This document shows positions 1 to 64,000 of a DNA stretch of 64,000 nucleotides, in pieces (position 1 is the first letter of the stretch; every line of letters begins with the position of its first letter). Source of the stretch: Bugula neritina (lineage: Eukaryota; Animalia; Bryozoa). The notes beneath the pieces are model-generated. The model ran no database searches, was not told where the DNA came from, and was given only the letters and a program-made list of their open reading frames with translations. Both the position numbers and the translations under genes were made by a program. The stretch lies in the NCBI GenBank assembly GCA_964035545.1, contig OZ037766.1, positions 33,381,723-33,445,722 on the forward strand, written 5' to 3'.

Positions 1-442
1 TTGTATTACTAACACATATTGTAGTTGTATTACTAATACATATTGTATAGTTGTATTACTAACACATATTGTAGTTGTATTACCAACACATATTGTAGTT
101 GTATTACTAATACATATTGTATAGTTGTATTACTAACACATATTGTAGTTGTATTACTAATACATATTGTATAGTTGTATTACTAACACATATTGCAGTT
201 GTATTACTAACACATATTGCAGTTGTATTACTAACACATATTGTATAGTTGTATTACTAACACATATTGTAGTTGTATTACTAACACATATTGCAGTTGT
301 ATTACTAACACATATTGCAGTTGTATTACTAACACATATTGTAGTTGTATTACTAATACATATTGTATAGTTGTATTACTAACACATATTGTAGTTGTAT
401 TACTAACACATATTGCAGTTGTATTACTAACACATGTTGCAG
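1..442. repeat. Intronic 24-29-bp minisatellite ending exactly at the GPCR acceptor
   Basis: Unit TTGTATTACTAACACATATTG(T/C)AG. Confidence 0.9.
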
Positions 443-2159
443 TTGCCCTCAGCATTCATATGCTAGTTCTCGCAGAAGGCCACAGGAAGAAAATCAAAGA
501 ACACAACACTCTGAAGAGTAGTCGAGCAGACTCCATCAAGTTTTTCATAACTCTGGTATGCACTTACCTGGTCGCCTACTTAACGCCAGGTACGCATTCG
601 ACACTCATCTTTTCACTGTGACTATTTACTCACTGTGACTACCTACTCACTGTGACTATCTACTCACTGTGACTATCTACTCACTGTGACTACCTACTCA
701 CTGTGACTATCTACTCACAGTGACTATCTACTCACTGTGACTACTTACTCACTGTGACTATCTACTCACTGTGACTACCTACTCACTGTGACTATCTACT
801 CACTGTGACTACCTACTCACTGTGACTATCTACTCACTGTGACTACCTACTCACTGTGACTATCTACTCACTGTGACTACCTACTCACTGTGACTATCTA
901 CTCACAGTGACTATCTACTCACTGTGACTACTTACTCACAGTGACTATCTACTTACTGTGACTATCTTCTCACTATATAGTTGTACTGTCACTAGTAATT
1001 ACAACATCCATATCTGCATTACACATCAACATTTTGCATGTCATTTTACATTCTTATGCCTCAATGCACTAATGTGTCGATGGAATGTGTCATTTATATA
1101 TATATATACATATTACTATTATTAATGAATTTACTATTTGCAACTACCATTACTCTACCCATATACTATACAAACTCTATCTAACAAAAATGTTTTTATT
1201 AACAGCTGTATGCAGTGCAGTTGATGCTTATGACCCCCTATTGAAAATACCTCACTTGAAACTGAGGTCACTTTATTTACTTGGGCCAATCATTTACGCT
1301 GTTCTATATGGATCAAGAATACCTGAAGGTTTCTTTCGGAGCATACGATTGGCTATTTGCTGCTGCTTACCTGTGAAACCAGTGGAGAAGGAAGTGGAGA
1401 TTATAGATGTAGTAAGGTATTGATCAGACCTCCTCTCTCTTTGTATGCATGTATATCTGTCTGTCTGTATGTCTCTCTTTGTATGCATGTATATCTGTAT
1501 ATCTGTCTGTATGTCTCTCTTTCTGTCTGTCCTTTCTGTCTGTCTGTAAGTCTTTCTCTGTGTCTGTTTGTATGTCTGTATGTATGTCTGTATATCTGTC
1601 TGTCTGTATGTCTTTCTCTGTGTCTGTCTGTATGTCTGTCTGTCTTTCTGTCTGTCTGTATGTCTTTCTCTGTGTCTGTCTTTCTGTCTGTCTGTATGTC
1701 TTTCTGTATGTCTTTCTCTGTGTCTGTCTGTATGTCTGTCTGTCTGGGCGTGCGTGTGTGTGCAGAGAGAGAGAGAGAGAGAGTGTGTGCAGAGAGGGTG
1801 TGTGCAGAGAGTGTGTGTGTGCAGAGAGAGAGAGAGTGTGTGCAGAGAGTGTGTGCAGAGAGAGTGTGTGCAGAGAGTGTGTGTGCAGAGAGTGTGTGTG
1901 TGCAGAGAGAGAGAGAGAGAGAGTGTGCAGAGAGTGTGTGTGTGCAGAGAGTGTGTGTGTGCAGAGAGAGAGAGTGTGCAGAGAGTGTGTGCAGAGAGAG
2001 TGTGTGCAGAGAGTGTGTGTGCAGAGAGTGTGTGTGTGTGCAGAGAGAGAGAGAGAGTGTGCAGAGAGTGTGTGCAGAGAGAGAGAGTGTGCAGAGAGAG
2101 TGTGTGTGTGCAGAGAGTGTGTGTGTGCAGAGAGAGAGAGTGTGTGCAGAGAGAGTGTG

Positions 2160-2190
<31 letters not shown>

Positions 2191-2311
2191 TGTGCAGAGA
2201 GAGTGTGTGTGTGCAGAGAGTGTGTGTGTGCAGAGAGAGAGAGTGTGTGCAGAGAGAGTGTGTGCAGAGAGAGTGTGTGCAGAGAGAGAGAGTGTGTGCA
2301 GAGAGAGTGTG

Positions 2312-2400
<89 letters not shown>

Positions 2401-5400
2401 TGCAGAGAGAGTGTGTGTGCAGAGAGTGTGTGTGTGTGCAGAGAGAGAGAGTGTGCAGAGAGAGTATGCAGAGAGAGTGTGTGTAGAGAGAGAGAGGGAG
2501 AGAGTGAGAGAGGGAGAGAGGAAGGGGGGAGGGAGGGAGGGAGGGAGGGAGAGAGGGAGAGAGGGAGTGTGTTCAGAGAGTCTGTGCAGAGAGAGTGAGT
2601 TACTATTCACTGCTAGCAAGTGCGCTGGTCTACTACCACTCCGTAATCATATCCGCATATAATAACCCGTAATGTAGTCACAAGAAAATTTTTAAAGTTA
2701 TTAATTATGTTTGGAAAATATTATAAGCGAGAAAAATTATAATGGTGCCAGCACTGGAATTAAAATGTTAACATGTCATTTTATAAACGTATAGTCTGAT
2801 AGTATAGTATATATAGTCTGTTAGTATAGTATAGGTTATATAGTATAGTATATGTAGGTTATATAGTATAGTATAGTATATAGTATAGTATATAGTATAG
2901 TATATAGTCTGAGAGTATAGTATATAGTCTGAGAGTATAGGAAATACTGATAGTCTGTTAATATAATTAGTGTATGTCACAGATACATGTAACTAACTGA
3001 TAGAGAATTATAAAAACGTTAGCGAATAATATCATATCATAGTATATCATATCATAGTATATCATATCATAGTATATCATATCATAGTATATAAGAGTGA
3101 TTATAGAGTGTATAATACGAGTGAAGTGGCATATACTGTAACATAATGTTACAGTAGAATTCAGTGTCAGAGTACTACTTATATTATGTAACATGCTATG
3201 TGATAGGCTAGCCGTCATGAGACTAGGCCATGTAATGGTGAAGATAGACAAACAAGCAGCAATCAAGCGTCACTCATCTTATTTAAAAAGGAGAAGTCAG
3301 ATTATAAACTCCATGACTTTCCTCAAACCAACGCCAAAACCCAGACAGCACGAGACACTTCGACCTTACAAGAGTTTTATACCAACAAGTGAGTGACTAC
3401 ATAACAGAGTATCACTATGAGTGAGTGACTACATAACTGAGTATCACTACGAGTGAGTGACTACATATCTGGTTATCACTACGAGTGAGTGACTACATAA
3501 CAGAGTATCACTATGGGTGAGTGACTACATATCTCAGTATCACTACGAGTGAGTGACTACATATCTGAGTATCACTATGAGTGAGTGACTACATATCTGG
3601 TTATCACTACGAGTGAGTGACTACATATCTGATTATCACTACGAGTGAGTGACTACATAACTGAGTATCACTATGAGTGAGTGACTACATAACTGAGTAT
3701 CACTACGAGTGAGTGACTACATATCTGGTTATCACTACGAGTGAGTGACTACATAACAGAGTATCACTATGAGTGAGTGACTACATATCTCAGTATCACT
3801 ATGAGTGAGTGACTACATATCTGAGTATCACTATGAGTGAGTGACTACATATCTGGTTATCACTACGAGTGAGTGACTACATAACAGAGTATCACTATGA
3901 GTGAGTGACTACATATCTCAGTATCACTATGAGTGAGTGACTACATATCTGAGTATCACTATGAGTGAGTGACTACATAACTGAGTATCACTACGAGTGA
4001 GTGACTACATAACTGAGTATCACTACGAGTGAGTGACTACATATCTGATTATCACTACGAGTGAGTGACTACATAACTGAGTATCACTACGAGTGAGTGA
4101 CTACATATCTGGTTATCACTACGAGTGAGTGACTACATAACAGAGTATCACTATGAGTGAGTGACTACATATCTCAGTATCACTATGAGTGAGTGACTAC
4201 ATATCTGAGTATCACTATGAGTGAGTGACTACATAACTGAGTATCACTATGAGTGAGTGACTACATAACTGAGTATCACTACGAGTGAGTGACTACATAT
4301 CTGATTATCACTACGAGTGAGTGACTACATATCTGAGTATCACTATGAGTGAGTGACTACATAACTGAGTATCACTACGAGTGAGTGACTACATATCTGA
4401 TTATCACTACGAGTGAGTGACTACATAACAGAGTAATACTATGAATGAGTGACTACATATCTGAGTATCACTATGAATGAGTGACTACATATCTGAGTAT
4501 CACTATGAGTGAGTGACTACATAACTGAGTATCACTACGAGTGAGTGACTACATATCTCAGTATCACTATGAGTATGCTCTCAACTATGAGTGATGGATT
4601 TAGTTTTACATGGGTGACGGGATAAGGCATAGGCGAAACTGAATGTAAGTCAAAAACTGAAAACTAACCTAATTTTATTACGGTGTTTGTGTAACTTTAC
4701 TCTGTCAACTACTAGTAGTTATTTGCTATGCACTATAAAGTGTGATATATATTTCTCTTGTTTACTCACAAAACTGTCATGTAACTGTTTGCAAATTATG
4801 GCTCACACAGTCTCTCCTAATTGATGTTAAGTAACATGACTAATGCTATCTATATACGTCATATCTCATACTGATAGAGGCGATGACAGCATATCTCATA
4901 CTGATAGAGGCGATGACAGCAAACTATAATTATAATTACATCATATAATAATGACATACAATGTAGAATAGCCTACATGTAGAGCACAGTACCCTGTGGA
5001 TAGAGGTGAAAATACTCTTAATGTGTACACCGATACAGTGCAGATGCACTATAAATACGTACGTGTTTAATTCTCAAAAGAGAAGTTGTGTTATCATAGC
5101 AGTATCAGGCTATTCTCACCAGGGCTTGTGTGTTATATATAATATAGCTACGGTGATATGTACTATATATATGTGTTATATATAATATAGCTAGGTGATA
5201 TGTACCATATATATGTGTTATATATAATATAGCTAGGTGATATGTACTACATGTATGTGTTATATATAATATAGCTACGGTGATATGTACTATATGTATG
5301 TGTTATATATAATATAGCTAGGTGATATGTACCATATGTATATGTTATATATAATATAGCTAGGTGATATGTACTATATATATGTGTTATATATAATATA

Positions 5401-7256
5401 GCTAGGTGATATGTACTATATGTATGTGTTATATATAATATAGCTACGGTGATATGTACTATATGTATGTGTTATATATAATATAGCTAGGTGATATGTA
5501 CTATATGTATGTGTTATATATAATATAGCTACGGTGATATGTACTATATATATGTGTTATATATAATATAGCTAGGTGATATGTACTATATGTATGTGTT
5601 ATATATAATATAGCTACGGTGATATGTATTATATGTATGTGTTATATATAATATAGCTAGGTGATATGTATTATATGTATGTGTTATATATAATATAGCT
5701 AGGTGATATGTACTATATATATGTGTTATATATAATATAGCTAGGTGATATGTACTATATGTATGTGTTATATATAATATAGCTACGGTGATATGTACTA
5801 TATATATGTGTTATATATAATATAGCTAGGTGATATGTATTATATGTATGTGTTATATATAATATAGCTAGGTGATATGTACTATATGTATGTGTTATAT
5901 ATAATATAGCTAGGTGATATGTACTATATGTATGTGTTATATATAATATAGCTAGGTGATATGTACTATATGTATGTGTTATATATAATATAGCTAGGTG
6001 ATATGTACTATATGTATGTGTTATATATAATATAGCTAGGTGATATGTACTATATGTATGTGTTATATATAATATAGCTAGGTGATATGTATCATATGTA
6101 TGTGTTATATATAATATAGCTAGGTGAGATGTACTATATGTATGTGTTATATATAATATAGCTAGGTGATATGTACTATATGTATGTGTTATATATAATA
6201 TAGCTAGGTGATATGTATCATATGTATGTGTTATATATAATATAGCTAGGTGATATGTACTATATATATGTGTTATATATAATATAGCTAGGTGATATGT
6301 ACTATATGTATGTGTTATATATAATATAGCTAGGTGATATGTACTATATGTATGTGTTATATATAATATAGCTAGGTGATATGTACTATATGTATGTGTT
6401 ATATATAATATAGCTAGGTGATATGTATCATATGTATGTGTTATATATAATATAGCTAGGTGATATGTACTATATATATGTGTTATATATAATATAGCTA
6501 GGTGATATGTACTATATGTATGTGTTATATATAATATAGCTAGGTGATATGTACTATATGTATATGTTATATATGCACTCAGCTGTTTGTTATCTCACTA
6601 CATAGCTGGGAACAGAGAAGATGAAGACATTAAAAAGGAGTCTGTGAGTAGAGCCGTCTCCTTAGATGCAGCTAAAGTAGCTAGAAGATCTGCAGCTAAG
6701 TCGAGCACAGGGAGAATATTTTCCTGGTTACCAGGCTATGGTTCGAGTAGGTTTATTACATCGCCACCCCCACTGATGTTATATTATTACTTACTGCAGC
6801 TATGATTATGTGACCAGCTGGAGCAGTGCTAACATTTCTCTAAATCTATTTGCAAGTAGAGTTCTCACTCCATATCTCATGAAATTCCATAATTTATGTG
6901 ATTACATAGGTCACGTGATTACATAGGTCACAGAGGGGGCACTATGTTATAACAGCTGATCAATGAGTAATATACTAGGGCAGAGTGGGTTGGGGTTACT
7001 TTACTCCTCTGATGCTGTATTCTTTTGCATACTATATAATAATAATTAGTTTTGTTTCTTTTCAACAGCCAAATCTTCATTTGAGGTGCACAAAAGTGGA
7101 GAGAAGAGTGAGGAGGACATTGAATCTCAGGGGGTGTTGCTCACGTCCCTAACTGCCACCAAGAATAGCCCAAGGAAGCTATCAGCTATAGTTGAGAATT
7201 CTGAGGCTATGCAGGAACGGCATTTAGACAATGAGACAACTTCAACTGACCAATGA
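443..7256 (+). CDS. Rhodopsin-like (class A) GPCR, 3' part (TM6-TM7 and long C-terminal tail); 5' exons lie upstream of the window
   Basis: Exons 443-589, 1206-1416, 3207-3388, 6606-6746, 7069-7256 (TGA), all GT-AG with matching phases. The product has basic loop ...KSSRADSIKFFITLVCTYLVAYLTP (TM6-like), then LYLLGPIIYAVLY (NPxxY-like TM7), FFRSIR helix 8, a CCC palmitoylation-type cluster and a Ser/Thr-rich tail. Family assignment is from motif recognition only. Confidence 0.7.
613..970. repeat. Intronic 17-bp minisatellite
   Basis: TACTCACTGTGACTA(T/C)C repeated about 20 times. Confidence 0.9.
1430..2600. repeat. Compound intronic microsatellite: (TCTG)-type, then (GT)nGC(AG)n
   Basis: Directly visible; it is the source of the long spurious ORFs here. 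Confidence 0.9.
3389..4575. repeat. Intronic 32-bp minisatellite starting at the donor GT
   Basis: GTGAGTGACTACATA(A/T)C(A/T)GAGTATCACTA(T/C)GA, about 37 copies. Confidence 0.95.
5128..6573. repeat. Intronic 42/43-bp minisatellite
   Basis: GTGTTATATATAATATAGCTA(C)GGTGATATGTACTATATGTAT. Confidence 0.95.
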
Positions 7257-8059
7257 GATTATAGCCAACAGAGTTGCCATAGCAACAGCTAATAGGAGTC
7301 ATTCAGGGATCAGTTGATTAGTATAGGCGAGATTAGCTCAACACTGTAGGCCAGAGAGGAGCTGCTATGTTTGATTAGAACATTAAAAATAACTTATTGC
7401 TGTAAAATATGTAAATATTTGATTAATTTTTCAAAAGATGATTTAAAGTCATGAGTAATAATATATCATGTTGAATATTTTGTGTATTGCAAGTTGACTG
7501 CGTTGTACTCACTGTACTTGTTGTACTTACTGTACTTGTTGTACTCACTGTACTTGTTGTACTTACTGTACTTGTTGTACTTACTGTACTTGTTGTACTC
7601 ATGGTACTTGTTGCACTTATTGTACTTGTTGTACTCATGGTACTTGTTGTACTCTATTACTAGTGGAACTGATGAACCGTGAGTGTGGCAGTTTAATATA
7701 CTGTGATGTTCTAGGAATTCACATTATAATTTATTGTGGAGCATTCCAGTTTTATTATTTACAATACAGTTATATACACAGATTAAAAAAAGAATAACAG
7801 ACAGTCAATTGTGACAATATAACACATAATATAATGTAATACACAATATACATGGTGTATGGTGACAATATAACACATAATATAATGTAATACACAATAT
7901 ATATGGTGAATGCCAACAAATGCAAGTTGTACTTGGTGAACAGGGAAGATATGTAATATACTGTTGTGAGACACATTGCCAAGGAATCTATTAATAGATT
8001 TATTGATTCACCATTGGCCAATCAACTTTCACATTATAATGTTATCAACGAATCATAAT

Positions 8060-11000
8060 TTAGAATCTTTTCCCTCTAATGATACCAGGTCTCCAGTTGA
8101 GTGGGTGAGTATCCTCCGTCTAGAAGTAGATTAGTAATATACAGTATAGTAATATATACAGTATAGTAATATATACAGTATAGTAGTATATACAGTATAG
8201 TAGTATACAGAGTATAGTAATATATACAGTATAGTAATATACACGGTATAGTAATATACACAGTATAGTAGTATATACAGTATAGTAATATATACGGTAT
8301 AGTAATATATACGGTATAGTAATATATACGGTATAGTAATATATACAGTATAGTAATATATACAGTATAGTAGTATATACAGTACAGTAACATAGTATAT
8401 ATAGTATCTCGTAGGATAAATATACTATAACATAGTAATATATAGTAGAGTAATATAGTAATATATAGTAGAGTAATATAGTAATATATAGTAGAGTAAT
8501 ATTGTAGCAGTAGCTGGCAGCATGTTTACATGCACACTGTGTGTGTGCGTGTGTCATAGTCCATCGTCATAGCATATTAATAGCCCCTAAACAAAACAAT
8601 AAATTCCTACAACTGCGCAGCAAAAGCCACAATCAATGAATCAAGTGTATTGCAAAAGCCTAAGACAACAAATCTGCCAGAATATTTCTGTTCCCTTATT
8701 TGGAATTACTTGGGGCTGGTGGTGCAATTTGGGTGACCAATGGGATCTGGAACACATCATTTTTGTTTATTTGTTGTTTGTGTATTATTCTGCTGCTGTT
8801 GGAAAGCATTGGTTATCCTGATCAGTTGCAATTAGTAGAGCCAAAGAGCAAGTTATACTACTTATAATTTTACATTAAACGAGATACATATTACTAACTA
8901 TTGAAACCTAAGAGCAGAAGCTGTATTATCAAGTTATCAGAGAAGCGCTAAAGGTTTGTCTGCTATTAATTTTTCCATCATTTATTGTCTTAATGCTGTA
9001 ATATCGATACATTTAGCTTATATTATATGAAATGGTTTATAGCTGACATTATTTTAATGAATTATTATGCAGTAATATTTTGCTTACTTTAATAATTTTT
9101 ATGTGTGTTATTTCCTTACATTTCTTATTTTCTTGTACTTTATTTAGCCTTATATTGTGTGTATTTTATTTAGATTTCACGGTGTAGCTTTGTGAGCAAA
9201 AGTGTTATAAGTTGGAATAAAATACTAATAACTACACTCACAAAACATCAGTTGAATTCCTAAACCTACTCTGATAAGCTTGCGGTTGCTAGCAGACCTA
9301 ACAAAACTGCTACAAATATAGTAATATATAGTAGAGTAATATAGTAATATATAGTAGAGTAATATAGTAATATATAGTAGAGTAATATAGTAATATATAG
9401 TAGAGTAATATAGTAATATATAGGAGAGTAATATAGTAATATATAGTAGAGTAATATAGTAATATATAGTAGAGTAATATAGTAATATATAGTAGAGTAA
9501 TATAGTAATATATAGTAGAGTAATATAGTAATATATAGTAGAGTAATATAGTAATATATAGTAGAGTAATATAGTAATATATAGTAGAGTAATATAGTAA
9601 TATATAGGAGAGTAATATAGTAATATATAGTAGAGTAATATAGTAATATATGGTAGAGTAATATAGTAATATATGGTAGAGTAATATAGTAATATATAGT
9701 AGAGTAATATAGTAATATATAGTAGAGTACTGTACTCACAGCAGTGTCGTCTTCCTTGTATATTTTTATTGTCTTGTCCGCCTCTGCTGTGAGCAGACGA
9801 CTCCCGGACTGGTCCCAAGTGAGAGCAAACACTCCATTCTCAGAGTCGATGGAGCCGGGCTGCACTGTAGACTGAATTCTCTGAAAGTTGTAGCCTGTCT
9901 TCCAGTCCCAGAAGTGGAGACTCCCGTTGTCAGCTGCAAATAAGGAAAAAGGGGCCTAAGTCGCAGACTAAGGAGTATACAGAGAGAAGTATACAGAGAG
10001 TAGTATACAGAGAGGAGTATACAGAGTATACAGAGTATAGTAGAGTATACAGAGAGGAGTATACAGAGAGAAGTATACAGAGTATACAGAGAGGAGTATA
10101 CAGAGTATACAGAGTATACAGAGAGGAGTATACAGAGTATACAGAGTAGAGTATACAGAGTATACAGAGTAGAGTATACAGAGTATACAGAGAGGAGTAT
10201 ACAGAGAGGAGTATACAGAGAGGAGTATACAGAGAGGAGTATACAGAGAGGAGTATACAGAGTGTACAGAGTATACAGAGAGGAGTATACAGAGTATACA
10301 GAGTATACAGAGTATACAGAGTATACAGAGTATACAGAGTATACAGAGTATACAGAGAGAAACTTACCTCCAGAGACGAGCACATTCTCGTGGTTCACAG
10401 TGAGAGCGTTGATGATGGCGTTGTGTCCAGACAGGTTCTGGATGAAGTTGCCATCTGGAAACTTCCACTGTTTGATGTTATCAGCAGAGCCGGAGGCCAT
10501 GGTGAACCTGCGGCATGGAATAACAGAGTGACTAATAGTATAGTAACTGAGTGACTAATAGTATAGTAACTGAGTGACTAATAGTATAGTAACTGAGTGA
10601 CTAATAGTATAGTAACTGAGTAGTGACTCACTGAGTAGGATGCAGAGTAATTGCTCGCACTGACTTCTTGTGATTAGTCAAAGTGACTTTGCTCTTGCCG
10701 GCAGCCAAGTCCCACAACCTAATAGTTGAGTCATGTGATCCAGTGATGATCTACAGTAAAATAAACATATATCACCATGGTAACCATATGTATATATAGT
10801 ACTCAGTGAATATAGTCATATGTATAATATAGTACTCAGTGAATATAGTCATATGTATAATATAGTACTCAGTGAATATAGTCATATGTATAATATAGTA
10901 CTCAGTGAATATAGTCATATGTATATAGAGTAACCAAGTAGTTGTAGTTACCTGAGGTTCAGCTGCCTGGGCCTTTACACAGGCCACCGTGTTGGAGTGA

Positions 11001-14000
11001 CCAGCCAGAGTGTGGATGCAGGATTTGGTTCTGATGTCCCAGACTCGGCACGTGGAGTCTCTGCTGGTGGTGAGCAGCACATCTATGGTTGGGTGAATGT
11101 CAATGGATTGACAGGCTGACAGGTGTCCGTGGTAGTGTCTGATCACCTAGAGTGACAATTAGAGACAGGTGGTTGTAGACAGTGTGTATAGAGAGTGACA
11201 ACTAGAGACAGGTGGTTGTAGACAGTGTGTATAGAGAGTGACAACTAGAGACAGGTGGTTGTAGACAGTGTGTATACAGAGTGACAACTAGAGACAGGTG
11301 GTTGTAGACAGTATGTATAGAGAGTGACAACTAGAGACAGGTGGTTGTAGACAGTGTGTATAGAGAGTGACAACTAGAGTCAGGTGGTTGTAGACAGCGT
11401 TTATAGAGAGTGACAACTAGAGACAGGTGGTTGTAGACAGTGTATAGAGAGTGACAATTAGAGTCAGGTGGTTGTAGACAGTGTGTATAGAGAGTGACAA
11501 CTAGAGACAGGTGGTTGTAGACAGTGTGTATAGAGAGTGACAACTAGAGACAGGTGGTTGTAGACAGTGTATACAGAGTGACAACTAGAGACAGGTGGTT
11601 GTATATAACATACAGCAGCATACCTTGTTATACTCGAGGTCCCAGCACTTGACTTGTTTGTCTTCACCACAAGAGAAGAGGAAGGGGTGTCTAGGGGAGA
11701 CAATTACCCCTCTAACCGCACTGATGTGTCCAGTGAGAGACAACTTCAAAGTGCCAGTGGCAAGGTCAAATATTTTTATTATCCGGTCAGCTGAGCCTAG
11801 AAGTAGACATCAGTGTGAATAAGCTAGTAGAGATCAGTGTTAGTAACAGATGAGAGAATTCTAATGAATATAAGTATACAAGTGATGAGAAGATAAACCT
11901 GTTGTTACCTGTGGCAAACCATTGGTTCCCCGGTTCTACAGCAACACACCTCACCCAACCAGTGTGACCACTTATTACCTGCAACACACATGACCAGGTA
12001 AATGTATTGTATACTGAATACTTATTACCTGTAACACACATGACCAGGTAAATGTATTGTATACTGAATACTTACTACCTGTAACACACATGACCAGGTA
12101 AATGTATTGTATACTGAATACTTATTACCTGTAACACACATGACCAGGTAAATGTATTGTATAGGGGTAACGGGGGCACAACGGTCATAGGGGTACAAAA
12201 AGCCGGCCAAATTGTGAGAGAACTTATTAACTTAGAGTTGTGATTTTTTTTCTTAAAAAGATATTGACATAATTATTCAGCTTTTGTAGTTTCAACACTT
12301 GCGGAACATACGTGTTGAAAAGGCGAGTAAAAAACTGTTTTTGCCTACTTTTTGTAAATTTTTTAGGACGTCGTTAAAGCCTCATAACTTTTTACACTCA
12401 AAGACAAGAAGCCTAGATTTTACTAATATTGTTGCCATTGCTTGTCTCTACAATGCTTAACTAGTATAACAGCAAACACTGAAATAAATTTTCCTTGAGG
12501 CACATTTATTTTCGATTTGGCCACACGGGGCACAATGGGCCACGCTGACCGGGGCACAATGGGCCACCTGATTATTGCACCCTGATCACTGTTATTAGTT
12601 TGTTTGCCTAAAAAGTTGGTTGAACTGTTACTAAAATCTATAGATATAGCCATTTCTAACCTTTTTGTAAAATATCAAAGACATCATGGTAAGACTACAA
12701 AACTACAAGTTGAAGCTTCCCTAATATATACATCTGGTGAGGTTAAAGCTTTGCAATTTTATACATAATACAAAACACTCTGCTGTTGCTACTGGTAGAT
12801 AGTCATGATAATCATTATATATTACACCATTGAGGGAATATACATGTATTTGACTGAAATAAATTGTGATTTGCTCATTTGCTTCCCCTCTCCCCTCCGT
12901 ACTCCAGTCACAAACCTAAGTCATGCATGCACCTTAGCTACAGTTCATAGAAAAAAGTCTACTCGGGTTTTCGTAGTACACGTTACTAAAGTTGTTTTTT
13001 GATAAATGTTGCTCTGAAGTGAAAATAACAGAACATTTTAGTTCTAAACAGTAATGATAATGGCACTGCAGAGCCGAGTGGCGTGCGTTTGATTTTGCCT
13101 TCCTCTGCTAACCGTAGTAACACAAACTGTACAGCTAAAACATGAATTTTGCTGCAGATCTGAAAGAGAATCTTTATTTATTTGTAATATTAAATAAATA
13201 AAGATCAGATGTAACAAAATATACGCAAAATTTCAATATATTTGTTGTGTCCCATTGTACCCCGGTACCGGGGCACAATGGGCCGATTTTTTTGTCGTGA
13301 ACATTTCATTATTCTGAAAGTTGTGAGAGAGATAGAAACAACAAACTGATACCTGGAATAGACAACATATGCAGCATTAAGACTAGAGATTATTGAACTA
13401 GTAACTTGAAAAACAGACAAATGAGAGCAACAAATGCAAAATTCGGCCCGTTGTGCCCCCGTTACCCCTACTGACTAACTGACCCTGTATAGTTTCCAAG
13501 GAGCATGCCACTTAGGTTTTGGCATAGTTGGGGCTTTCTTTGGTACAAGCATCTTCTCGTTACCAACGGCAACAAGAGCTTTGCTGGACTTCTCTGCTGC
13601 CATATTAACTTCTGAGACTGCTGCCTGCACACCAGCTGCATACTGGTCAGCTGACGGGACCAGCTTGGATGAGTTTACAGGTTTAGATGCATCTAGAGAC
13701 ACAGAGTGACATATATTATATACACTATATACATAGAGATAGTAAATATACAGATATATAGTAATATACAGACATATAGTAATATACAGATACATAGTGA
13801 TATACAGATATATAGTGATATACAGATATATAGTGATATACAGATATATAGTGATATACAGATATATAGTGATATACAGATATATAGTAATATACAGATA
13901 TATAGTAATATACAGATATATAGTAATATACAGATATATAGTAAATATACAGATATATAGTAATATACAGATATATAGTAATATACAGATATATAGTAAT

Positions 14001-16217
14001 ATACAGATATATAGTAATATACAGATATATAGTAATATACAGATATATAGTAATATACAGATATATAGTAATATACAGATATATAGTAAATATACAGATA
14101 TATAGTAATATACAGATATATAGTAATATACAGATATATAGTAATATACAGATATATAGTAAATATACAGATATATAGTAATATACAGATATATAGTAAT
14201 ATACAGATATATAGTAATATACAGATATATAGTAATATACAGATATATAGTAATATACAGATATATAGTATTATACAGATATATAGTAATATACAGATAT
14301 ATAGTAATATACAGATATATAGTAATATACATATACATAGTGATATACAGATATATAGTGATATACAGATATATAGTGATATACAGATATATAGTGATAT
14401 ACAGATATATAGTGATATACAGATATATAGTGATATACAGATATATAGTGATATACAGATACATAGTAATATACAGATATATAGTAATATACAGATACAT
14501 AGTAATATACAGATACATAGTAATATACAGATATATAGTAATATACAGATATATAGTAATATACAGATATATAGTAATATACAGATATATAGTGATATAC
14601 AGATGTATAGTAATATAAAGATATATAGTAATATACAGATATATAGTAATATACAGATACATAGTAATATACAGATATATAGTAATATACAGATACATAG
14701 TGATATACAGATATATAGTAATATACAGATACATAGTAATATACAGATATATAGTAATATACAGATATATAGTAATATACAGATATATAGTAATATACAG
14801 ATATATAGTAATATACAGATATATAGTGATATACAGATATATAGTAATATACAGATATATAGTAATATACAGATACATAGTGATATACAGATACATAGTA
14901 ATATACAGATATATAGTAATATACAGATATATAGTAATATACCGATATATAGTAATATACAGATATATAGTAATATACAGATACATAGTAATATACAGAT
15001 ATATAGTAATATACAGATACATAGTGATATACAGATATATAGTAATATACAGATATATAGTGATATACATAGAGATAGTAATATACAGATACATAGTAAT
15101 ATACAGATATATAGTAAATAGATGAGATAGAAATGAGCTCACTCACTATGCAAGGGAATTGTCTGCTCTTTCTTGGTTGGAATATGCTCCTTTAAGATTG
15201 GTCCATACTCGGACTGTATCTTCACAGCCATTTTCAGCTTCTCACTACAAACCATGAAATTACACAGTTGGTCACATATACCTCACTCTTTGTAGCATAT
15301 TTAATTGACACCGGGTCTAAGGTTAAGGACAAACCTGTTCTCGTCAGGAGCTGGTAGTTTTCCTTGTTCAGAGAGAAACATATCATGTGTCCTCTTCAAT
15401 GATCTGAACACGAGCGTGTGAACAGAATGCTTCTGTACTTCTTGCTGAATGCAGAATAATACTATCCTCATAATAACATCCTAATTACAGTCAATTGTTT
15501 CAATTCCCTGAATAAGTTTCACCTAAACAAGTTTAACCAAATGTTTCTAGATTTTGATTTGCTCAAATTAAAAAACACGTCCATATTTTCAACTCAAATT
15601 TAAGTGATTGAATCACGCTAAAAGCATTGACTCAACTGCCTTCTCACTTAAATTACTTCAGCTAGTTCCACTGAAGATTTTTTTTAACATTTTAATCCTT
15701 TTTATAGGTAAATTGCATACAGCAGTTTGAGCAATAAACTAAAATTTAAAGTTAAATGAATTATTTGATTAATGTAGAAGCACTGCTAATATGTATCTTG
15801 ATTATACATAGTTATAGATAATACTGCATTGCATGCTTGACAAGAATTTATGTCAGCTTCAGGAAATATCTACTCAATACTTATAAACTCTTTTAATAGC
15901 TACTAATTTATCTCAATAGTGTAACATCTATGTGAATGTTTTAATAATTAATATATTAACCTATCAATATGTTCTAGAATCTACAAGTCAAGCGGTACAG
16001 AAATTGACTAAAGTTGACAGAATGAGACAGTTGACTCAACACACTTCAATCATAGTGGCTATATCAAGAAATCAAAATAACTAATAGTTATAGTAATACT
16101 AATATTATAACTATAACAATTATTCTTGACAGCTTCAATCAAGTTTAACTATATCAAATTTACTGCAAAAACTGTGTCAAACAATTGGAACTTGCAGCTA
16201 CTTACCTCAGGAATCAT
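8060..16217 (-). CDS. PLRG1: Pleiotropic regulator 1 (Prp46), WD40 spliceosome NTC/Prp19-complex protein
   Basis: Exons (minus) 16217-16206, 15444-15335, 15244-15147, 13692-13484, 11978-11909, 11796-11624, 11146-10952, 10750-10632, 10507-10368, 9933-9740, 8119-8060. Diagnostic peptides: [115 protein letters not shown]. Confidence 0.97.
8503..9314 (+). mobile_element. Solo LTR (about 812 bp) in the last intron of PLRG1
   Basis: Termini TGTAGCAGT...ACTGCTACA (TG...CA with a 9-bp inverted repeat). 5-bp TSD AATAT at 8498-8502 and 9315-9319. Removing it restores the flanking 23-bp repeat unit. AATAAA near 9216. Confidence 0.8.
9972..12163. repeat. Five consecutive distinct PLRG1 intronic arrays (interleaved with exons)
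   Basis: 9972-10358 (9-bp AGAGTATAC-based), 10520-10630 (23 bp), 10790-10925 (33 bp), 11147-11603 (43 bp), 11971-12163 (50 bp). Confidence 0.9.
12164..13468. mobile_element. Non-autonomous DNA transposon, 21-bp TIRs, TA target-site duplication
   Basis: TIR GGGGTAACGGGGGCACAACGG at both ends, flanked by TA. Internal GGGGCACAATGGGCC copies at ~12528, ~12551 and ~13270. No transposase ORF. A second copy lies at 35545. Confidence 0.9.
13740..15120. repeat. Intronic 18-bp minisatellite
   Basis: ATACAGATATATAGT(A/G)AT. Confidence 0.95.
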
Positions 16218-16870
16218 GCTCGTTTGTTGCACTTAGACTTGTCGAGGACTTTAAATATACCAATTTTCATTTAAAACGCAAAATCAAAAATAAAAAACTA
16301 ATTTACAATTAGTATTACTATGAGTATGTACTTCAACCTTTGGCCTTTAGGAATAGAACTAGAAAAAAAAAACTATAATTGTAACATATACCAGCTCCGA
16401 GCACTACAACTAAATAAGTCTATCACAGTGACTATGACCGTGTGTGCGATCACGATTACAAGCACATTCACACACTGCGCAGGAATCAGGACTGACACTG
16501 ACAGAAGTAGGCAAGGACAAACTGAAACTCAGTTCAACTATAACGTTGAACTAATAATAATTCTGTTTTAATTTGTTTCTTGAAATTTGAATTCTTGATC
16601 AATTGTAGCGATTACAGGGCAAAATCAATTTTGAACGCTAAATTTCAATCACAATGTAAGTTAAAGTTATACTCAGTTATGGCCAATCGTCACGGACCCC
16701 ATCCAGATGAGTTTCAGTTCACCTTCAAGTTAAAAATTCGACTGTTGCGTGAAAATGAAGTTAGGATTTGTTTAATAGCTTGCAGGCGTATTCTACTCCA
16801 CAACAATGTCGATATAAAATTGCCTGTAATGTTATCTTGCTCGGACTGTGGAGGCATATTGTGCGGGTAA
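16218..16870. promoter_or_regulatory. Putative bidirectional promoter region of PLRG1 / CEP63-like
   Basis: Repeat-free, relatively CpG-containing stretch between divergent genes. GGCCAATC at ~16681. A possible non-coding exon donor GG|GTAAAG at ~16867 would pair with the acceptor at 18731 just before the CEP63 ATG. Inferred. Confidence 0.4.
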
Positions 16871-17743
16871 AGTAACGGATTTATTTGTAAGTTGTATATG
16901 TTTGCTATTGCAATGCCACACCGATGCTACTGGCGATGTTTTTGAACAGATAGAGATCTACTTATTTTTAATACCAATATGAATATGTACTCACATTAAT
17001 GCTGATAGCTGGTGGGCTTGTTGACTTTAGTATCAATATGAGCAAGTAACCCATTACAATTAGCTCAGAACTTGTCAATTAACTTACATTGGGTGTGAAT
17101 TTTAAAACCTGTTAGTATTACTATTAGTATTAATAATTAGTATTATTATTATAGTTCAGTTAGATTTAGAATTACCATTACTCAATACTGATAGTGATTA
17201 CTATAAGTATAAGTATAACTATAAGTATTAGTATAAGTATAACCATTACTATTACTAGAATTATTTCTATTAGTATTAGTATTATTCATATTAGTAAAGT
17301 ATTACTATTAGACTTACTCTTAGTGTGTAAGGCGTAAGCATAATCATAATCATAATGATGAGGCAAGTATTGTAGTTGCTATCTTAAACTTATCTACTTC
17401 TAGTTCTACTACTAGGCACTAGTAGTAGTTGTGCTAGTACTTATACTTTCAGTTTCAGTTTTATTTTCTAACGTAAGATAAAAAATAAAATGCATTATTA
17501 TTATAATACTAATACTAATAGCTTATTAATATTAGTTTTTTTATTTTATCAACTTTAAGTTTACCTTTAGCCTTTAGGTTTATGATTTGGAGTGTGAATA
17601 TATTCGAATATTAATATGAATATAAGTATTTATATTATTTACTTTTAGTTTTACTTTTTATTTTGAAAAGTTTGAGAAGTCACTAAAATTATTTTATTGA
17701 TTAGACTCTGGCTGAAGTAATCATTCACTGAGTTTTTGGATCT

Positions 17744-18098
17744 GATTCTCATCATCATTATTATCATAATGATTACTATCACTATACATGTAATTGTATG
17801 TTAGATGTAATAGATTCTCATCATCATTATTATCATAATGATTACTATCACTATACATGTAATTGTATGTTAGGTATAGTAGATTCTCATCATCATCATT
17901 ACCATAATGATTACTATCACTATACATGTAGTTGTATGTTAGGTATAGTAGATTCTCATCATCATCATTACCATAATGATTACTATCACTATACATGTAG
18001 TTGTATGTTAGGTATAGTAGATTCTCATCATCATTATTATCATATTGATTACTATCACTATGCATGTAATTGTAAATAGATGTAGTAGATTCTCATCA
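17744..18098. repeat. 69-bp tandem repeat upstream of the CEP63-like start exon
   Basis: GATTCTCATCATCATT...CACTATACATGTA.TTGTATGTTAG, about 5 copies. Confidence 0.88.
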
Positions 18099-18739
18099 AG
18101 TTAGAATAAACACAAGTAAATATGTAATTCAATTTGCTAATATAAATACTATGAAGCGCCGAGCGTTCTAAGATAGATCAACATGTTTATGCAAAATAAT
18201 TTGTCTGTTGTCATAATTTATATTGATATTAATGTTTATTAGCATAGCTAGTAGTATTAAACTATATATATAAGCTTAAGTAAGCTGTAACTTAATAGCC
18301 ATCATTATTCAAATATGTTGACTAGGCTACATATTTGTTTTAAACTCACATAGACCTAACTCAATAACTCTAAATTACAAGCAGTCGGGTAATTAACTTT
18401 CTGAAATTGCTTAGTGATAATTTTACATCTCTGAAATATCTGATTACATTTGATATTATTTTCAATTAGTGAAAGTGTCCTTGAGTTAGTTATTCGTGAC
18501 AATGCGTCTGTTGATAATTACTTTCTCATTCATAAATTTGATTTAGAGATACAAATTATGGAATTTTAATAATAATTATTATTGATATTATTAACACTTT
18601 TTATTGAGCTTGAATAGGACAGTAATTAATAAATATAAATTACCCATAAGTATATATAGCAGCTATCTCATTCTCCAAGTTGATAGTTCACTGTATAACT
18701 TTATGAATTATACTTATGCTGTTTTTCTCAGTCAGTGAG

Positions 18740-21700
18740 ATGAGTGGGTTAGAGTTGTCTGATCTATACAGAGATCTGCAAAGAGCAGGTCATGGAATCT
18801 CCAAGAATAGTCCCTTGATGACTAGTTGTGAGAGTGAGCTGTCGGAGTTGATTAGACAAATTGACATCATGTTCAAGTGAGTGCTTTCTCTCTACTGTAT
18901 CTCTGTACTGTATCTCTCTACTGTATCTCTCTACTGTATCTCTCTACTGTATCTCTCTACTGTATCTCTCTACTGCATCTCTCTACTGTATCTCTCTACT
19001 GTATCTCTCTACTGTATCTCTCTACTGTATCTCTCTACTGTATCTCTCTACTGTATCTCTCTACTATATCTCTCTACTGTATCTCTCTACTGTATCTCTC
19101 TCTACTGCATCTCTCTACTGTATCTCTCTACTGTATCTCTCTACTGTATCTCTCTACTGTATCTCTCTACTGCATCTCTCTACTGTATCTCTCTACTGTA
19201 TCTCTCTACTGTATCTCTCTACTGTATTAGATAGCTTTCATTAGTTAAAACTGTTGTGGTCACATCGCAGGTCTAAAAAGAATGAATGGCAGAGAGAAAA
19301 GACAACCTATGAGCTGAAAGTAGAAACTAAATCTCGGGAAGTACAGCTTCAGCAGGAGAGTATCGACAGGAAAAACCAGGAGGTAGAAATCAGTTGACTG
19401 TCTACGTTTCTGATTCATGTAGTCTGTATAGTATAGTATAACTAGTATATAGTCTGTGTATAACTAGTATATAGTATGTGTATAGTATGTATATAATCTG
19501 TATATAGTATGTGTATAACTAGTATATAATCTGTGTATAGTATGTATATAATCTGTATATAGTATGTGTATAACTAGTATATAATCATTCAGATAACTAG
19601 GCTGAGGGAACATGCCATGCTGGCAGAAAAGGAAGACAAGAAACTTATCTCAGACTACCAGCTGCAGGTGGAACAACTACATAAAGATCTGATGTTACTC
19701 AAGAAACAGTACGAGAAGATGAGAAACAAACATCAGAAAGAGAAGGTGAAACTGACAGCAGAGGTGAGTCATTAGACAAAGTGAAACTATGTAAAGCACA
19801 GTGACAAAGTGAAACTAACACACAATTACAAAGCACACAGTGACAGAGGTATTGAAATGTATTGAACATGTTTGTATAATATTAGTTAGACAGTTGCCTG
19901 ATTGAGTTAAATTCTACTACTGATAAAGCACAGGTAACATTCACCAGCTTAGTCTTGTTCATTTCATGAATTTATATTCAAATTACTTTCACTTCTCTGT
20001 TTACTAACATTCATTTGAATATGTTTTTCTCCTTTGTATTGGCCTAACTGTGGTCTTGTTAATGAGCTTTTATGAGTCCATTTCTTTCAACTCTAACAGA
20101 TGTTCATTGTGTTATGTAATAGTATAAACAACTTAGGTGTTGTAAACTATATTTTCAAATTTATATTGTGACATCAGATTGTGTCTCAAATCTGTGCTAT
20201 TTGAATTGTTAGTTTCTTAGACATACTATGTTAATTTATACACTGTGTAATATACTGTGTAATATACTGTGTAATATACTACCTATACAGTGTAATATAC
20301 TATGTTATACAGTGTAATATACTAACTACACTGTGTAATATACTAACTATACTGTGTAATATACTGTGTAATATACTGTGTAATATACTACCTATACAGT
20401 GTAATATACTGTGTAATATACTAACTATACTGTGTAATATACTGTGTAATATACTGTGTAATATACTACCTATACAGTGTAATATACTGTGTAATATACT
20501 AACTATACTGTGTAATATACAGTGTAATATACAGTGTAATATACTAACTATACAGTGTAATATACAGTGTAATATACCGTGTAATATACTAACTATACAG
20601 TGTAATATACTAACTATACTATGTAATATACTGTTTAATATACTATGTAATGTAGAAATATGAACTGGAGACGAATAATATGGTGAAAGATAAGAAGCAG
20701 CTGCAGTTTGAGGTGGACAGATTACTCAGTACTGTAAAGTCTCTAAGTGAGTATCTCGTACTTTAACTAGTTACTGAGTACTACTGGTTACTGAGTACTA
20801 CTAGTTACTGAGTGCTACTAGTTACTGAGTACTACTAGTTACTGAGTACTACTAGTTACTGAGTGCTACTAGTTACTGAGTATTACTGGTTACTGAGTGC
20901 TACTAGTTACTGAGTATTACTATATACTGAGTACTACTAGTTACTGAGTACTACTAGTTACTGAGTACTACTAGTTACTGAGTACTACTGGTTACTGAGT
21001 ACTACTAGTTACTGAGTACTACTAGTTACTGAGTACTACTATATACTGAGTATTACTAGTTACTGAGTACTACTGGTTACTGAGTACTATTAGTTACCGA
21101 GTACTACTGGTTACTGAGTACTACTGGTTACTGAGTACTACTAGTTACTGAGTACTACTGGTTACTGAGTACTACTGGTTACTGAGTACTACTAGTTACT
21201 GAGTACTACTAGTACTATAGTATGTAGAACCCTTGAAATGGATATTCCAGTAAACCAACTTTCCACTCTGCTTTCAGCTGAGAAGTGTGAGTTGATGGAA
21301 CAGCAAGGCAGCACCTATCAAGACCAGCTGGTCAAACGTAACCAAATGATTGGTGACATTGAGGCTAACCTCAGGTCTGTACGGCTGTTTAGTGTACTGT
21401 CTGATATTGAGGGTGACTCTCGCTCCACCCTTCTATTCTGATAGCCTAAGAAACCCACTTGTTCTGTACTTGTACCTGTCATTCTACAGAATTACTATCT
21501 CTTTAGAACTTCTGGTAGTGTTGTATTACACAGTACATTGGAGTTGTCTGCACACTGTAACAAACATTACTTCTATGTAAGTATGTAGTGTAGGTACATA
21601 CAGCGTAAGTATATGTAGTGTAGGTATATAGTGTAAGTACACAGTGTAAGTATACAGTGTAAGTATATAGTGTAAGTACATAGTGTAAGTGTATAGTGTA

Positions 21701-24700
21701 AGTATATAGTGTAAGTACATAGTGTAAGTATGTAGTGTAAGTATATAGTGTAAGTGTGTAGTGTAAGTATATAGTGTAAGTACATAGTGTAAGTATATAG
21801 TGTAAGTGTGTAGTGTAAGTATATAGTGTAAGTGTATTACAGAGCCGAACTGGCCACCATCAGATCTCAACTACACGAGGCGGAGGATAGAGAATCGGAG
21901 AGAAACGTGGAGATTGCTCGTCTCAAGGCCGACCTGAATCACTGGAAGAATAAGTCAACCAAACTGAGTAAAGAACTGCAGACGTCTGAGGAGCTGCTGA
22001 AGAAAGCAAATTCTACAGTTGGTGTGAGTAGAGAGAGAATATTCTACAGTTGGTGTGAGTAGAGAGAGTATATTCTACAGTTGGTGTGAGTAGAGAGAGT
22101 GTATTCTACAGTTAGTGTGAGTGTAGAGAGTATATTCTACAGTTAGCATGAGTGTAGAGAGAGAGTATATTCTACAGTTAGTGTGAGTAGAGAGAGTATT
22201 CTACAGTTAGTGTGAGTGTAGAGAGTATATTCTACAGTTAGCGTGAGTGTAGAGAGAGAGTATATTCTACAGTTGGTGTGAGTAGAGAGAGTATATTCTA
22301 CAGTTAGTGTGAGTAGAGAGAGTATATTCTACAGTTAGTGTGAGTAGAGAGAGTATATTCTACAGGTAATGTGAGTAGAGAGAGTATATTCTACAGTTAG
22401 TGTGAGTGTAGAGAGTATATTCTACAGTTAGTGTGAGTGTAGAGAGTGTATTCTACAGTTAGTGTGAGTTGATGTCAATGTAAATGGAGATGAACATGTA
22501 TATGATTCACTGTTCTCTACAGACTCTACAGTCACACAATGATGGACTGAATGCAGAATTAAAGGCACAGGGCAGCAACCTACACATGGCCACCAGGGGG
22601 CAGCACTGCCAAGAGAAGGAAATGGTCAAACTTAGAGATATGATTATTGAGAAAGATAAGACTATCCGGTGAGTGTTGAGATTGAGAACAGTACATCTCT
22701 CTACTCTCTACTATCATATGATATATACTTATACAGTACATCTCTCTACTCTCTACTATCATATGATATATACTTATACAGTACATCTCTCTACTATCAT
22801 ATGATATATACTCATACAGTACATCTCTCTACTCTCTACTATCATATGATATATACTCATACAGTACATCTCTCTACTCTCTACTATCATATGATATATA
22901 CTCATACAGTACATCTCTCTACTCTCTACTATCATATGATATATACTCATACAGTACATCTCTCTACTCTCTACTATCATATGATATATACTTATACAGT
23001 ACATCTCTCTACTCTCTACTATCATATGATATATACTCATACAGTACATCTCTCTACTCTCTACTATCATATGATATATACTCATACAGTACATCTCTCT
23101 ACTCTCTACTATCATATGATATATACTCATACAGTACATCTCTCTACTCTCTACTATCATATGATATATACTCATACAGTACATCTCTCCACTCTCTACT
23201 ATCATATGATATATACTTATACAGTACATCTCTCTACTATCTACTATCATATGATATATACTCATACAGTACATCTCTCTACTCTCTACTATCATATGAT
23301 ATATACTCATACAGTACATCTCTCTACTCTCTACTATCATATGATATATACTCATACAGTACATCTCTCTACTCTCTACTATCATATGATATATACTTAT
23401 ACAGTACATCTCTCTACTATCTACTATCATATGATATATACTCATACAGTACATCTCTCTACTCTCTACTATCATATGATATATACTTACACAGTACATC
23501 TCTCTACTCTCTACTCTCATATGATATATACTCATACAGTACATCTCTCTACTCTCTACTATCATATGATATATACTCATACAGTACATCTCTCTACTCT
23601 CTACTATCATATGATATATACTCATACAGTACATCTCTCTACTCTCTACAGTCTACTATCATATGATATATACTCATACAGTACATCTCTCTACTCTCTA
23701 CTATCATATGATATATACTCATACAACTTGTTCAACACTTTAGCTCACTGCTGGATAAAAACCACCTGAATGAGTCAACAGCACTGGATGTGTTGAAACA
23801 GGACCTTCTGAAAGTTGATTTGGAAAACAGGTACTTGTCTTTAGACTATTGTGTCTATACATCTAGTAGATTATGTCTATACATCTAGTAGATTATGTCT
23901 ACACATCTAGTAGATTATGTCTATACATCTAGTAGATTATGTCTATACATCTAGTAGATTGTGTCTACACATCTAGTGAATTATGTCTACATACAGTATA
24001 TCGTAATGTTCTATCAGAGAACTGAAGGCCAAAGAAGCAGAATTTAGGACAGAAGTTACCAGACTACAAGCTGAATGTACTTCACTCATCAAGAGACTGG
24101 ATAATACTGACCAGGAGTGTCTCTCATTGAGAGAACAACTCCACAAGAAGGTGAGTTTCTCAACTGTAATACGCTGTGATGCATTTACTGTACATACTAT
24201 AACTCACACTTTCTATGTGATCTGTGTTTAAGGAAACTGAGCTAAGAGAGACGGAGGACCAGAGACTGCGAGACCGTGACGCTAATCTTAATGAGGTAGT
24301 ATAGTGTGTATAATACTGTATTACTTTATATAATACTGTATTACTTTATATAATACTGTATTACGTACAAGTGTATAGTATAATACTGTATTACTTTATA
24401 TAATACTGTATTACTTTATATAATACTGTATTACTTTATATAATACTGTATTACTTTATATAATACTGTATTAATTTATATCATACTGTATTACTTTATA
24501 TAATGCTGTATTACTTTATATAATACTGTATTACTTTATATAATACTGTATTACATTATATAATACTGTATTACTTTATATAATACTGTATTACTTTATA
24601 TAATACTGCATTACTTTATATAATACTGTATTACTTTATATAATACTGTGTTACATTATATAATGCTGTATTACTTTATATAATACTGTATTACTTTATA

Positions 24701-27700
24701 TAATACTGTATCACTTTATATAATGCTGTATTACTTTATATAATACTGTATTACATTATATAATACTGTATTACATTATATATTACTGTATTACTTTATA
24801 TAATACTGTATTACATTATATATTACTGTATTACTTTATTTAATACTGTATTACTTTATATAATACTGTATTACATTATATATTACTGTATTACTTTATA
24901 TAATACTGTATTACATACAAGTGTACAGTATAATACTGTATTACGTACAAATGTATAGTATAATACTGTATTACATACAAGTGTATAGTATAATACTGTA
25001 TTACATACAAGTGTATAATATAATACTGTATTACTTACGAGTATATAATATAATACTGTATTACATACGAGTGTATAATATAATACTGTATTACATACAA
25101 ATGCACTAATTCATGAGACTCTTTCAGCTACAGGAGAAAATATTCAGTCTGAAATCAGATCATGATGCTGAAGTTACAGAGTTGAGGAAAGAGTTGCAGA
25201 ATGTTAGAGCTCAGTTGTGTGAGACTTTGAGGTCAGTGAAGTATAGTAGTGGTACTAACTTACAATAGTACTAGTAGTAGTACTAGTAGTAGTACTAGTA
25301 GTAGTACTAGTAGTAGTAGTAATAGTAGTTGTAGTTGTAAGATTACTGGTAGTAGTAGTAGTACTAGTGGTAGTAGCAGCAGTAGTAATAGTAGTTGTAG
25401 TTGTAAGATTACTGGTAGTAGTAGTAGTACTAGTGGTAGTAATATTACTGGTAGTAGTAGTAGTACTAGTGGTAGTAATATTACTGGTAGTAGTAGTAGT
25501 ACTAGTGGTAGTAATATTACTGGTAGTAGTAGTAGTACTAGTGGTAGTAGTATTACTGGTAGTAGTACTACTACTACTACCAGTAATATTACTACCACTA
25601 CTACTACTACTACTACTACCAGTAATATTACTACTTAGTAATATTACTGGTAGTAGTAGTAGTACTAATAGTAGTAGTAGTAGTAGTAGTAGTAGTAATA
25701 TTACTGGTAGTAGTGCTAGTAGTAGTTATAGTAGTCTACTATAGCTGATGCTTTCAATTCCCAGTCGGAACAACCAGACTTGTCTCATGACAACTTTCTC
25801 TGAGGGAGACGATTCCCGTATGGATGCTGTGAACGCTGCGATTGGTGAAAGTCATGCTGCAGCAGATCTGAGGCTAACCCAACAGCAACTTACTGCTCTG
25901 AGGCTAGAAAATCAGCATCTACAGGAGCAGGTATTTATATACTACTCTTTATATACTCTCTGTCTATATTCTACTGTCTATATACTACTTTCTATATACT
26001 ACTGTCTATATACTACTGTCTATATACTACTGTCTATATACTACTGTCTATATTCTACTGTCTATATACTACTGTCTATATACTACTCTCTATATACTAC
26101 TCTCTATATACTACTCTCTATATACTACTGTCTATATACTACTGTCTATATTCTACTGTCTATATACTACTTTCTATATACTACTCTCTATATACTACTG
26201 TCTATATACTACTCTCTATATACTACTCTCTATATACTACTGTCTATATACTACTGTCTATATACTACTGTCTATATACTACTGTCTATATACTACTGTC
26301 TATATTCTACTGTCTATATATGTACTACTATATACTCTGCAGGTACTGAACTCTAAAGATGCAGGACACAGCGTAAGACAAGCACAAAGGCATCTCACCG
26401 ATATCCAGAGCTCATATGACAACACAGTAGAGAAGTTAAAGGTAGTTATACTTCAGTGTCTGTGTTATACTTGAGTGTTTGTGATATACCTGAGTGTCTG
26501 TGATATATCTGAGTGTTTGTGATATATCTGAGTGTCTGTGATATACCTGAGTGTTTGTGTTATAGCTTAGTGTCTGTGTTATATCTTCGTGTCTGTGATA
26601 TACCTGAGTGTTTGTGTTATACCTGAGTGTTTGTGATATACCTGAGTGTCTGTGTTATACCTTAGTGTTTGTGATATACCTGAGTGTCTGTGTTATACCT
26701 GAATGTCTGTGTTATACCTGAGTGTCTGTGTTATACCTGAGTGCCTGTGTTATACCTGAGTGTCTGTGTTATACCTGAATGTCTGTGTTATACCTGAATG
26801 TCTGTGTTATACCTGAGTGTCTGTGTTATACCTGAGTGTCTGTGTTATACCTGAGTGTCTGTGTTATCTGTGTTATACCTGAGTGTCTGTGTTATACCTG
26901 AATGTCTGTGTTATACCTGAGTGTCTGATATACCTGAGTGTCTGTGTTATACCTGAGTGTTTGTGTTATACCTGAATGTCTGTGTTATACCTGAGTGTTT
27001 GTGATATACCTCAGTGTCTGTGTTATACCTGAATGTCTGTGATATATATACCTGAGTGTCTGTGTTATACCTGAGTGTTTGTGATATATCTGAGTGTTTG
27101 TGATATAGCTGAGTGTTTGTGATATACCTGAGTGTCTGTGTTATATCTGAGTGTCTGTGATACAGGCGGATAACGATAGACTCCACGCAGATGTTGCTAA
27201 ACTCAGAAGTGAAATGAAGACCAAGGAGGAGAGTTATCATCACAGATACAGGAAGTTACTGCAGGATATGCAGCTCGACATTGAAAGGTGAGTCAGTGTA
27301 TATTACTAAGTGAGAGATTATATTACTAGGTGAGAGAGTATATTACTAGGTGAGAGTGTATATTACTAGGTGAGAGTATATATTACTAGGTGAGAGTGTA
27401 TATTACTAGGTGAGAGAGTATATATTACTAAGTGAGAGAGTATATATTACTAGGTGAGAGTGTATACTACTAGGGGAGAGAGTATATATTACTAGGTGGG
27501 AGTGCATATATTACTGGGTGGGAGGGTATATTACTAGGTGAGAGAGTATATATTACTAAGTGAGAGAGTATATATTACTAGGTGAGAGTGTATATTACTA
27601 GGTGGGAGAGTATATTACTAGGTGAGAGAGTATATTACTAGGTGAGAGAGTATATATTACTATACGTATGCTACAGGAGAGAAGCCAGGCTGCTAGAAGA

Positions 27701-30700
27701 ACACACTCTCAATCAGTCGAGGCTCCAGGACTCACAAGATGCCAAACTGGAAGTCCGGGAGGCCGTCTACCGACAGGAAATGGGGTCTCTACGAGCTCAG
27801 AAGAGTCTGCTGATGGAGCGTCTTGGAGAGTCTGTAGATGAGGTTAGCAGATACAAGGAGGAGAATAGAGGTGAGTATTCTGTGACTACAGACCATGTGC
27901 GTCTCTTACAGCGTATACTCACACAGCTGTGTTATTCACTGTAGAGTATAGACTATACACTGTAGAGTATAGACTATACACTGTAGAGTATAGACTATAC
28001 ACTGTAGAGTATAGACTATACACTGTAGAGTATAGACTATACACTGTAGAGTATAGACTATACACTGTAGAGTATAGACTATACGCTGTAGAGTATAGAC
28101 TATATGCTGTAGAGTATAGACTATACGCTGTAGAGTATAGACTATACGCTGTAGAGTATAGACTATACGCTGTAGAGTATAGACTATACGCTGTAGAGTA
28201 TAGACTATACGCTGTAGAGTATAGACTATACGCTGTAGAGTATAGACTATACGCTGTAGAGTATAGACTATACACTGTAGAGTATAGACTATACACTGTA
28301 GAGTATAGACTATACACTGTAGAGTATACACTATACACTGTAGAGTATAGACTATACACTGTAGAGTATAGACTATACACTGTAGAGTATAGACTATACG
28401 CTGTAGAGTATAGACTATACGCTGTAGAGTATACACTATACACTCAGTCTACCCTGTGTACTGTATAGCCTCTGTTCTCTCTCATCATAGACTTGGCTCA
28501 TGAAAATCAGCTGATGTCGTCGTTCACTGGTAACATCTCGGACATGTTGGCCATGGCCAGCTCTAGTAAATGTGATGCCAACAACAGTCAGTATAACTCG
28601 GCATTCGATGAACAGACAACAGGTTCGTTTCCCTCAACTCACTTTACTCTCGACATGTTTGTCGTTTAGTCTGTCTGTCTGTCTATCTGTTAGTCTGTCT
28701 GTTAGTCTGTCTGTATGTCTCTAACTGTTTGCTGATTTGCTCCTGCAGACTTCCTGCCATTTGGTGCGAGTCCCGACCCGGTGAGACGTCTGATTGGCGA
28801 TGAGACGCTCAACAGCACTCTCCGAGACAGTCACACTCACTCCAGTCCCTCAAAGTCTGCCAGGTCTAATGACCACCACAACTCTACCTCCACACCAAAG
28901 AAAGCCAGCATGAACCGGTCTCCATACGACACACGAGGTCAGGTTTCAAGGTCGTCTCGCTCTCACAACTCCTCAAAGTCTTCCAGCCACAAGTCCAGGT
29001 CTTCCAATCACGACCAGCGTGCAGCGTCGCCCCTCAGCAGGAAGTCTCAGTCTGCCCGCACCTCCCCGGCACACGGGAAAGGCTCCAGAAACGTATCTCC
29101 CAGGTAAGAGAGCTGCTGGTTCCGGACTAGTCACTTGTGTTTTGTGAATACTTTTGCCATATCGCACATTCATTGCCTGTAGTTACTGTCACACCTCCTC
29201 TGTCACACCTCCTCTGCCACACCTCCTCTGTCACACCTCCTCTGTCACACCTTCTCTGTCACACCTCCTCTGTCACACCTCCTCTGTCACACCTACTCTG
29301 TCACACCTCCTCTGTCACACCTCCTCTGTCACACCTCCTCTGTCACACCTCTGTCACACCTCCTCTGTCACACCTCCTCTGTCACACCTTCTCTGTCACA
29401 CCTCCTCTGTTACACCTACTCTGTCACACCTACTCTGTCACACCTACTCTTTCACATCTCCTCTGTCACATCTACTCTGTCACACCTACTCTGTCACATC
29501 TCCTCTGTAGCATCTACTCTTTCACATCTACTCTGTCACATCTACTCTGTCACACCTACTCTGTCACACCTCCTCTGTCACACCTCCTCTGTCACACCTA
29601 CTCTTTCACATCTCCTCTGTTACATCTCCTCTGTCACATCTCCTCTGTTACACCTACTCTGTCACACCTCCTCTGTCACACCTCCTCTGTCACATCTACT
29701 CTGTCACACCTACTCTGTCACACCTCCTCTGTCACACCTCCTCTTTCACACCTCCTCTGTCACACCCACTCTGTCACACCTCCTCTTTCACACCTACTCT
29801 GTCACACCTACTCTGTCACACCTCCTCTGTCACACCTACTCTGTCACATCTACTCTGTCACACCTACTCTGTCACACCTCCTCTGTCACACCTCCTCTTT
29901 CACACCTCCTCTGTCACACCCACTCTGTCACACCTCCTCTTTCACACCTACTCTGTCACACCTACTCTGTCACACCTCCTCTGTCACACCTACTCTGTCA
30001 CACCTACTCTGTCACACCTCCTCTGTCACACCTTCTCTGTCACATCTACTCTGTCACACCTACTCTGTCACATCTCCTCTGTCACACCTCCTCTGTCACA
30101 TCTCCTCTGTCACACCCACTCTGTCACATCTCCTGTCACACCTCCTCTGTAGCATCTACTCTGTCACACCTACTCTGTCACATCTACTCTGTCACACCTC
30201 CTCTGTCACACCTACTCTTTCACACCTACTCTGTCACACCTCCTCTGTCACACCTACTCTGTCACACCTCCTCTGTCACATCTACTCTGTCACACCTACT
30301 CTGTCACATCTCCTCTGTAGCATCTACTCTGTCACACCTACTCTTTCACATCTCCTCTGTCACACCTCCTCTGTCACACCTACTCTGTCATACCTCCTGT
30401 CACGTATCTGTCACACCTCTGTAGCATCTCCTCTGTCACATCTCCTCTGTCACACCTCCTCTGTCTCACCTACTCTGTCACATTACAGGTCCAACCCAGA
30501 GCCCGATGTCTCCCCTACAAGTGGGCGTGGTTTACCCTTGTCTAGACTGTCTGCTATTCGTGGAGCTGAAGATAGCTACGCTGAAAGTCTTAATGTAAGT
30601 CCAATAGTCTGAGTTTATGTCTCTCTCTTCATTTACTTCAACTCTGTCTCACTTGCGTACCAGCCACAGTGATCTCTTCGTAAGAATGGTTAGCAGTTCT

Positions 30701-30874
30701 CTCAACTATCTGTAGTCCTCCTCCACTGGATCTCTCGTTGCTGAGCGGTTTCTTCGTGATCAGCGACAGAGAACTTTAGCCTTAGAGCAGATGTTGGATC
30801 AGCATATCCAGGGGTTACGCGAGGACAGCAGGCTACTAATGCAAGACAGTGATTCCTACTTGCACAGTTTTTGA
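18740..30874 (+). CDS. CEP63: Centrosomal coiled-coil protein, CEP63/DEUP1 family
   Basis: Exons 18740-18876, 19271-19382, 19593-19763, 20656-20746, 21278-21374, 21843-22023, 22523-22668, 23744-23830, 24018-24150, 24233-24295, 25128-25231, 25765-25930, 26343-26441, 27166-27287, 27677-27870, 28491-28622, 28749-29103, 30489-30594, 30716-30874, all in frame. N-terminal TSCESELSELIRQIDIMFKSKKNEW and C-terminal AERFLRDQRQRTLALEQMLDQHIQGLREDS match the conserved CEP63/DEUP1 end motifs. Confidence 0.88.
18888..30482. repeat. Series of distinct intron-specific arrays in the CEP63-like gene (interleaved with exons)
   Basis: 18888-19227 (13 bp), 20238-20655 (~12 bp), 20766-21212 (17 bp), 21577-21835 (13 bp), 22009-22468 (~30 bp), 22688-23724 (45 bp), 23855-23990 (22 bp), 24308-25100 (20 bp), 25245-25735 (AGT-based), 25935-26335, 26445-27160 (19 bp), 27286-27660 (~21 bp), 27937-28443 (21 bp), 29185-30482 (14 bp). 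Confidence 0.92.
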
Positions 30875-31569
30875 TTGGTCAATAATTTGGTACATTCATT
30901 CTGATTGGATATTGCATGTTCAGTCTAGATTGGTAATATCTATTATATCATCATTGTGCTGGTTTAATTCCAGTGTTACATCCATTTTGATTCGTTTGTA
31001 TTGTCCAATCAGATTGTGAAGTTCACTGGTGGGAATCCCAGAAAACTCTGCTATGAAAAGTGCTTGTGAAATTGCTAGTTTTGTTTTAATATATTCAACC
31101 ATTAGTTCAGTGTGCTTAGAATTGTGCAGCTAATTATTCTGAGTGTGATAGTCCGAGTGTGATAGTCTGAGTGCTAGGTGATATGACACGCAATATTTAT
31201 GTGCAATTCTGTAGTCTGCATGAAAATTCTATGACTAAACTTTGGTTCGTGGCTTTTTATTGGCCTGGTCTAATTTAAGCATATAATCTAGCTAGCCAGG
31301 CTACGCTTTAAGGCCCTGCGCTTGATGTCTCTAATATTAACATTTAATTTATATCTCCTTGTCTTCTATGCAGATGTTTTCCTAAGTTTTAGAATATTTA
31401 TTTATTGTTTGCTCTGTGTTGTCTTGAAGCATACAACTAATAAACTTATTTTGCAAGATTAGCCCAGTTTTCTTCAATTGTTCGAAGTTGGATTATTGTC
31501 AAGTTATACCCACTTTTACTTGTTGATTATAACCCACTTATCTCACACCTGAAACTGTCTATTATGTAG

Positions 31570-32560
31570 TTTAAATAGTTTATTATATCTATAAATAGTT
31601 TATTATATATATAAATAGTTTATTATATATATACATAGTTTATTATGTATATAAATAGTTTATTATATCTATAAATAGTTTATTATGTATATAGATAGTT
31701 TATTATATATATAAATAGTTTATTATGTATATAAATAGTTTATTATATATATAAATAGTTTATTATATATATACATAGTTTATTATGTATATAAATAGTT
31801 TATTATATCTATAAATAGTTTATTATGTATATAAATAGTTTATTATATATATAAATAGTTTATTATATATATAAATAGTTTATTGTGTATATAAATAGTT
31901 TATTATGTATATATATAGTTTATTATATCTATAGTTTATTATATCTATAAATAATTTATTATGTATATAAATAGTTTATTATGTATATAAATAATTTATT
32001 ATGTCTATAAATAGTTTATTATATATATAAATAGTTTATTATATATATACATAGTTTATTATGTATATAAATAGTTTATTATATCTATAAGTAGTTTATT
32101 ATATATATAAATAGTTTATTATGTATATAAATAGTTTATTATATATATAAATAGTTTATTATACCTATAAATAGTTTATTATGTATATAAATAGTTTATT
32201 ATGTATATAAATAGTTTATTATATCTATAAATAGTTTATTATATATATAAATAGTTTATTATGTATATAAATAGTTTATTATACATGTAATACACCACAC
32301 AATATATTACATGTAATACACCACACAATATATTACATGTAATACACCACACAATATATTACATGTAATACATCACACAATATATTACATGTAATACACC
32401 ACACAATATATTACATGTAATACACCACACAATATATTACATGTAATACACCACACAATATATTTCATGTAATACACCACACAATATATTACATGTAATA
32501 CATCACACAATATATTACATGTAATACACCACACGATATATTACATGTAATACATCACAC
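31570..32560. repeat. Adjacent 20-bp and 26-bp arrays between convergent gene 3' ends
   Basis: ATAAATAGTTTATTATATAT (31570-32281), then TACATGTAATACACCACACAATATAT (32282-32560). Confidence 0.92.
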
Positions 32561-32795
32561 GGAGGAATTATACACATGATAATCAAACTTAATCAAGTAA
32601 AGGTGAGAGTAGAAACACTAGTAGGTATTTATTGAAATTTTTTTAGAGAGTTTACTTTATGAATTTTACTAATAGAACAGATATTAATGAATGTGACGAA
32701 TTTTCACAAAAGCATAAATACAGAATGACAGTAAAATGGAATCTACAAGCAGTTAAGCTGTTTAGATTAGTCTATAGCTCGCTTCATACTCGATA

Positions 32796-35049
32796 CTAAT
32801 TGTTGTTAATGTCACACTCCACTGTGTTCGGCTGAACGCACACCCGGATGTTGCTGTTGTAATGTGTTCCTAAGGCACAGTTCTGTAGAATGGGCACAGA
32901 GTTACTACACTGGTAGAATGAGGAGCAGGAACAGGGGTTCGGGTAATAGCCAAATGGGTCTGTGCAGACAACTTCTAAAATGGAGTTCAAAATAAAAAAT
33001 GTGAGTCATTATATTAAATTACAGTTTGTGAAATTAATTACAGTATATACAACAATGGTATGTCTACCATAAAATATTTGTACCTACAGAATGAAATATT
33101 TAGTTATAGTATAGAACTAACATATTGTATATAAACCATATATTCGCTACTTATTACTGAACAAATTTACAACTATTGTAATACATTTTCATAAAGGATT
33201 GTATTGGGTGTGACTAAAATGGGTGGCCACCCGGTGTCGCGGGCCGTGACACCCATTTTAGTCACACCCCATTGTATTTCACTATTAAAATGAAATCATC
33301 CAATATTATGATAAGTATATGTGTATTATTGTAACACAAAAACGACTGCCATGTATGGAATATGATATATTAAATGTGTAATATAATAATAAATAAAAGT
33401 TTTACCACAAGACTGTAGCTCTGTACTTGTAGCTACTGTTGTTGATGTAGCGGTAGATATAGTAGTGGATGTGGTTGTAGGTGTAGTGGTAGGTGCAGTG
33501 GTAGGTGTAGTTGTAAATGTAGTTGTAGGTGTAGTGGTAGGTGTAGTGGTAGGTGTAGTGGTAGGTGTAGTGGTAGATGTAGTTGTAGATGTAGTTGTAG
33601 GTGTAGTTGTAGGTGTAGTTGTAGGTGTAGTGGTAGGTGTAGTGGTAGGTGTAGTGGTAGGTGTAGTGGTAGGTGTAGTGGTAGGTGTAGTGGTAGGTGT
33701 AGTGGTAGGTGTAGTGGTAGGTGTAGTGGTAGATGTAGTTGTAGATGTAGTTGTAGGTGTAGTTGTAGGTGTAGTTGTAGGTGCAGTGGTAGGTGTAGTG
33801 GTAGGTGTAGTGGTAGGTGTAGTTGTAGGTGTAGTAGTAGGTGTAGTGGTAGGTGTAGTGGTAGGTGTAGTTGTAGGTGTAGTAGTAGGTGTAGTGGTAG
33901 GTGTAGTTGTTGGTGTAGTTGTAGGTGTGGTGGTAGGTGCAGTGGTAGATGTAGTTGTTGGTGTAGTGGTAGGTGTAGTGGTAGGTGTAGTTGTTGCTAC
34001 TGAAGCTGCAGATGTTAGAGTTGGTTTGTTGGAGTTGTTTGTTTCAACGCAATTTGCTCCGTCCAAATTTGAATAAGCTAAAAGAGGTAAAAGCAGAAAA
34101 ATATTACTTTTAGTTGAAATAACCTTCAAATATTCAACTATTTTAGCTGCAAGCCTAAGTGTGGAGTTTCAATAAAAAGATGATAAATAACGTGACCAAA
34201 TAATTGCTGTACTTCTGCGTGTCATGTGCTGGAATAAAATAATGATCAATATCAAAAGTTAATTTAATTTAAATGTATTTGATTCAAAATATGCGATGCA
34301 GTCTAACAGATATTTTATGTTCACAGATATTTGCAAAACAGATTCGAGTCCAGTGGAAACTGCAAGTTTTGCGATGAGCAGAAAACTAAAAAAAACAGAG
34401 TGCTAGTTGTGGAAACTAGCAGATATTTAGGCACACACATTTCTCCAAACACTTGAGTCTTATTTATTGCTTATTTATCTCTACCTTGATAAATGGTTAA
34501 GGAGTTATCTTTCTTGCATTCAGGACAAGTATCAACCAAGTTCAAGGTTGTGTTAGAAAGATAGCAGAGTTCCTTTGTCTCAGAGTAACCGAATGTGTTA
34601 CAGCTGATGTCTAACTGGAGTAGGCAAAGACCTCCACACTCTATTGCTGATCTTACATCATAGAAAGTGTATGAGAGGTCAATGGTGGTGAAGGGAAGCT
34701 TTCTAAAGCTGATGCCACAGTTGCTAGCTGAGAGGGCAAAGGTCAGCCACGCCCACATTGTAGTCTGCAATCAGGTGAGTAGTTAGAGTTGGTATAGAGT
34801 AGTTAGAGTTGGTAGATTAGTTAGAGTTGGTAGATTAGTTAGAGTTGGTAGAGTAGTTAGAGTTGGTATAGAGTAGTTAGAGTTGGTATAGAGTAGTTAG
34901 AGTTGGTAGAGTAGTTAGAGTTGGTAGAATAGTTAGAGTTGATAGAGTAGTTAGAGTTGGTATAGAGTAGTTAGAGTTAGTATATAATATGTAGTTACCA
35001 AGAGTACAGCTAAACAGCTGCCTGTATTTCTCTGAATCTGGTAAATCAT
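32796..35049 (-). CDS. Secreted PAN/apple-like + Thr/Pro mucin + chitin-binding type-2 (CBM14/peritrophin-A) protein, paralogue 1
   Basis: Exons 35049-34999 (signal-peptide-like), 34764-34485 (YDVRSAIECGGLC..C..F......C), 34077-33406 ((TTPT)n mucin), 32974-32796 (CTDPFGYYPNPCSCSSFYQC...C..G..Y....VC......C, the 6-Cys CBM14 pattern). Phases are consistent. Confidence 0.82.
33206..33270. mobile_element. Minimal 65-bp hairpin MITE with 8(-9)-bp TSD
   Basis: Arms GGGTGTGACTAAAATGGGTG / CACCCATTTTAGTCACACCC. Direct repeat ATTGTATT at 33198-33205 and 33271-33278. Confidence 0.75.
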
Positions 35050-35544
35050 CTTTGTATGAGGTTGTTTTATATCTCCTGTGAAGTATTGTAACATATTTAT
35101 AACTAATTATAATATAACCTAGTGTAATATAGTATAATATACACTAGTAGTTTATATAGTATAATATATACTGAAACTTCACCTTATTCATATCAGGGGG
35201 ACAAACAAGTGCTGACTGTTTAGAACCAGCACATGTAGATGCCTCTCCACTCCTATTCCGAGTCTGTTATGATAATTTAGTTTTCTTATAAACTAAGATT
35301 ACTCAAAATAATCGTTAGTTCAGGAAAGATAAGATGGCAATTGGATGATATTGAGAATGGAAAATCTATAATACTTATAAGCTGTAAGTGATGTGAATGA
35401 CCTCCTGTATATTCTAAAGATCCAAATAACTAGATTGAGGTTCACTGACCTTTATATTGAGTTATTAGGCTACTCTAGTATCACACATTATAATGGAAAA
35501 TATTCTTATCTCTTTCACCTTTCATTTTCTTCATCATTTATATA

Positions 35545-36459
35545 GGGGTAACGGAGGGGGGGAGGCACAACGGGCTGAATTTTGAATTTTTTGCTCTTAT
35601 TCGTCTGTTTTTTAAGTTATTACAGGTATCAGTTTGTTGTTTCTATCTCTCTCACAACTTTCAGAATAATGAAATTTTCATGACAAAAAATTCGGCCCAT
35701 TGTGCCCCGGTACCGGGGTACAATGGGCCACTGGGTGGGACACGACAAATATATTGAAACTTTGCTGATTTTGTTGCATTTGATCTTTATTTATTTAACA
35801 TTAAAAATAAATAAAAATGCTCTTTCAGATCTAAAGCAAAAACCATGTTTTAGCTGTACAGTTTGTGCCACCACAGATAACAAGGGGAGGTAAAATTGAA
35901 CGCACATCACTCAGTTCTACGGTGCCATTATCATTACTGTTTAGAACTAAAAATGTTTTTTTATTTTCACTTCACACGAACTTTTATTGAAAAAAACTTC
36001 AGTAACTTGTGCTACAATGTTCCAGGTGGACTCTTTTCTATGAATTGTAGTTAAGGTGGCTGAAGTTTGTGGCTGAAGTACGGAAAGGGGGAGGGAGGAA
36101 ATCAGCAAATCACAATTTATTTTAGTCAAATACATGTATATCTCCTCAATGATATAATGTATAATGAATATCATGACTATTTACTAGTAGCAACAGCAGA
36201 GTGTTTTGTATTATGTATAAAATAGCAAAGCTATAACTTCACCAGATGTACATATTAGGGGAGCTTCACCTTGTAGTCTTGTAATCTTACCATGATGTCT
36301 TTGATATTTTACAAAAAGGTTAGAAATGGCTATATCTATAAATTTTAGTAACATTTTAACCAAATTTTTGGGCAAACAAACTAATAACAGTGATCAGGGT
36401 GCAATAATCAGGTGGCCCATTGTGCCTCGGTCAGCGTGGCCCATTGTGCCCGGTGTGGC
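35545..36459. mobile_element. Second, inverted and truncated copy of the 12164-13468 DNA transposon
   Basis: Starts TA|GGGGTAACGG...GGCACAACGGG and follows the reverse complement of 13468 back to ~12520 (shared pseudo-ORF MAISI.FSN...[13 protein letters not shown]). It is cut off by a TA-rich tract. Confidence 0.88.
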
Positions 36460-36517
36460 ACAATATATATATATTACGCTATCTAATATATATATATTAA
36501 TATCTAATATATATATA

Positions 36518-36783
36518 TTACGCTCACATTTAATGCTCATCAATGACATTAAATGATTGAGCACTCTCACCATGGTCACAAACTCAAGCTGCTAACATTT
36601 AGCAATGCTCGTGACTCTTAGGTGACCCCTAGAGTCACTTGAGCACTCTGGCTTGGGTTTACACACCTTTTAAATATGCTTTAGTAAAACTATAAGTTTC
36701 TACTATTGCAAAAGTGTGGGCCATGGTACTCTGCTCTGTGCTGATGAGGGGACAAATCCCGAAACAGCTGCTGTCCACAGATT

Positions 36784-36863
<80 letters not shown>

Positions 36864-37125
36864 AATCTGTGGACAGCAGCTGTTTCGGGATTTGTCCCCT
36901 CATCAGCACAGAACAGAGTACCATGGCCCACACCTTCGCAATAGTAAAACTTATAGTTTTCCTAAAACATATTTAAAAGGTGTGTAAACTCAAGCCAGAG
37001 TGCTCAAGTGACTCTAGGGGTCACCTAAGAGTCACGAGCATTGTAAAATGCTAGCAGCTTGAGTTTGTGACCATGGTGAGAGTGCTCAATCATTTAATGC
37101 CATTGATGAGCATTAAATGAGAGCG

Positions 37126-37128
<3 letters not shown>
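36518..37128. repeat. About 610-bp palindrome: two ~270-bp inverted arms around a 74-bp (AT)n spacer, flanked by TA tracts
   Basis: 36518-36786 is the near-perfect reverse complement of 36861-37128, with scattered substitutions. Confidence 0.92.
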
Positions 37129-37192
<64 letters not shown>

Positions 37193-37224
37193 GCCATTAT
37201 ATTAATCAAATCTCATTTTACTTC

Positions 37225-37276
<52 letters not shown>

Positions 37277-38421
37277 TACATCTTAAATCTCTAGTGCTTT
37301 AGGCCTTGACTGGATGATGGTTTAGACTCACACAAGAATTGTTATATGAGCATACATATGGTATATAGCATATAGGATATATAGCACGTAGCATATAGGA
37401 TATAGCGCATAGTATATAGTACATAGCATATAGCATATAACATATAGGACATAGCACATAACATATAACATGTAGCATATAGCATATACATGATTTATAT
37501 ATTCATGTTACTTACAGTTTTAGACTCCCACAGTGTAACCCCACAATGCAGACAAAGTAAGAGTTACGTTGTAAAACAGGTAACTTGCGTAACACACAAA
37601 ACTCTACTATAGTTACATAAACACCAACTTAATATAGGCTTCTAACTATATTGCTATTTACATACTACATTTATAGAATAAATCTTTGATATCCTGTGTA
37701 ATTCTCTTAGGTTTTAGGTGTCTGTTTCCCCTCTCATTGTTTGTTTTGTGTTGCATGTAATACATGGAAAAAATATACAAGCTTTTTCATTCCACATGTG
37801 TTTGGCCAACGTGATTAGTCAAAATCAATTGCTACTAGGAATTAATGTAAATTTAATGCTTTGTGCTAACAGTTGGCCATAATATTACTACCTAATGCAG
37901 CTAATAGTGAAGGGGTTGGGGGTATAGTGGTTAGAGTACAGACCTTTAGTCTTGTCAGGAAAATGTGTCAGTGTGTGTCATATATATATATATATATATA
38001 GGAAAATGTGCCAGTGTGTGTCATATATATTATAGGAAAATGCCAGTTATCTTGGCACTATGCAATATGTTGAATAAATTTCTATATATTTATTATAGGC
38101 AGGCATAAAGTAATGTTATATACTACACATAATTATATTATAGTAATGTTATATACTATACATAATTATATTATAGTAATGCTATAATGTTATAAACTTT
38201 CGTAGAACTGCTTGGAGTTGAAAATAGATAGTGCGGTTTTGTAAAGCAGCATTGAACATAAATAGGAAATGAAATTGCAATGTAATGTAATATTTTTTAA
38301 AGCTTTGTTCAAGTAAAAACTAGATCAAACAGAGAAATGTTACATAGTTTGATATCAGTTGTGAGTTTGCATGTACAACTACATCTCACTGCAGAAAGTT
38401 GAAATGCAATATCCATCTATC

Positions 38422-39949
38422 TTACTCTGTATTATAATCATCTATTGCCAAGGCATCCGCGCTTGTTAGTGTTACAGAAACCCACGCTGATTCTGTGGTG
38501 GTAGCAGTGGTAGTTGTAGTAGGGGTGGTAGTTGTAGTAGGGGTGGCGGTAGATGTAGTGGAGACATCACAAGGGACGTTAGATTGGTAGTCACACCGCT
38601 GGGTGACTCTGTCGTACCTCTGGTTAACAGGACAGACTCGCAGTATTGGGTTATAGTTGGCGCACTGATAGTATCTGCTGCAGGAACAAGGGTCAGCCTT
38701 GAGTCCTTCTGCTTCAGTACATACCACACCTGGGAAATTACAGTAGTATACACAACATCTGGGGAACTGTAATATACACCACATCTGGGAGATTACAGTA
38801 GTATAAATTACATTTGGGGAATTACAGTAGTATACACAACATCTGGGGAATTACAGTAATATAAACCACATCTGGGGCATTACAGTAGTATACACAATAT
38901 CTAGGGAATTACAGTAGTATACACAACATCTGGGGAATTACAGTAATATAAACCACATCTGGGGCATTACAGTAATATACACAATATCTGGGGAACTACA
39001 GTAGTATACACACATTATATGTTATAGTATCTGTACATTGTGCCACAGTGTGTTTTCTGGTATGAGTATCATATGATCATACTCACTCTCTTCACAAGTA
39101 GTAGGGGTAGTCATAGACATTGCTGTAGTGGTAGTCATAGACATTGCTGTAGTGGTAGTCATAGACATTGCTGTAGTGGTAGATATAGACATTGCTGTAG
39201 TGGTAGTCATAGGCATTACTGTAGTGGAAGTCAGTATTGAAAGATTAACTACCTAAACCATCCACAGTTCTAGCTTGTAGACTAATCTCAAACTATATAC
39301 ATATTTGTTAAAATGTGTTATGGGATATTTTATAGTGACATTTACCATATTCTCATTCATAGTATGGTAACTAATTCTGGTGATTATATGTGGAGGAGTA
39401 GAAGTTGCTTTCACAGCAAAGGCTATCATTTAGCTATAGATAACAATCAGCACATTCAACAGAGTTATTTTATATACTGCTTACTGTGATAAATCACCAT
39501 GGAATTATCTCCCTTGACATCAGTAGCATTTTCAACTGTAACAGTTGCATTTGAAACTAGGCATAGCTTTTTCTTTATAGAGAAGCTGAAAGCTGTACAG
39601 TTGCTGTTTAAGTTGAGTAGGCAAAGACCTCCACACTCTGTCACTGATCTTATATCATAGAATGTGTGTGAGGGATCAATGATAGCCAAGCTGAACTTTG
39701 TGGATGTGAAACCAGTGGTTCTGGGAGGCTGGTGCTGAGACACATAGACTCCTGGAATCTAAGTTGTATGCAAAGTATTATATGTACAAACTTTAGGCAA
39801 CTCTGTTGCATGTAGATCTTATGTAAGTGTAGTGTGGGAATAGTGCAGTGCAGTATAGTATAGTGTAAGTATCGTGTAAATGTAGCAAAAATGCTTACCT
39901 TAGAAAATATCAAAAAAACAAAATAGTAGAAATTGAATGAAGCCGTCAT
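38422..39949 (-). CDS. Secreted PAN/apple-like + mucin + CBM14 protein, paralogue 2
   Basis: Exons 39949-39899 (MTASFNFYYFVFLIFSK), 39758-39485 (FYDIRSVTECGGLC), 39248-39087 ((TTTTAMSM)n), 38729-38422 (CTEAEGLKADPCSCSRYYQC...CPVNQRYD...RCD..SNVPC). The 3' end is uncertain because the stop overlaps a possible GTAAG donor. Confidence 0.75.
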
Positions 39950-40024
39950 TTCTTGCTGTTGAGTTGTATCTTCCACTGCAGCTGTTAGTAAAGGAGTTGT
40001 AATGTTCTCCTCACTCAATTTAGA

Positions 40025-41299
40025 GAATTATGTAGAGTGGTGGAATATGTAGAGTGATGGAATATGTAGAGTGATGGAATATGTAGAGTGATGGACTATG
40101 TGGAGTGATGGAATATGTAGAGTGATGGACTATGTGGAGTGATGGAATATGTAGAGTGATGGAATATGTAGAGTGATGGAATATGTAGAGTGATGGAATA
40201 TGTAGAGTGATGGAATATGTGGAGTGGTGGAATATGTAGAGTGATGGAATATGTAGAGTGATGGAATATGTAGAGTGATGGAATATGTAGAGTGATGGAC
40301 TATGTGGAGTGATGGAATATGTAGAGTGATGGAATATGTAGAGTGATGGACTATGTGGAGTGATGGAATATGTGGAGTGGTGGAATATGTAGAGTGATGG
40401 AATATGTAGAGTGATGGAATATGTAGAGTGATGGACTATGTGGAGTGATGGAATATGTAGAGTGATGGAATATGTGGAGTGATGGAATATGTAGAGTTAT
40501 GGAATATGTAGAGTGATGGAATATGTAGAGTGATGGAATATGTAGAGTGGTGGAATATGTAGAGTGATGGAATATGTAGAGTGATGGACTATGTGGAGTG
40601 ATGGAATATGTAGAGTGATGGAATATGTAGAGTGATGGACTATGTGGAGTGATGGAATATGTAGAGTGATGGAATATGTAGAGTGGTGGAATATGTAGAG
40701 TTATGGAATATGTAGAGTGATGGAATATGTAGAGTGATGGAATATGTAGAGTGATGGAATATGTAGAGTGATGGAATATGTAGAGTGATGGAATATGTAG
40801 AGTGATGGACTATGTGGAGTGATGGAATATGTGGAGTGGTGGAATATGTAGAGTGATGGAATATGTAGAGTGATGGAATATGTAGAGTGATGGACTATGT
40901 GGAGTGATGGAATATGTAGAGTGATGGAATATGTGGAGTGATGGAATATGTAGAGTTATGGAATATGTAGAGTGATGGAATATGTAGAGTGATGGAATAT
41001 GTAGAGTGGTGGAATATGTAGAGTGATGGAATATGTAGAGTGATGGACTATGTGGAGTGATGGAATATGTAGAGTGATGGAATATGTAGAGTGATGGACT
41101 ATGTGGAGTGATGGAATATGTAGAGTGATGGAATATGTAGAGTGGTGGAATATGTAGAGTTATGGAATATGTAGAGTGATGGAATATGTAGAGTTATGGA
41201 ATATGTAGAGTGATGGAATATGTAGAGTTATGGAATATGTAGAGTGATGGAATATGTAGAGTGAAGGAATATGTAGAGTGATGGAATATATGGAGTGAT
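40025..41299. repeat. 17-bp minisatellite, continuing at 43875-43915 after the transposon
   Basis: GAATATGTAGAGTGATG. Confidence 0.95.
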
Positions 41300-43874
41300 C
41301 ACAGTTGGTTTAAGGTCATTACTTTCCACATTCAGGCACTGCTTTATGTTATATATAAACGGTTTCCAGGGGATAGCTCGAACAGTTTTTGTCTCACATT
41401 AACAAATTTTACATGAAAAGATAGCTCTTGCATTCCTCTTTCATATACTTTTTTAATTTTTCAATAAAAATTTTTTTGAGAAAGTTGTTGCATAATAAGT
41501 AAAATTTTACACCCTCCATGTTCCACTGCTGTAGCACAGGGGATTCATTTTATAAAGTATAAAAGTTAAACTTGACATTCCTTGATATGTTTTCTCTAAT
41601 ATACTTTCTTTGTTTTTTGAAATTCTGTTTATGCTCTTCACAATTTGGTAAAAACATACACCATTTTGCAAGTTTCACTGCAATTTTCTAAATTCTTCAT
41701 ATGGTGGTTCTAGCTACGCTCCTGTGACTAATTATAACATTCCTAGTACGTTTGCCGCTCTGCGCTATCACAATAACACATAGTACCCTCTCGCACAAAT
41801 TGGCAGTCTATTGGATTTCTGCCAATATAATGTTCCCTGTTTTACATTAGCACTTAGCTGAATCATCTCACTATGTTACAATAATATATTGAAAATGCCT
41901 CAGCACAACATAATTCTTTGTTTGTTTGGCAGAGTTAATTTCAGCTAAATCACTTCACTTTGCAGTCTTGTCAGTAAAGGTCTGTCTATAGAGCAGCAGG
42001 TGCACTTTCAGTTTCTCTAATTCACATATGATTATTTTAAGTACATTGTATTCTATAAGATCAATTTAAGGTTTAGTCCAGTGTTCAGCATCTAATTATT
42101 ATGCATGTATGTTGTCTTACTGTTGAACAAAAGTTAAAAAAAACTTTACAATTATAGCCATATTTATTATACATGCGTAGGATTTGCATAAGTTGACAAA
42201 AAAAATTGCGACAAAACAGGGTTGAACCATAACCAACTAACTCCTCGCTGACGCCTCTAACCTCTAGACCACGCAGTCATCGTTACTAAGACGCGCACTA
42301 TATGAGTAACTATCATTACATAAATATTTCGCGCGCAAAAGGGTTATAATTATTAGGCTGTCAATTCATGTTGATAGCAGTCAACTGTTGCAATAGTCTC
42401 GGGTTACTAGCAAAGCTAATGGTTTTGAACAAATAACCCAAAAGTTTAAAAATAAGTAGCTTGCGTATTACTAGCTACAAAAACAGGTCTGAAATAGACT
42501 GGTAAAGCAAGCTCTTATTGTAGAGTTTGCAGATGTGCTCTAAAATAAAACTTAAACTGTATGGTATTACATAAGTATTTGTATGCGAGAGATAAATGGA
42601 CATTACTGAGTTTCTGGAAAACAACATACTTGAAGTTAACTTTGACAATGGTGTGTTATTTTCATCATACACTAGCACAGATAGGGCCTATAGCATAAAT
42701 CTCTAATCATATGAATCTTTATGAAGCCCACAGCTCATGTAAGGGTGGCAAATGTAATTTGAAACTAAAAATTATGTTGCTGCATTTTGTCTAAGGTATA
42801 TTAGAGAGCAGAATTTGGTTTTACTAGCCTGCCCCAACGGCATTCTACAATGCAGCTTATATGCTGGCAGTTGTAATAAGTACTGCCAATAGCAAGGTTA
42901 CTATCACTGCTAGCTCTGTGCAGTATGTAACCTCTTGAATAATTGCGCCAATTTTAAACTCTTGGAAGTTGGCCAAGTTATCATATCGCAGCCAGCCACC
43001 GGAGACAAAGCATCAGAGCTATTCATATAATATTATACTGATGCACTTGGTAGCAGAGTGGCTAATCTAATATAGTTCAAAGTTCAACACCCTTTACTTT
43101 GGGAATACAGCCTCTTTTTTTAGGTTTACCTTACAAAGCATGAAAATATCTAAACTGATATTCTGATAATTTAGAGGTACATTTTGAAAACTAGGTTAAT
43201 TGCACTTGTTTGCACAACAACAATAATAAATTAGATATTATGCAGGATAATAAAAACACACATAATACTATATAATATATTATAATGATAATAATATAAT
43301 ATTATAAGTACCATTACTGCATTTTATAAATTACATGGTTGCCAAAAAAATGTTTCACAAATTTTGTAATTATACATCAAAAATAGAACTAGCTAGGCAG
43401 CAGGTTAGAATAGAGTAAATTTTTAAAACATGAAATCATGATTTGACTATTGTTTTATTTAGGCCAACCAACCTAGGAATACAAGATTGGGTTTTAGCTG
43501 ACAGTTTATAACATTTAGCTTTTGAGCCAGCAGCACTGGCACTTGTGAAGTATAGGCAAAGTTAGTGAAGCGAGACTAACAAGCACTCAAATACAAGGCA
43601 TATTGAGACACAATAACAAGTCAGGAGCGTATAAATTGAAAAGAATGTGGAAGGGGGACTATGTTTTTCAACAAGCTATAACTTAAACATGAATTAGCTT
43701 TTGAAAAAAATAAAAAAGTATATTGGAGAACATAAGTTTCTTTATCTTTTTATATTTTTTTTGTTCCTGTGACATTCAACCTGTTCGAGCTATCAGTGGA
43801 ACATTGTTCATATAGAACATAAAGCACCTGGCAAAGAGCCAGAAAATGAAAAGTATGACCTTAAACCAACTGTG
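41300..43874. mobile_element. Non-autonomous CAC...GTG DNA transposon (CMC/EnSpm-like), about 2.6 kb
   Basis: TIR CACAGTTGGTTTAAGGTCAT / ATGACCTTAAACCAACTGTG, plus subterminal inverted motif GATAGCTCGAACAG / CTGTTCGAGCTATC. 2-bp TSD AT. It interrupts the 17-bp array, which resumes in register at 43875. Confidence 0.85.
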
Positions 43875-44316
43875 ATGGAATATGTAGAGTGATGGAATAT
43901 GTGGAGTGATGGAATAGAGAGCTTCTGCTTATTTAGACAGCAACTGCTGGATTTGTATGCATTTCAACCAGAATATGGTAATTATATTGACCTAATGGGG
44001 AAATTTACATAATTTCTTTAAAAACCAGTGCTGTGCAAACTGAAGGGCTAATTTCTCATTAGATTTCAACTTTTTTTATTGATTTGTCTATTTTTATTTT
44101 AGGAAACTGTACAAAAAGTTGTTTTGGTGAGCAGAAAGACAAAAGGCAAACATGTTATAATATAGATATATATAATACTAAAGGTAGACAAGCAATATTT
44201 GGTATTATTCCAAAGTAGTTAGTTATAAAAATAACACTGTAAGTTTAAAACTCCGCCTTAGAAACTAAATTTTTAAAATATATGAAGTTTTCTGTAGTTA
44301 TTAAACATGCCATGCA

Positions 44317-45276
44317 TTACTTTCCAAGCCAGTTCAAAATTTCTCCAATAATAGTTCCAACTGAGCCTGAATCTTCCTCTTCAGTGGTTGTCGTTGGCGT
44401 AGTGGTGGTAGTGGTGGTGGTAGTGGTGGTGGTAGTGGTGGTGGTTGTGGTGGTACTGGTGGTGGTACTGGTGGTGGTTGAAGTGGTTGTGGTTGGAGTA
44501 GTGGTGGTTGGAGTGGTGGTGGTAGTGGTTGGAGTTATTGTGGTGGTAGTAGTGATGGTAGGAATATGCACTGAAAAAGTTTACAGGAACAGCTATACAA
44601 ACCAACTTTAAAAATCTGAGTAATCATGGTTCACTAAAAGTATATGCTATTTACAGCTCAAAGTCTTATGATAGATTATCTTTTTAATGCAATTCATAGT
44701 ATGAATGAAAAGATACTTTGGAATTACTGTTTTATAATTAAAATAGTTTGTTATTTCTTACAATGGTAAATAGATAACTTGTCATCCATTTTGCAGTTAG
44801 TGCACACTCCGTCGCTTATGGTTGTCCTGTTAGAAACATAACAGTTCCTTCCCCTCTTTTGGTAACCAAACGAAGAACAAGTAGAATTCAAATTAAACAC
44901 ACAAAGACCTCCACACTCTACTGCTGATCTTACATCATAGAATGTGTGTGAGGGGTCAATGGTATCTAGGTTAGCCTTCTGAAAAACTGCTCCATTGAAG
45001 GAGAGAAATTGGCCAACTGGAATATCTGATTTTACAATCTAGAAATATGAATAGATTTAGGTCAGCATAACAGATATATATTCGTTTAGTATGTGACATG
45101 TATATATTTTTCACATTGAAATATTATTTCAATTTAAAGAAATATCAACAGTTACAAGTTCCCGCTACCTGAACAGGACAAAGCGGAGATAGGTGAGAAG
45201 AAAATCAACAGTTACAAATTACCTTGAACAATGTGAAATAAAGCAACTTATAGATGCAATTGACCAATAACTTCAT
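44317..45276 (-). CDS. Secreted PAN/apple-like + poly-Thr mucin protein, paralogue 3 (no CBM14 exon seen)
   Basis: Exons 45276-45223 (MKLLVNCIYKLLYFTLFK), 45038-44762 (TIDPSHTFYDVRSAVECGGLC), 44570-44317 (poly-Thr). Intron phases are the same as in paralogues 1 and 2. The 3' end is uncertain. Confidence 0.72.
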
Positions 45277-46489
45277 GTTGAAGGGTTGAAGAATGTTGTT
45301 TATCGTCTACTGATGACTGTATTCTAGAGATGTGAGGTTTATAGTTGGTTCTGTTAAAGTTGTGTTGACAGAGTAAGTCTTTAACTCTTAAACAGTAATA
45401 TTGTCTACAGAAACTTTATTAACTGCATGCGATGTTTTTATAGTCAATATTTTACAGAAAAAACTTTATTGGTAGAGTATATAATACTATTTTTAAGTAA
45501 ATCTTTTAGATAAACTGATTGATCTGCCCAATAAATCAACAACATATTGTAATTTTTATATAACAAACTGTACCATCTAGCATATTATAGTATTACTGGC
45601 TTGTTCAGATTACTTGTGTAAACAGTTCTTATTGGTCGAGAGTACTTGTGTAAACAATTGTTATTCGTTGCCGGATGCATATTGATTTTATAATCAGCAG
45701 ATTTGTTATTTGAGTTTGAGTTCCAGTATTTGACTTTTAATCTGAGATGAACATGTATAAATTCATTATTTGAGCATAAAGTGAAGTCAGTAGATGTGAC
45801 TCCTTGGTCAATATATAGCCGGCACACGAGCGTATATTTACATGCACACATGTGCACATGAATTAACACACAAAATCTTACACTTACATGTATATTATGT
45901 ACTTGTATATGTACATATACATGTATGTGTACATATACATCTATGTGTATATGTACACATACACATAGATGTATATAATGAGTTCACCAATATATTATGT
46001 AATGTAGCTGCATCTTTTGATTTTCTTCTAATTAGTGTTTTACTTCATAGTAGTACAAATGATGAGTATAATACATATAAAATATATAATTTTATATAAT
46101 ATATAATACATAATATAACATAACGTAGCCCAAGTACCGCAAATACAATATAGAGTTAAAACTTGTTGGAGAGAACTGCTTTATTATGGTAGTATTGGGA
46201 AAGTACATATACTCCTATTTCATATCACATATTACCAACACAACAGCGACTACATAAAAGTGAGCTTGACAGAAAAGTTGAAATTATTGTAAACATATTA
46301 AATCGTTTGCTAAACTTTTTATTTTATATAAGCAGTTGTTTATAAAAGCAAATGAAAGTGATATGGTGTTCAGCAACCTTGTGATACACACAGACAGACA
46401 GATATACAGACAGACAGACAGACAGAGTCGAATGTGACACCTTATACTAATCACTAACATTATCGATAATAGATAAATCATCAAGGTGT

Positions 46490-47040
46490 AGGACTAGATA
46501 CAGGATACAGGGCATAGGATACAGGATATAGGTATAGGTATAGGTAGATATAATATATAGGGTATAGGGTATATAGGGTATAGGATATAGGATATAGGGT
46601 ATAGGGTATAGGTATAGGTATAGGTAGATATAATATATAGGGTATAGGATATAGGGTATAGGGGATAGGATACAGGATATAGGGTATAGGATATAGGATA
46701 TAGGATATAGGGTATAGGGTATAGGGTATTATAGGATATAGGATACAGAATATAGGATACAGGGTATAGGATACAGGGTATAGGGTATAGGATATAGGGT
46801 ATAGGATACAGAGTATAGGATATAGGATACAGGATATAGGGTATAGGGTACAGGATATAGGGTACAGGATATAGGATATAGAGTATAGGGTACAGGGTAT
46901 AGTGTATAGGATATAGGGTATACGGTATAGTGTATAGGATATAGGATATAGGGTATAGGGTATATAAGATATAGGGTATAGGATACAGGATATAGGATAT
47001 AAGGTATATAGAGTATAGGGTATAGAGTATAGGGTATAAC
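46490..47040. repeat. (TATAGG/GATACAG)-type simple repeat immediately 3' of the channel stop codon
   Basis: Directly visible; it abuts the stop at 47042. Confidence 0.88.
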
Positions 47041-47041
47041 G

Positions 47042-50000
47042 TTATGAAGCTTCAGCTGGGGCCACTTTTAGTTGCAAAGATGAGACTGATGCATTCTGTT
47101 TTCTTTTTCTGCAGATGCACTTGAACACCGCCTTTACACCGAACTCTAGAAACTCAAACAGAGTGAGAATACTCGCACCAACACACAGTCCCAAAGTTCC
47201 ACCTAAACTCGCTAAAACGCAAAGTACTATTACAATATGACGATATCTTAGAAATTTCAACAGCGTTCTATAGGATTGCATTACTTTATCAGATGGACAG
47301 ACATGAATAACTGCATATAATATGTTCAACAACTCGTTTACAGGGTTTGACTAAGAACTGACCTATCATATCTCGAACGTCATAAGTGATTTCTTCGTCA
47401 AGTCTTTGGAAAGACATTTTCCCGTAGTATATGTTTAAGAGGATGTAGTTGTTTCGGTAAGATTCTACGAGATCTGTAATAGAATCAAAAGAGTTTACAA
47501 ACAACAGTTGGAAACAAGAGAAAGTGGAGCTAAAGGAGTTTGTATTAACATGAAACAGTGCAACATGAAAGAGTAGGTTTATATCCACATGAACCAGTGC
47601 AGCATGAAAGAGTAGGTTTATATTAACATGAAACAGTGCAACATGAAAGAGTAGGTTTATATCCACATGAACCAGTGCAGCATGAAAGAGTAGGTTTATA
47701 TTAACATGAAACAGTGCAACATGAAATAGTGAGTTTGTATCAACAAGCACATGAGGAGCATGAGACACGAGTTACAGAATAAGTCACCCTGAGGCATTTG
47801 GTAGAGGTTGATGTACTTGGTGCTGGGAAACTTAGTGCTGGCGAGTTGCGCCGAAAATTCTGAAACTCTGCAAGCATCGTGACAGTCACATGACTTTAAT
47901 CCTGCAGGATCAGATGCAAAGCTTCCTGAATAGATACGAGAGACTACACATGTATAATATAATATATAGTATACAGTACAGTATAGTATATAGTATAGTA
48001 TATATTATAGTATATAGTATAGTGTATAGTATAGTATAGTATGGTATAGTATGGTATGGTATGGTATGGTATGGTATGGTATGGTATGGTATGGTATGGT
48101 ATGGTATGGTATGGTATGGTATGGTATGGTATGGTATGGTATGGTATGGTATGGTGTGGTATGGTGTAGTATAGTATATTATAGTATAGTATGTACAGTA
48201 TAGTATAGTATAGTATAGTATAGTATGGTATAGTATAGTATAGCATAGCATAGTATAGTATAGCATAGTATAGTATATATAAGTATATAGTACTAAGTAT
48301 GTATAGTATAAAGTAGAGTATATATAAGTATATAGTACTAAGTATGTATAGTATAAAGTAGAGTATATATAAGTATATAGTACTAAGTATGTATAGTATA
48401 ATATATAGCTTTAGATCTACGTACTCATGGCTGGGGTTGAACAGTTTAGCATAGTTGGTAGCAGGCACGGTGCTGTTCCATTCAGAGCTGAAACCAAGGA
48501 ATGAAAAAATAGAAATATATACAAACTAGAGTAATATATTCGATCTAATACGTATCAAAGTAGAAATATATACAAACTAGAGTATTATATTCAATCTAAT
48601 ACGTATCAAAATCACTAAAGAGGAAACACAATTCTCTTGACTCAATTTATGAAAATCTGAAAGACTGTGAAGTATAAAAATACTTGTATAATGCTGTGCC
48701 ATGACTGCAGCTTTTATGACCTTGAAATGCAATTATACATTTCAGGAAGAGTTGTGGAGTTGTGTACCCACCAGGCTGAAGAGCGTCTCTGCACCCACAC
48801 CTGTTGATGACGTATGCTGTCTTACACTCAACCTGGCAGGCTGAGTAGGAGTAGTGGTGGAAATAGTGCAAAGGGTTGAGATTCCTTTCCGTGTCAAAGC
48901 AGTCAGCACGGTTGTTGTCTGCCGGAGGTGGTTTCCTGTTAGTCTACAGTTTTATCATCATTTGTGAGTAGCTAGATGACACAGTTATACTGTGGGTAGC
49001 TAGATGACACAGTTATACTGTGAGTAACTAGATGATACATTTATACTGTGAGTAACTAGATGACACAGTTATACTGTGAGTAGCTAGATGACACAGTTAT
49101 ACTGTGAGTAGCTAGATGACCCAGTTATACTGTGAGTAGCTAGATTACACAGTTATACTGTGAGTAGCTAGATGACACAGTTATATTGTGAATAACTAGA
49201 TGACACAGTTATACTGTGAGTAGCTAGATGACACAGTTATACTGTGAGTAACTAGATGACACAGTTATACTGTGAGTAGCTAGATTACACAGTTATACTG
49301 TGAGTAGCTAGATGACACAGTTATACTGTGAGTAGCTAGATGACACAGTTATACTGTGAGTAGCTAGATTACACAGTTATACTGTGAGTAGCTAGATGAC
49401 ACAGTTATACTGTGAGTAGCTAGATGACACAGTTATACTGTGAGTAGCTAGATGACACAGTTATACTGTGAGTAGCTAGATTACACAGTTATACTGTGAG
49501 TAGCTAGATGACACAGTTATACTGTGAGTAGCTAGATTACACAGTTATACTGTGAGTAGCTAGATGACACAGTTATACTGTGAGTAGCTAGATGACACAG
49601 TTATATTGTGAGTAACTAGACAGGATGTCACATGTAGTTATACCCCCTAAACAAACTTTGCTGCACTGTAGGCCGTAACGTAAAAGGTGAGAGTCATTTT
49701 TACAAATTTCCGAGCGTCCTGTACGGCATTGTGTTACATTAGGATCAAGCACTGCTTATTTCTAAAGGTTGTGGTGGGCTCCTTTGGACAGGAAGAAGTT
49801 CACATCAATTCATTGGATAGAAATGTTTAATAAGGTGTCATAAATCATACCCAATAACACACTTTGAGAACTTCAGCCCGGACACATTAAAAATGGCTGA
49901 AATTTTACATTACGGCCTACGGTGCTCAAAGTGTGCCTAGGGGGATATGGTGAGCTGTTGACACATATACTAAACTGTTGACACATATACTAGACTGTTG

Positions 50001-52823
50001 ATGTATATACTAAACTGTTGACACATGTATTAAATTGTTGACACATATTATACTGAATGGTTGACACATATACTAAACTGTTGACACATATACTGAATAG
50101 TTGACACATATACCGAATGGTTGACACATATACTAAACTGTTGACACATATACTGAATAGTTGACACATATACCGAATGGTTGACACATATACTAAACTG
50201 TTGATGTATATACTAAACTGTTGACACATACACTAAACTGTTGACACATGTATTAAATTGTTGACACATATTATACTGAATGGTTGACACATATACTAAA
50301 CTGTTGACACATATACTGAATAGTTGACACATATACCAAATGGTTGACACATATACTAAACTGTTGATGTATATACTAAACTGTTGACACATACACTAAA
50401 CTGTTGACACATGTATTAAATTGTTGACACATATACTGAATGGTTGACACATATACTAAACTGTTGACACATATACTGAATAGTTGACACATATACCGAA
50501 TGGTTGACACATACTAAACTGTTGATATATATACTAAACTGTTGACACATACACTAAACTGTTGACACATGCACTAGACTGCTGACACATGTATACACTA
50601 GACTGCTGACACATACACTCAACTAGCTGGTGATACATGTAGTCAGTTGTTGACACAAATATCTAGTTTTTGACACATATACTCAGTTATGACTCAGACT
50701 AATACTAACAGTAGACTTGTGAAGAATAAAGTCAACTTCTATGCCGGGAGCGACGCCAATGCCCAGCTCAGTCACCAGTGGAACTTCTTGTTCCTCATGC
50801 AGTGTTACCTGCCAGAGTATAGATGTGCTATTATAATATCATTTCTATAAGATCACAGTATGTCAGTGCTATTATAGTATATTATGTATATTATAGCACA
50901 GTATACCATGCGCTATTATACACACAATAACTTGCTAATATAACTGTAGATTCTGCTATATAAATGGACACTCACAGAAAACCCCTCCGAGTCAGAAAAG
51001 GGGCCAGTCGTATACTCATTAACATTTGTGTACAACATGAATGTCATTCCCCCAGTCTTTCCTGCAGAGGTGGCATATAGCGATCCATTTGCATTCACCA
51101 CAGCGCAGTAACCTAGTGCAGTAACTTAGAGTAGTAACAGAGTAATTTAGAGTAATAACAGAGTAACTTAGAGTAATAACAGAGTAACTTAGAGTAATAA
51201 CAGAGTGACTTAGGGTAATAACAGAGTAACTTAGAGTAATAACAGAGTAACTTAGAGTAATAACAGAGTGACTTAGGGTAATAACAGAGTAACTTAGAGT
51301 AATAACAGAGTAACTTAGAGTAATAACAGAGTGACTTAGGGTAATAACAGAGTAACTTAGAGTAATAACAGAGTAACTTAGAGTAATAACAGAGTAACTT
51401 AGAGTAATAACAGAGTAACTTAGAGTAGTAACAGAGTAACTTAGAGTAGTAACAGAGTGACTTAGGGTAATAACAGAGTAACTTAGAGTAATAACAGAGT
51501 AACTTAGAGTAATAACAGAGTAACTTAGAGTAATAACAGAGTAACTTAGAGTAATAACAGAGTAACTTAGAGTAATAACAGAGTGACTTAAGGTAGTAAC
51601 AGAGTAACTTAGAGTGATATAATACCTCCATCTGTTTTGGTCACCAGGAACAAGTCGTCACAGTCCCACTCTCTGCTGTACAAGTAACAACTTCTAACAG
51701 ACTCCTCAAAGGGGTGAGCGCTGTGAGCAAACAGGTTCTCCGTAGCCTCTGGTCCCAGGTTGGCAAAGGGGCTGTATTCGGGGGAGGACCAGTTGTACCT
51801 TCGTTGTGTTAACAGAAGATTTGTATTACATTGGTATATAGTAATATTGTATACTAGACAAGGTGTAATAGAGATAGTAATATTGTATACTAGACAAGGT
51901 GTAATAGAGATAGTAATATTGTATACTAGACAAGGTGTAATAGAGATAGTAATATTGTATACTAGACTATAAGATAAATAGTATAAACAAGATGACAAGA
52001 ACCTACTTATCCAGAGGAGGTGGTAAGGGCTGGTATATGTTGTAAAGATCTTCCATGATGTCAAACAGACCAAACGAACCAACCTGCTCTGCAGTGTCAT
52101 ACAGAGAGCTGATCTTCCACAGGTTCTTGTTACAGATTGTGATGGAAGGAAACTACAAGCACCATGTTGATGGAAATTACTCCGTCACACAGGTGTCACA
52201 GGTGACACACGTATCACAGTAAAGTAAGACTGAAACAGGTAGAAGTTATGTACCTGTAGCTCATTGGCTGTCTCTACTCTCACTTTGGTGCTGACAGTCT
52301 TCTTGGTGAAGTCGTCCATGAACAGGTAAGTGGCATAGCCCAGGTAGCAGACCCATCCAGCTATCAGAATCAGCCAAATAGTTCTGTGTGTAAAATTAGT
52401 TTTTAGAGAAACAAGTAAATAAAATAATTTTGGTGACACATAAAATATGTTTTACTAAATTAGAAGTGTCTTGTGACAATCCTTTATGTTTCTGTCACCT
52501 TTCTGTCCTTCTCATCATGTTTTAGTCTTATCATTTTGAGTGATTAGGACTTACATCTCTCACATGCAGTTGCCTGATTTCTTATACCCAGGCCATGTGT
52601 TTGCTTACATTTTATACAGTAGAGTAATTCTATAGTTTATATAATGCTATATATAAAGTGGTTTTAGTTAAATTCTAAATATAAAATAGAACAAAGTTTC
52701 TTACTTTCTAAATATGGAGGTCTTGGTGTGAGTGAGATATCGTATGCCGTGCATGGATACATCTTCAGTGAAACTGTACCAGTCGTCTGTCAGCGTTTCT
52801 TCCTTCACACTCTCCATTATCAT
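47042..52823 (-). CDS. DEG/ENaC family (ASIC-like) amiloride-sensitive sodium channel, complete
   Basis: Exons 52823-52705, 52383-52254, 52152-52007, 51798-51626, 51112-50976, 50808-50710, 48943-48772, 48487-48425, 47943-47788, 47473-47363, 47211-47042. Motifs: SMHG (HG gate), TM1, FPSITICNKN, YSYSACQVEC...CGC, CDCHDAC, GGTLGLCVGASILT (GAS belt in TM2). Confidence 0.93.
47535..51966. repeat. Distinct intronic arrays in the minus-strand channel (interleaved with exons)
   Basis: 47535-47725 (30/60 bp), 47960-48400 (5-bp GTATG/GTATA), 48963-49620 (28 bp), 49953-50620 (~20 bp), 51118-51615 (21 bp), 51838-51966 (36 bp). Confidence 0.9.
49643..49944. mobile_element. MITE (about 302 bp) with imperfect ~43-bp TIRs in a DEG/ENaC intron
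   Basis: CCCCCTAAACAAACTTTG..CACTGTAGGCCGTAACGTAAAA versus TTTTACATTACGGCCTACGGTGCTCAAAGTGTGCCTAGGGGG. Probable 3-bp TSD ATA. Confidence 0.78.
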
Positions 52824-53254
52824 ATATTATATTTCAGCTGCAGTCTGCACTCTTTATCTAGACTTCCTGCTGCCTGAAACTGGCAGCAAATGAAGACGAG
52901 TTTCACGAGAGGTTTTGCCGTAACTAAATTGATTTTTTAAGAACTTACAGTGGCTTAAAATAGCCTTTAATCACCACTGCTTTCAAGAGCTAAATGCAAT
53001 AACACCAATACAATTCTAACATATTATATAGCCTATTACATATAGGTACTTTGTGCTCCATTCATATCTGATAGATAATTGTTTGTATCTTTCTGTCTAT
53101 TAACTCTGGACTGATATTAATATAACAAAACAGTAGGTGGTTATTCGGTTTCTATTTCATATCCTAACAAACCTATTGCTTCTTTATGAACTGCTTAAAC
53201 TACTCAGATCAAGAATTATCAATCTATTAAATAGCATACACTGCTATGAGGCCA

Positions 53255-54413
<1,159 letters not shown>

Positions 54414-55541
54414 TGACTTTTTTATGCTAAACAGATATAATATAATTGCGATGCTTGAAATAAGTACAATATAAAATATTGCACATACAATTTTAAAATT
54501 GCAACTTTTTTGAACGGATAAAACATGTAAGCGCAACTAGGAGAAAGAATTATGATGGAGTCAGATGGTGATACAGAATTATTGTATAAACTGTGCAAAT
54601 TGTAAACAGGTATGTGTAAACTGTATTCTAAAGCTATCAGAAATACTTGAACTATTTAAATAATGAAGATATTTCCGGAAATGCTATTTACAAAAAAGCT
54701 TCTACATGTATGACTTGGAATTTGTTTCCCAACTTTACTTAGGGTATACAAACCATTTTGGAAGTCATAAAATACCATTTCTTTTTTATATTTCTTTAAT
54801 CACCAAATACAACTCATGATTTCACTCTTTGCATAATTATTTTATTGGTGATCAATAAGTTACTATCCTAGCAGACATACGAACATACTGCAATATTGTA
54901 TGTAAAACACAGCGTCATCTTATGGGTAAAATAACTTCACTATAACATCTCCTTGCATGGCTAAAGCAATGCTTTGGTTTATAAATATTCCACAGGCAGG
55001 TAATAAGTTATTACCTATAATAATTGAGTTAAACTTAGACTTATTTGTTGAAGCAAATCAACAGGATCTTGATTTTCATACCCATTCATATGGAGTGTCC
55101 ATATCAATATAATCATACTCAATGTCACTCTAAAATATGCAAAGTGTGTTTACTGTAAGTTAGAGATGCGTCACTCATACACCACACAGTCTTTATGTGG
55201 GATCAACTACTACCTGTTATTTATCTCTAATGTATTGTATTTACCTCTAATGTATTGTATTTATATCTAATGTATTGTAAAGAACAAATCAATGCTATCT
55301 TGAGGAATTTGTTTGCGTTCAGGTGGGAATGAAAGATAATACAACTATAAGGCAAGAATAAAAAGCACTGGTTATTAGGCAGTTTGGTCAAAAGCTAATT
55401 ATTGATATTCAATATTGCTGCAGTTGAAAAAGAATATTTAAACTGCATAATATAAATGCCATTACATTACACCCTGTTTACACACATGTTAAATGAGAAG
55501 CTGATGAGAACTGAGCTTTCAAGCTGTAAGCAGAGATTAAG

Positions 55542-57240
55542 ATGGTGGAGGGAAAGCAAACAGCTGACAGCAACTCTCTCTGGGAGGACTGGTGTGACTT
55601 CACTCAGGACAGTTCTATGCATGGAGTGAGATACGTGTATAACAGGGGGAGCTCTGTACCGAGGAGGTTGGACTGTGAACTGCTTCCTACATTCACTGTT
55701 CTAATTTATGTTATTCATATAATGCTATGTTATATAACGTTATATATAAGCATAATATTTATACAGTAGTTTAACTTTTCTGTTTGTCATTTACATAATA
55801 CAACCTATAACAACGTTGTTGATCAACTTAATTACTAAAAGTGTTTAGCTAGATATATATATGTACATAGCTTTGGTAACTTTTTAAAAGGGATTTCTTG
55901 AGATAAAACTTGCATTGTCACATCGTGAGTAATATCTCAGTCTAGGAGAATATTTTATGATAGGATTGTGTGGTTACTGCTGATGTTGGGGAGTCTATGT
56001 TACTTCAGTTATGCTGCATACCTCTTCATGGATGTCTACGTTAACAAGGGAGTCAAGACTAAAATATCTGTTGAGACTGCTGACCAGCTGGAGGTGAGTG
56101 ATGCTATGTGATAGAATGCTAATTACTACAGTATATATGATATGCACTAATATATTACATATGTAGTATAACATATACTAATAGAATATTAATATATGTT
56201 ATACTGTAGTTCCCCTCCATCACTGTGTGTAATAAAAACATGTGGAAGATAAGTAGTCTAGAAAAAGCTGCCATAGAGTCAGGATCTGATGGAGTATATG
56301 AAGTCATGGAATGGCTGTACAATGATGACATTGACCTTCCTCCTGATGTAGAGTAGTAAGTGCTTACTGTAATACTACACTACATATACAGTATATACTA
56401 ATGCTACACTACATATACAGTATATACTAATACTACACTACATATATAGTATATACTAGTACTATAGCTACATATATAGTATACACTAATATTATACTAC
56501 ATATAATTTGTGTATTTTTAGTTTTGACTGGAAAGCAGATAAATTTGATTTATTTAGAAACTTGACAGCAGAAGAAGTATCAAACTTCTTCAAAGATGCT
56601 GCTCACCCGTTGAGTGAGCTCGTCTCTAGTTGCAGGCTCCACGGGAAAGCAGTTGACTGTACCGACATCTTTCACACTGTCAAAACAGAAGCTGGTAAAA
56701 TTTCCATACACCTCATATACTGACACCTAATATATTGACACCTAATATATTGACACATATTATACTGACACCTCATATACCGACACCTCATATACCGACA
56801 CCTCATATACTGACACCTCATATACTGACACCTCATATACTGACACCTCATATACTGACACCTCATATACTGACACATAATATACTGACACATAATATAC
56901 TGACAGATAATATACTGACACATATTATACTGACACATAATATACTGATACCTCATATACTGACATCTCATATACTATCACCTCATATACTGACACTTAA
57001 GATACTGACACTTTAGCTACTGACACCTCATACACTGACACCTTATATACTGACACCTCATATACTGACACCTTAATTACTTGATTTTCTGTTTCTTATA
57101 TAGGATACTGTGCGCAGTTCAACTCTAATGGCACCCAAAATGCTTCTTCTGCTGGAAAGACGAGTGGATTAAGATTCTTTTCATATGTTAATGCAGAAGA
57201 ATATACAACTGGCCCGTTTTCTTTATCTGAAGGAATATCT
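55542..57240 (+). CDS. DEG/ENaC (ASIC-like) channel paralogue, exons 1-5; remainder lies beyond the window
   Basis: Exons 55542-55666 (SSMHGVRY), 55964-56093 (TM1), 56210-56355 (FPSITVCNKNMWKISSL), 56522-56694, 57104-57240 (EYTTGPFS.SEG.S). Intron positions and phases are identical to the minus-strand channel. Confidence 0.9.
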
Positions 57241-57254
57241 GTGAGTCTCTCCGT

Positions 57255-60200
57255 AATATCTCTATAGTATTACAGTATATATCTCTATAGTATTACAGTA
57301 TATATCTCTATAGTATTACAGTATATATCTCTATAGTACTACAGTATATATCTCTATAGTATTACAGTATATATCTCTATAGTACTACAGTATATATCTC
57401 TATAGTATTACAGTATATATCTCTATAGTATTACAGTATATATCTCTATAGTACTACAGTATATATCTCTATAGTATTACAGTATATATCTCTATAGTAC
57501 TACAGTATATATCTCTATAGTATTACAGTATATATCTCTATAGTATTACAGTACATATCTCTATAGTATTACAGTATATATCTCTATAGTATTACAGTAT
57601 ATATCTCTATAGTACTACAGTATATATCTCTATAGTACTACAGTATATATCTCTATAGTATTACAGTATATATCTCTATAGTACTACAGTATATATCTCT
57701 ATAGTACTACAGTATATATCTCTATAGTATTACAGTATATATCTCTATAGTACTACAGTATATATCTCTATAGTATTACAGTATATATCTCTATAGTATT
57801 ACAGTATATATCTCTATAGTACTACAGTATATATCTCTATAGTATTACAGTATATATCTCTATAGTACTACAGTATATATCTCTATAGTACTACAGTATA
57901 TATCTCTATAGTACTACAGTATATATCTCTATAGTATTACAGTATATATCTCTATAGTACTACAGTATATATCTCTATAGTACTACAGTATATATCTCTA
58001 TAGTACTACAGTATATATCTCTATAGTACTACAGTATATATCTCTATAGTACTACAGTATATATCTCTATAGTATTACAGTATATATCTCTATAGTACTA
58101 CAGTATATATCTCTATAGTATTACAGTATATATCTCTATAGTATTACAGTATATATCTCTATAGTATTACAGTATATATCTCTATAGTATTACAGTATAT
58201 ATCTCTATAGTATTACAGTATATATCTCTATAGTATTACAGTATATATCTCTATAGTACTACAGTATATATCTCTATAGTACTACAGTATATATCTCTAT
58301 AGTATTACAGTATATATCTCTATAGTATTACAGTATATATCTCTATAGTATTACAGTATATATCTCTATAGTATTACAGTATATATCTCTATAGTACTAC
58401 AGTATATATCTCTATAGTATTACAGTATATATCTCTATAGTATTACAGTATATATCTCTATAGTATTACAGTATATATCTCTATAGTACTACAGTATATA
58501 TCTCTATAGTATTACAGTATATATCTCTATAGTATTACAGTATATATCTCTATAGTATTACAGTATATATCTCTATAGTATTACAGTATATATCTCTATA
58601 GTATTACAGTATATATCTCTATAGTACTACAGTATATATCTCTATAGTATTACAGTATATATCTCTATAGTATTACAGTATATATCTCTATAGTATTACA
58701 GTATATATCTCTATAGTATTACAGTATATATCTCTATAGTATTACAGTATATATCTCTATAGTACTACAGTATATATCTCTATAGTATTACAGTATATAT
58801 CTCTATAGTATTACAGTATATATCTCTATAGTACTACAGTATATATCTCTATAGTAATTATCTAGTAGTATATATCTCTATAGTATTACAGTATATATCT
58901 CTATAGTATTACAGTATATATCTCTATAGTATTACAGTATATATCTCTATAGTACTACAGTATATATCTCTATAGTACTACAGTATATATCTCTATAGTA
59001 TTACAGTATATATCTCTATAGTATTACAGTATATATCTCTATAGTATTACAGTATATATCTCTATAGTATTACAGTATATATCTCTATAGTACTACAGTA
59101 TATATCTCTATAGTATTACAGTATATATCTCTATAGTATTACAGTATATATCTCTATAGTATTACAGTATATATCTCTATAGTATTACAGTATATATCTC
59201 TATAGTATTACAGTATATATCTCTATAGTATTACAGTATATATCTCTATAGTATTACAGTATATATCTCTATAGTATTACAGTATATATCTCTATAGTAT
59301 TACAGTATATATCTCTATAGTACTACAGTATATATCTCTATAGTACTACAGTATATATCTCTATAGTACTACAGTATATATCTCTATAGTACTACAGTAT
59401 ATATCTCTATAGTATTACAGTATATATCTCTATAGTATTACAGTATATATCTCTATAGTACTACAGTATATATCTCTATAGTATTACAGTATATATCTCT
59501 ATAGTACTACAGTATATATCTCTATAGTATTACAGTATATATCTCTATAGTACTACAGTATATATCTCTATAGTACTACAGTATATATCTCTATAGTATT
59601 ACAGTATATATCTCTATAGTATTACAGTATATATCTCTATAGTACTACAGTATATATCTCTATAGTATTACAGTATATATCTCTATAGTACTACAGTATA
59701 TATCTCTATAGTATTACAGTATATATCTCTATAGTATTACAGTATATATCTCTATAGTACTACAGTATATCTCTCTATAGTATTACAGTATATATCTCTA
59801 TAGTATTACAGTATATATCTCTATAGTACTACAGTATATATCTCTATAGTACTACAGTATATATCTCTATAGTATTACAGTATATATCTCTATAGTATTA
59901 CAGTATATATCTCTATAGTATTACAGTATATATCTCTATAGTATTACAGTATATATCTCTATAGTATTACAGTATATATCTCTATAGTATTACAGTATAT
60001 ATCTCTATAGTATTACAGTATATATCTCTATAGTATTACAGTATATATCTCTATAGTACTACAGTATATATCTCTATAGTATTACAGTATATATCTCTAT
60101 AGTACTACAGTATATATCTCTATAGTATTACAGTATATATCTCTATAGTACTACAGTATATATCTCTATAGTATTACAGTATATATCTCTATAGTATTAC

Positions 60201-63200
60201 AGTATATATCTCTATAGTATTACAGTATATATCTCTATAGTATTACAGTATATATCTCTATAGTATTACAGTATATATCTCTATAGTATTACAGTATATA
60301 TCTCTATAAGTACTACAGTATATATCTCTATAGTATTACAGTATATATCTCTATAGTATTACAGTATATATCTCTATAGTATTACAGTATATATCTCTAT
60401 AGTACTACAGTATATATCTCTATAGTACTACAGTATATATCTCTATAGTATTACAGTATATATCTCTATAGTATTACAGTATATATCTCTATAGTATTAC
60501 AGTATATATCTCTATAGTACTACAGTATATATCTCTATAGTACTACAGTATATATCTCTATAGTATTACAGTATATATCTCTATAGTACTACAGTATATA
60601 TCTCTATAGTACTACAGTATATATCTCTATAGTATTACAGTATATATCTCTATAGTACTACAGTATATATCTCTATAGTACTACAGTATATATCTCTATA
60701 GTATTACAGTATATATCTCTATAGTATTACAGTATATATCTCTATAGTATTACAGTATATATCTCTATAGTATTACAGTATATATCTCTATAGTACTACA
60801 GTATATATCTCTATAGTATTACAGTATATATCTCTATAGTACTACAGTATATATCTCTATAGTATTACAGTATATATCTCTATAGTATTACAGTATATAT
60901 CTCTATAGTACTACAGTATATATCTCTATAGTATTACAGTATATATCTCTATAGTATTACAGTATATATCTCTATAGTATTACAGTATATATCTCTATAG
61001 TATTACAGTATATATCTCTATAGTACTACAGTATATATCTCTATAGTACTACAGTATATATCTCTATAGTATTACAGTATATATCTCTATAGTATTACAG
61101 TATATATCTCTATAGTATTACAGTATATATCTCTATAGTACTACAGTATATATCTCTATAATATTACAGTATATATCTCTATAGTACTACAGTATATATC
61201 TCTATAGTATTACAGTATATATCTCTATAGTATTACAGTATATATCTCTATAGTACTACAGTATATATCTCTATAGTATTACAGTATATATCTCTATAGT
61301 ATTACAGTATATATCTCTATAGTATTACAGTATATATCTCTATAGTATTACAGTATATATCTCTATAGTATTACAGTATATATCTCTATAGTATTACAGT
61401 ATATATCTCTATAGTACTACAGTATATATCTCTATAGTATTACAGTATATATCTCTATAGTATTACAGTATATATCTCTATAGTATTACAGTATATATCT
61501 CTATAGTATTACAGTATACATCTCTATAGTATTACAGTATATATCTCTATAGTACTACAGTATATATCTCTATAGTACTACAGTATATATCTCTATAGTA
61601 TTACAGTATATATCTCTATAGTATTACAGTATATATCTCTATAGTATTACAGTATATATCTCTATAGTACTACAGTATATATCTCTATAGTACTACAGTA
61701 TATATCTCTATAGTATTACAGTATATATCTCTATAGTACTACAGTATATATCTCTATAGTACTACAGTATATATCTCTATAGTATTACAGTATATATCTC
61801 TATAGTATTACAGTATATATCTCTATAGTATTACAGTATATATCTCTATAGTATTACAGTATATATCTCTATAGTACTACAGTATATATCTCTATAGTAC
61901 TACAGTATATATCTCTATAGTATTACAGTATATATCTCTATAGTATTACAGTATATATCTCTATAGTATTACAGTATATATCTCTATAGTATTACAGTAT
62001 ATATCTCTATAGTACTACAGTATATATCTCTATAGTACTACAGTATATATCTCTATAGTATTACAGTATATATCTCTATAGTATTACAGTATATATCTCT
62101 ATAGTATTACAGTATATATCTCTATAGTATTACAGTATATATCTCTATAGTATTACAGTATATATCTCTATAGTATTACAGTATATATCTCTATAGTATT
62201 ACAGTATATATCTCTATAGTACTACAGTATATATCTCTATAGTATTACAGTATATATCTCTATAGTACTACAGTATATATCTCTATAGTATTACAGTATA
62301 TATCTCTATAGTATTACAGTATATATCTCTATAGTACTACAGTATATATCTCTATAGTACTACAGTATATATCTCTATAGTATTACAGTATATATCTCTA
62401 TAGTATTACAGTATATATCTCTATAGTATTACAGTATATATCTCTATAGTATTACAGTATATATCTCTATAGTATTACAGTATATATCTCTATAGTATTA
62501 CAGTATATATCTCTATAGTATTACAGTATATATCTCTATAGTATTACAGTATATATCTCTATAGTACTACAGTATATATCTCTATAGTACTACAGTATAT
62601 ATCTCTATAGTATTACAGTATATATCTCTATAGTATTACAGTATATATCTCTATAGTATTACAGTATATATCTCTATAGTATTACAGTATATATCTCTAT
62701 AGTACTACAGTATATATCTCTATAGTATTACAGTATATATCTCTATAGTATTACAGTATATATCTCTATAGTATTACAGTATATATCTCTATAGTATTAC
62801 AGTATATATCTCTATAGTACTACAGTATATATCTCTATAGTACTACAGTATATATCTCTATAGTATTACAGTATATATCTCTATAGTATTACAGTATATA
62901 TCTCTATAGTACTACAGTATATATCTCTATAGTATTACAGTATATATCTCTATAGTATTACAGTATATATCTCTATAGTATTACAGTATATATCTCTATA
63001 GTATTACAGTATATATCTCTATAGTATTACAGTATATATCTCTATAGTATTACAGTATATATCTCTATAGTATTACAGTATATATCTCTATAGTATTACA
63101 GTATATATCTCTATAGTATTACAGTATATATCTCTATAGTATTACAGTATATATCTCTATAGTATTACAGTATATATCTCTATAGTATTACAGTATATAT

Positions 63201-64000
63201 CTCTATAGTATTACAGTATATATCTCTATAGTATTACAGTATATATCTCTATAGTATTACAGTATATATCTCTATAGTACTACAGTATATATCTCTATAG
63301 TACTACAGTATATATCTCTATAGTATTACAGTATATATCTCTATAGTATTACAGTATATATCTCTATAGTATTACAGTATATATCTCTATAGTATTACAG
63401 TATATATCTCTATAGTATTACAGTATATATCTCTATAGTACTACAGTATATATCTCTATAGTATTACAGTATATATCTCTATAGTATTACAGTATATATC
63501 TCTATAGTACTACAGTATATATCTCTATAGTATTACAGTATATATCTCTATAGTACTACAGTATATATCTCTATAGTATTACAGTATATATCTCTATAGT
63601 ATTACAGTATATATCTCTATAGTATTACAGTATATATCTCTATAGTATTACAGTATATATCTCTATAGTATTACAGTATATATCTCTATAGTACTACAGT
63701 ATATATCTCTATAGTATTACAGTATATATCTCTATAGTACTACAGTATATATCTCTATAGTATTACAGTATATATCTCTATAGTACTACAGTATATATCT
63801 CTATAGTATTACAGTATATATCTCTATAGTATTACAGTATATATCTCTATAGTATTACAGTATATATCTCTATAGTACTACAGTATATATCTCTATAGTA
63901 TTACAGTATATATCTCTATAGTATTACAGTATATATCTCTATAGTATTACAGTATATATCTCTATAGTACTACAGTATATATCTCTATAGTATTACAGTA
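57255..64000. repeat. 23-bp intronic satellite of more than 6.7 kb (about 290 copies, open at the window end)
   Basis: ATCTCTATAGTA(T/C)TACAGTATAT, beginning about 15 nt after the exon-5 donor at 57241. Confidence 0.97.

What the first reader, a model, noticed from the sequence alone, without database searches (positions are those of the whole stretch)
22009..22468. Repeat unit is a copy of the exon end plus the 5' splice site: about 15 decoy donors
Seen: the exon ends ...ATTCTACAGTTGGT|GTGAGTAGAGAGAG at 22023, and the array repeats ATTCTACAGTT(G/A)GTGTGAGT(A/G).AGAGAG about 15 times. The first downstream copies match the true junction, including ~14 exonic bases. This shows the array was seeded from the junction itself. 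Inference: the spliceosome must choose the first of many equivalent donors, since use of the ~30-nt-shifted copies would insert residues, shift frame or hit the stop at 22060-22062.
Basis: partly seen in the sequence, partly recalled or inferred. Interest (0 to 1): 0.8.

Follow-up and report, generated by a model that had tools for sequence, protein, structure and literature searches.

The report
Splice-donor minisatellite in bryozoan CEP63 intron
In a centriole gene (CEP63-like) of a likely bryozoan, the end of an exon and its splice signal are repeated 14 more times into the next intron; using any spare signal would create a stop codon, so the cell likely uses the first, making this an ordinary example of a repeat type already known from human F7 and lancelet genes.

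Summary
A 31-nt array (22010-22469, 15 units) starts in the last 14 nt of exon 6 of a 19-exon CEP63-like gene. Of 14 downstream units, 13 keep GTGAGT but only 3 match the real site exactly. The junction 22023>22523 is supported by gap-free alignment to a Watersipora protein, by the same intron, array-free, in 5 of 5 related loci, and by a spliced contig from a close relative. Every spare donor gives a premature stop, so there is no isoform ladder. Which donor this organism uses was not observed. This is the known F7/CBS/6-16 and lancelet 'mirage' type (PMC1557585, PMC3087553), and the scan noted it before in at least 17 genomes. Here 32 of 43 modelled introns carry their own array; only 3 cross a junction, against about 13 under a crude random model. 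Best reading: a tolerated by-product. One open point: the exon's last codon differs from the relative's (GGT against AAT) and shares its state with array units 2, 3 and 9.

The parts
18740..30874 (+). CEP63-like gene, 19-exon model, 884 aa, no internal stop, all 18 introns GT-AG
   Evidence: 62% identity (568/914) to P0001, named CEP63-like of Watersipora subatra; P0001 passes Pfam PF17045; exon 1 alone hits it below cut-off, exons 6 and 7 alone give no hit
21843..22023 (+). Exon 6 (181 nt), ends in phase 0 on codon GGT
   Evidence: X1 contig fits 21840-22020
22010..22469 (+). 31-nt minisatellite, 15 anchored units; unit 1 holds the last 14 exonic nt and the real donor
21999..22029 (+). Likely original seed: 25 exonic + 6 intronic nt (inferred); makes the array 15 whole units
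   Evidence: spacer consensus matches the 11 exonic nt before unit 1 at 6 of 11 letters and 10 of 11 purine/pyrimidine, against 2 and 4 of 11 for the 11 nt after the array
22021..22029 (+). Authentic 5' splice site GGT|GTGAGT
   Evidence: colinearity with P0001 and L001-L005; X1 junction geometry
22052..22469 (+). 13 spare GTGAGT donors (GT at 22055, 22086, 22117, 22183, 22212, 22243, 22278, 22309, 22340, 22371, 22402, 22433, 22464); unit 5 dead (22148); extra CAG|GTAATG at 22366
22060..22062 (+). In-frame TAG that closes read-through past unit 2
22357..22387 (+). Unit 12: variant with AAT before the donor (same three letters as the relative X1) and the highest donor score
22470..22522 (+). 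Non-repeat remainder of intron 6 (53 nt) with the acceptor CAG at 22520-22522
22523..22668 (+). Exon 7 (146 nt)
   Evidence: X1 loose end reads into it

Best explanation
This is a locus-specific minisatellite whose first unit spans the exon 6/intron 6 junction of a CEP63-like gene; it likely arose by tandem duplication of the junction in a short intron, and the spliceosome likely keeps using the first donor, so the array would be a tolerated passenger. Shown: the array, the junction, the stops after every spare donor, the array's absence from orthologous introns, and that most introns in the window carry unrelated arrays. Inferred: (1) a 31-nt piece, probably 25 exonic + 6 intronic nt, was duplicated and expanded by slippage or unequal exchange; (2) the 11 nt no longer under coding constraint drifted to an AG-rich spacer; (3) the most upstream donor wins, as shown for human F7; (4) leakage to spare donors gives premature stops that nonsense-mediated decay would clear (pathway recalled, not tested).
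For: Array and register. Junction: no gap across it against P0001; same 181-nt exon, phase and intron position with a CAG|GT donor and a 356-372 nt intron in 5 of 5 loci, with no array in that intron (one unrelated 37-nt repeat elsewhere in L001); X1 contig has three letters after 22020 and then exon 7. Stops after all spare donors. Background: 32 of 43 modelled introns carry an array, 18,393 of 26,710 intronic bases; the unit shares no 14-mer with the rest of the window. Junction-crossing arrays number 3 (2 donor, 1 acceptor) against 6.6 expected per side under random seeding, P about 0.0003 for the total, which argues against targeting or benefit. Precedent for first-site use: PMC1557585; lancelet mirages do not disturb splicing: PMC3087553.
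Against: No RNA from the window's own organism was seen. X1 is a relative (7 listed differences plus 2 unlisted over 181 letters), its RNA status is a guess by the tool, its intron was not covered, and contigs drop rare forms. In human 6-16 and CBS, two spare sites are used as well (PMC1557585 Introduction). Unit 12 outscores the real donor in the small matrix. The random-seeding null is crude, and for CEP63 plus PLRG1 alone it is weaker (P about 0.006 for at most 3).
Confidence: 0.8

Rival explanations
1. The array exchanges sequence with the exon copy, and changes that arose in intronic units were copied into the last codon of exon 6 (AAT to AGT to GGT, Asn to Ser to Gly). This can hold together with the best explanation.
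For: The relative X1 has AAT at this codon, the window GGT. The 15 units carry AGT 8, GGT 4 (units 1, 2, 3, 9), AGC 2 and AAT 1, so both end states and the one-step intermediate are in the array. The orthologues end in Lys or Gln, which makes A at the first two positions the likelier old state. Of the 7 other listed exon differences, 5 are synonymous.
Against: Sharing is equally explained by new duplications of unit 1 (exon to intron), which needs no flow into the exon. Two differences in 14 nt at about 4% divergence are not unusual (hand estimate, P about 0.1). Unit 12's AAT can be a fresh mutation. X1's intron was not seen, and only one haplotype is in hand.
Confidence: 0.2
2. The spare donors are used at a regulated level and send CEP63 transcripts to decay, so that copy number tunes gene dose.
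For: Three spare sites tie with the real one and one scores higher; all lead to premature stops; partial use of spare sites is reported for 6-16 and CBS.
Against: The array is absent from 5 of 5 orthologous introns. 15 of 18 introns of this gene carry unrelated arrays. Junction-crossing arrays are scarce, not enriched. No read shows use of a spare donor.
Confidence: 0.07
3. Each unit acts as a 5-nt micro-exon or recursive splice point, since a CAG lies 5 nt before each spare donor and unit 12 has CAG|GT directly.
For: Unit acceptors score 3.8-6.3 bits against 5.8 for the real acceptor in the window's matrix.
Against: A 5-nt exon shifts the frame. The upstream spacer is purine- and AG-rich, a poor polypyrimidine tract (seen in sequence; rule recalled). 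The intron is only 499 nt. The X1 contig shows no insertion.
Confidence: 0.04
4. The array is an assembly artefact.
For: Short-period repeats are hard to assemble; the exact copy number is unverified.
Against: Units differ from each other in a patterned way (units 4-5 resemble 7-8). Run X2 holds the exon-into-array piece without differences, plus a 31-letter record at 2.9 times single-copy depth, matching the 3 internal GGT units (flanking letters inferred). X2 may be the window's own source, so this is not independent.
Confidence: 0.02

Closest known systems
Human F7 IVS7 37-bp VNTR (Borensztajn et al. 2006, PMC1557585; seen: abstract, Introduction, Discussion)
   Same: First unit spans the exon-intron boundary; donor repeated downstream; the paper shows the most upstream site is used
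   Different: F7 unit has 4 exonic nt and 5-9 identical copies; here 14 (probably 25) exonic nt, 15 units, only 3 identical spare sites, all leading to stops; no functional test here
Human CBS IVS13 (15-20 units), interferon-inducible 6-16 (25 pseudo-sites), LAMIN B2 and PDGF minisatellites (seen only as described in the Introduction of PMC1557585)
   Same: Same architecture and similar copy number
   Different: CBS and 6-16 also use two spare sites; use of spare sites is unmeasured here
Lancelet 'mirage' minisatellites: Adh3, troponin C, globins BflGb6/9, PGBD5 (PMC3087553 and PMC3902484; seen: matching passages)
   Same: Invertebrate tandem copies of an exon-intron boundary, at donor or acceptor side, 10-160 bp units, no reported effect on splicing
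   Different: Here likely a bryozoan, in a window where about three quarters of modelled introns hold an array. In BflGb6 the boundary units are excluded from homogenisation, whereas here the exon copy is identical over 20 nt to units 2, 3 and 9

Membership tests
Junction-spanning minisatellite (F7 IVS7 type / lancelet mirage) | Head-to-tail array of minisatellite-sized units | tested here: met
   period 31, 15 anchored units
Junction-spanning minisatellite (F7 IVS7 type / lancelet mirage) | Terminal unit spans a real exon-intron boundary | tested here: met
   junction 22023>22523 supported by P0001, L001-L005 and X1
Junction-spanning minisatellite (F7 IVS7 type / lancelet mirage) | Splice signal repeated in the intronic units | tested here: met
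   13 of 14 keep GTGAGT; 3 identical to the real site
Junction-spanning minisatellite (F7 IVS7 type / lancelet mirage) | Unit is local, not a dispersed repeat | tested here: met
   no shared 14-mer elsewhere in the 64-kb window; rest of the genome not available
Junction-spanning minisatellite (F7 IVS7 type / lancelet mirage) | Authentic (first) site carries all or most splicing | tested here: inconclusive
   one contig of a relative uses this junction, its intron unseen; intact ORF requires it
Junction-spanning minisatellite (F7 IVS7 type / lancelet mirage) | Copy-number polymorphism or instability | not testable with these tools
   one haplotype; contigs collapse arrays
CEP63/Deup1 | PF17045 N-terminal coiled coil and C-terminal CEP152-binding coiled coil (PF25771) | tested here: met
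   both on P0001 (PF25771 just at cut-off); the window model aligns to P0001 end to end at 62%. CEP63 versus Deup1 was not resolved
Micro-exon or recursive-splice array | Units spliced as exons or used as ratchet points | tested here: inconclusive
   acceptor-like CAG in each unit; no inclusion in the X1 contig; no reads from this organism

The most novel reading that the evidence does not exclude
The intronic array acts as a mutation reservoir for the protein: unit turnover has written two successive amino-acid changes (Asn to Ser to Gly) into the last codon of exon 6 and moved the donor's exonic part away from consensus. In a genome where most introns grow their own minisatellite, selection keeps arrays off splice sites about four-fold, which would give a genome-wide natural test of 5' splice-site choice.
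Probability: 0.2. Interest if true: 0.55.

Novelty: new member of a known kind. Interest (0 to 1): 0.22.

Why it matters
As a single case it adds little: the type is known from human and lancelet genes, and the scan holds 22 similar notes. Its value is as test material. The array puts identical, weaker and stronger donors in one row, all reporting mis-splicing by a stop codon, in an animal far from mammals, so RNA with NMD blocked would test whether the first-site rule of F7 holds there. The wider pattern, an own array in 32 of 43 introns that mostly stops short of the splice sites, deserves a genome-wide look. I did not find it described for bryozoans in the listings or in the passages of PMC13326412; its supplements were not read.

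Tried and rejected
No whole genome is held, so there is no genome-wide count. No RNA holder on record was listed; X1 is a guessed RNA run with 0.06 of the words. A second homologue search found only P0001 again among 5558 candidates. RNA structure as the chooser was rejected: the region folds at z -5.1 against dinucleotide shuffles, but the consensus unit is ordinary against unit-shuffled multimers (z 0.1), and the real donor is not more accessible than the spare ones at three window sizes. Other donors at the exon end (GT at 22018, 22022, 22028) score lower, and only 22024 gives the gap-free alignment. The first gene model had three wrong anchors and was corrected. The minus-strand ENaC-like model had two wrong boundaries and was corrected to 0 stops; the weight matrices still contain those two sites, while the intron counts did not change. 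Searches for array-to-exon conversion at a splice junction gave no matching title or abstract start; only listings were seen. The scan's notes held nothing for this genome or for P0001.

Full report
Observation. The array is real. TRF gives period 31 and 14.6 copies at 22010-22469. Anchoring on the 9-nt start of the unit gives 15 units of 31 nt, with one of 29 and two of 35. A 20-nt pattern with up to 3 mismatches has 15 matches, all here, against 0.04 expected. Unit 1 is the exon end itself. Of the 14 downstream units, 13 keep GTGAGT and 3 (units 2, 3, 9) are identical to unit 1 over 20 nt.

The gene. The exon 21843-22023 found one relative among 107 candidates, P0001, which the source names CEP63-like of Watersipora subatra. 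P0001 carries PF17045 and, just at cut-off, PF25771. A 19-exon model (18740-30874) has GT-AG introns, 884 residues and no internal stop, and aligns to P0001 at 62% with no gap across the junction in question. The organism is therefore likely a bryozoan; that is an inference from one named protein.

The junction. Three lines support 22023>22523. First, the gap-free alignment. Second, 5 of 5 related loci (L001-L005, 75-76% amino-acid identity) have the same 181-nt exon, a phase-0 CAG|GT donor and a 356-372 nt intron with no tandem array in it. The five loci are close to each other and count as about one outgroup. Third, a 3300-nt contig of run X1 fits the exon to 22020, has three more letters (AAT where the window has GGT), then reads exon 7; upstream it reads exon 5. 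X1 is a relative, its RNA status is the tool's guess, and its intron was not covered. It fixes the boundary but does not show a choice among spare donors.

Consequences of the spare donors. Unit 2 adds 31 nt, shifts the frame and stops early in exon 7. Every later site examined includes the TAG at 22060-22062. There is no in-frame ladder, so a working protein needs the first donor. In a weight matrix built from the window's 42 other modelled donors, the real site scores 6.8 bits (true donors range from -0.2 to 12.6), units 2, 3 and 9 tie, unit 12 scores 7.85 and the AGT units 5.6. Sequence strength therefore does not single out the first site. Predicted RNA structure does not either. Position is the remaining candidate, which is what the F7 experiments showed in mammalian cells (PMC1557585; abstract, Introduction and Discussion read). 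Transfer to this animal is inference.

Origin. The array ends on a 20-nt partial unit. If the 11 exonic nt before unit 1 are counted, it becomes 15 whole units of 25 exonic + 6 intronic nt. The spacer consensus matches those 11 nt at 6 letters and 10 purine/pyrimidine classes, against 2 and 4 for the 11 nt after the array. Among 2645 11-mers of the coding sequence, 6.8% reach 6 letters and 0.5% reach both marks. The second mark was chosen after seeing the data, so this is suggestive only. Removing 14 units leaves an intron of about 59 nt, shorter than the array-free introns of the window (82-761 nt).

Context. About 51% of the window is masked as tandem repeat. In five modelled genes, 32 of 43 introns hold an array, together 18,393 of 26,710 intronic bases. 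Two arrays cross a donor: this one, and 3388-4574, whose donor X1 confirms and which holds 35 GTGAGT. One crosses an acceptor (PLRG1-like, 11970-12163; name recalled from the translation). The median distance from donor to array is 19 nt. If one unit were seeded at random over each collapsed intron, 6.6 overlaps per side would be expected; P is 0.023 for donors, 0.005 for acceptors and 0.0003 together. The null is crude and the sample is one window, but it points to junction-crossing arrays being survivors, not a targeted class. Donor-like rows also arise without junction seeding (18 GTAAGT in CEP63 intron 5, 13 GTGAGA in intron 14), though these score below their real donors.

The last codon. 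The 15 units carry AGT 8 times, GGT 4 times (including the exon), AGC twice and AAT once. X1 has AAT; P0001 has Lys and the loci Gln. The exon's G at the first codon position is shared with 3 units and absent from 11, so the exon copy likely took part in turnover after the array arose. The direction is unknown: fresh duplication of unit 1 explains it without any flow into the exon. Two of X1's nine differences were not listed by place, so X1's letters near the exon end are not fully known. In lancelet BflGb6 the boundary units are excluded from homogenisation (PMC3087553 passage), which makes the identity here mildly notable. I give intron-to-exon flow 0.2.

Artefact check. Run X2 holds the exon-to-array piece with no difference and a 31-letter record at depth 330 against 113.8; the ratio 2.9 fits the 3 internal GGT units. 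X2 may be the window's source, so this shows consistency only.

Comparison and verdict. It works like, and meets the testable defining features of, the junction-spanning minisatellites of human F7, CBS, 6-16, LAMIN B2 and PDGF (the last four seen only in the Introduction of PMC1557585) and the lancelet mirages (passages of PMC3087553 and PMC3902484). First-site use is inconclusive here and polymorphism untestable. The scan holds 22 such notes in at least 17 genomes; these are unchecked and are not counted as support. New member of a known kind; interest 0.22.

Noticed in passing
window 446-57256: 32 of 43 modelled introns in five genes carry their own tandem array (69% of intronic bases); after removal some introns keep only 9-30 nt of non-repeat sequence. 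Related loci L001-L005 have almost none.
   Followed up: partly
window 3388-4574: Second donor-crossing array: 32-nt unit, about 37 copies, 35 GTGAGT, one exonic base. X1 joins 3388 to the exon at 6606, skipping an exon-like stretch near 4983-5127.
   Followed up: partly
window 11970-12163 (minus strand): Acceptor-crossing array in a PLRG1-like gene (name recalled): 50-nt unit, about 4 copies, holding the intron end and 9 exonic bases.
   Followed up: partly
window 21576-21837 and 27298-27662: CEP63 introns 5 and 14 hold rows of donor-like motifs (18 GTAAGT; 13 GTGAGA) that do not come from their junctions.
   Followed up: partly
window 22523-22531: A second in-frame CAG 9 nt into exon 7 could be an alternative acceptor (4.7 against 5.8 bits); the X1 contig uses the first.
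   Followed up: partly
window 57256-64000: A 23-nt array of at least 293 copies (6.7 kb, runs off the window) starts 15 nt after the donor at 57240 of a plus-strand ENaC/DEG-like gene (name recalled).
   Followed up: no
window 47000-52820 (minus) and 55540-57240 (plus): Two divergently oriented ENaC/DEG-like paralogues (name recalled from the translation; not searched).
   Followed up: no
window 36525-37127: Near-perfect inverted repeat of about 260 nt around a short AT microsatellite, possibly a MITE-like element.
   Followed up: no
window 12164-13470 and about 35500-36450: Two related copies, in opposite orientation, of a roughly 1-kb element with similar inverted ends, one inside PLRG1-like intron 4; seen by eye, likely a DNA transposon.
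   Followed up: no
arrays of the modelled introns: Units tend to fold slightly better than unit-shuffled controls (median z -0.76; 12 of 30 below -1, 2 above +1), which may hint that self-complementary seeds expand more easily.
   Followed up: partly
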